Below, one piece after another: positions 1 to 64,000 of a stretch of DNA of 64,000 nt. The DNA comes from a virus. Both the position numbers and the translations under genes were made by a program. The notes beneath the pieces are model-generated. The model was not told the DNA's origin and made no database searches. It saw only the letters and a program-made list of their open reading frames with translations. Every line of letters starts with the position of its first letter. The first letter of the stretch is position 1. The stretch covers positions 7,960 through 71,959 of the IMG/VR virus record IMGVR_UViG_3300045996_002966; one strand, given 5' to 3'.

Positions 1-48
1 GGCGAGCCTTATCTGCTCGGCCCTCAGCTCGTGGAGATGTTGAAATGA
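1..48 (+). CDS. 3' end of an upstream gene (truncated by window edge)
   Basis: Open frame GEPYLLGPQLVEMLK* ends in an ATGA overlap with the ORF at 45. Confidence 0.5.
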   Translation, partial: GEPYLLGPQLVEMLK

Positions 49-905
49 CACCTGACCTCACGACCGTCTGGTTGAACACGTTGCATATGGTAGTCTCCGA
101 AGGCCACCAGGTCTCGCCGCGGGGAAAGCTGACCCTGGAGATTCCGCAGCACACCAGCGTCGTTAACATGCGGCGCCCGGTGCTCACCGCCCCAGCTCGG
201 AAGCTCTCCTACAAATTCATGGCGGCCGAGGCTTATTGGATCCTCTCGGGCGATAACTCCGTGAAGGGAATCGCGCCCTACAACGCGAACATCGCCCAGT
301 TCTCCGACGACGGGGAGACCTTCTTCGGTGCCTATGGGCCGAAGATCCTGGCTCAGCTCGACTACGTGGTAGCGAAGCTGCTCGAGGATCCGACCAGTCG
401 TCAAGCGGGGCTGACCCTCTGGCGGGAGAACCCACCGACGACGAAGGACGTACCCTGCACGGTCGCCATGTTCTTCGCGATTCGCGGGTCGCGGTTGAAC
501 CTCCACGTCTTCATGCGGTCGAACGACGTGTGGCTCGGCATGCCCTACGACGTCTTCAACTTTTCCATGCTGGCCCATCTGGTTGCCGCCAGGATCAACC
601 GCGAGCGGCAGAACGACCAGATCATGGACGGGCAAGTTCCCACGCCAATCAGCGTCGTGCCGGGTAACCTCTACCTGACCGCGGCGAGCTGCCACCTCTA
701 CCGTGAGCACTGGGACGCCGCGGCCGACGTGTTTAGCTCGTCCCTGGGCCTGCAGCCGGCCACGCCGGAGGGACTGTTCCTGAATGAATGGCTGCTGATG
801 GATTGGCTAAAGAAGCTACGCGACGCCGGACCGGAATCCACGATGCGCTGGTGGACGCAACCAGCGATCGAGACCACTACCCCAACCCTGGAGGAGAAGT
901 TATGA
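45..905 (+). CDS. Thymidylate synthase-family pyrimidine C5 (hydroxy)methyltransferase, probably dCMP-specific
   Basis: TS motifs GAYGP, SRQA, DVPCT (catalytic Cys), MRSNDVWLGMPYD and HLYREH. Asp replaces the E. coli Asn177 equivalent. Confidence 0.9.
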   Translation: MTPDLTTVWLNTLHMVVSEGHQVSPRGKLTLEIPQHTSVVNMRRPVLTAPARKLSYKFMAAEAYWILSGDNSVKGIAPYNANIAQFSDDGETFFGAYGPKILAQLDYVVAKLLEDPTSRQAGLTLWRENPPTTKDVPCTVAMFFAIRGSRLNLHVFMRSNDVWLGMPYDVFNFSMLAHLVAARINRERQNDQIMDGQVPTPISVVPGNLYLTAASCHLYREHWDAAADVFSSSLGLQPATPEGLFLNEWLLMDWLKKLRDAGPESTMRWWTQPAIETTTPTLEEKL

Positions 906-1465
906 AACTCGAGGAGCACACCCTCGGTGCCGCGATGGCGGCGATCGAGACCCTGCAAGACCTCGGATTTACCTTCGACAACTCGATCAACCGGCGTTGG
1001 AGCCCGCCGAAGAACCTACCGCCTCACATGAGACCAATCCCGCTGGAGGAGCAGTTTCGCCAGGTGATGATGGCGCTGGGCTTCCCTTCGGCTCAGCACC
1101 TCTCGAGTGGCGACGTGCTGACGGTCGCGGTGGCTGGAATGAAGGTCTTCCAAGAGGCTGACCCTCGCAACCCGCGCACCGGACCATTCGCCAAGGATCT
1201 TGAGCGCCGTTCGGCGGACCAAGTAGCTTTGAACGCGGCGACCCCGCTCAATACGCTGCCGGCCGCGGAGAAGGAAGCGCGAAAGCACGACCAGACCAAG
1301 GTCGGGCTCGAGGCGGAGAAGGAGCTGGTTCGGCAGGTGATCCGCGAGGAGCTGAAGATTTCATTGGACCGCCGGCTTAACTACGATTCATGGGATTGGG
1401 TTGTTTCGCTTTACCTGGTAAATGACGAGGCCTTTGATTCTGACGCGGTGAGGGAAGTGCGATGA
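902..1465 (+). CDS. Hypothetical protein
   Basis: GGAGGAG RBS and ATGA overlaps with both neighbours; start taken at ATG 902. Confidence 0.7.
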   Translation: MKLEEHTLGAAMAAIETLQDLGFTFDNSINRRWSPPKNLPPHMRPIPLEEQFRQVMMALGFPSAQHLSSGDVLTVAVAGMKVFQEADPRNPRTGPFAKDLERRSADQVALNAATPLNTLPAAEKEARKHDQTKVGLEAEKELVRQVIREELKISLDRRLNYDSWDWVVSLYLVNDEAFDSDAVREVR

Positions 1466-1992
1466 CCCGCCCGACCAAAGACCTCTGGGCGATCAACCTC
1501 GCGACGATGACCGCCGAGCGAAGCACCTGCGCGCGGCGCCGCGTGGGCTGCGTGCTGACCAACGTCCGCGGTCACGTGCTCGCTACGGGGTACAACGGGG
1601 TGGCGGCGGGGCTACCTCACTGCAACCAGGAAACGGGCAAGGAGATGAAGCTCCGATACGTGGACGATGCCTCCCATGAGTCGGCGACTTTCTTGGCGCC
1701 GGTCTACGCTCACGCCTGCTCCGGCGCGGCCTCGCCGAGCGGTACGAACCTGGATGCCTGCGAGGCGATCCACGCCGAGCAGAACGCGCTGCTGCAGTGC
1801 CACGACGTCTTCGACATCCATACCTGCTACGTGACCGCCAGCCCCTGCGTGACCTGCACCAAGCTCCTGCTCAACACCGGCTGCCAGCGGATTGTGTTCG
1901 TCGAAGAGTACCCGCAGCCCGAGGCCGGCCGGCTCTGGAAGAAGTCGCACCGCCAATGGCTTCACGTCAGCGAAGTAGGCCACAGTGAGTAG
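1462..1992 (+). CDS. dCMP deaminase family protein
   Basis: RSTC..RRVGCV, TGYNG, HAEQNAL and SPCVTC zinc-deaminase motifs. Confidence 0.93.
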   Translation: MTRPTKDLWAINLATMTAERSTCARRRVGCVLTNVRGHVLATGYNGVAAGLPHCNQETGKEMKLRYVDDASHESATFLAPVYAHACSGAASPSGTNLDACEAIHAEQNALLQCHDVFDIHTCYVTASPCVTCTKLLLNTGCQRIVFVEEYPQPEAGRLWKKSHRQWLHVSEVGHSE

Positions 1993-1993
1993 T

Positions 1994-2046
1994 TGACACT
2001 TGTTGATAAACTAAAGGTTTACAAACTCCTGGAATAGGCCTACTAT
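1994..2046 (+). promoter_or_regulatory. Repeated early promoter unit, copy 1
   Basis: TGACA(1994), ATAAA, GG-TTTACA(2018)-N17-TACTAT(2041). Confidence 0.85.
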
Positions 2047-2070
2047 CTCCTCAACCCCGAGGAGATTGAA

Positions 2071-2250
2071 ATGAGCGCCTTCAAACAAGGATACCAAGCC
2101 CGAAAAGACGCCACCGGCCCGGAGGAGGGTGTAAATCCTTTCGCCGGTCCGAAGCAGGTGTGGCTCTCCCAGCAGTGGATGGCCGGTTGGGAAGCGGCAG
2201 AAGCTGAGCTGAAGCAGGCGGCGGCTGAATACCACGAGGGAGATCGGTGA
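2071..2250 (+). CDS. 59-aa ribosome modulation factor (Rmf)-like protein, not in the ORF track
   Basis: GAGGAG RBS. MSAFKQGYQARKD...NPF...QQWMAGWEAA matches the GYxAG..CPY..WLxGW pattern of Rmf. Confidence 0.6.
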   Translation: MSAFKQGYQARKDATGPEEGVNPFAGPKQVWLSQQWMAGWEAAEAELKQAAAEYHEGDR

Positions 2251-2489
2251 TGGAACCCTTCGTCATCCACGTCCGCCGGGTCACCCTCAAAGCTCATTCC
2301 ATCGACTCCGCCCGTCGGGTGGTGCGGGAGCACATCGAGCTGATGGAGCAGCGGGGCGAGGGTGGCGCGAGCGAGCTAGGCGCTGAGTTCACCGTCAAGC
2401 AAGGGAAGAAAACCATCGGCCATATTAGCTACAACGGTCGCTTCTGGCCGCTGACCCCGAAGATCACAAAGGAGGAAGATGATGATTGA
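2250..2489 (+). CDS. Hypothetical protein
   Basis: Coupled to the previous stop; C-terminal IGHISYNGRFW motif. Confidence 0.7.
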   Translation: MEPFVIHVRRVTLKAHSIDSARRVVREHIELMEQRGEGGASELGAEFTVKQGKKTIGHISYNGRFWPLTPKITKEEDDD

Positions 2490-3027
2490 AGTACAAGTAA
2501 CGCTACCCAGCGAGCGGTGGCAGGTGCTGCTGCGTCGCGTTGACGGCGATACCTTCGTCGAGGACGTGCGCGCCGCGATCCTGAAGGCGGTGGAGGAAGC
2601 CGAGCGCGAGGCAGCGGTAGTCGCCGAAGCCCTTCGCCAAAGCGAGGAGCGAAGCGAGCGGTACAAGCGTTACCGTGAATACCGCCACGAGCGGCTGCTG
2701 CAGAGCCCGGTCGTCAACGGGTTCCGCGCGACGGTTACGGCTCCTTCCGAGTTGGAGGCTCGCCGGGTTGTCACCCTCTACCACGATCAGCAAGACCTCA
2801 GCCGCCCGGCCTATTACGTCTACCTCTCAGAGAAGCAAGGGTACACCCGCATCGAGCAGGTGGTGAAGCACCGGCGTGGCTTTAGCCGGCGAGAAGTTTC
2901 CGGCTGGACCGGGAACGCAGCCACAAGCGCGCGGTTTAATCGGCTGGTGGCGACGGCGACGCGGCTGGCAGAACTTAGCACCCCCGTCCTACCTCTTGAG
3001 GAATGGCACCATGAAGATCAGAGTTGA
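2479..3027 (+). CDS. Hypothetical protein
   Basis: AGGAGG RBS; overlaps neighbours in an operon. Confidence 0.7.
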   Translation: MMIEVQVTLPSERWQVLLRRVDGDTFVEDVRAAILKAVEEAEREAAVVAEALRQSEERSERYKRYREYRHERLLQSPVVNGFRATVTAPSELEARRVVTLYHDQQDLSRPAYYVYLSEKQGYTRIEQVVKHRRGFSRREVSGWTGNAATSARFNRLVATATRLAELSTPVLPLEEWHHEDQS

Positions 3028-3310
3028 TAATGAAAAGCTCGTCGCTCATCGCGCGAAAGAAGAACGCCGGGCGCGGTGCCTAGCGCTGCAAAGTCAGCTG
3101 TCCGAGCTGGTAGGCAGCGTGCTCTACAAGGAGAACGGTGAGCGAACCGACGTGCCCCTCGATCTTATCACGGTAGAGCTGCACGTTAGCGAGGTAGCTC
3201 TGCTACGGGAGTTCGATGTGATCACCTACGGCGATAGCAAGATCAAGATTTACGGCGACAGCCCGATATTGGTGACCTTTACCACCGTACGCGACGACGA
3301 TGGCAAGTAA
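3011..3310 (+). CDS. Hypothetical protein
   Basis: GAGGA RBS before ATG 3011 (MKIRVD...). Confidence 0.65.
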   Translation: MKIRVDNEKLVAHRAKEERRARCLALQSQLSELVGSVLYKENGERTDVPLDLITVELHVSEVALLREFDVITYGDSKIKIYGDSPILVTFTTVRDDDGK

Positions 3311-3360
3311 CCCGAACCGGTGCCATAATGCTGATTCAGGTGCATAAGGAGGTACCTGAC

Positions 3361-3876
3361 ATGAACACTAAGTACCCATCGGACTACGGGTTGTCGCCCG
3401 CTGAGGCCCACGCCTGCAAGGAGACGCAGCACCAGCGGGAGCTGCAAGAAGCTATTTACCGGGCAGGGGCGCAGCGCCAGCGGGAAGCTCACGCCCGCGA
3501 GGAGGAGCAGCACCGGCGGGAGCTGCAAGAAGCTATTCACCTGGCAAGGGCGCAGCGTCAGCAGCAGGAGCACTACCGGCAGCTCCTGGCCGTCGGCCCG
3601 CCGTCCTCCGGCGGTGGCTGCGGAGGCCCGACCTCTGGGTTGAATCCTTACGAGCAGCCGATTACCAAGCCCGAATTGGCCCATCGAGTCCGACACAACC
3701 CGACGGGCGGCACGTACGACGTGCTGGGGCCCAACGGCGAGTACCGGAAGGCCTACCATCACAAAGACGAAGCAGAGGCGATTGCCGCCTTCTGGTCGGG
3801 CGACTTCCTGCACGCGGAGGAATACCGGCGCCGAGTCCTTTGCCGAGAGGGCCACCTGAAGCCGGAAGATTTGTGA
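3361..3876 (+). CDS. Hypothetical protein with an internal 27-aa duplication
   Basis: AAGGAGG RBS; QH(Q/R)RELQEAI..A.AQRQ repeated with an 81-nt period (3426 and 3507). Confidence 0.7.
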   Translation: MNTKYPSDYGLSPAEAHACKETQHQRELQEAIYRAGAQRQREAHAREEEQHRRELQEAIHLARAQRQQQEHYRQLLAVGPPSSGGGCGGPTSGLNPYEQPITKPELAHRVRHNPTGGTYDVLGPNGEYRKAYHHKDEAEAIAAFWSGDFLHAEEYRRRVLCREGHLKPEDL

Positions 3877-3905
3877 GTTTGACGTTCAAACAGGGAAAGG
3901 AGATT

Positions 3906-4109
3906 ATGATGCTAACTCTAGAACTAGGTTCGGAGCAGGTGAGGGTCGAGACCATCGTCGAGGCCCGCGAGGCGGCGATTATCTTCTTGGCAGAAGAAGC
4001 CGAGCGCGGGGCTGATCCAACGACGCTGGCTGAAATCCAGTTTCGGCTTTTCAACCGCGAGCGGCTCCTCGGGCTGGTCGTGGGTGGTTACTTCTACCAG
4101 GCTCACTAG
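3906..4109 (+). CDS. Hypothetical protein
   Basis: AAGGAG RBS before ATG 3906. Confidence 0.65.
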   Translation: MMLTLELGSEQVRVETIVEAREAAIIFLAEEAERGADPTTLAEIQFRLFNRERLLGLVVGGYFYQAH

Positions 4110-4110
4110 C

Positions 4111-4425
4111 GTGGATATCCCCGTCAAGAGTCCGCTTAAATCAAAGACCGTCTGGCTCAACATCGCTGCGGTCTTCGCGATCTTCTATCTACCGGAAGAC
4201 CAACTACGCGAGTGGGTGGCCCTGCTGCCGATCCTCGGTGACACCGATGACCCCAAGGAACTGGTGGCGATCCTGACGGCGCTCGCCAATCTCTGGCTGC
4301 GGTCGCAGTATACCAACCAGCCGGTGACCGTGACCGCCGCGCTGCGCCCCGTGGACCCCGGTACTACGGTTACCCGTGATACCGGCGTCTATCTTGTGCA
4401 GAAGCGCACGCGTGACAATCCTTAA
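4111..4425 (+). CDS. Small membrane protein, holin-like (KSKTVWLN motif); start uncertain
   Basis: Two hydrophobic segments; GTG just after the upstream stop. Confidence 0.5.
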   Translation: MDIPVKSPLKSKTVWLNIAAVFAIFYLPEDQLREWVALLPILGDTDDPKELVAILTALANLWLRSQYTNQPVTVTAALRPVDPGTTVTRDTGVYLVQKRTRDNP

Positions 4426-4465
4426 TAAAATAGTCGTTTACAAGCTCGCTGTGGCGTGATCTAAT
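4413..4465 (+). promoter_or_regulatory. Repeated early promoter unit, copy 2
   Basis: TGACA(4413), ATAAAA, TTTACA(4437)-N17-TCTAAT(4460). Confidence 0.85.
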
Positions 4466-4493
4466 GGGCTCTCATCAACGGGAGCCAAGGATC

Positions 4494-4805
4494 ATGAATA
4501 AGTCACAAGAACGGGCAATCAACGCGATCCGCCGCCACATAGAAGATAGCCTCAACACCAATCCAGACTACGGTGATGAGATTACCAGGTGGGAAGTAAC
4601 GACGACAAGCTATGGCTGCCTCTGGGTGACTGCTGAAAACGAGATGACAAAGCTCCCCGAGACCAACTTGCTCCGAATCATAGATCGCCAATATTGGCTG
4701 TTCGCGATTGGTAAGCGCGGAGCTATCACGATGAAAATGGGACCGAACAGCTACAAGCAATTCAACGGCCGCAAGGCCTTCGGTTTTCACGTCGATACCA
4801 AATGA
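4494..4805 (+). CDS. Hypothetical early protein
   Basis: First gene after promoter copy 2; GGAG/AAGGA RBS. Confidence 0.75.
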   Translation: MNKSQERAINAIRRHIEDSLNTNPDYGDEITRWEVTTTSYGCLWVTAENEMTKLPETNLLRIIDRQYWLFAIGKRGAITMKMGPNSYKQFNGRKAFGFHVDTK

Positions 4806-4816
4806 GAGGAAAAACC

Positions 4817-5203
4817 ATGAACCCCAACGACGATCGCATCTACTGCCTGCTCCCACCGAGTACGGTGCGCATGGTGCGAACCCTTAACCCCGACGGGCCG
4901 ACTGCCCTGCCCCTGCGCCTCGGGCGCATTCTCGCGGTGCCGGGGCTCGAGCAGGAGCGCGAAGACGAAATATCTGTCTTCTTTAAGCCTCGTGCGCGGG
5001 CCTGGAGCGAGAAACAGCTGCCTCGATACGTTACGATAGGCGAGGATCTTCGGACGGTTTATAGCTGGCCCCTCGAGTGGCTCTACTGCCGGGAGTTCGC
5101 CTTCGGGCGCTTCGTGCGACGGGTCGGGCGGATCGCGGATCACCAGTTGATTTTCGATGGACACTACTTCCTTAGCCACTTGGGTATTCGCGCCGAAATC
5201 TAA
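4817..5203 (+). CDS. Hypothetical protein
   Basis: GAGGA RBS before ATG 4817. Confidence 0.65.
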   Translation: MNPNDDRIYCLLPPSTVRMVRTLNPDGPTALPLRLGRILAVPGLEQEREDEISVFFKPRARAWSEKQLPRYVTIGEDLRTVYSWPLEWLYCREFAFGRFVRRVGRIADHQLIFDGHYFLSHLGIRAEI

Positions 5204-5288
5204 GGACGCCTCCGATAGGGTCATCGTGGCCCTACGGGAGGCGCCCCGTGCCTCAACCCCAACCCCTAAACCCCCCAAGGAGAATGTG

Positions 5289-5696
5289 ATGCTTGACAAA
5301 GCTAGAATTTCAGCGATCGGCAACGACCTGCGGGATGCGCTCAAGGCTGTCGCAGAGAAGCACAACCTCAACCTGACCAAGAGTAACATCTCGTTCGCCA
5401 CCGACTTCTTCAACCTGTCCTGCACCTTCGGTGACAAGGATGAGCTGGGCGACGCCAACCCGCTTTATCGCGTGACCATGCAGCGCAAGGGCCACGAGTT
5501 CGGGCTCTCGATCGAGGACATCGGCAAGAAGTTCATGACCCGGCAAGGTGAGGTCGAGATCATCGGCATGCGCGGCTCCCACGTCATCGGGAAGCAGGAG
5601 AACGGTCGGCTCTACAAGTACGACCCGGTTACGGTTGCCGGCCTGCTGGGCCAGAAGCCGACGGCGCTGCGCCTCGCAGTGGGAGGGCGGTCATGA
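5289..5696 (+). CDS. Hypothetical protein
   Basis: CCCCAAGGAG RBS; strongly GC3-biased codons. Confidence 0.75.
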   Translation: MLDKARISAIGNDLRDALKAVAEKHNLNLTKSNISFATDFFNLSCTFGDKDELGDANPLYRVTMQRKGHEFGLSIEDIGKKFMTRQGEVEIIGMRGSHVIGKQENGRLYKYDPVTVAGLLGQKPTALRLAVGGRS

Positions 5697-6127
5697 CATC
5701 GCTTATCACGCTACTCAAGGAGGCCGCCGCGACCTACCTCAAGCAGCTGACCGAGGAGCCCGACCACGACGAAGCTTTGAACTGGGCGTCGTCCTTCCTA
5801 CTCGCGGCGCTAGCCCTGAAAAAGCGTGGTCACGACACGGAGGAGATGCTGCTTGCCCGCGGGCTGATCTTCGAAAAGTACGGCCATGACCTTCTCCTGC
5901 ATCTTATCTCATCGCCGAGCGAGTTGGAGGCTGAGGGCGCGAAGATAATCACGCAGACCCTGCTCACCGTTCATTGGACGTTGACGTCGCCGATCGACGA
6001 CGCCGACAAGGTAACTCACCTGCGGGAGGAGTTATTCCCGCCGGGCCGACTTGAGCAGGTACTTCACATGGCCGACCTGTTCGGGTTTAAAAACCCAGCG
6101 AAAGTCAACTCTAATTTTCTGCACTAG
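5693..6127 (+). CDS. Hypothetical protein
   Basis: GGAGG RBS; ATGA overlap. Confidence 0.7.
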   Translation: MTSLITLLKEAAATYLKQLTEEPDHDEALNWASSFLLAALALKKRGHDTEEMLLARGLIFEKYGHDLLLHLISSPSELEAEGAKIITQTLLTVHWTLTSPIDDADKVTHLREELFPPGRLEQVLHMADLFGFKNPAKVNSNFLH

Positions 6128-6140
6128 GGACTGAGAACAA

Positions 6141-6488
6141 ATGAATGAGCCCATCCTCGCTACCTTCGCCCACCCATGGATAGGGCAGCTGAATCTGGTG
6201 CTGAGCACCTACCAGCTGGAGGTCGGCGCCGAGCGCCGGCGCATTCCCTATCTGTGGGTCGGGCGCGAGGATGGCGAGACGATAGCCACCTTGACCGTAA
6301 TCCTCAAGGAGGTAAAGCCCTACGCCGCGCTGCCGCCAAACCACACCTGGGTGGTGCTGCGACCGGCGCTTACCGGGCTACGCGACCTCCTGCTCGACAC
6401 CGGCGTCGTGCGCGATACCGGTGTGATCTATGGACCTCATCACCCTCCCGCCGAGCTGTGGGAGTATCAACTACCACCACCATCCTAA
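6141..6488 (+). CDS. Hypothetical protein
   Basis: Fits operon spacing. Confidence 0.65.
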   Translation: MNEPILATFAHPWIGQLNLVLSTYQLEVGAERRRIPYLWVGREDGETIATLTVILKEVKPYAALPPNHTWVVLRPALTGLRDLLLDTGVVRDTGVIYGPHHPPAELWEYQLPPPS

Positions 6489-6505
6489 GGACCGGAGTAA
6501 TCATC

Positions 6506-7357
6506 ATGAAACCCCTCGCCCTAGCCCTCTGCCTTACGCTCGCCGCTTGCGGCAGCGCAGGAGAGTCACCCGGCTCGGCGGCGACCTCACCCGCAACCGC
6601 CGCAGCTCCAACCCCAGCCCCCGTCGCGGCAGCACCATCGCCCGCCGCGCCTTCTCCGACCCCGCTATCTACGACGGCGCCCGTGGATCCGACGCCGGCC
6701 GACCCGAGCACGCCTGCTCCAGGTACCGTTGCCGGCCCCGTGGTCTACGCCGCCATGCTCCAGCGCTGGGAGCCTACCCCGGCGCCCCACCCCTCGATGG
6801 CCCGCCTAACCGAGGCGCCTGGGACGCAGGCCTACTACTTCCAGCAGGACGGCCTCGAGCCGTTGAACACCCACACCGCGCCCGGCCTGTTCGTCATGAG
6901 CCAGGGCTGGCAGAACCAGAACGAGCCCGGCTCGTCGCCGACGGACCTGGCGGGGGTCAGCTTCGCCGTCCCGGTGGTTACCGCGCCCGGTCGGCTTGAG
7001 CTCTACTTCGAAGGTCGGGTTACGGTTTGGAGTCCGCACAACGCGAACAACAACCTCCCGATCGTGCTTGAGGAGCGGCTCATGTATCACCAATCAGGCC
7101 TGCGATTCTCCGATACGCCCGGCGTGCTCTACCCGCTGGATCAGCTCCTGGGCCGGTGGGCCGATAGCCCCGATCGACGGATCGACCTGCGCCTGGAGCG
7201 CGATCCAAGCCCTCGGGCCTTCCAGCTCTGCTGGGAGGCGATCCTGCAGACCGCGCGCCGGTCGATGTGTGGTCGCTTCGATCGCGAGACAGGTGCGCAC
7301 CTCGGGGTGCGGATCGTCGACGACTCCTATGGGCTTGGCCCGAAGGTTTGGGAGTAA
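6506..7357 (+). CDS. Lipoprotein with Pro/Ala/Thr linker and globular C-terminal domain
   Basis: MKPLALALCLTLAAC lipobox; GGAG RBS. Confidence 0.8.
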   Translation: MKPLALALCLTLAACGSAGESPGSAATSPATAAAPTPAPVAAAPSPAAPSPTPLSTTAPVDPTPADPSTPAPGTVAGPVVYAAMLQRWEPTPAPHPSMARLTEAPGTQAYYFQQDGLEPLNTHTAPGLFVMSQGWQNQNEPGSSPTDLAGVSFAVPVVTAPGRLELYFEGRVTVWSPHNANNNLPIVLEERLMYHQSGLRFSDTPGVLYPLDQLLGRWADSPDRRIDLRLERDPSPRAFQLCWEAILQTARRSMCGRFDRETGAHLGVRIVDDSYGLGPKVWE

Positions 7358-7373
7358 TAGCCTAAACTGGTTA

Positions 7374-7402
7374 TTTACAGATTCGGTTTCGCCTGTTATC
7401 CT
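7374..7402 (+). promoter_or_regulatory. Sigma70-type promoter (reduced version of the repeated unit)
   Basis: TTTACA-N17-TATCCT, followed by CCCCCAAGGAGG RBS. Confidence 0.6.
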
Positions 7403-7429
7403 TGGAATACCCCCAAGGAGGTATGACCG

Positions 7430-7609
7430 ATGAAACCGAACGACGAACCAGAGCAACACTACTATCAAGTCAAAATGCAGCAAGAAGATGAAATGCTACC
7501 GATCGTCGCGTGGCTGTGGGGCGCGATCATCATGTTTGTGGTCTTCTCGTTTCTGTGGGAGACCGCGGTGAAGCCTCTGCTTGCGCATCTCGGAATCCAC
7601 ATCGACTAG
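7430..7609 (+). CDS. 59-aa membrane protein, not in the ORF track
   Basis: AAGGAGG RBS; MKPNDEPEQH...LPIVAWLWGAIIMFVVFSFLWE transmembrane segment. Confidence 0.65.
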   Translation: MKPNDEPEQHYYQVKMQQEDEMLPIVAWLWGAIIMFVVFSFLWETAVKPLLAHLGIHID

Positions 7610-7763
7610 AAGGAGTCGAGGCCACGACGAGGTGCCGCACGCAAACGCAGCCCTCGTCGTGGCGGAAATCTCCCATCCCCTGCCGATAGCCGCGCTTCCG
7701 AAGGCTCTGCGCGGTTGCGAGGTTGGTAATCATCGCGTAGGCGCAGCGCCGGCAGTCCATCAT
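7530..7763 (-). CDS. Possible small Cys-containing protein
   Basis: ATGA-coupled to 7760..8128; CxxC near the N-terminus; overlaps the convergent gene. Confidence 0.35.
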   Translation of the reverse strand: MMDCRRCAYAMITNLATAQSLRKRGYRQGMGDFRHDEGCVCVRHLVVASTPSSRCGFRDAQAEASPRSPTETRRPQT

Positions 7764-8128
7764 GCCACCCTGCGAACTTCGATGTTCGCCTCTTGAGCTA
7801 CCGTCCTGAATCGGAAGTCACTGATGTGGTGCATGATCGCTACCGCGGCGCGTACCTTCTGGATCTGGCGGCGTCGCTGCTGCTTATCGACTACGGTAGC
7901 GATTGGAAAGCTGCGAACCTCCTCGAGCGTGAAATCCTTCAGGCCAAACCCGACCAACCTGTTTGCGTACTTCTTGTTTTGAAGCTTAGGCCGGGGAAGA
8001 ATCACAGCCATCTGCTGCTTAGTGTTGTTGGTGTAGACCCCGATGCGATAGCGTGCTTCCCAGTACGCTGTGACGGCAATCTTCGTGGCTTCGGGGTGCG
8101 GATCAAACGGATTCCAGGTCAGACTCAT
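7760..8128 (-). CDS. Basic hypothetical protein, opposite strand to its neighbours
   Basis: AAGGAGGG RBS before ATG 8128. Confidence 0.7.
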   Translation of the reverse strand: MSLTWNPFDPHPEATKIAVTAYWEARYRIGVYTNNTKQQMAVILPRPKLQNKKYANRLVGFGLKDFTLEEVRSFPIATVVDKQQRRRQIQKVRAAVAIMHHISDFRFRTVAQEANIEVRRVA

Positions 8129-8239
8129 AACCGATCCCTCCTTGAAATTTCAGGATTACATTCGGCCGACCTGGGCTATAATTTAGATTAGCTGCTAGCT
8201 ACGGCAGCCTATTCCCTACACCACGGCAAGGAGTTTTGA

Positions 8240-8341
8240 ATGGACACACGAAGAAGGTGGGCTGAGTTGTGGAAGGACTGGGCACCGGCGATCGTCGGGG
8301 TGGCGGCAATTGCGCTCCTGATCGTCTACCGGTTGTGGTAA
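8240..8341 (+). CDS. 33-aa single-TM peptide, not in the ORF track
   Basis: AAGGAG RBS; MDTRRRWAELWKDWAPAIVGVAAIALLIVYRLW; TATAAT at 8177. Confidence 0.6.
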   Translation: MDTRRRWAELWKDWAPAIVGVAAIALLIVYRLW

Positions 8342-8380
8342 AAAGAAAACCGCCGACACCTTACGATGCCGGCGGTCTTC
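8341..8380. terminator. Intrinsic terminator-like hairpin (U-tract on the - strand)
   Basis: AAAAGAAA-ACCGCCGACA-loop-TGCCGGCGGT. Confidence 0.55.
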
Positions 8381-8491
8381 ACCCCAAGCCCCAACCGATC
8401 ACAGGAGAGAACGGCGGAAACAGATCCCTATTCTAACCTAACCCCGCGAAGCTTGTAAACAGTGGGAAATTCCAACCGCGAGACCCCCTGA

Positions 8492-8761
8492 ATGATGATA
8501 GCGTACGAACTGCACAGACCCCGGCCGGAAGACCAGGACCGAGACACCCGCCACGAGGTTATCCTTATGGCGATCAACGAAATCGATACCATGCGGCTGC
8601 TGGCAATCATATCGATCTTCCAGCAGGGCGTGCTAGACCAGTGGCTGGACCAGGCCATCGCTAAACTTGCTACCGAGGAGTTGCCTAATGCCTTCGAAGA
8701 CGCCGCCCGCCAAAACCCCACAAAAGACCAAAGAGCAACGGAAGGACGAGCTGAGGACTAA
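8492..8761 (+). CDS. Hypothetical protein
   Basis: ORF only; weak RBS. Confidence 0.5.
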   Translation: MMIAYELHRPRPEDQDRDTRHEVILMAINEIDTMRLLAIISIFQQGVLDQWLDQAIAKLATEELPNAFEDAARQNPTKDQRATEGRAED

Positions 8762-8906
8762 GCTCGAATCTGCCTTAGAAAAGTTGAGAAAGGATCGCGA
8801 CGAGCTGCGCGGCCTGTTATCGGAATATACCGACGTCCTGGAGAACGCCGAGGATGCGGCTGATTCTCTGGAGTACGCCATCGAAAACCTTTCCAATCAT
8901 CTTTGA
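8688..8906 (+). CDS. Small coiled-coil protein
   Basis: GAGGAG RBS; heptad pattern. Confidence 0.65.
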   Translation: MPSKTPPAKTPQKTKEQRKDELRTKLESALEKLRKDRDELRGLLSEYTDVLENAEDAADSLEYAIENLSNHL

Positions 8907-8930
8907 ACAGGAGGTAGGGTCTTCATTACA

Positions 8931-9092
8931 GGCCGAGGTGTCGTGGTGCTCTGACCGCTGCGCCACCTCCCAGCCGCTTGGTCGGGCTCCCTACTTCCGG
9001 AAGCGCTTCGGGCCCACCAGGCACTCAACCTCCGCGCAACAGCAGCGGGAAATCAGAGCCAGCTGTGACTTTGGCCGTAGAGAGTAACGGCC
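8931..9092 (+). ncRNA. Candidate rod-shaped structured RNA
   Basis: Five nested helices in a 207-nt gap between genes (see findings). Confidence 0.4.
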
Positions 9093-9116
9093 ACCCCACC
9101 CCCAAGAGGAGCTGTG

Positions 9117-9365
9117 ATGAAATGGAAAACCAGGGACGGCCGAACGCTGGCACCGTCTGAGATGAGCACGGAGCATCTAAAGAATGCTATCGCGATGCTG
9201 CGCCGCCAGGGAAAGGTTACTCACGGCGAGCTGCTCAGCATGATCGCCTATGCGGGTAGCGCGCCGGACGGCGCTGCGATGGCCGTCGAACAGGAGATCG
9301 ACAACGCGAGGGTCAGTCGAGGCCTCTCGGTCCTCGAGGCCGAGCTATCCAGGAGAGAAGCATGA
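9117..9365 (+). CDS. Hypothetical protein (WKTRDG...MSTEHLKNAI family)
   Basis: GAGGAG RBS; motif common in small phage proteins. Confidence 0.75.
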   Translation: MKWKTRDGRTLAPSEMSTEHLKNAIAMLRRQGKVTHGELLSMIAYAGSAPDGAAMAVEQEIDNARVSRGLSVLEAELSRREA

Positions 9366-9781
9366 GCTTTCAACACCGGGAGGCCTTCTGTCTGATGTGG
9401 TACCGCTGCGAGGTCTGCGCTTGCACATTGCGATTTTGGAACAGTCGCGACGGCGTTACCCCTTTCACCACCACCTGCCCCTCCTGCGGCGCCCTCGCGA
9501 TGACGCACTGCCTTTTCAGCCAAGATACGCGCTTGCCGCTTTATCGACCCTGGACCGGACAGCCGGTCTGGATCGATATGACACGAGAACAGGCCGAGGC
9601 CTACGCCAACCGGAAGCTGAAGCAGCGTCAGCTCGAATCCGGCGAGGAGTCGACGCCGGAGCTACGCGAGGCCCTGATAAAGGAGATCTACCGGGACGGA
9701 CAGGCTCCCGACTTGATGATTTGGGGTTTTCAGCGGGACATAAACGCGCCCTTCCGCCCGAATTGGTGGCCTAAGAAGTAA
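9362..9781 (+). CDS. Zinc-ribbon protein
   Basis: CEVC...CPSC; ATGA coupling. Confidence 0.75.
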   Translation: MSFQHREAFCLMWYRCEVCACTLRFWNSRDGVTPFTTTCPSCGALAMTHCLFSQDTRLPLYRPWTGQPVWIDMTREQAEAYANRKLKQRQLESGEESTPELREALIKEIYRDGQAPDLMIWGFQRDINAPFRPNWWPKK

Positions 9782-9831
9782 CACTTGTTCATAAAATAAA
9801 GGTTTACAGACAGGGGCGGTTGTGGTCCAAT
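9779..9831 (+). promoter_or_regulatory. Repeated early promoter unit, copy 3
   Basis: TAACA(9779), ATAAAATAAAGG-TTTACA(9803)-N17-TCCAAT(9826). Confidence 0.85.
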
Positions 9832-9856
9832 GGAACCATTCCAAGGAGAGACAGAC

Positions 9857-10096
9857 ATGAAACATCAAACCGTTAAAGCTCCCGAGGGCTGGGCCATTCA
9901 CCTCTTTGCTGCTCGGGTACGCACCGGCGACGAGGGTCTTTGCGTCTACACCTTTCCGGGTGCGGAGAGCTGGAAGCTAACGCGGGTCACCTATCCGGTA
10001 GACAAGCAGGGTAAGACCCTTCGCCCGACGATCGTCGATCTATCCGCCCCTTTCAACTCCCTGAGCGAGTTGAATAAGTTCCTCGACGCTCTATAA
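9857..10096 (+). CDS. Hypothetical early protein
   Basis: AAGGAG RBS after promoter copy 3. Confidence 0.75.
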   Translation: MKHQTVKAPEGWAIHLFAARVRTGDEGLCVYTFPGAESWKLTRVTYPVDKQGKTLRPTIVDLSAPFNSLSELNKFLDAL

Positions 10097-10109
10097 AAAG
10101 GAACCTATC

Positions 10110-10262
10110 ATGCTTACCAACTCTGATCTGAGCCTCATCGTCGCCCTCCGGAGCGCTATGAACACGCAGGGTCGTTCCGAGCGCCAAATGGAAGAACTAA
10201 CCGCCGAGCTGACGAAGGCCCTCGAGCGGTGGAACGAGTGGAACCAGCCGCACGAGGTTTGA
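10110..10262 (+). CDS. 50-aa hypothetical protein, not in the ORF track
   Basis: AAGGA RBS; MLTNSDLSLIVALRS...; its TGA stop is the start of promoter copy 4. Confidence 0.65.
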   Translation: MLTNSDLSLIVALRSAMNTQGRSERQMEELTAELTKALERWNEWNQPHEV

Positions 10263-10312
10263 CATTTGTTCATAAAATAAAGGTTTACAAGGTAGCTCCT
10301 TTGTGTTCTAAT
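10260..10312 (+). promoter_or_regulatory. Repeated early promoter unit, copy 4
   Basis: TGACA(10260), ATAAAATAAAGG-TTTACA(10284)-N17-TCTAAT(10307). Leader AATGGAACCATTCCAAGGAGA is identical to copy 3. Confidence 0.88.
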
Positions 10313-10335
10313 GGAACCATTCCAAGGAGAACATC

Positions 10336-10527
10336 ATGATCACCCTCTTCACCTACGACATTAACCGCCGCGCCGCCTACTTCGGCCGCACCACCCCTCG
10401 GGTTGAGTGGGTCGTGATTCGCAGCGACGGCCGTCAAATGGGAACCTACGCCACCCGGCGTGAGGCACAGGCAGAAAAAGAGCTCAACGAGCTGCTCGAC
10501 CGCCGCGAAGCCGGTGAGGAGGCCTGA
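10336..10527 (+). CDS. Hypothetical early protein
   Basis: AAGGAG RBS. Confidence 0.75.
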   Translation: MITLFTYDINRRAAYFGRTTPRVEWVVIRSDGRQMGTYATRREAQAEKELNELLDRREAGEEA

Positions 10528-10528
10528 G

Positions 10529-10723
10529 ATGGGTGCTACCTTCATCTTCACCTACGGCCGCAGTCGCCACGAGATCAAGAAGGGCGACCGGAAGGCGGCG
10601 GCCGACGTGCTGCGCTACGCGCGGGCGAACCGACCGGCCTGCCAAGTTGAGCGGATCTGCCAAGGGCAGTTCCTTATCGATCACCCCGCGCGCCACACAA
10701 AGGTGCGCATCAACGTTCGGTGA
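10529..10723 (+). CDS. Hypothetical protein
   Basis: GAGGAGG RBS; its TGA stop is the start of promoter copy 5. Confidence 0.7.
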   Translation: MGATFIFTYGRSRHEIKKGDRKAAADVLRYARANRPACQVERICQGQFLIDHPARHTKVRINVR

Positions 10724-10773
10724 CACTTGTTGATAAATTAAAGGTTTACAAGGTAAGGTAGTTGTGATCTAAT
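10721..10773 (+). promoter_or_regulatory. Repeated early promoter unit, copy 5
   Basis: TGACA(10721), ATAAA, AAAGG-TTTACA(10745)-N17-TCTAAT(10768). Confidence 0.88.
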
Positions 10774-10796
10774 GGTTTCACACCACGGAGATCATC

Positions 10797-10943
10797 ATGA
10801 AAAGCTGGAACGAACTAACCCCCACGGAACGTCGGATTGAAATCTTGACGCAGCGGCTCAATAACCTAGCTCCGAGTGCTCCGCTCCGTATTAAGGTCGC
10901 GATCACCGCTGAACTTCGCTCGTTGGGCTGGGGTCGGAAATGA
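10797..10943 (+). CDS. 48-aa hypothetical protein, not in the ORF track
   Basis: GGAG RBS; MKSWNELTPTERRIEIL...; ATGA overlap with the next gene. Confidence 0.65.
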   Translation: MKSWNELTPTERRIEILTQRLNNLAPSAPLRIKVAITAELRSLGWGRK

Positions 10944-11293
10944 ACAAAGAGACCATCATGCAGCGCACCTACGCTAGCGAATTCGGCCCCAAGTACCACC
11001 CGGAACCGGAGGTGCTCCACCTCCTCGGGCAGCTGTTCTTCCTCGACTCAAGCTGGCACAACGACACCTGCCCAAGCTGGACGTACGAATTCAACGACCG
11101 ATCGACCCTGATCGTCTTTGTGCAGCCGGCCGACGCTACCCTGCGGGAGTGGCCCGAGGCGAAGCGCTTCAACGTGCAGATCCGCGACCCGGAGGGCGAC
11201 CTAACGGATTACGACTTCGACACCGACGATCAGGGCGAGCTGCGCGCCCACCTTGTGCGGCTCCTCCGGGCCCGAGGGGTGGAGGCCGAATAG
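10940..11293 (+). CDS. Hypothetical protein (DSSWHNDTCPS motif)
   Basis: Last + strand gene before the convergence point. Confidence 0.75.
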   Translation: MNKETIMQRTYASEFGPKYHPEPEVLHLLGQLFFLDSSWHNDTCPSWTYEFNDRSTLIVFVQPADATLREWPEAKRFNVQIRDPEGDLTDYDFDTDDQGELRAHLVRLLRARGVEAE

Positions 11294-11382
11294 AGCCCCG
11301 TAGAGCCTCTCACGAGGCTCGGAGCCCTACCACCCATGCCCTAAGCGCTTGGCGCGTTCTAGAGGCCTTCCCGTCAGCCGAT

Positions 11383-11673
11383 TTAGGCGTTTCGAGCCCC
11401 GGTCGGGGAGGCCTTGGGCGCCGGCGGACCCATCGGAGGTTCGGCCGGCTGCAGGGCTTCCTCCAGCTCCCGCAGCTCGTCCTTCGTCAGGCACGCAACC
11501 CCATGGCGTTGGATCTGGCTCGGGAGCGGGCCCACGATGCTGATGCCGACCTGATCGGGCGCCGCCTTCCAGGCCTCGCAGGCAGCTTTGTCGGTCCAGG
11601 GAACGTACTGGGTCTGCGAGAAGGGCACACCCCCGAGCGTGAAGAGAAACGTAATCACAAGCACGGCGTTCAT
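11383..11673 (-). CDS. Small exported or membrane protein
   Basis: Hydrophobic N-terminus; two Cys. Confidence 0.65.
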   Translation of the reverse strand: MNAVLVITFLFTLGGVPFSQTQYVPWTDKAACEAWKAAPDQVGISIVGPLPSQIQRHGVACLTKDELRELEEALQPAEPPMGPPAPKASPTGARNA

Positions 11674-11679
11674 GGTGCT

Positions 11680-12093
11680 TTACTCCAGCAACTTAAGGGC
11701 CTGGTCCTTCAGCCCATCCCAGTCCACGCCCGCCAGGATCGGGCGCTCGTTGGCGCGAAGCCAGCGCTGGAATGTTTGGGTTAAAACTTCTTCCTGCGTC
11801 GCCCGCAGCCGATCAAGCTTAATCTCGTAGCGCAGGCAGGTTAGCACATAGCTGGGCTTGCCACCGAGGGTTTCGGCCACAAAGGAGTGGCAAAACTCGT
11901 GCTCCCAGCAGTAGGCCCAAAGATCGTCACCGTAGCCGAGCCGGTGCGCGATTACGTGGTAGTGAGGATCTTCCGGGTGCGGCCAGGCCTCGAGGTGAGA
12001 TCCGTCGGGGAAGCGGTTGACGATGCGACGGTGCTTCAACGCCTGGTCGTCGTACTCGAGAGTGACGTAATCCAGGGCGATGACCTTTTTCAT
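11680..12093 (-). CDS. HExxH (zinc metallopeptidase-like) protein
   Basis: WEHEFCH plus downstream EE; GGAAGGG RBS. Confidence 0.65.
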   Translation of the reverse strand: MKKVIALDYVTLEYDDQALKHRRIVNRFPDGSHLEAWPHPEDPHYHVIAHRLGYGDDLWAYCWEHEFCHSFVAETLGGKPSYVLTCLRYEIKLDRLRATQEEVLTQTFQRWLRANERPILAGVDWDGLKDQALKLLE

Positions 12094-12178
12094 CCCTTCC
12101 AGACACCCCAGGCCAGCGCCAGAAGTGCCCCCACGATCAGCCCGAACCAAATCCAATTCCAGCCACCGAAGTCTTGCA

Positions 12179-12820
12179 TCACTTCCTCGCACAAATCATC
12201 GCCGTCTCATCCCAGTAATCCGGCCCGCCGTCGTCGACGACTTCGAAGCACTGGGGCGCCGCCTTCACCGCTCCCTGGAGGAATTCCGTCACCGCTTTTT
12301 GGCGGACGTGGGAGCAGCGGGCGAAGTTGACCCACCGGGCAAGTTCGTACTCGCTGGCGCCGGAGCCGTCGTCGTCGGCGGGAGGTCCAGCTGGAGCGGT
12401 GGCAGGTCTGGGGGTGAGACCAAGAATCGCGAGGGGATCTTTATGCGCTTCGGCTCGGCGGGCACTGGGACCGTCGTTGAGCAGCTTGACAGCAGGAGCA
12501 GACAGAGCCCGACGAGTAGTGCTCGCCACACTCTCGAGCTGAGCACTGATAGCATCGAACTTCTCCCTGTATTGATCTTGAGTCTCTACCAGCAGCTTCA
12601 GCAGCTGATCGATCGCAGTTTGGGAATCCCTCTGCGCCGTCTGAGCCTTCTGCTCGGCGATGATCGAGCTAGATTTCCAACGCTCATTTTCGGTCTCGAG
12701 GTCGCGGATGGTATCGGCCCGCCAGGTCCACGCGACGTAGGTAGTTAAGCCCCCGACTAGGAGTCCGGCCATCGCGCCGAGCACCAAGCCGGCGGTCCCA
12801 GTCAGGGTGCTGAGGCTCAT
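12179..12820 (-). CDS. i-spanin (Rz-like)
   Basis: N-terminal TM followed by coiled coil; contains an embedded lipoprotein gene. Confidence 0.7.
   Translation of the reverse strand: MSLSTLTGTAGLVLGAMAGLLVGGLTTYVAWTWRADTIRDLETENERWKSSSIIAEQKAQTAQRDSQTAIDQLLKLLVETQDQYREKFDAISAQLESVASTTRRALSAPAVKLLNDGPSARRAEAHKDPLAILGLTPRPATAPAGPPADDDGSGASEYELARWVNFARCSHVRQKAVTEFLQGAVKAAPQCFEVVDDGGPDYWDETAMICARK
12289..12555 (-). CDS. o-spanin (Rz1-like) embedded in the i-spanin gene
   Basis: LCLLLLSSC lipobox and Pro-rich mature part, in an alternate frame wholly inside Rz. Confidence 0.7.
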   Translation of the reverse strand: MLSVLSSRVWRALLVGLCLLLLSSCSTTVPVPAEPKRIKIPSRFLVSPPDLPPLQLDLPPTTTAPAPASTNLPGGSTSPAAPTSAKKR

Positions 12821-12993
12821 CTCAGTAACGGGCGGGAATTCCAGGGCAGGGCTACGCCGAGGGCCTGGAGAATCAGGAGTACCACGCAGATCACCGCGCC
12901 AGCCCAGAGCAACGTACGCAGCCACGAAGGCATCGTCGGGACGAGAGCCGCGAGGAGAATGAACAGGATGAGAAGAATGATCAAGAGAGACAT
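12817..12993 (-). CDS. Two-TM small membrane protein
   Basis: GGAGG RBS; very hydrophobic. Confidence 0.7.
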   Translation of the reverse strand: MSLLIILLILFILLAALVPTMPSWLRTLLWAGAVICVVLLILQALGVALPWNSRPLLR

Positions 12994-13097
12994 AGGACTA
13001 CCTCCAGGGTTTAACTCGCCACCAGTGGCGCGCAGCGCGAAACTTCTGCAAAGCATATTCGGCCGATACCCAACGGGCGGCGAGCCAACTGATCAAC

Positions 13098-13283
13098 CTA
13101 TCCATCGCACAGATTCCTTGCACGACAACTACGCGGATTACCGGCGCATTCTATCATCACATTACGGTAATCGTTCGGATCGCAACTTAGGGGAGGCGGC
13201 GAGTCGTCGACCACCGGCGCCTCCTCGGAATCGCCGCCACAAGCAACCAGAAGAAGGAAGACCAGGACGATGACCTTCGCCAT
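13098..13283 (-). CDS. Small Cys-rich lipoprotein
   Basis: MAKVIVLVFLLLVAC lipobox; four further Cys. Confidence 0.7.
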   Translation of the reverse strand: MAKVIVLVFLLLVACGGDSEEAPVVDDSPPPLSCDPNDYRNVMIECAGNPRSCRARNLCDG

Positions 13284-13287
13284 GTGC

Positions 13288-13902
13288 TCACCTACAGTAT
13301 TCCATGCCCCAGCCGGTGCTTGCATAGGCGCCTTCGCGTTCGGTAATCCGTGTGACGTATCCTCGGTTTTCACGTATCGCCCACCCTGCCCGTGAAGTCT
13401 TTTGCGCCACGTCCGCCCACCGGGTAGGGTCGCAGCTTCGATCCTGCCCACAGAGCCCTATCTCCCGCGCGAGAGCGGTCGGCCCGCCGTTATAGGCGGC
13501 ACCAGAGAACTTGATGGCCTCGCAGCGATCGCGCCCTCGCGCGTAGTCGGCGTACAGGTCACGCATGTGAAGAGCTTGCGCGTAGAAGCACCACTTCGGG
13601 GAATATCGCCCCAGCGACGCCAGCCCGTCGAACTGCCCTTCGATCCCCGCCGCGGTCGCCGGGATGAACTGGCAGAGCCCTCGAGCCCCCGCGGAGGAGG
13701 TCAGGCCATCGCGCCAACCGCTCTCCTGGCCGATCTGAGCGGCGAGCCAGGCCGGCGTGCTTAGGCCCCAGACCTGGCGCACCGTTCCGACGTAGAGCCG
13801 CTTCCATTCCTTTGCCTCGCGCGGAACCTCAAAGCTATACGCTGAGGGCCATGGCCAGCATGCCCACGCCAATAAGGAAAGCACGACGGTGATGGTTCTC
13901 AT
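13288..13902 (-). CDS. Endolysin, SLT lytic transglycosylase with signal peptide
   Basis: QES, GARGLCQFIPAT, AAYNGG and ENRGYV motifs. Confidence 0.9.
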   Translation of the reverse strand: MRTITVVLSLLAWACWPWPSAYSFEVPREAKEWKRLYVGTVRQVWGLSTPAWLAAQIGQESGWRDGLTSSAGARGLCQFIPATAAGIEGQFDGLASLGRYSPKWCFYAQALHMRDLYADYARGRDRCEAIKFSGAAYNGGPTALAREIGLCGQDRSCDPTRWADVAQKTSRAGWAIRENRGYVTRITEREGAYASTGWGMEYCR

Positions 13903-14137
13903 GATTCGGATCAGCCCTATCGGGTTTCCAAAGGTAGAAGTGAACCGAATCGATGCCCCAACCCATCAAGGCTCCGATCATTACAGCCGTGCCTTTGACT
14001 ACCAGGTCATCGAACGCAGGGCTCGGCCAGCCCTGCCTGAAGACGATGTAGACCAGGGCTAGCGTCGTCAGCACCCAGACGTGCTTAAGCTTGACCTTAC
14101 CCAGCAAGCCTGTTTTGGTGATAGACGACTTTTCCAT
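13835..14137 (-). CDS. Putative holin (3 TM)
   Basis: Hydrophobic helices directly upstream of the endolysin; C-terminal RRAFLIGVGMLAMAL. Confidence 0.7.
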   Translation of the reverse strand: MEKSSITKTGLLGKVKLKHVWVLTTLALVYIVFRQGWPSPAFDDLVVKGTAVMIGALMGWGIDSVHFYLWKPDRADPNHENHHRRAFLIGVGMLAMALSV

Positions 14138-14379
14138 CACTCGCTCGGCGGCCGAATATTTGGAATATCGGCGAAGTGTCCGACGAGAGCAATCAGGATA
14201 ATGACCCCGATGATTACCAACCCGACGGTGAAGAAACGCCGCGCGGGCGTCCACGACTTCCAACCCCTATAGACGTCAGAATCTTGAAACTCCTCCTTAC
14301 GATCCTCGGCCAAAGCCTTGGCTTCTTCGATTCGTCGACGCATATCGTCGCCCCAGTCGTCACGATGTTCCGGTTCCAT
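14137..14379 (-). CDS. Single-TM membrane protein
   Basis: AGGAGG RBS; C-terminal TM. Confidence 0.7.
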   Translation of the reverse strand: MEPEHRDDWGDDMRRRIEEAKALAEDRKEEFQDSDVYRGWKSWTPARRFFTVGLVIIGVIILIALVGHFADIPNIRPPSE

Positions 14380-14491
14380 AGTAGACCTCCTACCCGTGCA
14401 GAACATAAGCGATAAACCCGCCTGCGATAATACCAATCACGGCAAGTATGATTTTACGATACCTTCTCCAAAAAGCCATCAGCATTTTCCT

Positions 14492-14932
14492 TTACGGCAC
14501 TACTAACTCCAAACGCGGTAAGTTGACGCACTCATTCCTGAGTATATTAGGTTTCCAGCACACGCGATTGACTGCAACATAAGTTCCCGATTTCAGTGGG
14601 GGAATCTCAACGGTGCGCTCCGTCATATAAATATCGGGCGGGTAGGTAACAACGCTCGAGGGTAGTTCAATCCGGATTACCTTACCGTCCATCGATCGAA
14701 CCAACTCACGAATGAAACGAAACTCCCGCTCGCGGTGAATACGAAACTCCCGCCGGATAAGGATATGCCGTGTACCCTGCATCTCAACCGAGTGATGCTC
14801 TGGGTTGACACTTTCAAATGCTGGTTCATATTGGGCATAGTTCAAATAACCGGCGATAACACCTGCCCCGACCATAACCCAAGTCGCGGTAGACATGCCA
14901 GCCATCATAAATTTGAAGGTCCGGTTATTCAT
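14492..14932 (-). CDS. Membrane-anchored periplasmic beta protein
   Basis: N-terminal TM; C-terminal Cys pair. Confidence 0.7.
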   Translation of the reverse strand: MNNRTFKFMMAGMSTATWVMVGAGVIAGYLNYAQYEPAFESVNPEHHSVEMQGTRHILIRREFRIHREREFRFIRELVRSMDGKVIRIELPSSVVTYPPDIYMTERTVEIPPLKSGTYVAVNRVCWKPNILRNECVNLPRLELVVP

Positions 14933-15477
14933 TCGTCGTCGCTCAAAGGTTCATATTTTTGCAAACGCCGCCTAAGCCTCGCGCTCTCTATCTGGCAATT
15001 CTGCAATTTTTCCTCAAGTAGATCATTCTTTTCTTCTAGCAACTTTACCTGCCGGTCGTGAATTCCCTGAAGGTTCTCCGCCGTCTGGACCTTGTTTTTA
15101 AGCCCGTGAATTAGCTGAGCGGTCTCATCGCGTTGACGATCTGCCTCGCGCTTCCGATCCTCGCGCTCTCGCTCGAGGTCTCGCTCGAGCCGAGCACGAT
15201 CCTCGCGCGCCGTCTTCTCCGCAGCCTCGCGAGCCTGGTCGGCAATGCGCTGCGCCTCACGCCGATTCTCCTCGTCCTTACGCTCCCGCTCCCCCGCCAA
15301 GCGGTTCGCTTCGATTTTGTCGGTCTTCTCCTTCTCAGCGGCTAGCTCCCGCGTTTTGCGCCGATCCTGCATCTGCGATTGAGCAAGGCGAAACAGGCCG
15401 CCAATGATCAGCAGCAAAACAGGGCCGACGAAGCCCTCGGTGTCCTTGAGTAAATCCCAAATTGGCATATCGCTCAA
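14929..15477 (-). CDS. TM plus long coiled-coil protein
   Basis: N-terminal TM; R/E-rich heptads. Confidence 0.75.
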   Translation of the reverse strand: MSDMPIWDLLKDTEGFVGPVLLLIIGGLFRLAQSQMQDRRKTRELAAEKEKTDKIEANRLAGERERKDEENRREAQRIADQAREAAEKTAREDRARLERDLEREREDRKREADRQRDETAQLIHGLKNKVQTAENLQGIHDRQVKLLEEKNDLLEEKLQNCQIESARLRRRLQKYEPLSDDE

Positions 15478-15830
15478 TTGGTAAAGGTAAACACCTTCTT
15501 GACGAGAATTTCAATGAACTCGGTATGCACGTCGTCCGCAGTCTCAAACTCCGCCTGGAGCTGAATAACTAGGAGCCGCTCGGGAAGACCGCCAACCGGC
15601 AGGTGGCTTCCCGGCACGCGGATTTCCATGCTTGACGCGGAATCGTCGACCGTTACCAACGGGCTTACGTTCGCACCCGTTAACGCATCGAAGACCTGAT
15701 ACTGCACCGAAAGAGGGGTTGCCGCCAACCCCCTCATATCCCGCCAGGTGATAGGAATCTCAACCGAGTTACCGTGACTGATGATCTTCGCCGGTCGGCT
15801 CAGGCGTTGAAGGGTGGACGGGGCAGGCAT
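15474..15830 (-). CDS. Small Ig-like fibre-adaptor-type virion protein
   Basis: Alternating beta-strand pattern; follows the Gly/Ala-rich fibre gene. Confidence 0.55.
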   Translation of the reverse strand: MPAPSTLQRLSRPAKIISHGNSVEIPITWRDMRGLAATPLSVQYQVFDALTGANVSPLVTVDDSASSMEIRVPGSHLPVGGLPERLLVIQLQAEFETADDVHTEFIEILVKKVFTFTN

Positions 15831-18527
15831 TTAAATTTCCTCCATCATAATTTCATTCACGGAAACATCCGCGCTTCTCGCGTAAACGGTATACGTAGCA
15901 GCCATCCTGCGAACCTCGCCCACGTCAGCGCTGCGGGCAAGCACGCTCCACCGGGCCTGGTAGGTCTGGTCGGTACTTTCGCTCTCGGCGTCCGTGACCC
16001 CCTGGGCTGCGCAAGCGCCATGGCTCGACCCCAACCCCTGGGAGACCGCACGTAGGAAGGCGACCACATCTGCCCAGCCCTCCGCTGTGCCGACCGCCCA
16101 GGCGTCCGCCGTGCTGTCGCTGCTGGCGGTAGCCACCCCCGCCGCCGCTCCGGTCGCCGTCGCGTCGCTTGCCCCGGCCGCGGGCGCAGTGCCCAGCCCG
16201 TCCGAGGTGCCTACCACGTAGCGCACAGCCACATAAGCGCCCACCGCGGCGACGGTGCTGGTCCCGGCGCTCGTCGCTCCGGCGCCCAGGATCCCAAGCC
16301 CCACAGCCGCGGCGGTGCCGGTACCCGCGCTCGAGCCCGCGGCGGTGCGGACCTCGGTGGCGTTGCCGACGCCGCTCGCGAGAGCACTGCCGGCGATGGA
16401 GGGCGCACGCAGGGCCCAGGAGGCCCCTACGGCGCTCGCTTGACCCTGCCCAGCTCCTACCCCAGCCGCGAAGCGTATGGCGGCGTAGGCCCCCGTTCCG
16501 AGGGCTAGGGCAGCCCCTGCCGCGGTCCCGGTCGCCGCAGCCGCTCCTCGTCCAACCCCGGTCGCCGTAGCCAGGCCCGCCGAGACCCCGATGCCGTGAC
16601 CGGAGCCCGTCCCGCTGGCCACCGCGGTCGAGGTGCCGGTGCTTGTGCCGACGGCAAGCGCCGTGCTGGTGCTGATCGCGGCCGCGGTAGCCATCCCGCT
16701 CGAGGTGCCCACCGCCAGGCCCGAGCCCGCCGCCAGCGCGCTCACGGTGGCGAGACCGGCTGAGCTGCCGACCGTGGGCTTCAAGGCGCGCCCGACCCCG
16801 CTCACGGTTGCTACCCCGGCAGCGCTCAGGCCGACCCCGGTGCGGGTAGCGATGTAAGCACCCACCGCATCGGTAAAGCCAGCCAGACCACCGGCTACCC
16901 CCACCGCTGGGATGCGCGCGCCTCCTATCCCCGCGGCCGCACCTACCCCCGCCGAGCTGCCGGCTGCGGTTCGGACGTCGACGAAGGAGCTAACCGCGGT
17001 TGCCGTCCCGACGCCGCTGGCGGTACCTACCCCGGCCGCCGCGCCTCGTCCTACGGCCGCCACCGAGCCCACGCCGGTGGAAGACCCCGCGCTTTCCATC
17101 ACCGCGGTGCCGACCGCGGCCGCGGTGGCCACGCCCGCGCTGCTCCCAGCCGCCAGGTAGTCGTTGATCGAGGTTCCGCCAGCCGAAGCAGCGCCCACGC
17201 CCGTGGAAGTACCTACGCTGGCCGCAACCCTATGGCCGACGGCGGTGCTCGTGGGCACGGACCCGGCTGAGGATCCTACGCAAGGGATCACCGCGTTACC
17301 GGTACCCAACGGCAGCGCGGCACCGGCCGAACTGCCTACCGACTCATAGATGACTCCGATGCCGCCTTCGTGGTAGTCTGCGTCGGTTCCTACCGCGTTA
17401 GCCGTGCCTGCGCCCGCCGAAGCTCCGACCCCGGCCGCGGCACCTCGACCTACAGCCGTCGCCGCACCTACCCCGGCCGAGGCTCCGGCACCATCGGCGA
17501 AGCTGGCGCTTGCCGGAGGTCGCAGCGCAATGGTCAACGAGGCGTTGATGCTTGACGTAACCGTCGCCGTCGTTGCCGATACCACGCCGGCCGTGGTTTT
17601 GATCCCGCAGGCGACGCCGAAGCCTCCGCCGTTACCCTGCGCAGTGCCTAGATCGTCAACCTCGGTGATCGACGCCAGGCTAGCATTCGTCCAACCAGAG
17701 AAGGCAGCCGACGCGCTATCGTTATCGCGCGCGATGATATTGACGATCAGACAATTATCAACCGTGGTCGTCAAGCCAGGCGCTGACGCCGACGTGCTCG
17801 CGCTAGCCTTCTGCGCGACTGCGGTTACGTCCCACGGGTTACCGCTCGCGATGCAATTCCGGAATGTGATTATCCTCGCATATACGTGGTTACCCGGATC
17901 GGCCACCGTCGGGGTAGCCATGGACGTAGACGTAGCGCGACACCAGAACGCGGTAATCCGTGTGCCGTTTGTTGTTGTACCAGTTGCCGAAGGGCTATTG
18001 TCAACCGCGACGAATCCAGCTGCGGTGCTCAGGGTCGCCGCTTCACCCCCGCAGGATTCAACCAGAAGCAACCCGATATCACCGACCGCGTGAGTGGGCC
18101 ACGTCGGCGAGACCGCGCCGGTACCTTCTTGCAGCGCCCCGTTCGCTACCCAACGCGGATCAATTATCTCTTTGATCGACGCACTGGTAATACTGCCGAC
18201 AAAGGAGTTGCCCCAAATATAGATTTCAGTATTGGTCGCCGTGAAGTCAAACGTCGACGTTCCAATACTCGAGCGCGTAGCGGCGTGGGTGCCTGGGGAC
18301 GTCCCGTCGTAGACTGTGGACACGGACCCGGACGTGTAGGCTGAAACCTCAACTGATCCACGGTACGGCGCGCCCGCGACCAGCCCGCTCGGGACGAAGA
18401 TAAATTTATCACCGCCACCGGTGCAGGTCGCTACACCGCTTCCGACACTCCACCCAGCATCGAGCGTTAAGCCCGTTGACGAGTCAAAGGTCGGCTGCGG
18501 GAATAATTCCGGGCCGAGCAGAGGCAT
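15831..18527 (-). CDS. Gly/Ala/Ser/Thr-repeat fibre-like virion protein with N-terminal beta-sandwich domains
   Basis: About 20-aa repeats G.SAG...A.AVG over roughly 500 aa. Confidence 0.75.
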   Translation of the reverse strand: MPLLGPELFPQPTFDSSTGLTLDAGWSVGSGVATCTGGGDKFIFVPSGLVAGAPYRGSVEVSAYTSGSVSTVYDGTSPGTHAATRSSIGTSTFDFTATNTEIYIWGNSFVGSITSASIKEIIDPRWVANGALQEGTGAVSPTWPTHAVGDIGLLLVESCGGEAATLSTAAGFVAVDNSPSATGTTTNGTRITAFWCRATSTSMATPTVADPGNHVYARIITFRNCIASGNPWDVTAVAQKASASTSASAPGLTTTVDNCLIVNIIARDNDSASAAFSGWTNASLASITEVDDLGTAQGNGGGFGVACGIKTTAGVVSATTATVTSSINASLTIALRPPASASFADGAGASAGVGAATAVGRGAAAGVGASAGAGTANAVGTDADYHEGGIGVIYESVGSSAGAALPLGTGNAVIPCVGSSAGSVPTSTAVGHRVAASVGTSTGVGAASAGGTSINDYLAAGSSAGVATAAAVGTAVMESAGSSTGVGSVAAVGRGAAAGVGTASGVGTATAVSSFVDVRTAAGSSAGVGAAAGIGGARIPAVGVAGGLAGFTDAVGAYIATRTGVGLSAAGVATVSGVGRALKPTVGSSAGLATVSALAAGSGLAVGTSSGMATAAAISTSTALAVGTSTGTSTAVASGTGSGHGIGVSAGLATATGVGRGAAAATGTAAGAALALGTGAYAAIRFAAGVGAGQGQASAVGASWALRAPSIAGSALASGVGNATEVRTAAGSSAGTGTAAAVGLGILGAGATSAGTSTVAAVGAYVAVRYVVGTSDGLGTAPAAGASDATATGAAAGVATASSDSTADAWAVGTAEGWADVVAFLRAVSQGLGSSHGACAAQGVTDAESESTDQTYQARWSVLARSADVGEVRRMAATYTVYARSADVSVNEIMMEEI

Positions 18528-18533
18528 GATTTT

Positions 18534-20183
18534 TTACGCGATGGTGTACGCGTGCTGCCAGCAGGTAATATTTGCATCACTCGACGGGTTCGTATAGACG
18601 CGGTGCCGCCAGCCTCCAGACACGAACCACTGCGCCTTAAAGTGCTGCGTATCCGCCATCAAGTTCACGAAGTTGTAGGGCGACTGCCGGCCATCGCGTT
18701 TATCAAAGAACCGAACCTGGGCAGATCCCGCGGGCGTAAATTCCACGAATGTCTCTGAGCTGATCGTAACGGGCGAGCTAAACGTGACGCTGTAGTAGAA
18801 GCGCTTCGGAATAGTGCCGTCGGCAAGCACGCCTGAGTTAGCCGAACCTTCTGAAAACGAGCCGGTAGCCAACGTGGTCCCACCGCTATTCTTCACGGCG
18901 ACGTTAACGGTTCCAGCCACGTCGAAGGCGCAGGAAACCCGGCAGCCGATCAACGTCCAAGAGGTCGGAGGGGTGATTACATCACGGATAGGTGCGCTCG
19001 AGGTAGCCAGCGTAGCGGTCAGGTGCTGAGCTGCGTCGAAGTTCATCAGCCCGAAGGAGGTACCGTTGGTGAAATTCAATTGGAAGTTCGGCATAATCCG
19101 ATAGGGTGACGCAACGTTCATATGGTCGAACGTCCACGCACCGGTCGAACCCTGCTGCCGCCACGCCTGCCATACAGTCCAATCCGAATCGAGCAAATAC
19201 GGAGTGCCGTCGGATGAGTTCGTCATGTGCTGACCATAGCAGTCTACGTTGCTATAGCCGAAGGTCGTATCCTCCGCCCGGCTCAAGAATTCCAAGTGGT
19301 AGAGAGTACCCGCCACTATATTCCCGTTGACAGTACCGAACGTGTGAGCGTTGAAGCGGTCATCAGGATTGGCGAATACGCCGCTGCTCATGTTCAGGGA
19401 AAAATCAGCCTGCGCGATCGGAGACCCGCTCATGTTCCGATTACCGCTGCCGTCATCGGGCCAGATATTGCAACGAGGCAATCCACCGTTGCCGCCCGAG
19501 TACCCCGCACCATCCGCCATCCAGAGCTTAATCGAGGACGGGGTACCAGACTTACCCGCGCGAAAACGGATGTAGCACCGGTAGTTGTAGCCGTCGCTGT
19601 TGCGTCCGAAGTTAACGTTAGACAACGTGTCCATCGGGAAGACGCCACCGCCCTTCATGCGGGAGAATTCCGTACTTGTCAAGCCATAGTTGCCCGGCGG
19701 GAGGATCGACAGGGTACCTTGGTTGAGGGTACCGTTAACGCCTATCGTGAACGACTCGCTAACCTGACTGCTACCGGCGTTGACGATTGCCCTAATCCAA
19801 AGTCCGCGGGCGTGCCCAGCGGCGAAATTTCCGCCTGAGATTCCTGAGGCCTCAGAGCTAGGGCTGCTGAAAGTTACGCCAGGCGGTGCGGTAGTCTCAT
19901 TGGCGATAGCGTTTTCCGTCAGGTTCACACCCACGGCGCTCCAACCAATAGCGATAGACGTTGTGCTTGAAGGCGTGTCAGCTTGAATCCACGCCTTTAA
20001 GGCATCGCGGGCATCCGAAGGCTGGACGTAAACGCACCGGTAGCACGTGTGCCCAGCAGTAAACTGCGAGCTAGTCAAGCTGAATAACTCCAAGGGTGCG
20101 AGCACACTTGATTTTTGCCCACCCAGCGACGCCGCCGCAGAGCTGTTAGATGCGCCACCAGAGAGGAATAGAGAAGTCGGCAT
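18534..20183 (-). CDS. Virion accessory / receptor-binding-like protein
   Basis: N-terminal ~150 aa paralogous to 20199..22952; G/S/T/N-rich beta composition. Confidence 0.7.
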   Translation of the reverse strand: MPTSLFLSGGASNSSAAASLGGQKSSVLAPLELFSLTSSQFTAGHTCYRCVYVQPSDARDALKAWIQADTPSSTTSIAIGWSAVGVNLTENAIANETTAPPGVTFSSPSSEASGISGGNFAAGHARGLWIRAIVNAGSSQVSESFTIGVNGTLNQGTLSILPPGNYGLTSTEFSRMKGGGVFPMDTLSNVNFGRNSDGYNYRCYIRFRAGKSGTPSSIKLWMADGAGYSGGNGGLPRCNIWPDDGSGNRNMSGSPIAQADFSLNMSSGVFANPDDRFNAHTFGTVNGNIVAGTLYHLEFLSRAEDTTFGYSNVDCYGQHMTNSSDGTPYLLDSDWTVWQAWRQQGSTGAWTFDHMNVASPYRIMPNFQLNFTNGTSFGLMNFDAAQHLTATLATSSAPIRDVITPPTSWTLIGCRVSCAFDVAGTVNVAVKNSGGTTLATGSFSEGSANSGVLADGTIPKRFYYSVTFSSPVTISSETFVEFTPAGSAQVRFFDKRDGRQSPYNFVNLMADTQHFKAQWFVSGGWRHRVYTNPSSDANITCWQHAYTIA

Positions 20184-20198
20184 GATGAAATTTCCTTT

Positions 20199-22952
20199 TC
20201 AGACTACCCCAGCTTGCCAGGCATCGACTGGAGGCTTATCCCAAAACTTAAGACCAGAGAATAGAACTTCCGCCGGCGCGTCGTTCACAAAGCTAGAGTT
20301 AATCGCCGGCGCGCAATAATTCTGGGTGAACATTGGGAAGTTAGCGATATTGTTGCTCGCCCCCATCAAGTTCATACCGGCTACGTTGAGAATATCCTGA
20401 CCATCCACAGCGGTGCGGAAGATTCCGGCAGGTCGATTCATATAGACCTCGATCCGATGCCAGCCTGCTGCGTTTGATTGAGTTGCGAGGACGACGTTCA
20501 CCGTACTGTTGCTGCCTGAATAGATATGGTTCGCGTTGGTCAATATATCGGTATGGGAAACCCAGATCAGCTTGCTTCCGTTGTACTGGAGTTGGATGCG
20601 CAGCCGATAGTCAGGCTCGCACTTGCACTCCCAGAAGATATGGTAGAAGTTGGTCGAACCGACCCGCTGCGCTCGAGCAAGAGTCCGCTCGTCGAACTTA
20701 ACCCACATTCGCTGGTAGAAGATCGGCTCACTTCGGGTCGACCCCGCCAAGCCCTGCGTCTGGTATTCCGTGAGACGCAGCTGCTCGACGCCGGTACCAG
20801 GAGAGTCCGCTTTGATCGAGTGGCTCATAACCCGCAGCAAGGAGCCGCCGCGCCCCATCACATTCTTGAAAGTCGTCTCAGCGTAGAAGGCTGACGGGTT
20901 CGGCAGCGAGTTACCGGTGATAGCCAGCTCCCACCACTGATAGATACTGTTGCGCGAGAACAACGGGTTGTTGAAAGCGCCGCCGCGTATATAGCGGTCC
21001 TGGTTATTGTTCCCACTCGTCGCGGTAATCGTCGTATTAGCCCACTCCTGGGAATCAAAGATTACTACCGCGTCGTTTGCCGGCGGAGGTGCAGGCGGCG
21101 GGGTTGGTACCGGTGTAGTTGAGCCTGGCGTAGCACCGAACTTTCCGTTGGTGATATCCGTGGCAAACGTCGCCGTCGCGAGGTCGGTCCGGGTAAACCG
21201 CATCCGCCCGTCGGTTAGGAGAACGATACGGCCGATCGGCGCCGCCTTCATCCAGTCCGTATAATTCGTCCACCAGAGGCGAGCCTGATCTCCCGTCGAA
21301 CTATTGTTGTTGAAGTAACTAAACTGGCCGCCGGTAGAGCCCCACTCAAATAGGTTCTGACTCACGACGCCGGCAGCGATGCAAGCTCCTTGACGTCGAA
21401 CCATGTTGTCGACGGTTTGGATCCAGGAGCTATTCTGCATGTTCGTGCCGTCGGGGAACAGCTTATTGGCCGTCTGCATCCACTCCGTAGCGATGATGGG
21501 CCCATTCCACCCAACCTGGGTTGACAACTCTGACTTCAGCGATTGAATAAAGGAGAAGCCACCATCGACCGGGTTAAACCAGCCGCTAGTGTAGTGATAC
21601 TCATGGAAGGTAACCGCGTCAATCCAGTCCTTCATGAACGTACCGATGCCACTGCCGAATCCGACGTTGGGGCCGGCCGCGGAAGCATTTAGCACGTGAA
21701 CGATATCTAGGCGACGGAACGAATCAAGGCTCATCGCCTCCGGGCCCCATAGTTGAATATCAGGCCAGGCGCTGTTCATGATGCACTGCTTAATGATCCT
21801 CGCGTATTGAGCGTAGAGGGTTGCGCTCCTCGAGGGCCAGCCGGCGCTCGTGGCTTCGTTCGGGTTATTTCCCGGCGAGGTCGAGAACAGCGGTTCGTTG
21901 GCGAGCAGGCAGACCTTGCACCGCCCCGCGTTGTTCGTCAGCCACTCCTGGAACTTCACCCGTACGTTGTCCCACTGCGTCTGGGTCAGGGAGGTAGCCG
22001 TACCGTGGATATTCATGTAGCACTGGAACCAGACCGTAGCACCGCGGCTAGCTTCGCCGTTCACCCACAGGTCATAGTCCGAGTAGGGCGCCGCGCCCGT
22101 GGCGAGATAGGTGAGCTCCTTCGCTTGATTCCGATGCGCGGTACCATAAGCGCAATAGCGATCGGCGCCGTACGTGTTTGCCGGTGGGGGAAGTGAATTG
22201 ACGTTATAAGGGGCTTCCCAGTTGCTGACGGTATAAAACTGCTTCGTGAGCTGACGCGTACCACTAAAGAGCACCGTCGCCTCGTCCGGTCCTGGAGGCA
22301 CAACCGCACCTGACTCGATCGGATCGAAAGCGATCACGAAATTCTCAGATGGGATTACCGTCGTACCCGCCGCGATCGAGTATCTCACCCACAATCCCCG
22401 AGCCTGGTTCGCCGCCAGCGGACCGGAATCAGGCGCGGTCGTTAACCCTGTCGCGTCAGAGAAGGTTACGCCAAACGGCGGGGTCGTTTCATTGACTACC
22501 GCAGCCTCGGTTTGCCCAGCTCCCGCAACTGCCCACCCCAGCGAAACGGTCGTGCTAAGGCTCGGGGTCTCGGTATGCTTAAAGGCCTTCATACTCGTCA
22601 CAGCCAGGTTAGGCTGGACGTAGATCAGACGATAACGAACCGAGCCCGAAGTAAACGCCGAGGCAGGAACATCACCGAACAGCTTTGCCGGTACCGGCGT
22701 AGATGATTTAACCCCGCCAATGGAATTAGCCTGATCCACATTGGAGGCGCCACCCGAAAGAAACATTGAAAGTATCATGGTATTAACAGGTGGCGGTGGT
22801 GACGCTGCCGCTTGAATTTGAAAGGTGAAGAGAGGCAGCGATTCAGCAATAGCGAAGGTGAAGAATTCCTGGGTTGCAGGAGGGACGGAAACGAGGAAGG
22901 TAAAGGTGTCGAGGGGCGCAGGTGCAGCCAAGCTAAAGGTAAAGGAATCCAC
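20199..22952 (-). CDS. Multidomain virion protein with a clan GH-A glycoside hydrolase-like domain and a C-terminal jelly-roll domain
   Basis: LANEP, LWGP, DAVTFHEYH and PIIATEW in TIM-barrel order; GGAGGGGG RBS with GTG start. Confidence 0.7.
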   Translation of the reverse strand: MDSFTFSLAAPAPLDTFTFLVSVPPATQEFFTFAIAESLPLFTFQIQAAASPPPPVNTMILSMFLSGGASNVDQANSIGGVKSSTPVPAKLFGDVPASAFTSGSVRYRLIYVQPNLAVTSMKAFKHTETPSLSTTVSLGWAVAGAGQTEAAVVNETTPPFGVTFSDATGLTTAPDSGPLAANQARGLWVRYSIAAGTTVIPSENFVIAFDPIESGAVVPPGPDEATVLFSGTRQLTKQFYTVSNWEAPYNVNSLPPPANTYGADRYCAYGTAHRNQAKELTYLATGAAPYSDYDLWVNGEASRGATVWFQCYMNIHGTATSLTQTQWDNVRVKFQEWLTNNAGRCKVCLLANEPLFSTSPGNNPNEATSAGWPSRSATLYAQYARIIKQCIMNSAWPDIQLWGPEAMSLDSFRRLDIVHVLNASAAGPNVGFGSGIGTFMKDWIDAVTFHEYHYTSGWFNPVDGGFSFIQSLKSELSTQVGWNGPIIATEWMQTANKLFPDGTNMQNSSWIQTVDNMVRRQGACIAAGVVSQNLFEWGSTGGQFSYFNNNSSTGDQARLWWTNYTDWMKAAPIGRIVLLTDGRMRFTRTDLATATFATDITNGKFGATPGSTTPVPTPPPAPPPANDAVVIFDSQEWANTTITATSGNNNQDRYIRGGAFNNPLFSRNSIYQWWELAITGNSLPNPSAFYAETTFKNVMGRGGSLLRVMSHSIKADSPGTGVEQLRLTEYQTQGLAGSTRSEPIFYQRMWVKFDERTLARAQRVGSTNFYHIFWECKCEPDYRLRIQLQYNGSKLIWVSHTDILTNANHIYSGSNSTVNVVLATQSNAAGWHRIEVYMNRPAGIFRTAVDGQDILNVAGMNLMGASNNIANFPMFTQNYCAPAINSSFVNDAPAEVLFSGLKFWDKPPVDAWQAGVV

Positions 22953-22981
22953 CAGCCCCCTCCGTTAAGTTGATGTAGCTC

Positions 22982-23410
22982 TCAATCCTCGGTGATCGCC
23001 GTCGCGGTCGTCAGACGCGGCGTGATACCATTGCCGCAGACGATCGTCGGGCTGATAGCCCCCTTGTAGAGAATTTTGCCCGCGCCGGAAGACGCCGTAC
23101 CGACCGACCAGTGAGTAGCGGTGCCCGAGCCGCCGGTACCTGCCGGGAAGGTGATATCGGCAACTGGGCTGACTGAGTTACCGGTCACAGTCCACCCGCC
23201 TGTCGTTCGGGCCACCGCAACCCTGGCGTAGCTGGTATAGGCGATCTCACTCGTCGTCTGGCTACCCGAGTCGCCAGGGTCGGCCGTGTGAAGGGCGACC
23301 TGTAGGTTGGTAAGCGGCGAAGACGCCGCGTTATCCGCCATGTTCGCAATGGCGGTAGCGTTGAAGATCAGCTTGAGAAGATCGTTCTCAAAGGTATCAC
23401 CCTTGCTCAT
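22982..23410 (-). CDS. Conserved small fibre/decoration protein (ALHTADPG...YARVAV family)
   Basis: Characteristic motifs FENDLLKLIFN, VALHTADP and ITFP. Confidence 0.8.
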   Translation of the reverse strand: MSKGDTFENDLLKLIFNATAIANMADNAASSPLTNLQVALHTADPGDSGSQTTSEIAYTSYARVAVARTTGGWTVTGNSVSPVADITFPAGTGGSGTATHWSVGTASSGAGKILYKGAISPTIVCGNGITPRLTTATAITED

Positions 23411-23441
23411 GATTTACTCCGAAGATAAAGGGATGTTGGAA

Positions 23442-24125
23442 TTACTTGTTCGGCAAATCTGCCGAACCCGTGACGGTTACCACTAGCTTATGTAATGAAT
23501 CGGGGGCTGGTGCCGGTGGTGGAAGATTCGCAGCCCCTCCTTGTGGGTTCTTAGGCGGATAGCTTGTTGCCCATTGGTATTCCTTGACGTCCTTCGCAAT
23601 CATGTTCTTAAGCATCGAACGCAGCACACCCTCGTCCATGGTATCTGCGCCAAGGCTCATCAGGTTAGTCGTCCAGATTTGAATCGCACGGGCCGGGTCG
23701 CGGGTCTCCTCCGGCGTGGCGCTTCCGTTCGCGCCGCCCGGCACGAAGGAGGTCTGCTTGGCAAATTCCTCGAGGAGGATTGCCGTTACCTGCTCTCGCG
23801 AGCGGACCTGTGGCGCAGGCGCGGGAGCCGGGACCGGCGTAGGGGCTGGCTGGGGCGCGGGAACGGGGGTAGGAGCCGGCTGAGGCGTCGGCGAGGGTAC
23901 TGGTACCGGCGCGGGCGTTGGAGCTGGCTGAGGGGCTGGTTGGGGCGCTGGCGGGGGCTTCGGCGTCGGGGTGGGCGCCGGGACAGGCTTCGGCTTGCGC
24001 TTTAGGAGCGCGTTCACCTTCGTCAGTAGATCCTTGGCGACCTTTCCTTGCGCAATGGCGTTTGTGTACAACTTTTCCAGGGTCGCTTTGATTTTCATCA
24101 GTTCTTCCTTGTCCTGATCGTCCAC
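23442..24125 (-). CDS. Pro-rich linker protein (coiled coil, PAP repeats, small domain)
   Basis: About 60-aa PAP(Q/T/V) low-complexity tract. Confidence 0.7.
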   Translation of the reverse strand: MDDQDKEELMKIKATLEKLYTNAIAQGKVAKDLLTKVNALLKRKPKPVPAPTPTPKPPPAPQPAPQPAPTPAPVPVPSPTPQPAPTPVPAPQPAPTPVPAPAPAPQVRSREQVTAILLEEFAKQTSFVPGGANGSATPEETRDPARAIQIWTTNLMSLGADTMDEGVLRSMLKNMIAKDVKEYQWATSYPPKNPQGGAANLPPPAPAPDSLHKLVVTVTGSADLPNK

Positions 24126-24196
24126 TTTTGTGCTCTCTCGAGAGTAAAGGGTGCGGCACGTTTAAGGGAGGTTGCCTATTAAACCACACAACCTGA

Positions 24197-27019
24197 TTAT
24201 GCATTCCAGGGCGGGAATACCACCTGGCCAGCCGAAGCCCTTCCGAGATACGGTTGGAAGAACACCGGCGTCAGTTGGCGATTTGTGGGAATGCTGGTAT
24301 CACGAAACGACACCAGGGTGAAAATTGCGGTGCGCGCCGCGTCTGGTACTCGGAAGAAACCACCGAAGGGCTGAAGATCCTTAACCGAAAGGGGTTGGAA
24401 AAGCAGCGCGTTGCGGGGTAGCAACGGGCTCGACCAACGGGCCGAGATTCCATTGGGGTGAAACAGCTCAGCGCCGGTCGCGTCGAACCATACTACGTCG
24501 ACCCGCAGGTCGGAATAGAAGCTATGGCCATAGACGTAGGCGACCATGTTATCGCCGGGCGTCACCGATACCTTCGTCGACTCCTCAAAAACAACGGTCG
24601 GTGCTACTAGATCGTTTTCAAACCAGTAGACCACGCCGTTATTGTTCGGATCTCGAGCAGTCGTCGGACCGACGATCTGCCGGTAGGGCATCATCTCGAT
24701 GTTACCAGCATTGAAAGGTCCGTTCCACCCATCGTAGATGAAATCAATCGTGGTCGGGGTGACGAACTGGTTACGATAGTGAAACCGCGCGTTGACGAGG
24801 AGGTTTCCCGTCAGGTACTGGGTCGGGGTATCGTCGGCGACCTTCTTGATCATCGTCCACGGACCCTCGACCAAACGGTTGTTCGCCCGTCCTTCGATCA
24901 CCAGAATGTCGTTCCGCCTGACAGGGAAGCGAAACTCCTCCTGCGTAGGTGGCAGCTTCGGCGAGTAGTTCCACTCCGATTCGGAAATCCGCTTATAGCG
25001 AACGTCGACATGGCCTCCCGCAAGCACCATCGCGTCTTTGATCTCGTCCCACATTACCCTGCATTGCGCGGTGAGCTCTCCGTTCGGGCCGAAGGCAGCC
25101 GCGGCCAGGTTAGTCTGTGCGCGTAGATTGACCAGCTTAGGAACATCGCGCACATTGGGTAAACTGGTATTGGGTGTTATATCAACGTTCGTTTCATTGA
25201 AGTCCCACTCATAGATGAATGGATGATCCTCCTGTGCCTCCATCTCTACGGTGCCGTTCGCCATTAGCTGCCACCGCTTGACGCGGAAAATCTTGTTGGG
25301 GTTGGCCATCCCCAGACTGCGGACCTGGTAGTAGAAGGTGAGCTCAGGCGCGAGCGGGATGGCTCGCGTGTTGAGAATACCAATCAGGCGCAACCCATTG
25401 CGCGCCCGCCAGAGCATCTGCTTTGAAATCCGATGCGCCATGTACGAGTCGCGCGTACCCAGCAAGTCAGCCTCCCGCCAGATGTAGCGTGGAGGCTCCT
25501 GTCCCGCGTTGTCCTGCAACGCGTAGAAACGCGACGGATAGGGGTGGGCATCGTCCATCGGCCACCAAGGCTTCTGGTCGTTCGGGTGCCGCACTCGAAT
25601 CGAGTTGTATAGCTCCGGCCGAGACATCCCCTTGATGACCTCGGGGTAACTCACGAAGTCGGAGTCCTGGAGGAGAATCTCAGGCTGCGGGAAGTGCCCG
25701 ACCCAAATGTCAAGGTAAGGCCCCGAAGGAACCACAGCACCATCGCACGTCGTCAGTATCGCGCCGAGGTTGTCAAGCGGCGTGTTTTCCGTTGACAGGG
25801 CAAGATCGATCCTATAGCGCTCCTGGTGAGGGTTCGCGTCCGAGTAACCGTGCAGCTGGTTGGGTACTCCAGGCGTTAGAGGGATCGGCTCGTCGCAGAT
25901 GTTGATCTGGCTAATGAAGTGGCCCGTATCGTCGATCTCACCTGGATCTGCTTGAAACTCGTTGATCAGATAATCACGTGTGGCGAGAGCAGGGTTAGTC
26001 GAGAAGGTAGTGACGACGTCGCGCGGCGTGAATACCTCCTTACCAAGGATTCGGAAGGAGATGGGCTCGAGCCCCTCGGGGAACACGCTAGGATCAGGGT
26101 GAATGCGGAAGACGACGTAAGGAATACCTCGCAGCCGATCGCTGGCGGTCCACTGCTGCTCAAAGAGACCCGCATTTGCGGTCCCAGCGATGAAGTTCGG
26201 ATCTGCTAGCTGATTCTCATCGCCGAGGTAAGCCCAGGCTTTGATGTAGCTCTTGGTGTACTGATACTTGTAGGTAATCGAGTAAGCTTCGCCCGGTACC
26301 CCGCCGATCAATTCAATCAGAGTCGGGTTGAAAGCGGTACCAATTCCTGGAACACGGCGCACCGTTACGTCGCGCGGCGTATAGCGTCGATCCTGCCAAG
26401 TATCATCGCCGGTCGTCATGACCGGCATAGTGACATTCTCCTGCTGGGCGACGCTAGCGACGATCTGCTCGCCCTCGAGCGGCCCGAGCACGTAGATGGG
26501 CTCTCCTGTGTGTCCAGGCTTAGGCTTCAGATCGATCAGCCCATTGCTAGGAATAACTCCGGTTTGCGAATGCGTCTCACTGAAAGCCCGATTGAACCAA
26601 CCGCTTGCCACATCGCCGTTAGGTGAAAAGGGCCAGAGGTTAGTGTGCTCGCCATACATCACCTGAGAGAAACCGGTAATCTTGTGAGCGACCGGCAACG
26701 CCAGCACCATCCAGAAGTAAGGATCCTCCTTGGATTTAGGCGAGCGCCCGCCCACCAGGACGCCGCTCACGTACGCTTGCCCGTACACGTAACTCTTGGC
26801 GATGTTCCCACCGCGCAGGGTCAGCTTCCGATCGGCGAACTTCCCATTAAGCGCCGAGGCCTCGGCTTTCTTCCGCTCCTCGCGCGCTGCCCAGGCCCCA
26901 TAGACGGTTGAGGTGCCCGCCAACGCGTAACCCGCGACCGCACCCCAGGCTCCACCGGACGCGAACATGGCAGCGCCCCAAAGGACCACCTGGAAGGCCT
27001 GGCGTGCTTTACCGCCCAT
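24197..27019 (-). CDS. Central tail tip / host-specificity protein (gpJ-like)
   Basis: YVYGQ...SG, LRGIPY, STNPAL..RDYL and YNSIR motifs; FN3-like and CBM-like C-terminus. Confidence 0.88.
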   Translation of the reverse strand: MGGKARQAFQVVLWGAAMFASGGAWGAVAGYALAGTSTVYGAWAAREERKKAEASALNGKFADRKLTLRGGNIAKSYVYGQAYVSGVLVGGRSPKSKEDPYFWMVLALPVAHKITGFSQVMYGEHTNLWPFSPNGDVASGWFNRAFSETHSQTGVIPSNGLIDLKPKPGHTGEPIYVLGPLEGEQIVASVAQQENVTMPVMTTGDDTWQDRRYTPRDVTVRRVPGIGTAFNPTLIELIGGVPGEAYSITYKYQYTKSYIKAWAYLGDENQLADPNFIAGTANAGLFEQQWTASDRLRGIPYVVFRIHPDPSVFPEGLEPISFRILGKEVFTPRDVVTTFSTNPALATRDYLINEFQADPGEIDDTGHFISQINICDEPIPLTPGVPNQLHGYSDANPHQERYRIDLALSTENTPLDNLGAILTTCDGAVVPSGPYLDIWVGHFPQPEILLQDSDFVSYPEVIKGMSRPELYNSIRVRHPNDQKPWWPMDDAHPYPSRFYALQDNAGQEPPRYIWREADLLGTRDSYMAHRISKQMLWRARNGLRLIGILNTRAIPLAPELTFYYQVRSLGMANPNKIFRVKRWQLMANGTVEMEAQEDHPFIYEWDFNETNVDITPNTSLPNVRDVPKLVNLRAQTNLAAAAFGPNGELTAQCRVMWDEIKDAMVLAGGHVDVRYKRISESEWNYSPKLPPTQEEFRFPVRRNDILVIEGRANNRLVEGPWTMIKKVADDTPTQYLTGNLLVNARFHYRNQFVTPTTIDFIYDGWNGPFNAGNIEMMPYRQIVGPTTARDPNNNGVVYWFENDLVAPTVVFEESTKVSVTPGDNMVAYVYGHSFYSDLRVDVVWFDATGAELFHPNGISARWSSPLLPRNALLFQPLSVKDLQPFGGFFRVPDAARTAIFTLVSFRDTSIPTNRQLTPVFFQPYLGRASAGQVVFPPWNA

Positions 27020-27020
27020 C

Positions 27021-27440
27021 TCAGTTCACCGCCCAGACGATGATTGCTTCGCGCATGGGTGTCACCAGCAGCTCGGTTTCGCCAGGAGCGTGCGCGCCGC
27101 GCCCGGTGCAAAGGCCCAAGGACGGTAACCCCTCGGCATCGTAGATCAGCACCGGATCGCCGCGCGAGAAGGTGGCTGCGTTCGGCCGCCGCGGGAAGCG
27201 CTTATCCATCGCTACGATCAACCCGCCCTCAGCCTCGAGCAGCTGCATCGCCTCCTCCTTCGTATGCCAGGGGTCGGCGCGGTATTCCGGAATCGGATCG
27301 ACGCCGGTAGTCGCAAGCACACCGTTCATCGTGAAGAGCACGCAGTCCAACACACCCCACTCGTAGGGCTTGAATTGATTCTCCATCACGTAGAGGTTCA
27401 ATCGCTCTACCCAGCTCGAGACCTTACGCCACTCGTTCAT
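27021..27440 (-). CDS. NlpC/P60-like tail assembly protein
   Basis: YEWGVLDCVLF and RGD motifs; position directly before gpJ. Confidence 0.85.
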   Translation of the reverse strand: MNEWRKVSSWVERLNLYVMENQFKPYEWGVLDCVLFTMNGVLATTGVDPIPEYRADPWHTKEEAMQLLEAEGGLIVAMDKRFPRRPNAATFSRGDPVLIYDAEGLPSLGLCTGRGAHAPGETELLVTPMREAIIVWAVN

Positions 27441-27446
27441 GTGATT

Positions 27447-28151
27447 TTACTTCTGCTGTAGAAAGGCTGGCATGAACACCAGCTCGGCATTGGCGAAGTA
27501 AGCAGCCCGGCGCAATCCGGTGTCGCCAGGATATTTGCGGTCCTGCTCCTCGTGTGAAAGTCGTTGCGGGTTCGGGAACAGGCCGCGAGAGAGCGTGCTC
27601 TCGAGACTGGCCCTGATCACCCCATAGCCCGTCGCGTCGTAGTTCTCCCGCGTCTGTTGGGTAATGACAATCAGCGTCGCCTGGTTAGAGGTGTAGACCA
27701 CGCTGTTAATCGTTACCGTGGCGGAAATCGTAGTCGAGCCAACGCCGACCGCAAGAACTTCCATCACCGCGACGCCTTGGCTATCGGTAAGGATACTCGA
27801 GGGCAGTGGGGCGACCTGCTGGTCGGTACTGGTAAGGACGATGGTGAATTGTCCGGTTGCGCGCAAGTCGTTTAAACGTACTTCCACATGTAGGGTAGAT
27901 GCCTGCCCTGGTTCGCGCTGCAGCGGCCCGAGCGTAAGGACTACTTCATAGTCAGGAATCGGCGGGCCTGGTGGTTCGCCGATGCTCTGCGTAACACCAT
28001 CAAGGTTATAGCCGCCGCTCGGTGAAAGCGATCGGAAAAGGTTGATGACTGGGGCGGACGTGGGCGCAGGTGCGGGCGCAGGCACAGGTCCAGGCGGCGG
28101 TGTGCTCGCCGGGATTCCGACAACCTCAAAACTAAAGGTATGAATAGCCAT
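27447..28151 (-). CDS. Ig-like domain fused to the C-terminal third of the tail-hub protein
   Basis: Ig-like domain, then IRASLES...PQRLSHEEQDRKYPGDTGL. Confidence 0.7.
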   Translation of the reverse strand: MAIHTFSFEVVGIPASTPPPGPVPAPAPAPTSAPVINLFRSLSPSGGYNLDGVTQSIGEPPGPPIPDYEVVLTLGPLQREPGQASTLHVEVRLNDLRATGQFTIVLTSTDQQVAPLPSSILTDSQGVAVMEVLAVGVGSTTISATVTINSVVYTSNQATLIVITQQTRENYDATGYGVIRASLESTLSRGLFPNPQRLSHEEQDRKYPGDTGLRRAAYFANAELVFMPAFLQQK

Positions 28152-30041
28152 CTAGATGACCGTCACCTGGAAGATACCCGGACCCGCGACCGAGATACCG
28201 TTGTAGTTCGGATTGCGCAACGCCGCCTCGACCGGCTGGCCAAGGGAGAGCGAAACCCCCGACGGCGGGGTAACGACCATGCGCGAAAGATTACCCGCCG
28301 CAGGTGTTTGCTCGAAGCGCTGGCCTTCAACTTCGAACAACTTCGTGGTAGGGAACTTTTCCGAAATGTGCTTGGCGTAGACAGCGATCTCAAATCCAGC
28401 GACACCGTACCACCCCTGCTCCGCTAGAATCTCAATCTTACGCGCGGTAACGGTGCCGCCCACCGTAAGCACCGATACGTTTGAGGTAACGAGGTCTGTT
28501 TGCGTCACCAAATCTTTATAAGTAGACGCTGTGATATTTGTCGTGCCATTCGCCAAAGCTCTCAGCTGGAGAGTGGCCGTCCCTATATCATTGACGCCAG
28601 TGGGAGGTGCCTGGTTAAACTCTGCCTTGGTAGCATCGGAAATAAACCAATTCAATCCTTCGTGGTTATCCCACGGAGCGTTGGCGATATCCAGGAATTG
28701 CACAAAAGCGTTGGCCAGTCCGCCGACTGGAATTGAAACGGGCGAGATGCTCATCAAAATACTCTGCAGGCTCCTCGAGACCATCGTACCCTCGGTGATC
28801 TTCGGGAAGGTGGGAACCGTACCTGACTCGAGTTGGAAGCCGGTAACGTCAAGGCTGCGGCCTAGAGCCACTTGCTGAACACCGCCGGTTACCAGTGGAT
28901 AGAATTCAATGATGCGATTTCCAGCCGGCAGCGTAACGGCAATCCAAACCAACCACCAACCGTTAGCGAGGGCCTTGAACCCTACCGCGCCGTCGCTGGC
29001 GGTACCAAAGTTGTTATTGACTACGAAAGCGCCCGTCACCAAGTTAAAGTGCGCCTGATGGCCTGCAGAGAACGCGTCGTTCATATGGCGCAGGCAGACG
29101 AAGTCGGTATCGACCTTTTTGAATACGCCGTAGGCGAGCTGCTTACCCGCCGGGACGCTAATGACATTTTGGTAAATTCCGCCGTTGGCATTAGCCATCC
29201 GCACGCGCTGCGGGCCACCCCACTGGGTAGCAATGTCGACGGCAGCGCCGCTGATTAACTCGTTGCTTTGCTTGTTCCAAACGCCATTGACCAACCCCGT
29301 GCCAGCGGAGTGAAGAATCCGATTAACCCGAACGCCGGTGCTACCCGTCGCAGCGATCTCGGAAGGCATCTCAGCATCGCCTGAGATAACCATGCCGTTG
29401 AAAGTATTGAAGACCGGCATGTCGGCCGAGTAGGCAAGCGCACCCGAGGCTACGAAGTCCGGGCCGAACTCGCCGATGACCGCAGCCGCAACCGAGCCTC
29501 CGTCGCCCGAGTGAGCCGAAAGGAGGCTATTGGATCGGACGACCGTTTCGCTAGCCCACTCGGCGAGAATCTCCGTGTCGGTCAGCGAGGCAGCGTAACG
29601 GCGAATGTGCGCGAACAGACCGATGAAGAGTCCCGTGTTCCCACCGCTGTCACCCCACCATTCCAGCTCGGAGGTATAGGTGGTTTGGGCAACGGTAATG
29701 GTAACGACCGTAGTTCCGCTTTTCCACTTCAGCGAAATATTCGAGCCTGCTCCCACAACCGCCATCGGAAACCAAGTGTTAAGCGGAACAGCGGTCGTAC
29801 CCTTCGCTTGGGTCGTAGCCCAGTTAGCTTGCACAACCGGGAGGTGAGGAGTTGAATTCGCCGGATCGTTGATGATAACGTCGTGAGCGTTCCCCACCGC
29901 CCTGCTCAGGTTGAAAAGAAACTTCAGCCCCGTCAGGTCAGCCAATCTTTTCACGTAGAAAATATGGGAGAAAGCCCCGGTCGTCAACCCCTGGGGCATT
30001 CTCATTCTGGAGCTGGCAGCTCCTGTCATGTGAAAAGACAT
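28152..30041 (-). CDS. Multidomain virion protein (LamG/ConA-like, CBM-like, Ig-like)
   Basis: HIRRYAASLTDTEI LamG-type end; NGWWLV...GFQLESG..PT domain; Ig-like stretch. Confidence 0.7.
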   Translation of the reverse strand: MSFHMTGAASSRMRMPQGLTTGAFSHIFYVKRLADLTGLKFLFNLSRAVGNAHDVIINDPANSTPHLPVVQANWATTQAKGTTAVPLNTWFPMAVVGAGSNISLKWKSGTTVVTITVAQTTYTSELEWWGDSGGNTGLFIGLFAHIRRYAASLTDTEILAEWASETVVRSNSLLSAHSGDGGSVAAAVIGEFGPDFVASGALAYSADMPVFNTFNGMVISGDAEMPSEIAATGSTGVRVNRILHSAGTGLVNGVWNKQSNELISGAAVDIATQWGGPQRVRMANANGGIYQNVISVPAGKQLAYGVFKKVDTDFVCLRHMNDAFSAGHQAHFNLVTGAFVVNNNFGTASDGAVGFKALANGWWLVWIAVTLPAGNRIIEFYPLVTGGVQQVALGRSLDVTGFQLESGTVPTFPKITEGTMVSRSLQSILMSISPVSIPVGGLANAFVQFLDIANAPWDNHEGLNWFISDATKAEFNQAPPTGVNDIGTATLQLRALANGTTNITASTYKDLVTQTDLVTSNVSVLTVGGTVTARKIEILAEQGWYGVAGFEIAVYAKHISEKFPTTKLFEVEGQRFEQTPAAGNLSRMVVTPPSGVSLSLGQPVEAALRNPNYNGISVAGPGIFQVTVI

Positions 30042-30050
30042 GATTAGGTC

Positions 30051-31427
30051 TCAGCTGAAGATATCGGGGTAAGAGGCGTTGAGGTTATTCCACGTGCAGG
30101 TATGCATCACGTGGAATTGATAGTTAGGCCACTTCGCCCGAACATACCGGTGGCGTGAAGTTCCGATACCGTACAGGTAAGCTCCACCCGTACTCGAGCC
30201 GACGGAGGACGGCGCGTAGTAGTCGCCGCCGTTCGCCACGAGGAAGCGCGAGGCGTCACGGTCGTCGGTCGCCGATGGGTTGTGCAAAATCAGCGAGGTT
30301 CGGCAGGAGAAAAGAATCTCCTGCAGGTTGTTCGGATCCCAGCCGCGCAGGCCTCCGAAGGGGTGCGGAACCCAGTAGCTGCCGGTGCTGTCCACGCCGA
30401 GCACAGGCGCCGGGCGATAAGAGCTGTAGCCGTTGTAGGCAGACTCTACCCGGTGGTCGAACATGCTCGGGTTGTTGCTTCCGGTAAAGCTAGGCCTCCA
30501 GGCTTCACCGCCGCTGGGGTTGATGTGAAACATACGAGACCAAACGCCGCCCTTCTTCAACCAGCACTGAGTATCCCAGAATAGCACTCGGCTGTTGCCT
30601 ACGTAGCCAGGGGCGTGCTTGGATGCGGTAGTCTGGTAATCATCCGAGAGGAAAACGTCTGCCCACCACATAATTCGATCCCAGAGCGGAATCGCGCGCG
30701 CGTCGGTCAGCTGCTGGCCCGTAACCCAGGTGAGGTCGGTTTGGTAATCCGGGTTGCGATCGTCGAAAGCTGCCGGGTTCGGGTACCTGCCCATGGACAG
30801 CTGAGCGCGGGTGTATTGGCTCGAGGGGCTGCGCTCCTCGCGGCGAAAGGTTCGCGCCTCGTTCAGAGCGTAGCTGTTGGAGTAGCTGAAGGAGCCGGTC
30901 GCCGGATCCTTGCGCATATCTGTCAGCGCGATTCGAAGCCAATCGTCGCCGCTCTCGCCGCCGCCACCTCCGCCTCCAATTGGCACGTCCAGACCCGCAG
31001 GAGGTTTAAGGAGCACGTTGAGAAGCCTCACGAAGTCGGTACCGTTGAGATTCTTACTCGCGGTAAGGAACAGAGCCGGGTCACCGCCAAACTTCAACGG
31101 TACGCTAATCTCAGTTGAAGAATTAGTGGCATGGCGTAAAACCATCGTCGTCGTGTCACCGCTCAGCGTCGCCACGCTGTTAAGACTCGGCGGTTCGGTA
31201 AGCGCGCCAGACATCGAGATGCCGGCGGCAGCAACTGGAATTGCGGTAGGGACTACTGTGCGGTAAACGATCGACGTGCCCACCCGAATCTCAAAGATCG
31301 GATTGGCGCCTAGAGCCGACAATACACCTTGAACGTAGTGCGCTTTTTGCTGCCCGATGGAGACCGCGAGCGCATTCGCGTAGATGACACCAGCGTTAAT
31401 ACCTTTGAAAGTAACTTTCGCAGCCAT
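30051..31427 (-). CDS. Virion accessory protein, paralog of 31434..32777
   Basis: Shared GQQKA.Y...LG.NPIFEI.VGT and H(N/D)PS.TDDR motifs. Confidence 0.75.
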   Translation of the reverse strand: MAAKVTFKGINAGVIYANALAVSIGQQKAHYVQGVLSALGANPIFEIRVGTSIVYRTVVPTAIPVAAAGISMSGALTEPPSLNSVATLSGDTTTMVLRHATNSSTEISVPLKFGGDPALFLTASKNLNGTDFVRLLNVLLKPPAGLDVPIGGGGGGGESGDDWLRIALTDMRKDPATGSFSYSNSYALNEARTFRREERSPSSQYTRAQLSMGRYPNPAAFDDRNPDYQTDLTWVTGQQLTDARAIPLWDRIMWWADVFLSDDYQTTASKHAPGYVGNSRVLFWDTQCWLKKGGVWSRMFHINPSGGEAWRPSFTGSNNPSMFDHRVESAYNGYSSYRPAPVLGVDSTGSYWVPHPFGGLRGWDPNNLQEILFSCRTSLILHNPSATDDRDASRFLVANGGDYYAPSSVGSSTGGAYLYGIGTSRHRYVRAKWPNYQFHVMHTCTWNNLNASYPDIFS

Positions 31428-31433
31428 GATTTT

Positions 31434-32777
31434 TTAGGACCACCCAGGTGGAGGATTGGTGTTAAGGGTAGTGATTGGAATGCTACTCCAGGAAAACGTG
31501 CGCCAGGCGCCATTACTCGGAATTAACTTCACGCGGCCGACTCCGGCCCCATCAACTACATATACGTCATTCGCATACCAGTTAGACGCCGACCAGATCA
31601 TCAGATTAGCGTTCGCCCGGTCATCTGTCCCCGACGGATCGTGCACAATTAACCGAGCCTCGAGAACCTCGAGCACCGCGCGTACGTTATCTACCCACCA
31701 CTGGCGCGTATTAACATATTCTATCGGATGCGAGTGAAGCATGAAATCTTCGTAGCGAATCCGATTTGAATTACTGGTCGAATCAAAGGCTAAGCCCCAG
31801 TTACCCGAGCCAATCGAGCCTAAGCTCTGACCTCCGCCGTTACCTACCGGTTCAATACGAGCTTGGTAGACTGCTACCCCCTGCTCAGTTGGGATAGAAA
31901 GACCGCCACCAACAAACGTCGACTGCCAAACAGCGGTGAGAATGCCGTCGTCCCGGCTGGCTAGCGTTTGATATAGTCCATTGCGTAAATAGGCAATGAG
32001 CTTATGCCCGCGAATTTGCACACGAGAGTTAATGCTACGTGTCAACGAACCAGATCCTCGACCAACCACGATTGAGCCCATGAGTTTAATGGCCGTGGTA
32101 TTGGTAAGGGTAACCGTTCCCGTCGGTACGCGCAACGTTGCATCGCTGAGATACGCATTGGGATAACCTGAGTCACCGTCAGTTCGGTTAATCGCTACCG
32201 TGATTTGAGCATAGGTGTTGGTCGTACCGGTATGAGTATTAGGCGCCTGCGCAATCCCCCACCCATTCTCATTGGGCAGGGTCATATCGTTGATCAATTC
32301 TTGCTTCGAATATGTCGTCGTACCAGCTGAGCCACCGCTAACATCAAGAGTCGGCGGTGGAGTCAGGCGGAAGGAGGACGTGCGCACAAGTCTCGTTCCG
32401 TCGAGTGCCAGGCTAGCAGTTACGAATCCGGTACCACCACCAAGCTTTATCGGCACGCTCGCATAGACCGAGCTGTTGCTCGCGTTGCGAATTATTACCA
32501 CGCAATTGCTACCGGTAAGCGCATCAGCAAGGTTCACCGACGGCGGCTCTACGAATTGAACTGGAATCACCACCCCTGCAGAGCTATTCGCCAGGGTGCC
32601 CATAACGGTCGACCGATACTTCACCGTGGTACCTACCGCGATCTCAAAGATCGGGTTGGTACCAAGCAGCGCCGCTACGTCGGTGCAATACTTAGCCTTC
32701 TGCTGGCCAACCGGCAGAGCACCGGCGGCAGATATCAGCCCAGGGACGTTGAACCCGACGAGGGTAGCAGTCGTCAC
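31434..32777 (-). CDS. Virion accessory protein, paralog of 30051..31427
   Basis: Same shared motifs; ATGA overlap with the hub N-terminal gene. Confidence 0.75.
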   Translation of the reverse strand: MTTATLVGFNVPGLISAAGALPVGQQKAKYCTDVAALLGTNPIFEIAVGTTVKYRSTVMGTLANSSAGVVIPVQFVEPPSVNLADALTGSNCVVIIRNASNSSVYASVPIKLGGGTGFVTASLALDGTRLVRTSSFRLTPPPTLDVSGGSAGTTTYSKQELINDMTLPNENGWGIAQAPNTHTGTTNTYAQITVAINRTDGDSGYPNAYLSDATLRVPTGTVTLTNTTAIKLMGSIVVGRGSGSLTRSINSRVQIRGHKLIAYLRNGLYQTLASRDDGILTAVWQSTFVGGGLSIPTEQGVAVYQARIEPVGNGGGQSLGSIGSGNWGLAFDSTSNSNRIRYEDFMLHSHPIEYVNTRQWWVDNVRAVLEVLEARLIVHDPSGTDDRANANLMIWSASNWYANDVYVVDGAGVGRVKLIPSNGAWRTFSWSSIPITTLNTNPPPGWS

Positions 32778-33193
32778 GAAGCAGCCTCCTCGGCGAAGGG
32801 CTGCGAGATTCTTATCTCACTGATCGTTCCGCGGTGCACCACGAAAGGTGCATCTACCGGCTGATTCGTATCTGGATCGCGCAGAAGGGCCCAGGTATGA
32901 ACCACGGCGCCCTCGAGGTCGGTATTCAGGGCCAGGCTAATCAGGGCCGGGTCGAGACCACTCAGCACCAGCTCGCCGTTCTTGGCCTCGAGGCTCGCGC
33001 TCTCCTCGGGGAACTCCATGTCGAGAAGGTCTCCCGCGCCCAACCAATCGACGCCCGCCCAGTGCTGCGTATGGACGCCTGAGCAGAGGTAGATATTGCC
33101 CACCGGCAGCGGAAGGGTGATCCTCACCAGCCAGGTAAGGTTCACCCGGTCAGCGTTAATCGCGTTGCGGTTGGCGGTCGTCAAGAGTCTCAT
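32774..33193 (-). CDS. Tail-hub (gpL/DUF2163-like) protein, N-terminal part only
   Basis: W.GVDWLGAGDL, LVLSGLD and HRG.I motifs; follows the distal tail gene; lacks the YPGD C-terminus. Confidence 0.75.
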   Translation of the reverse strand: MRLLTTANRNAINADRVNLTWLVRITLPLPVGNIYLCSGVHTQHWAGVDWLGAGDLLDMEFPEESASLEAKNGELVLSGLDPALISLALNTDLEGAVVHTWALLRDPDTNQPVDAPFVVHRGTISEIRISQPFAEEAAS

Positions 33194-33801
33194 CGCATCG
33201 GAACCTCAATCAGCCCGACCGTGAAACCTTCGCCCATGTTCCCGCGCGTGTGGAAGGTCGGCCGCTCGACGATCATGCAGTCGAGGTAAGGTTTGCTCCA
33301 GGTGACGATCGCGCCGCCGTTCGCTGCCCGACGTAGAGGCGGGGTAATCTCCGCGGTGATCACCGAGCCTACGGTGAACGCGTTATGAATTAAGACCAAC
33401 TGCTGATAGTTGTTATTCAGCGTTACCCCCACGAAATCACCAGTCAGCAGCGTTGACCCGGTAGTCGTCTGAACCCCGATGGCGTTGGCGCCTTCGCCGT
33501 GCAACGCAGTCAAGGTAGGCGAACCGCGCAACGTGCCCGTAGGCACTGAGTGATCGGCAACCCAGACTCGAACTCGGTGTGCCTTTGTTCGAAGGGTCAA
33601 CCAGAAAGCTCGCACCGAGCGATATTCGCTTAGAGGCATGCCGCGGTACTCAAACCCTACCACCCAGCAGTCACCAGGAAACTCCACGGTTTGAGTCGCG
33701 AAGTTCAACTTTGAGCGGTTTACCATTACGTTTTCGAGAAGGTCGATCTCGAAATTAGTAAAGTACCGCGAATGCCAACTAGGAAGTGCATACACCGTCA
33801 T
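33190..33801 (-). CDS. Distal tail protein
   Basis: Directly after the tape measure gene; SKLNF..QTV..PG..W and ITPPLR motifs. Confidence 0.75.
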   Translation of the reverse strand: MTVYALPSWHSRYFTNFEIDLLENVMVNRSKLNFATQTVEFPGDCWVVGFEYRGMPLSEYRSVRAFWLTLRTKAHRVRVWVADHSVPTGTLRGSPTLTALHGEGANAIGVQTTTGSTLLTGDFVGVTLNNNYQQLVLIHNAFTVGSVITAEITPPLRRAANGGAIVTWSKPYLDCMIVERPTFHTRGNMGEGFTVGLIEVPMR

Positions 33802-33805
33802 AGCT

Positions 33806-36598
33806 TTACCTCGTCGTACGCCGTTGCTTGTTCGACATGGTGCGCTCGACGACCGTAGTCAGAATGCGCTTCATCTCCATCGGGCTCGGCTGATTCGAAT
33901 TACCGGGCGGCATATTGATATGAAACTCGTTATGCACAGGCCCTCCACCGCCGCCACCTTCGACCCCAAGCTTGCCATTGCGGCCCCGCTTTAGGGGCAT
34001 GACGGCCTCCGGGCCAGCCTCAGCCATGAGACCCATGCCGGACGCGAAGCGGAACATGGTGGGCCTCGTATAGACCCCGGAGGACAGGCCGTTGATGCCG
34101 CCCATGAAGGTGCCGCCGCTCGCAAACACCTGATCAGCGATCGCTTGGTTACCCGCAGCGGTGAACGCGGAGCTGCCCCTCGAGCCGGCGCCACCCATCA
34201 GCTGGAGCAGCATGCTGACGGTTTGTTTCGTGAAGAAGCGAGCCATATCGGCCTGCATGCTCTTGAGCAAGTTCGAAAAGGAGAGCTTGCCACTCGTCGC
34301 CGCATCGGCCATCGCATCCTCGAGGCCGCCGAAGGCATTCGTAAACATGCCCTCGGTCTGAGTCGCGAGGTCGTTGGCCTCGTCGATGTAATTCGCGATA
34401 GCCTCACGAGCGCCAGTCGCAGCATCGCGCTGCTTCTCCTGAAGACGACTCCAATAGACGTCGTACTCGTTCAAAGCCTTGTCGCGAAACTCCTTGATAA
34501 TCTCGATCTGCTTGTCAAGCTGATCCTTCTGCTCTTGGGTTTGCGCTGCGGCGCGCTCCCGCGTCGTATCCAACAGCTGCTGCTGGTACTTCTCGTTGAT
34601 CTGAGTCAGACCCCGCAACCGATCGCGGGCAAGGTTTCCCTGGCCCATGCTGGCGATCTCGAGGTCGTGTTGGCGCTCAAGGCTGGTCAGGTAGTCCTCA
34701 GCCGCATCGCGCATCGCCTGAATATCTTTGATACGATTGCGGGCTGCGTTGGCTTGCGTAGTCTCGAGATTCTGCTCGGTGATATTCGTCTTACGACGAA
34801 TGCGCTCGATCTCACTTTCGCTATCGGCAATCTGCCGGTTGAGCTGGATGACCTCAGCGTTATAACGGCGCTGGGCCTCGAGCTTCTCCTGCTCCGTGCC
34901 ACCCGAGGCGTCGCGGCGCTCAGCAGCGATCTGCTTCTCCTCCTCGAGCCGTGCGATTTCCTGCTCGAGGGCTGCTTGACGTATACGAGCATCCTGATGA
35001 AGCAACTCCTTCCGACGCGCATAGTAATCCTCCTCGTCCACGAGACCGGCAGAGCGCAGAGCCTCGAGCCGATCGTTAGCGTTTTCATTGTCGGCAACAA
35101 TGTCACCCAGGGCTCGCTGAATAGCAGCGATATCCGAACCTAGATCCTTGGCCCCGATCCTGATCTCGAGCTGGGCGAGCCGCTTGGCGGCTGCTTCGGC
35201 TTCGCGCTGAGCCTTCTTAGCACCCGAGTCCAGCGAGGATGGACGGGCCGCCGCCTGCATCTTCTTGATCTCGGCTTCCGACTTACCAGCCGCCAGGCCG
35301 GTCTCACGGATCTTCTTCGCGGTCTCCGCGTACTTCTCGGCAACGGTTTGGTGCTTCTTGGACAGCTCCTCCCAGGCGCGCCCGGCAGCCTTCGCAGCCT
35401 GGATATCCGCGAGGTTGTTGGCAATGCGTCGATCGTCGCCCGATAGCTCTGGGGTGCCGGCACCAGCTGGGTCGCGCTGGTTGGCGAACCGCTTCATGTC
35501 CTCCGTGGTCGCCTGGAGCTGGTTGGACAGGCTCTTGGCACGGCCCTCGAGCATCGCCATGTGAGTCAGCTGCGCCTGCGATGGGGCGGTGCCCGACTCC
35601 TTCCGGTAGTTCTCCAGCTCCTGAATAGTCTTGTTGATCTGATAAGAGAGCCGTGCGCTCTTGGTCTCCAGCTCGGATAGCTGATCCAGGCCTAGGAGCC
35701 TGCTCAGCAGCCCAGGGTCGACGATGATATTCGAGAAGGTCTCGACGCCTTCAGCGAGCTTTCTAGTAAGGCCATAGGCCTGATCGATCTTCCCGATCGA
35801 GACCTGGACCGCGTTCTGCAGCGCGGTGAGGGACTGTTCGAAGGTCTGCGGCATGCGAGCCGCTTCAGCGTTCAACGCACCGAGCTGCGCGATCAGCGCT
35901 GGAATCATCGAACCGGTGGTGAGCTCTCCCGCAGCGGCCATCGCCCGCAGCTCAGAGGTAGTCCGCCCCATGCCCTTGGCGATGGCCTCCATCAGCCGAG
36001 GCATCTGCTCGTTGACCGAGTTGAACTCGTCGCCGCGCAGCGTACCACTCGCGAAGGCTTGGCCTAGCTGCCGCAGTGCACCAGACGCTTCCTGCGCGTT
36101 GGTACCTGAGATGAGCATCGACTTGCCGACGGCATCCGTGACCTTCAGCAGGTCTTGCTCGGTTACCCCTGCGTCCTTCGTCGCCCGAGCTAGCGAGGTG
36201 TAGAGGTTGGTAGTCTCACCGAGGCTTTGCTTGTTCTTCTGCGCCTGCGCAAAGAGGTTGTTCTGGACGCGCTCGAGCTGCCCGGTGCTGTTAGTCACCA
36301 GGGCCAGCCGGGCGTTCATCAACGCATAGTTATCGGCAACCGCGATAACCTGGCGGGCAACGGTGACAAGGGCAAGGCCCTGCATCGCCCGACCGAAGGT
36401 CGTGATGGCACTCGCGACGCGGGCGGTGCTGGTCGACACCTGCTGCATGTCGCCAGCGAGGCGGCGCGACCTCCCACCGAGGGAGCCCATCTGGGCTTCC
36501 GTGCGAACACCGGCACTCGTAAGAGCACGGAGCCGCTCCGCCGCGGTCTGGGCAGCGGTGCTGTCGACCTGTATGCCGAGCCGGGCGATGTCACTCAT
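33806..36598 (-). CDS. Tape measure protein
   Basis: QLGQAFASGTLRGDEFNSVNEQ domain; long helix; lambda-type C-terminus MAEAGPEAVMPLKRG. Confidence 0.95.
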   Translation of the reverse strand: MSDIARLGIQVDSTAAQTAAERLRALTSAGVRTEAQMGSLGGRSRRLAGDMQQVSTSTARVASAITTFGRAMQGLALVTVARQVIAVADNYALMNARLALVTNSTGQLERVQNNLFAQAQKNKQSLGETTNLYTSLARATKDAGVTEQDLLKVTDAVGKSMLISGTNAQEASGALRQLGQAFASGTLRGDEFNSVNEQMPRLMEAIAKGMGRTTSELRAMAAAGELTTGSMIPALIAQLGALNAEAARMPQTFEQSLTALQNAVQVSIGKIDQAYGLTRKLAEGVETFSNIIVDPGLLSRLLGLDQLSELETKSARLSYQINKTIQELENYRKESGTAPSQAQLTHMAMLEGRAKSLSNQLQATTEDMKRFANQRDPAGAGTPELSGDDRRIANNLADIQAAKAAGRAWEELSKKHQTVAEKYAETAKKIRETGLAAGKSEAEIKKMQAAARPSSLDSGAKKAQREAEAAAKRLAQLEIRIGAKDLGSDIAAIQRALGDIVADNENANDRLEALRSAGLVDEEDYYARRKELLHQDARIRQAALEQEIARLEEEKQIAAERRDASGGTEQEKLEAQRRYNAEVIQLNRQIADSESEIERIRRKTNITEQNLETTQANAARNRIKDIQAMRDAAEDYLTSLERQHDLEIASMGQGNLARDRLRGLTQINEKYQQQLLDTTRERAAAQTQEQKDQLDKQIEIIKEFRDKALNEYDVYWSRLQEKQRDAATGAREAIANYIDEANDLATQTEGMFTNAFGGLEDAMADAATSGKLSFSNLLKSMQADMARFFTKQTVSMLLQLMGGAGSRGSSAFTAAGNQAIADQVFASGGTFMGGINGLSSGVYTRPTMFRFASGMGLMAEAGPEAVMPLKRGRNGKLGVEGGGGGGPVHNEFHINMPPGNSNQPSPMEMKRILTTVVERTMSNKQRRTTR

Positions 36599-36935
36599 CG
36601 TCTAGCTCTGCCTGCTGCGACCGATTCCGCAGTGTAATGATTTCGACCGCTTCCATTGCCCTGATGCCTTCAAAGACGTCAATCCACTCACCCTTTGGCA
36701 CGCCTACCAACCTAAGCACCGTGGGCAACACCCCGTAATCCAAACCTGTCGCGCCGTAGTGGCTGAATCGCCACTGAGTCCGCATGGCGACGTAGACCTC
36801 GACCGTCGTCATGTTATCTGGCCATACCGCCACCTCTGCCGGCCGGTAATCCTCCTCGCTCAAACCGTATAGGGCCATCTCCTCGGGGTCAGGAGGTACC
36901 CATAACAGTCGGCGCGCACAGGTTTTCAGTTTCCC
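36591..36935 (-). CDS. Tail assembly chaperone, frameshift extension (gpT-like)
   Basis: VWPDN...TQWR...TGLDY motifs; reached by a -1 shift. Confidence 0.8.
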   Translation of the reverse strand, partial: GKLKTCARRLLWVPPDPEEMALYGLSEEDYRPAEVAVWPDNMTTVEVYVAMRTQWRFSHYGATGLDYGVLPTVLRLVGVPKGEWIDVFEGIRAMEAVEIITLRNRSQQAELDDE

Positions 36936-37240
36936 AATCGTTGCTGCGTGAGCTCCGCAAGATAGGCATCGCGAATGGCGAAGGAAGCACCACCGTAGTT
37001 CTCGAGTAGTGTGTGGAGGGCGTCCCTGCTGAACTCCTCGTCCACGTTTTCCCAGCCTGTCACCATGTCCATCAGATAATCGACGTCCTCCTTTTTCATC
37101 ACCTCGGGGTCGCTGCTCCACTCCCGCAGAGCTGATCGAGTCCGGTGCTTGAAAATGAAGGTAATAGGTTTAGGTTCTCCTCCAGCCACAGGGATGGCGA
37201 CCTTTGCTTTGAAGGTCGGATCTACTTTTAGTTTGAACAT
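36926..37240 (-). CDS. Tail assembly chaperone (gpG-like)
   Basis: PTFKAKV.IP...RLGN C-terminus; lies between tail tube and tape measure genes. Confidence 0.88.
   Translation of the reverse strand: MFKLKVDPTFKAKVAIPVAGGEPKPITFIFKHRTRSALREWSSDPEVMKKEDVDYLMDMVTGWENVDEEFSRDALHTLLENYGGASFAIRDAYLAELTQQRLGN
36929..36935 (-). promoter_or_regulatory. Programmed -1 frameshift site G GGA AAC
   Basis: X XXY YYZ heptamer immediately before the gpG-like stop. Confidence 0.8.
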
Positions 37241-37259
37241 CAGCAGTTACCTCGTTGGA

Positions 37260-37910
37260 TTAAGGTGCCGCGTACCTCATCGGGTCAGACAGCAGCGAGA
37301 GCGTGACTTCCACAGCCATGATCTCGTTCACCGTGAGGGTCGGCGTTTTGTTGAGGGAGATGTACGCGTTGTAGAAGATCGTCGCGCCCGAGGGCAGCGT
37401 GATCCGCACCGCGCGGGGCAGTCGGTCGTCGTTCGCCGCGCTCGCCAGCTGGTAGCCAGGCAGAGCCGGGTCGTCCGCAACCGTAAAGGAAAGGCCCGAG
37501 GCAGACTTGGTGGTTGGGATCCGCTGCTGCGTATCGCTTTCGAGCAGCTGATACTCCAGGAACTGCTGCTCACCACCCGAAGAGGCCGAGCCCAGGATTT
37601 GAGCCAGCTGAGTCCACGTGAGAACTTCCATGACGAAACCAGAGCCACCGCCCGCCGGGTAAAGGCTGGTGCTGGTGCTATTCACACCGGTCAGCGGGAT
37701 AACATCGCCCGCCGGCGTACCGGCGACGACAACGCGGTCAGTCAGTTTCGACCAACCGGAGGTCACCACCATTACATCGTTGGCGACAATTCCATGACCG
37801 GTTGCGAGAGTAGCTTGGGCCGGGTTGGCATTCGAAACCGCCGACATGACCTTGGAGGTTCCATAGCTCGCGGCGATCGCGACCAGGGCACCATTGGGAA
37901 GTGAAATCAT
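37260..37910 (-). CDS. Major tail tube protein
   Basis: LPNGA...SNANPA, SGW and GGEQQF..QLLE...IPT motifs. Confidence 0.9.
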   Translation of the reverse strand: MISLPNGALVAIAASYGTSKVMSAVSNANPAQATLATGHGIVANDVMVVTSGWSKLTDRVVVAGTPAGDVIPLTGVNSTSTSLYPAGGGSGFVMEVLTWTQLAQILGSASSGGEQQFLEYQLLESDTQQRIPTTKSASGLSFTVADDPALPGYQLASAANDDRLPRAVRITLPSGATIFYNAYISLNKTPTLTVNEIMAVEVTLSLLSDPMRYAAP

Positions 37911-37927
37911 GATTGCTTATCCTTAAA

Positions 37928-38344
37928 TCAGATGGTGTCCGACCGCACTTGGCAGGAAACCGGTTGTGTGTAAGCGTTGGCCTCCGAGGTGGAGCCACCG
38001 GGAGACATAGGCGTGGTGATTATGACTACCACGTCATTCTCTCCCACCAAGCGAAGATTCACCGGGAACAGGGTGCTCAGTTCCTGGAGTAGATCCTCAG
38101 CATCTCCGGAACCTTCACCAGCTCGGGTAACGATGTTGATCTGGAAAATTCCTTCGTAAACTCGATGTGCCCCCTCGAGGTCGAAGCTTCGGACGCCTAC
38201 GGGCAGCAGGTAGACGGCCAGGTAAGTCTCCCCTGGGGTCTCCGGGCTGTTCTGCCAGACCAGAGCCAGGGGCTCGAGCCGGGAGGCATTCCAGGTACGC
38301 AGGCGCTGCTCGAGAACGGCGCGGACAAGTGCCTGCTCGCTCAT
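37928..38344 (-). CDS. Tail terminator (DUF4128-like)
   Basis: GIFQINIV..AGEG; synteny. Confidence 0.8.
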   Translation of the reverse strand: MSEQALVRAVLEQRLRTWNASRLEPLALVWQNSPETPGETYLAVYLLPVGVRSFDLEGAHRVYEGIFQINIVTRAGEGSGDAEDLLQELSTLFPVNLRLVGENDVVVIITTPMSPGGSTSEANAYTQPVSCQVRSDTI

Positions 38345-38739
38345 GATACGGTCGCCACGGCAGCGCTCAGATACTGCTGGAAGCGAGCCGCGCTGATGCG
38401 GACCATTCCGGCAGGAGCCTGCTTGCTATATCCGTACTCCAAGCGAGTGGCGTACGGAAGGTTGTTGGTGATCCAGATCAGATCGCCTAGCTTCGCCGAG
38501 CCAAGTCCATTGGCGATCCTCGTCAACGCAGCGCTGCCCGACTTATCCGCGCCGGTGTTGGTAGCAACGTTGGGGCTATAGCCAATCGAGAGGTACCAGT
38601 TGTTGCGAAACCGTCCGGTGTCGACGGGGCTCATCTGAATGAGCTGCGCAGCCATGTCGAGCGTGACCTTGCGAAGCACCTTCTCGACGTTGAGCTGGTA
38701 CTTCTTTTCAAAGGCCTCGAGGTCGGCGGCGAAGGTCAT
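38341..38739 (-). CDS. HK97 gp10-like tail completion protein
   Basis: SPVDTGRFRNNW and NNLPYA.RLEYG.SKQAPAGMVR. Confidence 0.9.
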   Translation of the reverse strand: MTFAADLEAFEKKYQLNVEKVLRKVTLDMAAQLIQMSPVDTGRFRNNWYLSIGYSPNVATNTGADKSGSAALTRIANGLGSAKLGDLIWITNNLPYATRLEYGYSKQAPAGMVRISAARFQQYLSAAVATVS

Positions 38740-39146
38740 CAGTCCTTCCTCGCTTGGACTTCGTACAACACGGGAATACCCGCCGGCGCGATGGTACGGT
38801 TGTTGATAACCTCGTATTCTTCGTAGCCGACTACCTGACCTCCCTGCAGCACAGGCATCACCAGCACGTCGCCCTTCTTCGGCTCCTGCGAGAGCGTAGG
38901 CGCCAGCAGCACACGACTGTCGGTCACCTGGATCAGGGTTCCGTCGATGTCCGCAAGGTCATACTGCAGGACGACCGCATGCACCTCGTCCTCCGACCAC
39001 CGTTCACCGAGGTAGCCGTACTCCACCTTACCCGTGGCCGGGTTGTAGATTCCCGGCTCCTTGACCTTGAAGATCACAGGCGCACCGAACCGAGCCAATA
39101 AGCGCTCGGCGGTTTGGGCGGTGGCGGAGTAGTCGAAAGCAGCCAT
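38739..39146 (-). CDS. Head closure protein
   Basis: YNPATG, IDGTLI...D and PAG...LY..Q.R motifs. Confidence 0.8.
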   Translation of the reverse strand: MAAFDYSATAQTAERLLARFGAPVIFKVKEPGIYNPATGKVEYGYLGERWSEDEVHAVVLQYDLADIDGTLIQVTDSRVLLAPTLSQEPKKGDVLVMPVLQGGQVVGYEEYEVINNRTIAPAGIPVLYEVQARKD

Positions 39147-39646
39147 CAACCCCTCACGAGCAGGGTTTGACCACTGGCAGACGATCGCAGGTAGGGACTG
39201 AGGTAAAGGTCGGCAAAGGTGTGAACGTTCTTCGCCCTGCGCGCTTCGCTGTAAGTCACGCTAATCGGGCCGACCTTCTCACTGGTTACCTGCTGCTGGC
39301 TTTCCTCGGATTCATCGATGAGAGGCTTGGTGCTAGCCTCGAGCGCCAACTGGGCCGTTGCCTTCGCCACGCCGGTAGGTACCACCAGCGGATCGACGAG
39401 CAAGACCCCCGGAAGGTAATTGATCCGCGGCCACTGCAGATCCTGGAACGCAGCCACCGGCTGGCCAACCCAAAGGCCGGCATACGTAGCCTCCAGGTAA
39501 TCGGTAGCTTGGCGGAGCAACTCCTCCTTGCGCGTGGTCGTGAGAGCAGCCCAGGCGGCATTACCCCGAGCTGCGTGGTACGCGTCGGCTGTGGCTACTG
39601 AGATGTAGCTATCAGCCCCCACGGCAGGAACCACGACCAAGGCCAT
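39146..39646 (-). CDS. Head-tail adaptor (DnaT-like family)
   Basis: ADSYISVA.ADAYH, Q.LQWPR and EKVGPISVTY. Confidence 0.88.
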   Translation of the reverse strand: MALVVVPAVGADSYISVATADAYHAARGNAAWAALTTTRKEELLRQATDYLEATYAGLWVGQPVAAFQDLQWPRINYLPGVLLVDPLVVPTGVAKATAQLALEASTKPLIDESEESQQQVTSEKVGPISVTYSEARRAKNVHTFADLYLSPYLRSSASGQTLLVRG

Positions 39647-39661
39647 AGAATCACCCCCCTA

Positions 39662-39958
39662 TCAACCCTTTGGAGGCGCCTGGAGCCAACCAAGCCCTTC
39701 CATGATCTCTATGGAGTTGCGGTTGACCTCAGCTCGCACCTGACCGTCGGACGACCACATGAAGATGCAATCCTCACCCTGAGGCAGCTCCTCCGTGGTT
39801 CCCTCGGCCTCAACCGTGTAGTTGAGACCGGGAAAGGCGAACACCGCCGCGGAGGGCGGTGCTACCTTCTGGGCTGAGCCCTTACCCACGAAGCCCACCC
39901 ATGCGGTTCCAGCCGGCGCGCTCGTAATCCCCGACCATCTTCTCAGGAACCTGGGCAT
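39662..39958 (-). CDS. Small head-associated protein; start uncertain
   Basis: C-terminal A.V....GW module resembles that of the upstream gene. Confidence 0.55.
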   Translation of the reverse strand: MPRFLRRWSGITSAPAGTAWVGFVGKGSAQKVAPPSAAVFAFPGLNYTVEAEGTTEELPQGEDCIFMWSSDGQVRAEVNRNSIEIMEGLGWLQAPPKG

Positions 39959-40499
39959 AGACCCGACCCGGAACGTCCGGCGTAATGCGGTAGAGCATCA
40001 CGAGGTCTTTGTCCGGCGCGATGCCGTCGGCCAACTTCGGATTCTCCGGGTCGTTGCCGAACTTCTGCGCGAAGTGGTCCGAAGCTTTCAGCTCCGGCGG
40101 CACGACGGCCAGGGTTCCCGCGTCCGCCACAGTCGCGATGACACGCTTTTTATCGGCGTCGTTCATCGCAGCCTCGGCAGCCTTGGCGCGAAGGTCATCG
40201 GCTTTGGTCGCCAAATCGTTCGCCTTCTTCTGCTCCGGAGTGAGCTGCACGTCAGCCTCGTTCCGAGCCTTGTCGGCCTCGGCTTTGGCAGCCAGGTAGG
40301 CTTTCATCTCCGGGCCTACCGTGTCGTCGCCGGTGGCGAGGCGCGGGTGCTCGGTGGACAGAGGAACGTCGGAGCCCGTCGCGGTATTCATCACCGCAGC
40401 CTGCTCCTCGGGTGCAGCGATGGGCTGCTTGTCGGCGACTGGGATGTCGCCCGAGGTGTCGCCCTGAAGTGCACCGTCTTTCGGTTTGCTAGTAGCCAT
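39882..40499 (-). CDS. Head-associated protein following the capsid gene
   Basis: AGGA RBS; Ala/Asp/Lys-rich with C-terminal AQV...V.DY..AGW module. Confidence 0.75.
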   Translation of the reverse strand: MATSKPKDGALQGDTSGDIPVADKQPIAAPEEQAAVMNTATGSDVPLSTEHPRLATGDDTVGPEMKAYLAAKAEADKARNEADVQLTPEQKKANDLATKADDLRAKAAEAAMNDADKKRVIATVADAGTLAVVPPELKASDHFAQKFGNDPENPKLADGIAPDKDLVMLYRITPDVPGRVYAQVPEKMVGDYERAGWNRMGGLRG

Positions 40500-40571
40500 G
40501 ATCAAATTCCTATGTGTGAAGGTGTGCAAGGACTAGCCGGCTTTCACCGGCCTGTCAATCAGCGTCGGGGA

Positions 40572-41837
40572 TTAACCGAGCAGCAGTGCGATCTGGTACG
40601 GGTTCGGCGCAGCGACACCCCAAACAGCCGCGATTTCGATCTTGATCTGCCGGTATTGACGATACAGGCTGATCTCAAAGGTAACCCCGGTGAACGGATC
40701 CTGAACCGTGGTCCGGTCGTCCGCCATGTCCGCTGCATTGCCGTTGAGGTCCACAGGCAGGGCCGGCAGACGGGTGGCGAGCAACAGGCCGTTGCGCGAG
40801 AAAGCCACGTTTGGCGTGAAGGAATTGCCGATCGTCATCGCCACGCCGGAAGCCAGCGGCATGCGCAGGCCAGGCCGGTTGAGGGTGATAACGCCAGGAG
40901 CCGCGACACCCGATCCGACGACGTATTTGTTTGTGTCGCCAGCGAAGGTCACGACGTCGCCTGCCTTCACCGTACCGGTGCCGGTAGCGAGCGTGATAGC
41001 CGTCGCGCCGACCGCGTAGGTGCCGGAGGTGACGTAGCTCGCGCCCGTACCCTTGATGTGCGGGGTGATGAGACCCGAAAAGCCGATGTCGAAGTCCGTC
41101 ACTTGACCGACCCGACCGCGACGCAGGAGGTCGTCGGTACCCGATTCGTTCACCTTGAACAGCACCGACTGCTTGCCGCGCAGGTTGGCCATGGCCGCGG
41201 AGTTGACGACCATCCGACGGCCGGGAGGCACGCCGTTGTCGTCGAGGATCTGCGCCGTCAGGGCGAAGTCGGAGAGGTCATTCGGGGTGCCGAAGGGCGT
41301 GGTGCCTGCGGTACCGGCAGCGCGCGAGGCCGCCGCGTAGGCAGCAAGCGCGAGGTCCGTTTCCATCTCGTTCGTGAGAGTACGGAAGGCTTGCGTGATC
41401 TGATCCAGGAGGATCGGGCGATGGCCGACGCCACCGTTATTCAGACCGAGCTGCTCTTCACCGTTCCAGCGAATCGGCACGTAGCGAGCTTTGCTGATCG
41501 TCAGCGGGATGCTCGAAAGCACCTGGTCGCCATCGTTCGGCGCGGTAACTCCTGGCGTTACGTCAGCCGCGGTCGCCTGCGGGGTGATGAACGAGGTAAT
41601 CGTCTGGCCGCGCGCTGCTCGAGAGACCTGCGGGTCACGAGCGATGGCAGGAATGAAGCCGGAATATTCCCGCGCTACCTGGTCGAGACCAAGGTAGAGC
41701 GAAGGGATCAAGCCGGTGAGGGTGTTGGCACCCATCACTAGACCTTGCCGCGCCATGAGCCCGAACAACTTGTCGTGGGCCAGGACCGCCACAGCGGCCA
41801 TGAACGCGGTGATTTTGTGGAAAAGACTCTTGACCAT
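40572..41837 (-). CDS. Major capsid protein (P22 coat-like, with inserted beta domain)
   Basis: ANTLTGLIP...ARE..GFIP, W.GEEQ and Y.QYRQ..IEI...WGV motifs. Confidence 0.92.
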   Translation of the reverse strand: MVKSLFHKITAFMAAVAVLAHDKLFGLMARQGLVMGANTLTGLIPSLYLGLDQVAREYSGFIPAIARDPQVSRAARGQTITSFITPQATAADVTPGVTAPNDGDQVLSSIPLTISKARYVPIRWNGEEQLGLNNGGVGHRPILLDQITQAFRTLTNEMETDLALAAYAAASRAAGTAGTTPFGTPNDLSDFALTAQILDDNGVPPGRRMVVNSAAMANLRGKQSVLFKVNESGTDDLLRRGRVGQVTDFDIGFSGLITPHIKGTGASYVTSGTYAVGATAITLATGTGTVKAGDVVTFAGDTNKYVVGSGVAAPGVITLNRPGLRMPLASGVAMTIGNSFTPNVAFSRNGLLLATRLPALPVDLNGNAADMADDRTTVQDPFTGVTFEISLYRQYRQIKIEIAAVWGVAAPNPYQIALLLG

Positions 41838-41899
41838 GAAGGAACCTCTCGATGAAGGCTGCCTTACATGGCAGCCAGGGGTTAACGAAAATGCGTGAC

Positions 41900-42706
41900 T
41901 TAATCGGTGATTACTGCCTTGCCCTGGCTGTGGTCGATGGCAACCGCACGCTTAGCGTCACCGTCCAGGGCTTCGAATTGTGCTCGAGACAATACGCGCT
42001 TACCACCGTGGTCTGCACCACCGTTGCTTGCACCACTGCCCGAGGAACCGGAACCCTTCATGATCCGATCCTTGTAGGGATACTGGTCAATCAGGATTTC
42101 CAAAGCCTCGTCAAAGTCAGCCACCTCGCCCATCTTCTGGCGAGAATAGATGGGCTTGCCGTCGGCCCCGTACGCGATGGCTTTGCCATTCTCGACCTTG
42201 AACGCTTTGCCGAAGGCAGCGCGAACCATGTCGGGCGGAATAGCGATCTTCTCGTTGATGAACTTGCTTCGCGCGAAGCCGCCGCCGATCATCTCCTCGT
42301 GAAGGCCATCGCGGTATTGGTCCCGCTCCTTCGCCAACACGTCGATTTGTTCTTTGGACTGCTTCAGCGTCGCTTGAACACGCTCCTCAGCTGCACGTTG
42401 CGCGGCAGCTTTGATCTCCTCGGCTTTACCCGCGGTGATCAGCTTGCCGTCGTCGAGGTTCTTCACAGTCTCGAGAGCCTTGCGGGCCTGCTCGGGATCT
42501 TCGATGCCCTCGAACTCCTTCACCTTGGCTTCGGCCACGGTGAAGCGCTCCTTGTAGCTTGTGTTCTCACCGGTTAGCTGGCCGATCTTCGTAAAGGCTT
42601 GCTCGGCATCGAAAGCGATCTCGCTGCCGTCGTCCTTTACGTAAATCGGTTTGCCATCCTTGAGCACAGGGATGCCCTTATCATCAAGTTTCAGTTTCCA
42701 AGCCAT
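41900..42706 (-). CDS. Capsid scaffolding protein
   Basis: KLKLD..G..V..DGKP.Y, IGG.FARSKFI and GE.ADFDEAL motifs; lies before the capsid gene. Confidence 0.88.
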   Translation of the reverse strand: MAWKLKLDDKGIPVLKDGKPIYVKDDGSEIAFDAEQAFTKIGQLTGENTSYKERFTVAEAKVKEFEGIEDPEQARKALETVKNLDDGKLITAGKAEEIKAAAQRAAEERVQATLKQSKEQIDVLAKERDQYRDGLHEEMIGGGFARSKFINEKIAIPPDMVRAAFGKAFKVENGKAIAYGADGKPIYSRQKMGEVADFDEALEILIDQYPYKDRIMKGSGSSGSGASNGGADHGGKRVLSRAQFEALDGDAKRAVAIDHSQGKAVITD

Positions 42707-42787
42707 GGTGACCTTCCTGGTCGAGAGGTGTTAAGGGCTTACTGCCCGAAGGCCGTCGCTCGTGCTTACTGCCGTGGCGGCGGGTAC

Positions 42788-42831
42788 AAAAAGAGGCCCA
42801 CGACTCGCAACGAAGTGCGAGCCGCGGGACC
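42788..42831 (-). terminator. Intrinsic terminator upstream of the scaffold leader
   Basis: About 15-bp stem, CTTCGT loop, TCTTTTT tail. Confidence 0.75.
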
Positions 42832-42873
42832 AATCCACCCGACTGGGCAGAGGAGACACTCGAATCACAACCC

Positions 42874-43944
42874 TCACTTGTCCGGGGTGAAGGGCGGCGG
42901 CGCAGGCGGCATCGCGGGTGGCGTGGTAGTCTGCGGCGCGGGAGGTGGGGGCGGCGGTGCGACCGACGATCCAGGGTCGACGACCGGCGCGTTGGCAACC
43001 GCAAGATCGTCTACGTGGTGCGGCGGTTGCCCTGGATTCGGCTCCGCAGCCGTGGGTCCAGGAGGAACAGGCGACGTCGAAGAATCACCGGAAGGGCCAG
43101 CCGCGGCGGCGCCCTCCGGGCTGGGTTCCCCCGGCGCTACACCTTCCACCGGGGCAGGCTTTGCCGGATCACCGACGGGAGCATCCGCGGGGCTCGAGGC
43201 CGGATCGGCTGGCGCTGCGGGTGAACCAGGTGAATCAGCTGGCTCGGAAGACGACGGAGCGGCATCGGCCGCGGGAGCTTGGTCACCTGACGGGGCGGCT
43301 CCAGGAGCCGCGCCAGCATCCGTGGGGTCATCCCCCGCGGAGCCCGAATCACCTGACCCGGTGTCGGCGTCAGGCTGTTCAACTCCTGAAGGAGCTGGGC
43401 TGTCTCCAGCAGGCTCGGCATGGCCACCATCGACGGGCTCCTGAGGTTGAGGGTCTCCCACGACGTCGGGCGGAGCATCGGTGCTGGGCGCCGGGTCTTC
43501 CGCTACGGGAGAATCCACGGGGTCAGCCGCGGGATCCTCGGCGGCGGGAGGAGCAGCGGGCTCCTCGGCCACAGGGTCGTCGACCGCCGGATCAGCGGCC
43601 GGGTCGCTACCCTCCACCGGGTCAGCGGCGGGCTCCTCGGCCACCGGATCCTCGGCGGCAGGCTCCTCGTTAGCTTCCTCGGGCGGCACCACATCGACGT
43701 CCGTCGGGTCGGTCACAACCGGCTGCTGCGGGTCGATCGGCGGGACGGTTACACCGGGGTCTGCCTCGTGCAGCTGGCCCTGATCCTTCAGGAACTGCCG
43801 CACCTTCGCAACGCTGTTCCCCGCGCTGGCGATGGCATGGCGCAACTGCGGTCGCGAGCAGCCGAACTTCTTGGACCAATAGCCCAGCTCATGCGCCTGC
43901 ATGGTGCTGATGCGCTTTCGGTCACCCGAGCCTGTCTTGGCCAT
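42874..43944 (-). CDS. DUF3606-like domain plus ~290-aa acidic Pro/Ala/Asp disordered tail
   Basis: DRKRI....HE..YW.KKFGCS..QL..AI...GNS...VR.FL; GGAGG RBS. Confidence 0.75.
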   Translation of the reverse strand: MAKTGSGDRKRISTMQAHELGYWSKKFGCSRPQLRHAIASAGNSVAKVRQFLKDQGQLHEADPGVTVPPIDPQQPVVTDPTDVDVVPPEEANEEPAAEDPVAEEPAADPVEGSDPAADPAVDDPVAEEPAAPPAAEDPAADPVDSPVAEDPAPSTDAPPDVVGDPQPQEPVDGGHAEPAGDSPAPSGVEQPDADTGSGDSGSAGDDPTDAGAAPGAAPSGDQAPAADAAPSSSEPADSPGSPAAPADPASSPADAPVGDPAKPAPVEGVAPGEPSPEGAAAAGPSGDSSTSPVPPGPTAAEPNPGQPPHHVDDLAVANAPVVDPGSSVAPPPPPPAPQTTTPPAMPPAPPPFTPDK

Positions 43945-43996
43945 AGCTAAGACCTCCGTGTATGGGTTCACAAACACAAGTGGGCTAATTCTACAC

Positions 43997-45067
43997 CTAT
44001 TTGTTAAACAGCGTTTCGTCGCGTCGTTTCAGGGCCTCGAGGTCAAGCACCTCGCCCTGCTTATTCACAAACTTGTCGAGAGGAAGGTGGTGCTCCCGAA
44101 AGAGCTGCCCGCGCTTCGCACCAAGCACCTCGTCCTGGACCGCGGCCGGTTGATCCCGCAGCCAGCCCCCGAAGCTGGTGGCCGCTGGCACCTGACCATC
44201 CATCGAGGCGCGCATACCGGCGTCGACCTCCTCGAGGTTCACACCCAGCTCGCGCCAGGAGGCGGTGATCGGCGCCGCTAGACTGCGGCAGTTCCAGTGG
44301 CGCGGGGGCTGCGGACCTTTACCGACCGGGAAGGTCTTGCCGTCCAGGCTGCCGCAGGTGATCGAGGTTCGCGAGTCCAGGGTGGCGCGGAACACCCAGC
44401 GCGGCACCAGGTCTTTGTTCTCCTCATAGATTTTCTGCTTGGCGTAATTCTGCGTGTGGTTCACCGCGGTTCGCACCAGGGCTGCCAGCTGGTGGCGCGG
44501 TCGCTCGAGGAGGCCATCGGCGTAGCCCTGGGCGCGTGTGCCTCGTAAGGTGCGGGTGATCTCCGCCTCGGTACGACCCTCGATGATCCCCATGCGAATG
44601 GTGTCGCGGATCAGCTTCGCGCGCCCTGCTTCTTGGTCCTCCAGGGCCTCGGAGAGCAGTACACCCTGGAAGGGTCGGGCCATCGCGGCGGCGAATACCT
44701 GATCGGCAACCACGCGATTAACCCCGAGCTGGGTCACGATGGGCTCCGGCACCTCGGTCTCGAGCAGGGTCGCCTGGTACTCCAGCTCGTGGTCGAGGAA
44801 ATCATGCAGCTCAACGCTCAGCGCGCGGCTCAGCCGATCGTAGGAGGTCGCGTTAAGGGCGTTTGCGTCGACGAGAAGGGCCTCCAGGCGCTCAATTCGC
44901 AGGTCCGAGGCTGTACCCTCGATCGCCGCGCTCAAACGCGCTAGGAGGTCTGTATCGACCTCGTTCAACAGGCCTACCATGCGCTGGACGGCGCCGTTCG
45001 CGAAGCGCTGCAGGCTTACCGCGTGCCGAACCTCCGCGTTGAAGAGCCTTTCATTGACGGTAGCCAC
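43997..45067 (-). CDS. Minor head / head morphogenesis protein (Mu gpF, SPP1 gp7-like)
   Basis: VRTAVNH, ATLDSRTS..C..LDG and PP.HWNCRS motifs; GTG start probable. Confidence 0.92.
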   Translation of the reverse strand: MATVNERLFNAEVRHAVSLQRFANGAVQRMVGLLNEVDTDLLARLSAAIEGTASDLRIERLEALLVDANALNATSYDRLSRALSVELHDFLDHELEYQATLLETEVPEPIVTQLGVNRVVADQVFAAAMARPFQGVLLSEALEDQEAGRAKLIRDTIRMGIIEGRTEAEITRTLRGTRAQGYADGLLERPRHQLAALVRTAVNHTQNYAKQKIYEENKDLVPRWVFRATLDSRTSITCGSLDGKTFPVGKGPQPPRHWNCRSLAAPITASWRELGVNLEEVDAGMRASMDGQVPAATSFGGWLRDQPAAVQDEVLGAKRGQLFREHHLPLDKFVNKQGEVLDLEALKRRDETLFNK

Positions 45068-45070
45068 AGT

Positions 45071-45123
45071 TGACAATCTTTAATAAAATGAGGGTTTACA
45101 AGTGCGCAGGTTTGTGGTGTAAT
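45071..45123 (+). promoter_or_regulatory. Repeated early promoter unit, copy 6 (antisense, inside the head operon)
   Basis: TGACA(45071), ATAAAA, GG-TTTACA(45095)-N17-TGTAAT(45118). Confidence 0.85.
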
Positions 45124-45148
45124 GGAATCTCAGCACCGGAGAACGATC

Positions 45149-45367
45149 ATGGAAAAATCAACCTTCGCCCAGCAGATTAAAGATCAGATGGCAGCCTATA
45201 CCTCGCGCGGAAATGCTGCGCCGGCAGTGCTCGTAAATCATCTGCGGAAAGTCGAGAAGATGACTGAGGCCGAATTTGCAGTTCACTATGCGAATCTTCA
45301 AGCCTTCAGCCGGCCAGCCGCGGTTTCGGTAGTTCGGAAGCTGCGCCGGGTGAAGTTCGTAAAATAA
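45149..45367 (+). CDS. Hypothetical protein in the antisense moron
   Basis: GGAG RBS after promoter copy 6. Confidence 0.7.
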   Translation: MEKSTFAQQIKDQMAAYTSRGNAAPAVLVNHLRKVEKMTEAEFAVHYANLQAFSRPAAVSVVRKLRRVKFVK

Positions 45368-45403
45368 AGTTGACAGAATCTCAAATCCCCAAGGAGCAGA
45401 GCC

Positions 45404-45682
45404 ATGAAAACCGACCTCGTTCATCTGAGTGCCACGTACGGAATCACCGGCACTACCGAAGAAGGCGACCTGAATCGCAAAGTCGCAGCCACCTTGATTC
45501 GTGACTTCCGTCGGACCCCCGGTGTAACCGTGACCCGCGTGCTGCGGACGTCGCACATCGTCATTCGCAGGCCGGATTTCGACTTCACCTGCCATCTCAC
45601 CTGGGCGGAGCCGGAGGCGCGGGTGCAGGCCCGCTTGGCGGCGGGGCTGGCCGACCTGGAGTGGAGGCGTTCGGTCCTCTAG
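45404..45682 (+). CDS. Hypothetical protein in the antisense moron; overlaps the portal 3' end
   Basis: CCCCAAGGAG RBS. Confidence 0.65.
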   Translation: MKTDLVHLSATYGITGTTEEGDLNRKVAATLIRDFRRTPGVTVTRVLRTSHIVIRRPDFDFTCHLTWAEPEARVQARLAAGLADLEWRRSVL

Positions 45683-47090
45683 GCGGCGCTCCGGGCGCGG
45701 CAGGCAGCATGCCGAGGGGTGGGCCCTCGGCTTCCGCCGCTTCCAGCTCCTCGTCGACATCCACGTCGCCGGAGATGACCCCGCGGCGCTGCATCTCGTG
45801 AAGCGTGGTTTCCTTCGTGATCAGGCCCTGACCGCGTAGCGCGAGGACCATCTGCGCCGAGGCATCGGAAAGCGTGGCCACGCCGAAGTCTTTGAACAGC
45901 GCGAGGTGCCCGCCGTCCTTCGCCCCGAGGTACTCGGCCGTAAACTGCAGACATTCATCGATGGCGTCCTCCATGTTCTCGATGATCCGCTGAAGATCGC
46001 TCTTGTTGCCCTCCGCATCGGTGAAGGCCTCCGTCGCGCTGCGCTCGCCGGGCTTGACCACCAGCAGCTCGGCTCCCGTCTGGACCATCTGCTGCTCGAG
46101 GTCTTTGAGGCTCTCGCGCCCCGCCCCGATGGCCGCACCGCTGTGCTCCACGTACTTGGCATCGGCGCCCATCGGCAGGTTGAAGGTCAGGTTGGCGGCA
46201 ACGGTTTTCTTCTTCGCGCCCGGAGCTTCCTCCTCCGCCCCGATGATCGCCAGGATTGGCACACGGGCGACGTGAAGGATGTTGTCTTGGTCCGATTGGC
46301 TCTGGTAGTGCTTGACGTTGAGGTGGGCTAGGTCCAGGAGCGGGGAGCGGCCCTGCATGAAGCCGGTCTCCTCGCCGAAAAAGGCCACAAACGGAATCTC
46401 CTGCTTGCCGCCGGTGCGGATCATCGGCCCCGCGTCAATCTGGACGTACTCGGTCGGCTTGTCCTTGACCTCCTCGAACAAGCGGAACCTGCCGGGCTCG
46501 AGGACGCGGACCCGCTTGACCCGGCGCACGCCGAATTCCCCGTCGGGTACCTCGGCCTCCTCCGCCAGGCGCAGCATCGTGAGGCGCTGCACCCCAGTCT
46601 CCGACTTCTCGCTGCGCCAGCCCAGGATCTGGTGATGCTTGATCCACACCCAGTAGGGCCGGGCGCCGGCTGCCTGCTCGTCGGCCTTAGTGCGTAGCTC
46701 GGTGCCGCGGCGGGTGTAGTCGATGAAGACACCAGCCAGGCCAAAGGCCAGGGCCTCGCGACACACGCGCTGGGTGAAGACGTGGACACTCGAACCTTGT
46801 TGGTCGATGTTGGGCAGCAGCTTCTCGATCTCAGGTGGCACCTTCTCGTCGGGTGTGATCTGCTTGGAGAAGGGCTTGCCGCTCATCACGTTGATGGTGC
46901 GACGAAACGCAGGGTAGAGGACCGCGCCGGCGAGCCGACTCGCGTAGTTCTCATCGACCTCGCCCGGCCAGCGAGGTAGCAGGGCCTGGGCCACCGCCCG
47001 CATACCCCTCGTACCGCCCATCAGGGGCTCGATCAAGTCCCAGTCCTGCTGCATGCCCAGGACCTCGGACGACTTCTCATGGACCTTCAT
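45597..47090 (-). CDS. Portal protein (DUF4055-type)
   Basis: GGT..MR....LP, RPYW, PLLDLA.LN..HYQSQSD...ILH.ARVP motifs. Confidence 0.93.
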   Translation of the reverse strand: MKVHEKSSEVLGMQQDWDLIEPLMGGTRGMRAVAQALLPRWPGEVDENYASRLAGAVLYPAFRRTINVMSGKPFSKQITPDEKVPPEIEKLLPNIDQQGSSVHVFTQRVCREALAFGLAGVFIDYTRRGTELRTKADEQAAGARPYWVWIKHHQILGWRSEKSETGVQRLTMLRLAEEAEVPDGEFGVRRVKRVRVLEPGRFRLFEEVKDKPTEYVQIDAGPMIRTGGKQEIPFVAFFGEETGFMQGRSPLLDLAHLNVKHYQSQSDQDNILHVARVPILAIIGAEEEAPGAKKKTVAANLTFNLPMGADAKYVEHSGAAIGAGRESLKDLEQQMVQTGAELLVVKPGERSATEAFTDAEGNKSDLQRIIENMEDAIDECLQFTAEYLGAKDGGHLALFKDFGVATLSDASAQMVLALRGQGLITKETTLHEMQRRGVISGDVDVDEELEAAEAEGPPLGMLPAAPGAPPRGPNASTPGRPAPPPSGPAPAPPAPPR

Positions 47091-47280
47091 TGCGGGGCTC
47101 CTGGTGGGTGTGCATCAAGGCGTCGACCAGGGTAGCTTCCACGGCTTCCATGACCGCAATGCGCTCATCGGCCTCGTCCTGCGTCAGCTGGCCCGCGCGC
47201 ACAGCGCAGGGGAGCACCCGACGACGGTGGCAGACCTCGGCGTGAACCGCGGCGATCTGGGTGGGATAGTCGATGATCAT
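47077..47280 (-). CDS. Small hypothetical protein
   Basis: QIA.V..E...RRRV.P..V..G.LT..EA..RI..ME motif; coupled overlaps. Confidence 0.65.
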   Translation of the reverse strand: MIIDYPTQIAAVHAEVCHRRRVLPCAVRAGQLTQDEADERIAVMEAVEATLVDALMHTHQEPRNEGP

Positions 47281-47483
47281 TGGAACCTCTCAATTCTTAC
47301 CTGACCGTAGACCCGCTCTTCCAAGGGCGCGGTCTGCGACTCATTGAGCTGTATGCGACCTTCGGCGTTGGTAACCAGCTGGACCACGTAGCCTTCCTCG
47401 TCATCTGCCTCGATGGCAAACTGCGCTTCGTGGCCGTCGAGGAAGACGTGGGCCCGGTCACCATTCGCTACCGATACTTTCAT
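47277..47483 (-). CDS. Small hypothetical protein
   Basis: VFLDG...EADDEEGYV motif; coupled to terL. Confidence 0.7.
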   Translation of the reverse strand: MKVSVANGDRAHVFLDGHEAQFAIEADDEEGYVVQLVTNAEGRIQLNESQTAPLEERVYGQVRIERFQ

Positions 47484-48754
47484 CACACCACCAGGGGCGT
47501 TGCTTCTGCGACGCGTTTAACGATCGGGTAGCGCTTGACGAGGAAGTAGCCACCAGCATCGTTGATGTGGTCCAGGCCTCCTTCCTTGTCCGGTTCCCCG
47601 TTCTTGTCGTAGGGCTGCTGCTCGAGGGCCGCGGTGTACTCAGGGCAACGATCGGTGTTGACCTTCAAGCGACGCTGGCCCTTCTGGTTGAGGATCATGC
47701 CGTTGACCGCGTTGACCCGATCCTTGATCCTGGGGTTAGCGTCGTTGACCCGGATGGTAAAGCCGGCCTGCCTCAGGATGCTGAGGTCGGACTCGCTGGC
47801 CTTCTTGGTGCTAGTGCTCTTGGCACTGGCATCGGGATAGATGACCACTGGGTGGCCACGATCCACGTACCGCTCCTTGAGAATCTGGGCCATGGTCGGC
47901 GTGTCCCGAACCTTGGTCAGCTCCTCGAGGGCCATGGGCAGGTCGTTCCTCACGGCGAAGACCACAGCCGCCATCTTCATCACGTTGAAGTCCATCCCGA
48001 TGTGGAGCGCTTCGTAGGGCAGGATCTCCTGGGAGGTGTGATTCAGCACCCGGTCAAAGTCGGGGTAGACCGAGCCACTCGCCATGTTGACGAAGTCGCC
48101 CAGGATGTAGGCGCGGACCAGGTGCGGCGGATAGGTCTCGTAAAGGCCATCGATGTAGTCGTCGGGCAGGAACGGGTTGCTCTGCGTCGCCGCCTTGACC
48201 ATCGTGTAGCTGGGGCTTGGGTTCTTGCCCCATTTGCTGTACACGAACTTGAAGCCCTCGGGCGTGGAGTAGACCGAGACCCGGTTAACTGGGTTGACCA
48301 TACCGAGGGGCTTCTGGCGGTTTCGCGCGATGATCTTCTGCCAGACCAGCGTGGCCTGCTCCTTCTTCAACGTGTCCAGCTCGTCGACGTGGGCGCGATA
48401 GCTCTCGTAACCCACGATCCTGGACGGGTTCTCCAAGGTCCGCAGCACGAAGTCACCGCACTGAGGACTCGACACGTAGATGATGTTTTCTTGCTTGTTG
48501 TGCTTGTACCGCAGTCCGTGGGCCTCGAGCATGGCGCTTAGCCGTGGCGTGAGGATCAGGCGAACGAGGTCATAGGTCGGTTCGTAGAGCGCGATGAGCG
48601 CGTATGGCGAGGCAAGCGCATCGCGGAAGGCACAATCAAGGAGGGTCTGGGTCTTACCGCTGCCGTAGCCGCCGAGGAACAACGGGTACTTGCCCTGGTC
48701 GGTGTAGAACCGAGCCTGGGGCTCGGTCATCTGGAGCGTGATGGTGCGACTCAC
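47483..48754 (-). CDS. terL: Terminase large subunit
   Basis: Walker A GGYGSGKT, Walker B HVDE, STPEG, and nuclease GMDFN...DHINDA.GY. Confidence 0.96.
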   Translation of the reverse strand: MSRTITLQMTEPQARFYTDQGKYPLFLGGYGSGKTQTLLDCAFRDALASPYALIALYEPTYDLVRLILTPRLSAMLEAHGLRYKHNKQENIIYVSSPQCGDFVLRTLENPSRIVGYESYRAHVDELDTLKKEQATLVWQKIIARNRQKPLGMVNPVNRVSVYSTPEGFKFVYSKWGKNPSPSYTMVKAATQSNPFLPDDYIDGLYETYPPHLVRAYILGDFVNMASGSVYPDFDRVLNHTSQEILPYEALHIGMDFNVMKMAAVVFAVRNDLPMALEELTKVRDTPTMAQILKERYVDRGHPVVIYPDASAKSTSTKKASESDLSILRQAGFTIRVNDANPRIKDRVNAVNGMILNQKGQRRLKVNTDRCPEYTAALEQQPYDKNGEPDKEGGLDHINDAGGYFLVKRYPIVKRVAEATPLVV

Positions 48755-49260
48755 GCGTCGTCTGCCTCGAGGTCGTCAACCGGGTTCAAACTCTCGACCT
48801 TGCCGCCCACCACCTCGACCACGATCCTGCCGATCGGCGGGGTGTCGTCCGGGTTTAGGCCCTTCGCGCTGCGGTCCAGGTCGTGCTGCAGCTTGGTCAT
48901 GCTCTCGAGGCGTGCAACCAGACGATCGAACTGGTTGTGAAAGTCGGCACGACGAAACTTCTTCTTGCGCAAGAGGTTGCCCACCTGCTTCCCGGTCTTG
49001 GTGGTGTAGACCTCCTCAACGATCTCCTCCAGCTCCTGCGTGGTCATATCCCCGTCGGTCACCATCTGGCGAGCTTCGGCCACGAGCATGCGCCTGAGGC
49101 GAATGCGAATGATTTCGATCTCAGATGAGAGGTCGTTCCAGAGGTGCTGCTCGGCGAAGGCAACCTCCTCCTTCGTGAAGAGGTTGGACCAGACCGAGGT
49201 GCGGAAGTTGTTGCGCGTGCCCTTCGGCGGCCCGCCATTTTCAGGAAGCTCTCGAGCCAT
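48751..49260 (-). CDS. terS: Terminase small subunit
   Basis: GGPPKG.RN..., L..EI...RIRLRR; directly upstream of terL. Confidence 0.8.
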   Translation of the reverse strand: MARELPENGGPPKGTRNNFRTSVWSNLFTKEEVAFAEQHLWNDLSSEIEIIRIRLRRMLVAEARQMVTDGDMTTQELEEIVEEVYTTKTGKQVGNLLRKKKFRRADFHNQFDRLVARLESMTKLQHDLDRSAKGLNPDDTPPIGRIVVEVVGGKVESLNPVDDLEADDA

Positions 49261-49434
49261 GGGAATTTGCACTGCGAAATTAGGGATTGCCAAATTCTAC
49301 CATGGAACGAGATTCACTTGCGTTCAACTGTGGGTGCAGCACAAAGAACTTCGTGCGAAGGGTGCGCAATCAACACGGGCACCAATGGGCGGTGAACTCG
49401 AGTGCACGTAGCCGCGAAGGGCTAAGCACAAGGC

Positions 49435-49783
49435 TGTTTCAGATTTTACTTTGTTTCAGATTCCTATATTTACTATAGGGGAAAAAGTAGTAGAAGGTAT
49501 AAATATATAAGGGTTTATAACAGTTTATATATATAAGGAGGTAGGGATCTCTGTACCAGAGTAGATTCTGAAACACGGCTTAAGTCCTTGAATTCATTAA
49601 AAAAATTCTTTGACCTACCAACTTCTATCTGCTTCTGAATCTGAAAATGAGCCGATTTTGTGTCGTTGATTCACCAATAAATCACCAATAAATCACCAAT
49701 ATTTGGCCTGTTTTTGCCTATTTTTTAGGCAATTTTCGCCCCATTTCGGCCTTTTTGGTGCCAAATATTGGTGATTTATTGGT
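49435..49783. repeat. AT-rich spacer with direct and inverted repeats (origin / packaging candidate)
   Basis: TCACCAATA x3 (49671-49701); perfect 24-bp inverted repeat 49684-49707 / 49760-49783; near inverted repeat 49435-49450 / 49560-49575; TA-rich run around 49497-49535. Confidence 0.75.
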
Positions 49784-49934
49784 CCTTTTCGGCCCCGTTC
49801 CGAGTTCATTGTGAAGCCTGTTTCACTCATTACACGATTTCAAGGCCCTCTGAAGTTTGCTATTGGACAGCCCTGGAAATTAAGTATTAATATCCTTTTC
49901 CCTGATTCCGAATAACTGAATAAGAGACGAGGCG

Positions 49935-50429
49935 ATGACGACAAAGGCTAAGGTAATTCCCCTAAAGCCACCGAGCGCGCAGTTCGAAGACCTAAGCGAG
50001 GAGGACGCCAACGAGCTGATCCTCGGGCTCTACGTAATCTATAAGACCATCGACTCGAGGCGCAAGGCTCTCGAGCTGGCCAGATCCTGGTTCGCGGGGC
50101 AAGGCGTAAGGCTGGTACGCAACAGCACGCTGCCCAACGCGATTCAGGAAACCGTGCAGCACCTGCGCTACCAGAAGAAGAAGGGTCAGTACGTGGTACG
50201 CTGGCGAAGCGGCGGCTACCAGGTCTTCAACACGCTGGCCGAGGTCGCCGAGGCTTTGCACCTCGGGCTCTATCAGCTGCGCAACGACTTCGTCGGTCAG
50301 ACGAAGATCGACCTCGCCGGTATCACCGACGAGCACGGAAACCCTGAGATAGTTACCCTCGAGCTGGTTCCATTTGACCAACTCACCGAACACCTGCGCC
50401 TGTTGGAATTAGAAGACGCGCAGGGTTGA
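49935..50429 (+). CDS. Hypothetical protein, possibly DNA-binding
   Basis: GAGG RBS; FNTLAEVAEAL resembles a helix-turn-helix segment. Confidence 0.7.
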   Translation: MTTKAKVIPLKPPSAQFEDLSEEDANELILGLYVIYKTIDSRRKALELARSWFAGQGVRLVRNSTLPNAIQETVQHLRYQKKKGQYVVRWRSGGYQVFNTLAEVAEALHLGLYQLRNDFVGQTKIDLAGITDEHGNPEIVTLELVPFDQLTEHLRLLELEDAQG

Positions 50430-50469
50430 GCTGGTCGGGCTTTCCCGACTGGTTATGCCGTAAGGGAGG

Positions 50470-52680
50470 TTGGAAAAATTGGTTAAGAAGTCCAACGTGA
50501 GCCAGATCGACGATTACAAGGTGGGGAGGTTAGCAGAGGAAAAGCTTGATTCTTCCGGTCTCGACCTAGCCGATGCGAAGCAGCTACACATCGACATTCT
50601 CTCCTCCTCCCAAGCGAGTCCGCTGCTGCCCGAGGCGCTACGCGAGAAGAACAAGCGGGGCGTTCTCAAGTTCACCTACCACACGATCGAGGGTAAGCCC
50701 CTCATCGACAAGGCCACGAAGGCTCCCTACTACCGGGTTCGCCTGCTGGGCGATGATGATGCGGCTGCCGCCCCAGCCGTCCCACAGGGCGCCTTCGGTT
50801 CGGTTCCCATCGAGACCAAGAAGCGGCGCCCGGCGCGCTACTTCCAGCCCGCCAAGAGCCTGCCGCATCCTTACTTCCCCACCAACCTCACCGAGCTGAT
50901 CTACCTCGTCGATGGCGAGTGGCAGCAGCGCGACGTCACCTGGTCCGACCTTGCCCAGGATCCCGACCTGCCCGTCATCCTCACCGAGGGCGAGCTGAAG
51001 GCGGCGAAGGCCTGCGCGATGGGGTACGCAACGATCGGGCTGGGAGGCGTGCACGCCTGGAAGTCGGGCCCGCACGGGATTCCGTTTCTGCCCGAGCTGG
51101 AGGATTTCCTCTGGCATTCACGCCGCGTCTACATCTGCTTCGACTCCGACGTGATGACCAAGCCCGCGGTGGCGGAGGCCCTGGAACAACTCTCGGGTGA
51201 GCTGGTCGATCGCGGCGCGGACGTCTTCATCGTGCTACTGCCTCCCATCTACGCCGAGGGCGCGGAGGATAAGAAGCAAGCGCCGAAGACGGGGCTCGAT
51301 GACTTCTTCGTTCACGTGCCGGGTGCGGAGGAGCAGTTCCGCTACCTGCTGCAGGAAGCTCAGCACTTCGGCCTCGCGCGCCCGCTGTTCGAGCTCAACC
51401 ACAAGTATGTCTACGTCGCCGACAAGCACTTCATCCTCAACCTGAAGAACCTCTCCATCGCCAGCCCCGCACAGTTTCGCGACACCGAGGGCAACGTGAG
51501 CGTGGTGATCCCGTCGGTCAAGCAGGGCAAGGTCAGCTATGAGAAGCAGGCGGCCCCGGCCCAGTGGCTGCGCTGGCCCTTGCGAGGCTCGGTCGAGGGG
51601 CTGGTCTATCGGCCCTGCCCGCCCGGCTCCGAGCTGCGCTTCGTCGAGGGCAGGTACAACACCTGGCGGGGCTACGGCTGCGAGCCCAAGCCGGGCGACG
51701 TGGGTCCGTTCCTGAAGCTCATCGACCACATCTTCACCGACGCCGACCCCGGCGCGAAGGAGTGGTTTCTACGCTGGCTGGCCTACCCGCTGCAGAAGCC
51801 CTCCAAGATGCTGACCGCCGCGGTGCTCTGGGGCATCGAGCAGGGTACGGGGAAATCCGTGATTGGCAACCTGATGGGGCAAATCTACGGGGAGAACTTC
51901 TCGGCCATCAACCAGTCGCAGCTCCACTCAACCTTCAACCCCTGGGCCCACAACAAGCAGTTCATCATGGGCGAGGAGATTACCGGGGCCGGAGATAAGC
52001 GCTCTGACGCCAACGTGCTGAAGGATCTGATTAGCGGCAAGCGGGTGTGGGTCAACCAGAAGAATGTCTCGCAGTATCAGATCGACAATTATATCAACTT
52101 CCTCTTCACCTCTAACCACCCCGACGCCTTCTACCTCGAGGACAAGGACCGGCGCTATTTCATCCACCACGTGACCGTCGGCCCACTGCCGGCTTCGTTC
52201 TACCAGGGTGAGCTGCGCAAGTGGGAGGACGCGGGCGGCGTGTCTCACCTGTTCGACTACCTGCTGCGCCTGGACCTGAAGGGCATGCACCACGACGATC
52301 GGGCCCTGGAGACCGAGGCGAAGCGGCAGATGATCGAGGACGTGCGTAGTGAGCTCTCCCTGTGGGTCAGCGAGCTGCGGAACAACCCGGATTCGGTCCT
52401 GAGGCTGGGCGAGGTGATCCACCCGGCCGAGCTGTTCACGAGCGCGCAGCTGCTGTCCTTCTACCAGACGCAGCACGACCTGACGGGGACGACGACCAAC
52501 GCAATGGGGCGCGAGTTGAAGCGCGCCGGCTTTACGCAGGTGCTAAGGGGCTCACCGATCCGAACCCAGGACGGGCTGCAGAATCGCTACTTCGTGATCC
52601 GTAATCCCGAGAGGTGGGTAAAGGCGACGATGGGACAAATCACCTCTCACCTGAATCAATTCGTCAGCCGTAAAAAGTAG
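50470..52680 (+). CDS. Primase-helicase (TOPRIM DUF3854-like plus SF3 helicase)
   Basis: LTEGELKA, ICFDSD, GLDDF; Walker A GIEQGTGKS; FTSN...DRRY. Confidence 0.92.
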   Translation: MEKLVKKSNVSQIDDYKVGRLAEEKLDSSGLDLADAKQLHIDILSSSQASPLLPEALREKNKRGVLKFTYHTIEGKPLIDKATKAPYYRVRLLGDDDAAAAPAVPQGAFGSVPIETKKRRPARYFQPAKSLPHPYFPTNLTELIYLVDGEWQQRDVTWSDLAQDPDLPVILTEGELKAAKACAMGYATIGLGGVHAWKSGPHGIPFLPELEDFLWHSRRVYICFDSDVMTKPAVAEALEQLSGELVDRGADVFIVLLPPIYAEGAEDKKQAPKTGLDDFFVHVPGAEEQFRYLLQEAQHFGLARPLFELNHKYVYVADKHFILNLKNLSIASPAQFRDTEGNVSVVIPSVKQGKVSYEKQAAPAQWLRWPLRGSVEGLVYRPCPPGSELRFVEGRYNTWRGYGCEPKPGDVGPFLKLIDHIFTDADPGAKEWFLRWLAYPLQKPSKMLTAAVLWGIEQGTGKSVIGNLMGQIYGENFSAINQSQLHSTFNPWAHNKQFIMGEEITGAGDKRSDANVLKDLISGKRVWVNQKNVSQYQIDNYINFLFTSNHPDAFYLEDKDRRYFIHHVTVGPLPASFYQGELRKWEDAGGVSHLFDYLLRLDLKGMHHDDRALETEAKRQMIEDVRSELSLWVSELRNNPDSVLRLGEVIHPAELFTSAQLLSFYQTQHDLTGTTTNAMGRELKRAGFTQVLRGSPIRTQDGLQNRYFVIRNPERWVKATMGQITSHLNQFVSRKK

Positions 52681-52681
52681 G

Positions 52682-52710
52682 TTTACAGTAATCAGCTTTC
52701 AGGTTAACTT
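52682..52710 (+). promoter_or_regulatory. Sigma70-type promoter for the tRNA-like element
   Basis: AAAAAGTAGG-TTTACA-N17-TAACTT. Confidence 0.65.
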
Positions 52711-52719
52711 AGCAGTAAG

Positions 52720-52794
52720 CGCGCGGTAGCTCAGTTGGCAGAGCGGCCAGGTCTGGCACCTAGCAGGGCGTGGGTTCGACTCCCACCCGCGCGT
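52720..52794 (+). tRNA. tRNA-like element with a non-canonical anticodon arm (Pro-TGG-like or pseudo-tRNA)
   Basis: 7-bp acceptor CGCGCGG/CCGCGCG, D arm GCTC-AGTTGGCA-GAGC, T arm GTGGG-TTCGACT-CCCAC. Confidence 0.75.
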
Positions 52795-52820
52795 CCTAAC
52801 CAAAGCCCAAGGAGATTTAC

Positions 52821-53048
52821 ATGAGACTGCAGAAAATCACGTTCCCCGGCCGCCCCGACCTCACCCGCTTCGCCGGTAGCCAGAAGGATGCGAGCGCCAC
52901 CCGTCGCGAGCTGGCCGACACCTTCAACGTGGGAGTCCGCTCAGGCGTGATCGAGCAAATCGAGGTCAACAGCAACAAGGAGGGTCTGCTCGACTTCCTC
53001 AACCAAGCCTTGGAGGAGGCCGCCAGCGGCGCCAAAGCGAGCGCCTGA
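52821..53048 (+). CDS. Hypothetical protein
   Basis: AAGGAG RBS; K.GLL.FLN motif. Confidence 0.75.
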   Translation: MRLQKITFPGRPDLTRFAGSQKDASATRRELADTFNVGVRSGVIEQIEVNSNKEGLLDFLNQALEEAASGAKASA

Positions 53049-53103
53049 GTCCTTACCCTACCCCAACGCCGCCAACCCCATGGCGCCCCCAAGGAGAACC
53101 CTC

Positions 53104-53475
53104 ATGAGCGTAATCTGCGAGATGAAGCCTACCCCGCCGGGTGAGAGGGGCTTAACTCACACGTACCGCGTTTATCAGGCCCTGCTGAACACCCAGCAGG
53201 ATTTCATGAACGTCGCCCAGCTGGTGAAGGCTACCGGCTCGAACTTCAACCAGGTCTCGGCAGCCCTGTTCTCGCTGCGCAAGTTCCAGGCGGTCGATGT
53301 GGTGATCGAGAACGACGGCGTAGGCTGGTGGTTCGCGACGCCCGAGACCGACCTTCGCTCGCGCCACGTCCAAGAGCGCAGGGTGGAGGAGCCGGGGCAC
53401 CGGAGGCTTCGCGGCGGTCCACGTCGTGGGCGTGCCAAGGTCATTCAAATCAAACGCAGCGGAGAAGTAGAATGA
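53104..53475 (+). CDS. Winged-helix-like DNA-binding protein
   Basis: MNVAQLVKATG...QVSAAL..LR; basic tail; AAGGAG RBS. Confidence 0.65.
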   Translation: MSVICEMKPTPPGERGLTHTYRVYQALLNTQQDFMNVAQLVKATGSNFNQVSAALFSLRKFQAVDVVIENDGVGWWFATPETDLRSRHVQERRVEEPGHRRLRGGPRRGRAKVIQIKRSGEVE

Positions 53476-53789
53476 AAAGACCCACCCAATACCTTCCCCC
53501 GCGTAGCGTGGTGGTAGGCGACCTCGCGTTTCTGGTGGTTACCGTCGTGCTCGGGGATCGGCTGATGGTCCCGCTGACCTCGATCAACGTGATAACCCGA
53601 GTGCCTATGTCCGATGTTGAGGAGGCGGGTCTGCTCACCGAGGAGATAGTGGAGCAGCTGGTGGCCGAGTCGGGCTTGACAGAGGGCGAGCGGACTACCC
53701 TGATGAAACTCAAGGACGGGGTACCAATCGTGCTCTGCGACACGCCGGATGACATCCTCAGCGCGATCGCCGAGGCGCGGCGACCATGA
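53472..53789 (+). CDS. Hypothetical protein
   Basis: GGAG RBS; ATGA overlaps. Confidence 0.7.
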   Translation: MKRPTQYLPPRSVVVGDLAFLVVTVVLGDRLMVPLTSINVITRVPMSDVEEAGLLTEEIVEQLVAESGLTEGERTTLMKLKDGVPIVLCDTPDDILSAIAEARRP

Positions 53790-53980
53790 GCGAGAAGGGC
53801 ACGTCGATCCCCTCGACCCTGAGCGGGCCGTTCTACGTGGCCAAGCTCGAGAGGAAGCGCTGCCCTACCTGCGGGCGTGGACCGAACTTTCACCAAGGTT
53901 GCTCCATGCTCGAGTGCCCGATGCGTCGAGTCATCACCGCCCGGCCCTCGATGGGTCGGCGCCCAGGCGAGGAGGAGTAG
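53786..53980 (+). CDS. Small zinc-finger-like protein
   Basis: CPTC...C....CP. Confidence 0.65.
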   Translation: MSEKGTSIPSTLSGPFYVAKLERKRCPTCGRGPNFHQGCSMLECPMRRVITARPSMGRRPGEEE

Positions 53981-53981
53981 C

Positions 53982-54215
53982 GTGAGAGTTGCCGAGCTGG
54001 TCCAGCTGCTGCGGGAGTATCAGGCGGTTCACGGACCGAACGCACCCGTCACCTCCCAGGGCCGCGAGGTGGTCGGCCTGCGCCTGGCCCACACCCTTAT
54101 TAGCAGCAATCAGCTTCCCATCATCGTCATTCAACTAAAGGAACCCCATGAACCCCATGAACCCCATGAACCTCAGCTCGATGCCCTACCCGCGGCAGAC
54201 CCAACCCAGCTTTGA
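53982..54215 (+). CDS. Hypothetical protein
   Basis: GAGGAGGAG RBS and GTG start; M.V.EL...L...Q..HG...V motif. Confidence 0.6.
   Translation: MRVAELVQLLREYQAVHGPNAPVTSQGREVVGLRLAHTLISSNQLPIIVIQLKEPHEPHEPHEPQLDALPAADPTQL
54141..54172 (+). repeat. 9-nt tandem repeat (GAACCCCAT)x3.5
   Basis: Seen directly; creates three in-frame ATGs. Confidence 0.9.
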
Positions 54216-54312
54216 TCGGCGCGCGTGGCAGTCGACCCACGACACCCACATGCACCCGTGGACCAACCATGAGCACGTGCCTCTCGCCATCTTGCCCAAG
54301 CAGGCGTGGTAG
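54148..54312 (+). CDS. Possible 54-aa His-rich protein, not in the ORF track
   Basis: AAGGA RBS; MNPMNPMNLSS...; stops 2 nt before the next ATG. Confidence 0.4.
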   Translation: MNPMNPMNLSSMPYPRQTQPSFDRRAWQSTHDTHMHPWTNHEHVPLAILPKQAW

Positions 54313-54314
54313 CG

Positions 54315-54623
54315 ATGATGAGATACGCCATCCTCGCCCTTGCGCTCGCACTCACCGGCTGCGGATCGGGCTCCGAAGCGCCTACCGCCGAGCCGATCAA
54401 AACGAAGGGCACGAACGTCTGGGAGTTCCCGAACGACCCGACCTGTGCCAATGCCAAGCTCGCGACCGCTGGCTACTACCGCGCCTATCCCGATCGCGTG
54501 ACGAGCGCGGCGCCGGCGGTTGAGACTTGGTGGTACCTGACGATGGACTATGCGCGGGTGTTTGATTGGCGCTACGGCGTCTGCCTGCTCAGCGACTTCC
54601 ACCAGGCCCACCCACGCTACTAG
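54315..54623 (+). CDS. Lipoprotein
   Basis: MRYAILALALALTGC lipobox. Confidence 0.8.
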   Translation: MMRYAILALALALTGCGSGSEAPTAEPIKTKGTNVWEFPNDPTCANAKLATAGYYRAYPDRVTSAAPAVETWWYLTMDYARVFDWRYGVCLLSDFHQAHPRY

Positions 54624-54634
54624 GGAGGCGACGA

Positions 54635-55240
54635 ATGAGAGAGTGGCTTACCGAGGCGGAACGTCTGGTCGTAGCGTTCGAGAATACGATGAGGGCCAAC
54701 TGGCCAAACCTAACTGTGACTATCGCTCGTGATGCTCTGCTCGCTCATCTGCGTGCGGCGCCCGAAGCGCCTGGAGAACTGACTGAGCAGCAGGCGTTTG
54801 AGGCGTGGATGGAAGCCAGCGCCGACGAGGAACGATGGGATGGCTGCGACATCAACGACGCACTGTGGTACGCATGGCAGGCCCGTGCCGCCCTTGCCGC
54901 CGCGCCCGAAGCGCCTGGAGAACTGACGGACGATGACATTCTCCGGCGTCTGGATAGTGCCGGTATCGACGTCGATCCCTTGCTGGCGCTCGCCGTGGCT
55001 CGCGTCGTCATCGAGGCCGCAGAGATCAAAGCCATCGATGCCGTCTGCGACTCCTATGCAGCAGAGAACCAGCGGTTCAGCGACGAGATTGACCGTCTGC
55101 GCGCCGCTCTAGCTGCTCCAGCAGGGGAGCCGGTAGGCTGGGTCACCGCCGATGGGTTTCCCGCGCTCAAAGGGCACAAACCGCTGCCGCCGGGCACCTT
55201 GCTCTACACCCGCCCATCCGTAGAGCAGGAGCCGAAGTGA
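54635..55240 (+). CDS. Mosaic hypothetical protein
   Basis: GGGAGG RBS; repeated APEAPGELT linkers; AWQARAAL and DSYAAENQRF modules. Confidence 0.75.
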   Translation: MREWLTEAERLVVAFENTMRANWPNLTVTIARDALLAHLRAAPEAPGELTEQQAFEAWMEASADEERWDGCDINDALWYAWQARAALAAAPEAPGELTDDDILRRLDSAGIDVDPLLALAVARVVIEAAEIKAIDAVCDSYAAENQRFSDEIDRLRAALAAPAGEPVGWVTADGFPALKGHKPLPPGTLLYTRPSVEQEPK

Positions 55241-55599
55241 AAGCAACCATCAAAGCACCTCGCGGCAAGTGCCTTACTGACGGCGGCATCTCAAGAATGA
55301 CCATCTATGCCGAGAACCCTGCCGATGAGGTTCGCATGAAGGAACTGGAGCGATGGTTTATGGATTGGAGGCTGACGGTTGGCCCCGCCGCTCTAGCTCC
55401 AGCAGGGGAGCCAGAATGGCAACCAACGCATCGCCACATGGATGGCGGGCTTTACCGTTTCGAACGGGAGGTGATGATCAGGAGCGACGACGACGAGGCG
55501 TGGCGTGAGGGCGTGGAATACACCTGCGATCGCCCGCAGGCGCGGCCCTACGTGACTTCGAAAACCCGCTGGCAGAAGCGGTTCATTCCACTGAAGTAA
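55237..55599 (+). CDS. Hypothetical protein with a C-terminal PTHRH.DGGLY module
   Basis: AGGAG RBS; GTGA overlap. Confidence 0.7.
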   Translation: MKATIKAPRGKCLTDGGISRMTIYAENPADEVRMKELERWFMDWRLTVGPAALAPAGEPEWQPTHRHMDGGLYRFEREVMIRSDDDEAWREGVEYTCDRPQARPYVTSKTRWQKRFIPLK

Positions 55600-55603
55600 C
55601 GTC

Positions 55604-55861
55604 GTGAAGGTGTACCTGCTCGGCGGCCCTAGCGAGCTGCGCTTCAGGCAGATCAACGTGGAGTTTTATGCGGTGCTGGCCGACGGTACGCGAAAGCCGA
55701 TTGATACGAAGGCAGCGAAGCCCTCTGAGCTGTGGCTCGCTTACCAACCCAGTACCCGCATTCCGGTGGTTTACGTCTATCGCAACTTCTTCGTGTTCCC
55801 TAAGGGTAAAAGCGCGTTGTTCTACTTCGAAGGCGAGCGCTCGCCGAAGGAATTTCAGTGA
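55604..55861 (+). CDS. Hypothetical protein
   Basis: L.GGP N-terminal motif; fits the operon. Confidence 0.6.
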   Translation: MKVYLLGGPSELRFRQINVEFYAVLADGTRKPIDTKAAKPSELWLAYQPSTRIPVVYVYRNFFVFPKGKSALFYFEGERSPKEFQ

Positions 55862-55893
55862 AGCCTATCTACGTCTAAATGAAAGGTTCGGAA

Positions 55894-56058
55894 ATGACTA
55901 ATCGTAGTCTTTATCTTCTCATGGCCGCTTTGAGTATGGTGCTAGGGTTCCTTAATGCTTTGGTTTATGCGTACCAAGGCTACCCCCATAGTCTTATCCT
56001 GTCTGTCATTTTGATCTTTGTTGGCCTCCTGCTTATGGGTTTCACCGTAAGAAAATAA
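55894..56058 (+). CDS. 54-aa two-TM protein, not in the ORF track
   Basis: MTNRSLYLLMAALSMVLGFLNALV...ILIFVGLLLMGFTVRK. Confidence 0.6.
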   Translation: MTNRSLYLLMAALSMVLGFLNALVYAYQGYPHSLILSVILIFVGLLLMGFTVRK

Positions 56059-56061
56059 GGG

Positions 56062-56090
56062 TTTATCTCTAGCCTCGCCTGAGTTAGAAT
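56062..56090 (+). promoter_or_regulatory. Sigma70-type promoter
   Basis: AAAATAAGGG-TTTATC-N17-TAGAAT. Confidence 0.65.
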
Positions 56091-56138
56091 AGCCTTTGGC
56101 TCCCAAGCCCTTAAACCGTAACTCAGAGGAATCAGAAA

Positions 56139-56561
56139 ATGGCCACAAACGTGATTCAGATGCCGAAGCGCGGGGCGCAACCCTTCAAGCCCCCGAAGCA
56201 GCTGGCGGTATGCGGCGACCTGCTCTACACCACGCGGCAGGAGCGCCTCGCACTCGAGAAGCTGGTCGAGGAGCTGAAGACGAAGGAGAACATTCTTCGC
56301 GAGCACCTCATCGCGAACCTGCCGAAGTCCGAGGCGAGCGGGATCGCCGGCAAGATCGCCCGCGTGAAGATCGACACGAAGGACGTCCCGCACGTCAAGG
56401 ACTGGGAGACTCTGCAGAAGTACGTGAAGCGTACCGGCTCCTTTGAGCTGCTGCAGCGTCGCATCTCCGACACGGCGGTCAAGGAGCGGTGGGAGGCTGG
56501 CAAGGAGGTGCCGGGCGTCGAGCGGTTCACCGCGACCGTCGTGTCGTGCACGAAGGTGTAA
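56139..56561 (+). CDS. Conserved coiled-coil replication-module protein (Gam/Gp157-like)
   Basis: V.DW..L..Y....FELLQRR...AVKE....G..VPGV motif. Confidence 0.75.
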   Translation: MATNVIQMPKRGAQPFKPPKQLAVCGDLLYTTRQERLALEKLVEELKTKENILREHLIANLPKSEASGIAGKIARVKIDTKDVPHVKDWETLQKYVKRTGSFELLQRRISDTAVKERWEAGKEVPGVERFTATVVSCTKV

Positions 56562-56579
56562 AAAAGGGGGAAAGAACCA

Positions 56580-56795
56580 ATGAGAGAGAAGTTCAGTCTG
56601 CTCCGGTGCATCAGCTGGGTTTCGCATAGCCTGCTCTCGCTGATCATCCTCGGGCTCCTCCTGATCGTGGCCTCGTTCGGGGTCCACTACTACCGGGAGG
56701 AGAATCTCATCATGACGCTGGTCTCGGCAGGCGTCTTCGCTTTCGGTGTTCTCGTCTTCATCAATGCGTGGCGCCTGCGCCTGACGGAGCTATAG
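56580..56795 (+). CDS. Two-TM membrane protein
   Basis: Hydrophobic helices. Confidence 0.6.
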   Translation: MREKFSLLRCISWVSHSLLSLIILGLLLIVASFGVHYYREENLIMTLVSAGVFAFGVLVFINAWRLRLTEL

Positions 56796-56797
56796 CT

Positions 56798-57070
56798 ATG
56801 TTGTCTGATGCGGTCGCAACTCTGGTGCAGGAGATAAATGAGCTGAAAAACCGGCTTGAGGAGGAGGAGCGTGAATTACGAGACCTTCAAGCTGTCTGTG
56901 CCCACGCCTTTAGAATCAAGAGCACGACGACGCAGGACTACGGTGATGGCAGCGATACCTGGGTTCACTCGCTCGAGTGCATCCGCTGCTTTCAGAGCAG
57001 GATCATGTGGGAAAAGGCTCCGGAGGAAGCACCAGCGGAAATGGTCAAGCGTCGCTGGGGGGTAAAGTAA
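56798..57070 (+). CDS. Coiled-coil plus CxH/CxxC protein
   Basis: GGAG RBS; LQAVCAH...ECIRC. Confidence 0.7.
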   Translation: MLSDAVATLVQEINELKNRLEEEERELRDLQAVCAHAFRIKSTTTQDYGDGSDTWVHSLECIRCFQSRIMWEKAPEEAPAEMVKRRWGVK

Positions 57071-57276
57071 TGGAGAGCTGGCAACTCGCACTGCTCATCT
57101 CGCAGCTGTTTATGCTGACGGCTGTTCGTGAGTGTCGCGGTCTTCTCATCATCATGGGTCTAGGCTGGGCGGTGATAACCGGTGTTGTTATCGCCAAGGA
57201 GGCAATTGAACATAAGGAGGTAGTGAAGCAATATCAAAAGTACCAGTCACCAGTCACACGTCACAAGTCAACCTGA
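57070..57276 (+). CDS. Small membrane protein
   Basis: TAATG overlap; hydrophobic. Confidence 0.55.
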   Translation: MESWQLALLISQLFMLTAVRECRGLLIIMGLGWAVITGVVIAKEAIEHKEVVKQYQKYQSPVTRHKST

Positions 57277-57291
57277 AAGGAAATCAAGACC

Positions 57292-58227
57292 ATGGCAACA
57301 AAAGCCAAGAAAGGACCGGCCACCGAGTCGGTGGAGGAGCAGAAACCCACGAGCGCCCTTACCACCCCACCCGCTACCAACGGCGCGATGGTGGACTGGG
57401 AGGAGGAGATGCAGCGGGAGGCAGCAGCCGCGGCGAAGATGGAGCAGAACGCCGGCGGCGGTCAGTTCTTCTCGATCAAGGGCGGTATCCTCTCCTTCGC
57501 GGAGGCGCCCATCCCGAACAACGAGATGGCGGTCGTCATCCTCGACTCGATCCTCGAAAACGTGTACTACACCGCCGACTACGACCCCGACGACCCGCAG
57601 GGTCCGGCGTGCTTCGCGTTCGGCCGCGACGAGAAGGAGATGGTACCGCACGAGGTTGTGTTCGCGAACGGCACTCAGCAAAGCGAGAAGTGCGAGACCT
57701 GCCCGTGGAACCAGTGGGCGTCGGCCGACAAGGGTAAGGGGAAGGCCTGCAAGAACGCACGTCGGCTGGCTCTCGTGGGTGCCGGCACCTTCGATAAGAA
57801 CGGGGTATTCACAATGGATACGCGCCCGCTCTCCTATTCCGACGGCCCGGTCGGCTTCCTGCGCATCCCGGTCACGAGCGTGAAGGGCTACGCGATGTTC
57901 GTGAAGCGGGTTGCGTCGGTGCTGGGTCGCCCGCCCTACGGCGTGGTTACCAAGGTGAAGGTCTCGCCTCATCCGAAACACCAGGTCGAGCTGTCGTTTG
58001 AGGTGCTCGAGAAGGTGCCCGCCGAGCTGATGCCCGTGGTCATGGCACGAGCCAAGGAAGCACGCGGGACGATCGATTTCCCCTACCAGGTAGGCAGCGA
58101 GCCCGAGGAGGCTCCGAGCCCGAAGAAGGCCGCTCGTACACCTGCCGGGGTTAAGGCAGCGGCGAAGGCGGCTCCTGTCAAGGGGCGCGCTCCCGCCAGG
58201 GCTCCGGCCCGCGCTGCCAAGTATTGA
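57292..58227 (+). CDS. Putative ssDNA-binding / annealing protein
   Basis: N.YY...YD....P.CF, C..CP.NQW.S...GKGKACKN.RRLA; highly biased codons; own terminator. Confidence 0.75.
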   Translation: MATKAKKGPATESVEEQKPTSALTTPPATNGAMVDWEEEMQREAAAAAKMEQNAGGGQFFSIKGGILSFAEAPIPNNEMAVVILDSILENVYYTADYDPDDPQGPACFAFGRDEKEMVPHEVVFANGTQQSEKCETCPWNQWASADKGKGKACKNARRLALVGAGTFDKNGVFTMDTRPLSYSDGPVGFLRIPVTSVKGYAMFVKRVASVLGRPPYGVVTKVKVSPHPKHQVELSFEVLEKVPAELMPVVMARAKEARGTIDFPYQVGSEPEEAPSPKKAARTPAGVKAAAKAAPVKGRAPARAPARAAKY

Positions 58228-58264
58228 ATTAACTGAGTTTTCCTCCCTGGCTGAGAAGCCTTTA

Positions 58265-58297
58265 CCCGGCGGTCTTTTCCAGGATCGCCGGGCTTTT
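58265..58297 (+). terminator. Intrinsic terminator
   Basis: CCCGGCGGTC-loop-GATCGCCGGG-CTTTT. Confidence 0.75.
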
Positions 58298-58318
58298 CCT
58301 TAGACTAGGAATGAAAAA

Positions 58319-58540
58319 ATGAAACAACGAACCGATCTGGAGGTACTGAATACTTCGTGGTTGGAGTTGAATGAAGTTGTGCGTGCTGCCGACGAGCAGA
58401 CCTGTCTTGACCTTCTTGATGCTGAGATGAAAGGGAAGCGCCGCTCTCAATTCGCCCTGCGCATCTGGTCGAGGTTCAACCGCATGCGCGGGCTGCGCGA
58501 GAAGGCAGAGCTGCAGAAGAAGCTGAAAAATAGGAAATGA
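58319..58540 (+). CDS. Hypothetical protein
   Basis: W..LNE....DE.....L..E....RR motif. Confidence 0.7.
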   Translation: MKQRTDLEVLNTSWLELNEVVRAADEQTCLDLLDAEMKGKRRSQFALRIWSRFNRMRGLREKAELQKKLKNRK

Positions 58541-58896
58541 TAAACAGCCTTATCTACACGTCCCTTTCAGAGATGATCCTAGCAATGTCTACTGAAAGCG
58601 TTACGTCTTACCACGGGCAGCAGATCCAATTCACCTCAGCTGGGCGCACCTGGTTGTTGAACAGCCGCGTTGCCGTAGCTACCAAATACCCTTACGCGCC
58701 GTGGAGCATCGACGTCAACTGCAGCGGCCCTGCGGCGCGCGACCTCTACCGCCGCTGGCAAACCCATAAGGGTTCCGATACTCCGTGGACCGGCGTGATT
58801 GCCTTCCCAGGTATCGAGGCTCGGTTGGTCTTCATCAACAACCTCGGCAAGCGCGCTGATGGTGAATATCAAATTACCTTTCGGGAGCAAAAGTGA
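58537..58896 (+). CDS. Hypothetical protein
   Basis: ATGA and GTGA coupling. Confidence 0.6.
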   Translation: MINSLIYTSLSEMILAMSTESVTSYHGQQIQFTSAGRTWLLNSRVAVATKYPYAPWSIDVNCSGPAARDLYRRWQTHKGSDTPWTGVIAFPGIEARLVFINNLGKRADGEYQITFREQK

Positions 58897-59186
58897 AGGA
58901 CGTTCAATTTCAAATTCCCCGGCTCGACGGACTAGGGGCGAATACCATTTTGCTCACCGATGTGAAATCGGTCCACGTCATCAAACCGATGGAGGGACCG
59001 GCTCGGGTCCAGGTCACCTTCGGTGGCTGCTCGGACAACGCGTTGCTTTGGCGATCCTGTACGACGTTCTCCCAAGGAACCCTTTACTTTGAGGAGCAAA
59101 GTGGACCCTACGAGTTAACGTCGGTTCAATTTCACGCTGACGGCACCCAGGAGGCTCTGTTCACGGAGAACCTGATCGATGACTAA
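58893..59186 (+). CDS. Hypothetical protein
   Basis: GGGAG RBS; GTG start. Confidence 0.6.
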   Translation: MKDVQFQIPRLDGLGANTILLTDVKSVHVIKPMEGPARVQVTFGGCSDNALLWRSCTTFSQGTLYFEEQSGPYELTSVQFHADGTQEALFTENLIDD

Positions 59187-61131
59187 GCCCGTCGCCGTTG
59201 ACTTTGAAACCCTCGGTATCGAGGGGCGACCTCACTACCCGCCCTCGCCCGTAGGGGTATCGATCAAGTACCCCGGCAAGAAGTCCCGCTACTACGCATG
59301 GGGTCACCTCGAGGGGAACAACTGCACCTGGGGCGAAGGGCAGCGAGCGGTGGCCGAGGCCTATCAGCATAAAGGCGGGTTGGTCTTCCAGAATGGGAAG
59401 TTCGACCTCGACGTCGCGGAGGTTCATCTCGGCCTCGCGCTACCACCCTGGCAGCAGGTCCACGACACGATGCTGCTGCTCTACCTCGACGATCCGCACC
59501 AGATCGAGCTAGGGCTCAAGCCCTCCGCGGAACGCCTCCTGGGCCTGCCACCCGAGGAGCAGGACGCCGTGGGTGAGTGGCTCCTTGCGCGCCAGCCCTT
59601 GCTGGGGCAGGGCGTGAGAATCTCTAAGAGCAAGCAAAGCGAGCACTACTATGGCCGCTACATCTGCCTCGCCCCCGGTGACCTGGTTGGACGGTACGCG
59701 GGAGGCGACACCGACCGAACCGCCGCCATCTTCAACCTCCTCTACGCTCGGACGCGCGAGCGCGGGATGGCTCAGGCGTACGACCGTGAACGCGAGCTAT
59801 TGCTCATCTTGCTGCGAATGGAGAGGCGCGGTCTCCCGATCGACCTGCCCCGTCTGCGGCGGGATGTGGATCTATACCGCGATTGGATGACGCGCCTCGA
59901 TGCCTGGATCTTCAAGCGGCTGAAGGTCGACCCTGGCGCCGTCAACCTGAATAGTGGTGAGCAGTTGGTCCAGGCGATGATTGACGCGGGCTGCGCCGAT
60001 CCGGCTCTGATTCCAAAGACAAAGACGGGGAAGTATCAGAGCAACAAGGAGGCGCTGCTCATCGGGGTTACCGACGTGACGCTGCTGGCGGTGCTGAAGT
60101 ACCGGGCCCAGCTGAAGACCTGCGTGGAGACCTTCATGGTGCCGTGGCTGGCAACAGCCGAGCGCTCGGAAGGTTTCATCTATACACCTTGGAACCAGGT
60201 GAAGAACACCGACGGCTCCGGCAGCGTCGGTACCCGAACGGGGCGCCTCTCCTCGAGCCGGTTCCAGAACATCCCGAAGGAGTTCGAGCCGATCTTCAAG
60301 AGCAAGGATCACCCGGAGCTACCGCGTTGCCCACTGAAGGATCTGCCCGACCTGCCGTTGGTTCGTTCCTACATCACACCCTTCCCCGGTCACGTACTGA
60401 TCGACCGGGACTACTCGCAACAGGAGCCGCGCATCCTCGCTCACTTCGATGGTGGTGAGCTGATGCAGAAGTACCTTGATAACCCGTGGATCGATTTTCA
60501 CGACTATGCTCGGGACGAGCTGGCGAAGCGGGGTAAGCACTACCAGCGTAAGCCGGTGAAGAACACGAACCTCGGGCTGATCTACGGGATGGGCGTGGGC
60601 AAGCTCGCCATTAAGAACAATATGACGGTTGAGGAGTCGGGCTTGCTCAAGAGCGCGATCCTCCAGCTCTACCCCGGCTTGAAGCAGATGTACTCTGAGA
60701 TGCGGCGCCGAGCGCGGGCTAACGAACCGGTGCGCACTTGGGGCGGACGCGAATATTACTGCGAGCCGCCGAAGATCATCGATGGTAAAATCCGGCAGTT
60801 CGATTACAAGATGGTGAACGTGCTGATTCAGGGCTCGGCTGCGGATTGCACGAAAGAGGCGATCATCCGCCTGCAGAACGCGATCGACGCGGTTGGTAAA
60901 GGCGACACCTGGTTCATTCTGTTGAACGTCCACGATCAGTTGACCGCTAGCGTGCCGATCGCCGACCTGGTAGAGGCGATGGACCTGATGCGGGGCTGCA
61001 TGGAGGGTATCGAATTCGACGTGCCGATGCTCTCCGAGGGCAGCGTGTCCTTCACGAACTGGGCTGAGCTGCGGGACTACGACAAGAAGGGTCGGCTCGT
61101 CGACGACTGGAAAATGGCCATCGCGGCCTAA
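59179..61131 (+). CDS. polA: Family A DNA polymerase with 3'-5' exonuclease
   Basis: DFET, NGKFD, YAGGD; TGRLSS, DYSQQEPR, K..NLGLIYGMG, IQGSAAD, VHDQ. Confidence 0.96.
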   Translation: MTKPVAVDFETLGIEGRPHYPPSPVGVSIKYPGKKSRYYAWGHLEGNNCTWGEGQRAVAEAYQHKGGLVFQNGKFDLDVAEVHLGLALPPWQQVHDTMLLLYLDDPHQIELGLKPSAERLLGLPPEEQDAVGEWLLARQPLLGQGVRISKSKQSEHYYGRYICLAPGDLVGRYAGGDTDRTAAIFNLLYARTRERGMAQAYDRERELLLILLRMERRGLPIDLPRLRRDVDLYRDWMTRLDAWIFKRLKVDPGAVNLNSGEQLVQAMIDAGCADPALIPKTKTGKYQSNKEALLIGVTDVTLLAVLKYRAQLKTCVETFMVPWLATAERSEGFIYTPWNQVKNTDGSGSVGTRTGRLSSSRFQNIPKEFEPIFKSKDHPELPRCPLKDLPDLPLVRSYITPFPGHVLIDRDYSQQEPRILAHFDGGELMQKYLDNPWIDFHDYARDELAKRGKHYQRKPVKNTNLGLIYGMGVGKLAIKNNMTVEESGLLKSAILQLYPGLKQMYSEMRRRARANEPVRTWGGREYYCEPPKIIDGKIRQFDYKMVNVLIQGSAADCTKEAIIRLQNAIDAVGKGDTWFILLNVHDQLTASVPIADLVEAMDLMRGCMEGIEFDVPMLSEGSVSFTNWAELRDYDKKGRLVDDWKMAIAA

Positions 61132-61140
61132 GGAGTTCAC

Positions 61141-61908
61141 ATGGCATTTGGCGCACCTCCCAAAACGACTCGCAAAGTCATCCCCATCAAGAAGATCACC
61201 AGCTGGTCGTTCTCGAGGCTCTCCGATTATACCCAGTGCCCGCTGAAGGCCAAGCTGAAGCACATCGATCGAATCAAGGAGCCACCGAACGCCGCCATGG
61301 ATCGTGGCTCGGCGATCCATACCCAGGCTGAGCATTACATCACGGCCCTGGTCCCGGCGCGCTTGCCCTCCGACTCCCCGCTGCGCCCGATCCAGGCCGA
61401 GCTGAAGCGCCTGCGCAAGCGATTCCTCGAGCATCCGGAGACGATCACCGTTGAGGATACGTGGGCCTTCCGGTCCGACTGGACGCGTACCACCTACGAC
61501 GATTGGAACGGATGCGCGGTACGCATCAAGCTGGACTGCGCTCACTTCAAGGATGATCGGACGCTGGTCGTCACCGACTGGAAAACGGGGAAATACCGGC
61601 CCGAGCAGCAGACGGAGTACCACGAGCAGCTCGACCTCTACGCGCTGGGCGCGCTTCTCTGGTTCCCTGAGATCGAAACGGTTATCCCCCGCTTGGTCTA
61701 CGTGGACCACGGGATCATCTGGCCGCCGGAGGACAAGCCCATCATCTACACGCGGGCGCAGCTGCCGATGCTGCTGAAGAAGTGGGAGAAGCGAGTAAAG
61801 CCAATGCTCTCGGATACGATCTTCGCCCCGAGGCCGAACAACTTTTGCCATTGGTGCTTCTTCAGGGCGGCAAACAAGGAGAACGGCGGCGGACAGTGTA
61901 AATATTAA
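61141..61908 (+). CDS. PD-(D/E)xK Cas4/RecB-like exonuclease
   Basis: WSFSRL..Y.QCP, RG..IH, KLD, DWKTGK, QL.LYA and C.WC...C. Confidence 0.9.
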   Translation: MAFGAPPKTTRKVIPIKKITSWSFSRLSDYTQCPLKAKLKHIDRIKEPPNAAMDRGSAIHTQAEHYITALVPARLPSDSPLRPIQAELKRLRKRFLEHPETITVEDTWAFRSDWTRTTYDDWNGCAVRIKLDCAHFKDDRTLVVTDWKTGKYRPEQQTEYHEQLDLYALGALLWFPEIETVIPRLVYVDHGIIWPPEDKPIIYTRAQLPMLLKKWEKRVKPMLSDTIFAPRPNNFCHWCFFRAANKENGGGQCKY

Positions 61909-61918
61909 GGAGGAAACG

Positions 61919-62179
61919 ATGAATGAGAATCGAGATGGGGTCGCGCCAAGCTCGTATCTAGGCGAGTGGGATCCGAAGCAATATAACTTCGTGGCCTCGC
62001 AGCCGGGAACGACCCCGCGGCACCGAACGGGAACCCTGTTCTTGACCAAAACTCCCGACCCGCGCAACCGGCGGAAGGTCATCTGCCACCTCTGCGAGAT
62101 TGTCAGCGTCTACGTGGACCACGGGCAGGGCTTTACGCGCTACGGGCTCCTCTACTGGGGCGGTGAGGGTATGCTATGA
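61919..62179 (+). CDS. Hypothetical protein
   Basis: AAGGAGG RBS. Confidence 0.65.
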   Translation: MNENRDGVAPSSYLGEWDPKQYNFVASQPGTTPRHRTGTLFLTKTPDPRNRRKVICHLCEIVSVYVDHGQGFTRYGLLYWGGEGML

Positions 62180-62409
62180 AGAAAACTATTGGTCAAGCTA
62201 AGCCTGAGGTGCTACGTGTTCTTGCTGCTGACTGCGCTGAGGCCGATGATCGTTATCCGTCCTGGTCGGCCACGGAGTACGTGCGCAAGCAAGGAGGATT
62301 GGCAGCCTATACCATGGCGGGCCTAGGTCTTGACGGTTGGATGGTGCTGCGTGGCGGTGAGGCGTCGATAGCCTTCTGCTTGGCGGCTGCCATGATTGAA
62401 AACCCCTAA
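62176..62409 (+). CDS. Hypothetical protein
   Basis: GAGG RBS; ATGA overlap. Confidence 0.65.
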   Translation: MKKTIGQAKPEVLRVLAADCAEADDRYPSWSATEYVRKQGGLAAYTMAGLGLDGWMVLRGGEASIAFCLAAAMIENP

Positions 62410-62422
62410 GGAGCTACTTACC

Positions 62423-62725
62423 ATGGAAACGCACTATATCGATCTTGATCATATCCACTTCGATGTTTATCAAATGCCGGCCGACGATGGGATCCTGGCG
62501 CAGACCGACGCCGATGAGATCGCCGAGTGTGGGTGCACCTACGACGTGCTGCAGGAGGAAGGCCCCGCCGGTGGCAACCCCCTGATCCGTGTGCGCGGTA
62601 CGCAGGAGCAGCTCACCCGCTACGTGCGCGACTTCTATGCGGCCAACGATAGCAAGGAGGCGGAGTTTTTCCTCAAGGACATCCTGCCTCTGCCCCCGGT
62701 AGATTACCAAGTTGGGCGACGCTAA
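62423..62725 (+). CDS. Acidic hypothetical protein (GPAGGNP motif)
   Basis: AAGGAG RBS. Confidence 0.7.
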   Translation: METHYIDLDHIHFDVYQMPADDGILAQTDADEIAECGCTYDVLQEEGPAGGNPLIRVRGTQEQLTRYVRDFYAANDSKEAEFFLKDILPLPPVDYQVGRR

Positions 62726-63044
62726 GGAGACCGCCGTGGCCGGCCCCGAAGCGACCATCGAGCGTTGGGTTGAGAAGCAGGCGAAGATCCGCCACGGGAT
62801 CGAGAGCGCCAAGTGGGGCCAGGATGGCTGGCCTGATCGCGTTTTCTTCCTACCTGGGGGTAAGCCCCTGGTCATTGAATTTAAAGCGCCTGGCGAGGCT
62901 CCTAGCGAGCGGCAGGCCTATCGGGTGGGGTTCCTGCAGCAGCTGGGCTACGACGTGGAGGTGCACGATGACCGGGAGCAGGCCCTGGAGGCGATCCGGA
63001 GCCGGGTGGAGGCGTATTTTAAAGGGGTGGGGTATGGACACTGA
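62712..63044 (+). CDS. VRR-NUC domain nuclease; start uncertain
   Basis: E..IE, GWPDR, IEFKAPG...S.RQ motifs. Confidence 0.9.
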   Translation: MGDAKETAVAGPEATIERWVEKQAKIRHGIESAKWGQDGWPDRVFFLPGGKPLVIEFKAPGEAPSERQAYRVGFLQQLGYDVEVHDDREQALEAIRSRVEAYFKGVGYGH

Positions 63045-63201
63045 CCTAGATCGTAGTGACGCGGCCGACGCGCGCCGCTTCCGTTGGTTGTTGAACGGCA
63101 ACGGGTACTTCCTCGAGGAGGCGATGCTCTGCGGTCATGAACAGTTTGATGAAAGCGACGAAGCCCGGCGCGCGATCGACAAGGCGATGAAGGATGACTA
63201 A
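63034..63201 (+). CDS. Small hypothetical protein (DARRFRWL...AIDKAM)
   Basis: Common small phage motif. Confidence 0.7.
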   Translation: MDTDLDRSDAADARRFRWLLNGNGYFLEEAMLCGHEQFDESDEARRAIDKAMKDD

Positions 63202-64000
63202 CGACCTCTACGCCATCCAGCCGCAGAAGTGGATGCCGCACGCCTATCAGAAGAAGGCCCTCAAATTCCTGATTGAGCACGCGGCCGCCGGCCTGCTGCT
63301 TGACCCTGGGTTGGGTAAAACCTCGATCACCTACGGCGCGATTCGCTTCCTGAAGAAGCGCAGTCTCATCCAGAAGGTGCTCATCATCGCACCGCTGCGC
63401 GTCTGCAGCCTCGTGTGGCCGGCGGAACGCGAGAAGTGGATCGACTTCCACGACCTGCGGGTGGTGGTGCTTCACGGCCCGAAGAAGGATCAGCTGCTGC
63501 GCGAGGACGCGGACATCTACATCATCAACCCCGAGGGCCTGGATTGGCTCCTGCAGACCGAGAAGGTGAAACTACCTTCCGGCAAAACACGGGTCATCGT
63601 GAACCTGCGTCGTTTCAAGGCCCTGGGCTTCGATGCCCTGGTCGTCGACGAGCTATCGAAGTTTAAGCACACGAACACGAACCGCTACAAGGCTCTCAAG
63701 CAGGTGGTGCCGACCTTCGCCTATCGCTGGGGCCTGACCGGCAGCCCGGCCTCGAACGGGCTCCTAGACCTATTCGGCCAATGCTACATCCTCGACGAGG
63801 GGCGCACCCTGGGCCCTTACATCACGAAGTACCGGCAGACCTACTTCAACCCCGACTGGAACGGGTTCGGCTGGACGCTGAAGGAGGGCGCCGACCAAGC
63901 GATCTATGAGCGCATCGCGCCTCTCATGCTGCGCATGGCGGGCGAGGATTACCTTGAGCTGCCGCAGCTGGTTGAGCACCGCATCGAGGTCCAGCTGCCG
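63194..64000 (+). CDS. SNF2-family helicase (truncated by window edge; not in the ORF track)
   Basis: PHAYQ, DPGLGKT, LIIAPLRV, VVDELSKFK and GLTGSPASNG..DL..Q. Confidence 0.92.
   Translation, partial: MTNDLYAIQPQKWMPHAYQKKALKFLIEHAAAGLLLDPGLGKTSITYGAIRFLKKRSLIQKVLIIAPLRVCSLVWPAEREKWIDFHDLRVVVLHGPKKDQLLREDADIYIINPEGLDWLLQTEKVKLPSGKTRVIVNLRRFKALGFDALVVDELSKFKHTNTNRYKALKQVVPTFAYRWGLTGSPASNGLLDLFGQCYILDEGRTLGPYITKYRQTYFNPDWNGFGWTLKEGADQAIYERIAPLMLRMAGEDYLELPQLVEHRIEVQLP

Follow-up and report, generated by a model that had tools for sequence, protein, structure and literature searches.

The tail-tip locus described here lies in a window of 64,000 nucleotides, the whole stretch of DNA that was analysed, which is part of a virus record of 71,959 bp from an uncultured soil phage, rated CheckV 100%. 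All ORFs of the locus are on the minus strand and agree with the initial annotation; the genes and the domains within them are as follows.

33806..36598, minus strand: tape measure protein, 930 aa (Pfam TMP_3, E 7.9e-61, and Tape_meas_lam_C, E 5.1e-19; phrog_339, E 6.8e-123)
33190..33801, minus strand: distal tail protein, 203 aa (phrog_1302 'distal tail protein', E 4.7e-21)
32774..33193, minus strand: predicted hub N piece, P0001, 139 aa; HDI-type hub domain without the last strand and C-terminal part
31434..32777, minus strand: nested gene 1, 447 aa; paralogue of nested gene 2
30051..31427, minus strand: nested gene 2, 458 aa; paralogue of nested gene 1
28152..30041, minus strand: nested gene 3, 629 aa; GTA head-spike-fibre domain at residues 238-424
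27447..28151, minus strand: Ig-hubC protein, P0002, 234 aa; a Pro-rich arm at the N-terminus, then an Ig-like domain, then the hub C piece
27657..27959, minus strand: Ig-like beta-sandwich domain of P0002, residues ~65-165 (structure model and Foldseek)
27459..27626, minus strand: predicted hub C piece, P0002 residues 176-231; last hub strand and C-terminal part (HMM and hhalign)
27021..27440, minus strand: DUF6950 protein, 139 aa (Pfam PF22262, E 4.8e-23)
24197..27019, minus strand: gpJ-like central tail protein, 940 aa (phrog_5616 'tail fiber protein', E 5.6e-34; phrog_31 'central tail fiber J', E 4.9e-12)

The hub locus has the distal tail protein on one side and the gpJ-like protein on the other, in agreement with the annotated gene order of Roseobacter phage CRP-406. 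All pieces of the split locus are intact and tightly coupled ORFs; the stop codon of the N piece overlaps the GTG start of nested gene 1 (GTGA), and the ATG of P0002 comes immediately after the TAG of the 629-aa gene. The gene that follows P0002 had been labelled NlpC/P60, a label that was not supported as worded: at E<=10 DUF6950 was its sole Pfam match and NlpC/P60 models gave none, there was no NCBIfam match, and no PDB sequence matched below E 0.18. DUF6950 also follows the contiguous hub in CRP-406, L004, L005/L012, L010 and L011. The region sets an annotation trap, in that the 139-aa P0001 gene resembles a hub that has been truncated, and family searches leave the 234-aa gene without a match.

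Two genes here encode the predicted hub protein of about 187 aa, an HDI beta-sandwich with a short C-terminal part. An HMM of the hub family (187 positions, from 78 full-length representatives of 178-200 aa) was run against 1220 six-frame ORFs of the window, and it matched the N piece at positions 2-129 (E 4.1e-36) and, at positions 134-184, residues 177-227 of the 234-aa ORF (E 1.2e-6); no third match was present, the best remaining ORF having an E of 4.3. A scan of the whole 71,959-bp record with the same HMM also returned the N and C pieces alone, and the record has no full hub gene elsewhere, which the initial annotation had named as a refuting outcome. When the last 64 residues of the 234-aa protein were shuffled 2000 times, no shuffle reached the real score of 26.3 bits (shuffled maximum 4.5). 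By hhalign, the N-piece family corresponded to hub family columns 2-131 (E 1e-40) and residues 176-231 of the 234-aa protein to columns 134-189 (probability 96.6%, E 5.6e-10), and the independent profile phrog_2048 placed the N piece at 175-302 of its 390 positions, with the C piece following at 306-355 in a match that is weak alone (E 0.011). The HMM and hhalign results agree with the initial annotation that the halves are adjacent, non-overlapping parts of one family; they are encoded by two ORFs 5.1 kb apart, and the whole domain with its C-terminal part is not on one polypeptide. Two details had to be adjusted. The N gene does contain the N-terminal part and then stops, but it extends 8 residues beyond ...RISQ, and the C part, given as 27447-27629, is indeed the C-terminal end of a different gene, although the homologous stretch is 27459-27626. 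The family search returned 272 representatives at E<=1e-3, and at least 77 of them are of 180-199 aa (77 of the 150 listed).

The modelled fold of the hub family is the lambda gpL/T5 pb3 HDI fold. The AlphaFold2 model is that of the full-length member P0036 (pLDDT 89.2), to which the N piece is joined by the hhalign alignment, and with VIA-align its residues 2-152 superposed on T5 pb3 1-168 with a Z of 14.7 (rmsd 2.6, 148 aligned), while the model gave a Z of 13.6 with lambda gpL 1-163 and of 13.2 with the RcGTA hub 6tba_7A. From this model and the hhalign columns, the break falls in the hairpin loop between strands 127-129 and 134-142, which flank the gap, and the hairpin-loop site proposed earlier was therefore upheld. 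As the break is at model residues 130/133 and the HDI match spans 2-152, it would therefore lie within the HDI domain. The relation of the family to PF09931 (Phage_phiJL001_Gp84_N; baseplate hub, N-terminal attachment domain) appears to be distant only; 1 of 13 scanned family representatives passed (P0054, 31.2 bits against a cut-off of 26), two fell below, and P0001 gave no match at E<=10.

P0002 has eight homologues of 197-227 aa. Within this family the C piece, which carries the motif R-L-S..EEQ...YPGD.GL, is 48-86% identical, the Ig domain 26-71% and the arm 12-59%, and residues 171-231 hold 16 of the 30 invariant columns. An Ig-like domain ahead of the C piece had been recognized from the sequence, and this was corroborated by a confident AlphaFold2 beta-sandwich (residues 71-160 all-beta, block-mean pLDDT 89-95) and by Foldseek matches of the Ig region to intimin D0-D1, SbsC and CARDB (E about 1e-4, ~100 residues aligned); Pfam Big_1 stayed below its cut-off (E 0.15). 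Modelled alone, the C piece and the arm had a pLDDT of <50 while the Ig domain was confident, and the low values for the lone C piece and arm would fit segments that fold on a partner.

The initial annotation described the genes between the pieces as a 'receptor-binding-like' cassette. For one of the three this has a basis in a curated match, as nested gene 3 matches NCBIfam NF048003.1 GTA_spike_fiber at residues 238-424 (E 2.5e-18, 67.3 bits against a cut-off of 36) and has a weak lead, with an Atlas score of 0.84, to phage proteins of the ConA-like/Laminin_G_3 type; in RcGTA the head spike fibre binds capsular polysaccharide (PMC10218006). For the other two genes the basis is their paralogy, and as worded the description is unsupported. 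A recognisable domain is absent from both: nested gene 1 had no Pfam, PHROG or PDB sequence match and nested gene 2 no family match, and the two are 43% identical over the first 143 residues (E 2e-28), a shared N-terminal module.

The whole split locus was seen in one relative contig, L006, a metagenome relative that is ~40-46% identical and has the order distal tail protein, 136-aa N piece, two nested genes, 197-aa Ig-hubC protein and DUF6950, the genes of its split locus overlapping by 1-4 nt. A 40% identical counterpart of the distal tail protein lies there immediately ahead of the N piece; nested genes 1 and 3 have counterparts that are 39% and 38% identical respectively, and nested gene 2 has none of its own, matching only the single 447-like gene at 27%. 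L007, L008 and L009 have a short N piece and then a 447-like gene, up to the contig end. Fourteen short-form hub representatives group together (SH-aLRT 94), and a clade of 17 short-form clusters is compatible with the tree test (p-AU 0.94). By sequence comparison the split is old: it persists at roughly 40% identity, with two or three nested genes, so that the single recent entry of a cassette suggested earlier is unsupported. Relatives with a contiguous hub gene were found, as was one with different nested content (L006), both of which the initial annotation had led us to look for.

We propose that the locus is an old, conserved gene-in-pieces of a lambda-gpL-type hub, completed from two chains and with fibre-like genes nested in it, and we consider this the probable explanation. 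During tail-tip assembly the C piece would supply the strand that the N-piece sandwich lacks, and its helical part would take the outer-surface place beside the gpJ-like protein, as the gpL C-terminal domain does in lambda. The hub would thereby be completed from two chains, with the Ig domain and arm displayed outside the tip. Assembly of the hub from two polypeptides was also what the initial annotation had put forward, and it is what we infer here.

Tail-tip hubs divided among chains are already known, at or near domain borders, and it is the cut within a domain that differs. The hub domains of lambda (gpL, gpI and gpJ) and RcGTA (g13 and g15) are spread over several polypeptides, as opposed to the single-chain pb3 of T5 (PMC10721106); one chain gives way to the next between domains or within the HDII-insertion, and the lambda gpL C-terminal domain, on the outer surface, complements gpJ. 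The window locus resembles these hubs in the fold of its N part (Z 13.2-14.7) and in gene position between the distal tail and gpJ-like proteins, and would share with them a single hub made from several chains and a C-terminal part placed on the outer surface comparably to that of gpL (PMC10721106). Unlike in lambda and RcGTA, the HDI sandwich is itself interrupted, with one strand still to come; the C piece follows an Ig-like domain in the same polypeptide, and two or three genes intervene. The C piece also differs in its lack of Fe-S cysteines: four are reported in the [4Fe-4S] C-terminal domain of lambda and RcGTA (PMC10721106), and none was found in P0002 residues 166-234, nor does the consensus of the contiguous family have them. 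Contiguous members of the family (phrog_2048) are direct sequence homologues; among them are CRP-406 (PV211008.1), where the gene is annotated 'minor tail protein L', and Escherichia phages Seurat and CAjan, where it is a tail protein. CRP-406 shares the order tape measure protein, distal tail protein, hub, DUF6950 and large tail protein; in contrast to the window, its hub is one gene of about 188 aa that DUF6950 adjoins without an intervening gene. What appears unusual here, from sequence, is that one small domain is divided just before its final strand and is kept so across deep divergence.

Another explanation, which we regard as unlikely but the most serious competitor, is that the N piece is a self-sufficient truncated hub and that the C piece is a docking tag for the gpJ-like protein or the hub surface, without restoration of the hub fold; the 234-aa protein would then be an Ig decoration or adaptor that keeps an old interface. 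Short hubs do finish in their own conserved terminal motif, ...RI.PPS. A severely C-truncated gpL-like protein is reported to be conserved in the Guernseyvirinae, and truncated gpL homologues that seemingly work alone are reported for Salmonella phage Jersey (PMC13243795); the N piece might therefore manage without the strand. Jersey gp30 is, like the N piece, a short gpL-type protein conserved in its lineage, but its C part is reported there as largely missing (PMC13243795), whereas the window keeps this part on another polypeptide. Against self-sufficiency, the break at 130/133 precedes the last sandwich strand and is not at the domain border, and the strand part ...LES.L is retained in all nine members of the P0002 family, with E184 and L187 invariant.

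One contiguous hub might instead be made by DNA removal or re-joining of products, through an intron, a whole or split intein, an element that excises, or bypass during translation. Phage genes-in-pieces, or fractured genes, are split by homing endonuclease genes or split inteins and their pieces are presumed to reassemble. The window locus is like them in having one protein on two ORFs parted by inserted genes, and this analogy, with its mobile elements, is all that was found to favour re-joining. Unlike in those systems, there is no endonuclease or intein, the inserted genes look structural and are conserved, and the split product is predicted to be a virion component rather than an enzyme. 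The absence of an intron, intein or transposase signature, noted earlier, held in Pfam, PHROG and Rfam scans: Rfam gave no match at E<=1 in 26500-34000, so no group I or group II intron, and the nested genes had no endonuclease, intein, recombinase or transposase match in Pfam or PHROG, nor did any of the five ORFs match a homing endonuclease or a split-intein half there. The borders of the insert are not flanked by direct repeats. An intein half would need more than the 7 residues that the N piece has after the break, the stretch of 175 residues ahead of the C piece is a conserved Ig-containing protein, and the nested genes are conserved as proteins in L006. Logan contigs from two soil runs span all five junctions with no differences and no alternative joints, which also speaks against re-joining, and overall we hold it to be very improbable. 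That the record was misassembled, or shows a hub gene decaying in a defective element, merits a thought as it is a metagenome-derived virus contig, but this is the least credible reading of all: the identical contigs that bridge each junction come from two studies (one run may be the source sample), the same architecture recurs in the distant L006, the ORFs are intact and tightly coupled, and no part of the 234-aa protein is better conserved than the C piece.

Returning to the hub completed from two chains, a two-gene hub with nested genes probably plugs extra host-binding proteins into the tip, because related phages keep the layout. More speculatively, the arm may anchor the nested fibre-like proteins, much as the initial annotation had them mounted on the Ig and linker arm, and the gap may be a slot where host-binding genes are gained, duplicated and lost; the nested-gene count is two in L006 and three in the window. 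It is a tentative and rather doubtful extension that the last strand and C-terminal part form a portable plug that wires fused proteins into the tip, with the gap between socket and plug as a protected swap slot. If general, this would be a way, as yet without a name, in which uncultured long-tailed phages evolve their host range. Should two chains complete one fold, they would offer a simple rule for attaching extra host-binding proteins to a siphophage tip and a natural strand-complementation tag for loading cargo on phage tails. At the window locus it is the detached hub piece that carries the Ig domain, and the fibre-like genes nest between the pieces. Large loop inserts (HMM 105-108) were also seen in 9 of 148 classed hub family representatives, one of them a Laminin_G_3 lectin-like domain (E 7e-18), and the hub therefore serves as a display platform; unlike the window hub, these are single polypeptides, with the insert in a different, neighbouring loop.

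The tail hub of this siphophage, whose 71,959-bp IMG/VR virus record is complete by CheckV and contains the window as its bases 7960-71959, is encoded as two adjacent pieces of one hub family that lie on two polypeptides, a 139-aa protein (the N piece) and the C-terminal end of a 234-aa protein, Ig-hubC. Three nested genes lie between the two in the following setting.

Tail genes of the window and their surroundings
47483-48754: large terminase, head/packaging
40572-41837: P22-type coat protein, head/packaging
37260-37910: tail tube
33806-36598, minus strand: tape measure, 930 aa
33190-33801, minus strand: distal tail protein, 203 aa
32774-33193, minus strand: hub N piece, 139 aa
31434-32777, minus strand: nested gene 1, 447 aa
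30051-31427, minus strand: nested gene 2, 458 aa
28152-30041, minus strand: nested gene 3, 629 aa
27447-28151, minus strand: Ig-hubC protein, 234 aa
27021-27440, minus strand: DUF6950 protein, 139 aa
24197-27019, minus strand: gpJ-like protein, 940 aa
50470-52680: primase/helicase-like protein (DUF3854 + DUF5906), replication, on the other side

A portal (DUF4055) and a Mu F-like protein also belong to the head and packaging genes, a DUF1799 chaperone to the tail genes and a family A DNA polymerase to the replication genes on the other side, where a tRNA-Pro (TGG) at 52720-52796 directly follows the primase/helicase-like gene. The tail-tip genes form one translationally coupled operon; the N gene ends in a stop codon that shares bases with the GTG start of the 447-aa gene, and the TAG of the 629-aa gene is followed immediately by the ATG of the 234-aa gene. 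Neither promoter-like sites (4 vs 5.1) nor terminator-like sites (9 vs 11.6) exceeded their numbers in shuffled sequence.

Searched with HMMER against 1.84 billion representatives, the 139-aa protein had 272 matches at E<=1e-3. Among the 150 matches listed, 77 were 180-199 aa long, with only their ~128 N-terminal residues covered by the query, and the closest relatives, again among the matches listed, were likewise short (131-150 aa). A hub profile of 187 positions, built from 78 representatives of 178-200 aa and run on the window's full set of 1220 six-frame ORFs, was matched at positions 2-129 by the 139-aa ORF (E 4.1e-36) and at positions 134-184 by residues 177-227 of the 234-aa ORF (E 1.2e-6), and the third-best ORF reached only E 4.3. 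The two pieces are thus adjacent on one profile and do not overlap, which bears out the split tail-hub gene proposed in the initial annotation, and the end motif given there for the hub is the consensus of the family. In profile-profile comparison the N-piece family took up columns 2-131 (E 1e-40), and the 234-aa family took up columns 134-189 with its residues 176-231 (probability 96.6%, E 5.6e-10). The C piece scored 26.3 bits, and 2000 shuffles of the 64 C-terminal residues gave at most 4.5. The curated profile phrog_2048 is an independent reference: full-length members align to it at 175-363, while of the two pieces N covers 175-302 and C, in a weak match (E 0.011), 306-355. The C piece was not found on other carriers of 411-2000 aa or of 30-127 aa, which is weak evidence. 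Some details needed correction: eight more residues follow the point (...RISQ) at which the N gene had been thought to end, and the C part, originally placed at 27447-27629, is confirmed as a homologous stretch but runs from 27459 to 27626. A profile from 74 of the 78 representatives (four were omitted by eye as their C-termini seemed aberrant) matched the same two places in the whole 71,959-bp record and no others, and a complete hub gene is therefore absent elsewhere.

Compared with its eight homologues (197-227 aa), the 234-aa protein is most conserved in the C piece, at 48-86% identity; the Ig domain reaches 26-71% and the arm 12-59%, and 16 of 30 invariant columns fall within residues 171-231. 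Two of these homologues, P0005 and P0008, lie on longer contigs of 23.5 kb and 27 kb. Residues ~65-165 are confidently predicted as an Ig-like sandwich, in agreement with the Ig-like domain earlier noticed in front of the C piece. Residues 1-61 and the C piece were of low confidence when predicted alone, as expected of segments that need a partner. The next gene, previously read as NlpC/P60, encodes a DUF6950 protein that matches no NlpC/P60 model at E<=10, and an NlpC/P60-like enzyme is only a candidate identity for it.

No PDB sequence matched either hub-piece protein, any of the nested three or the DUF6950 protein at an E value below 0.18. The fold was compared on an AlphaFold2 model (pLDDT 89.2) of a contiguous family member, P0036 (190 aa). 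With VIA-align this model matched residues 1-168 of T5 pb3 (Z 14.7; 148 residues at rmsd 2.6), residues 1-163 of lambda gpL (Z 13.6) and the RcGTA hub protein (Z 13.2), as well as hub proteins of JBD30, R4C, Chi, T1 and Sf11; Foldseek agreed. The model thus identifies the hub family as the HDI hub domain. The alignments pair N-piece residue 132 with position 130 of the model, and residue 176 in the 234-aa protein with position 133. The break thus lies at the turn that joins strands 127-129 and 134-142, in the hairpin loop where it had been predicted. As the HDI matches cover model residues 2-152, the cut is inside the domain and not at its border, and on the model it falls one strand before the domain's end.

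We propose that the C piece adds a strand to the N piece and so completes the hub sandwich, a two-polypeptide strand completion that would be the key mechanistic step. The helical part of the C piece would take the outer-surface position beside the gpJ-like protein, with the Ig domain and arm projecting outward; more speculatively, the arm may hold the nested proteins. The main rival explanation is that the N piece works alone and the C piece is a docking tag only, for which the truncated gpL homologue of phage Jersey (PMC13243795) offers a parallel. The split arrangement resembles two known kinds of system, namely hubs spread over several chains, and genes in pieces; as an example of the former, the single-chain T5 pb3 corresponds to gpL and gpI combined with the N-terminal part of gpJ (PMC10721106). 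A literature search of titles and abstract openings found no published account of a split gpL-type gene.

Re-joining of the two pieces is very unlikely: as noticed at the outset for introns, inteins and transposases, no device is evident, with no Rfam family matched at E<=1, no Pfam or PHROG match to an endonuclease, intein, recombinase or transposase, and no flanking repeats at the borders. Misassembly fares no better, as Logan contigs from two soil-metagenome runs of two studies agree exactly with the window and bridge all five gene junctions, with no alternative joint seen in either run, although one of the runs may stem from the source sample itself. Stronger, independent evidence comes from L006, a 5091-bp metagenome contig whose proteins are only 38-46% identical to those of the window, yet which has the same split. 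Its order is distal tail protein, 136-aa N piece, 455-aa (447-like) protein, 624-aa (629-like) protein, 197-aa Ig-hubC and DUF6950, with overlaps of 1-4 nt throughout, and the C-terminal end of its Ig-hubC matches profile positions 123-185 (E 1e-8). The split arrangement is therefore conserved and the nested content variable, with two nested genes in L006 vs three in the window. The window's Ig-hubC has an N-terminal, Pro-rich stretch of ~35 residues that is missing from the L006 protein (4234-4827), which makes the arm the most variable part. Three further contigs (L007-L009) carry a short N piece and then the start of a 447-like gene. No match was found by tblastn of the N piece, Ig-hubC, P0164 and P0162 against 50,697 phage records, nor any relative by IMG/VR pattern scans with the N piece, the aligned Ig-hubC family (A1), P0164 and P0162.

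Relatives with a contiguous gene, which the initial annotation had proposed as a check, do exist. With the family member P0029, tblastn detected a contiguous hub gene in 125 cultured-phage records. Roseobacter phage CRP-406 is annotated with the tape measure first, then a protein of 206 aa, the 188-aa 'minor tail protein L', 'DUF6950 family protein' and a tail protein of 956 aa, and the metagenome contigs L004, L005/L012, L010 and L011 have the same order with a contiguous hub. An IMG/VR pattern scan with alignment A3 gave three loci, each with a contiguous hub; a GTDB genome scan with it found none. We classed 148 of 151 proteins (the N piece and P0012-P0161; in the other three the match starts late or fails) as 110 full, 20 short (ending at profile positions 122-133), nine with a big insert at positions 105-108 and nine other. 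The short-form clusters include P0012-P0024, P0030, P0048 and P0063. In a quick tree of the hub N part (139 rows, 129 columns), which is poorly resolved, 14 short forms including the window's made one group (SH-aLRT 94), three more lay nearby and three were scattered and fragment-like. Constraining the 14 and the three nearby, 17 in all, to one clade was not rejected (p-AU 0.94), and a single old origin of the split is thus compatible with these sequences, although not proven.

A plausible history is loop insertion, then fission and later gene gain. Some single-chain relatives have large inserts in the neighbouring loop. These are P0050, P0058, P0060, P0076, P0099, P0120, P0138, P0156 and P0161; they reach up to 520 aa in total, and P0058 has a Laminin_G_3 lectin-like domain (E 7e-18) as its insert. 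Inserts in nine of the 148 classed representatives argue for the hub as a recurrent display platform. No single-chain form with an insert at the split loop itself was seen.

Of the nested proteins, the 629-aa one matches NCBIfam GTA_spike_fiber at residues 238-424 (E 2.5e-18, above the curated cut-off); capsular polysaccharide is what the head spike fibre of RcGTA binds (PMC10218006). Atlas gave a sub-threshold ConA-like lead only (0.84) for this protein and nothing for the 458-aa protein. Pfam, PHROG, NCBIfam and PDB searches revealed no recognisable family for the 447- and 458-aa proteins. Their genes are paralogues (43% identity over the first 143 residues), and the common N-terminal module with a divergent remainder suggests the usual pattern of fibre paralogues. 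The GC3 of the 447-aa gene is 0.56 vs 0.76-0.80 in the hub N piece and DUF6950 genes; the other fibre-like genes are similar (0.64-0.70), so this does not count as a sign of foreign origin.

Further minus-strand genes lie downstream of the gpJ-like gene. The 227-aa protein (23442-24125) has an acidic, Pro-rich repetitive stretch, and its weak, below-cut-off Pfam match to Trypan_PARP reflects low complexity, not homology. The 142-aa protein (22982-23410) matches Pfam Gp80 (podophage GP4 fibre I protein, E 8.5e-16). Its 61% identical counterpart in L015 (5230-5844), a metagenome contig, directly follows a contiguous hub gene; behind that hub no DUF6950 gene was detected. The 917-aa (20199-22952) and 549-aa (18534-20183) genes are probably a further fibre paralogue pair; their products have an N-terminal module in common (166 residues, 43% identity) and both match phrog_13135.
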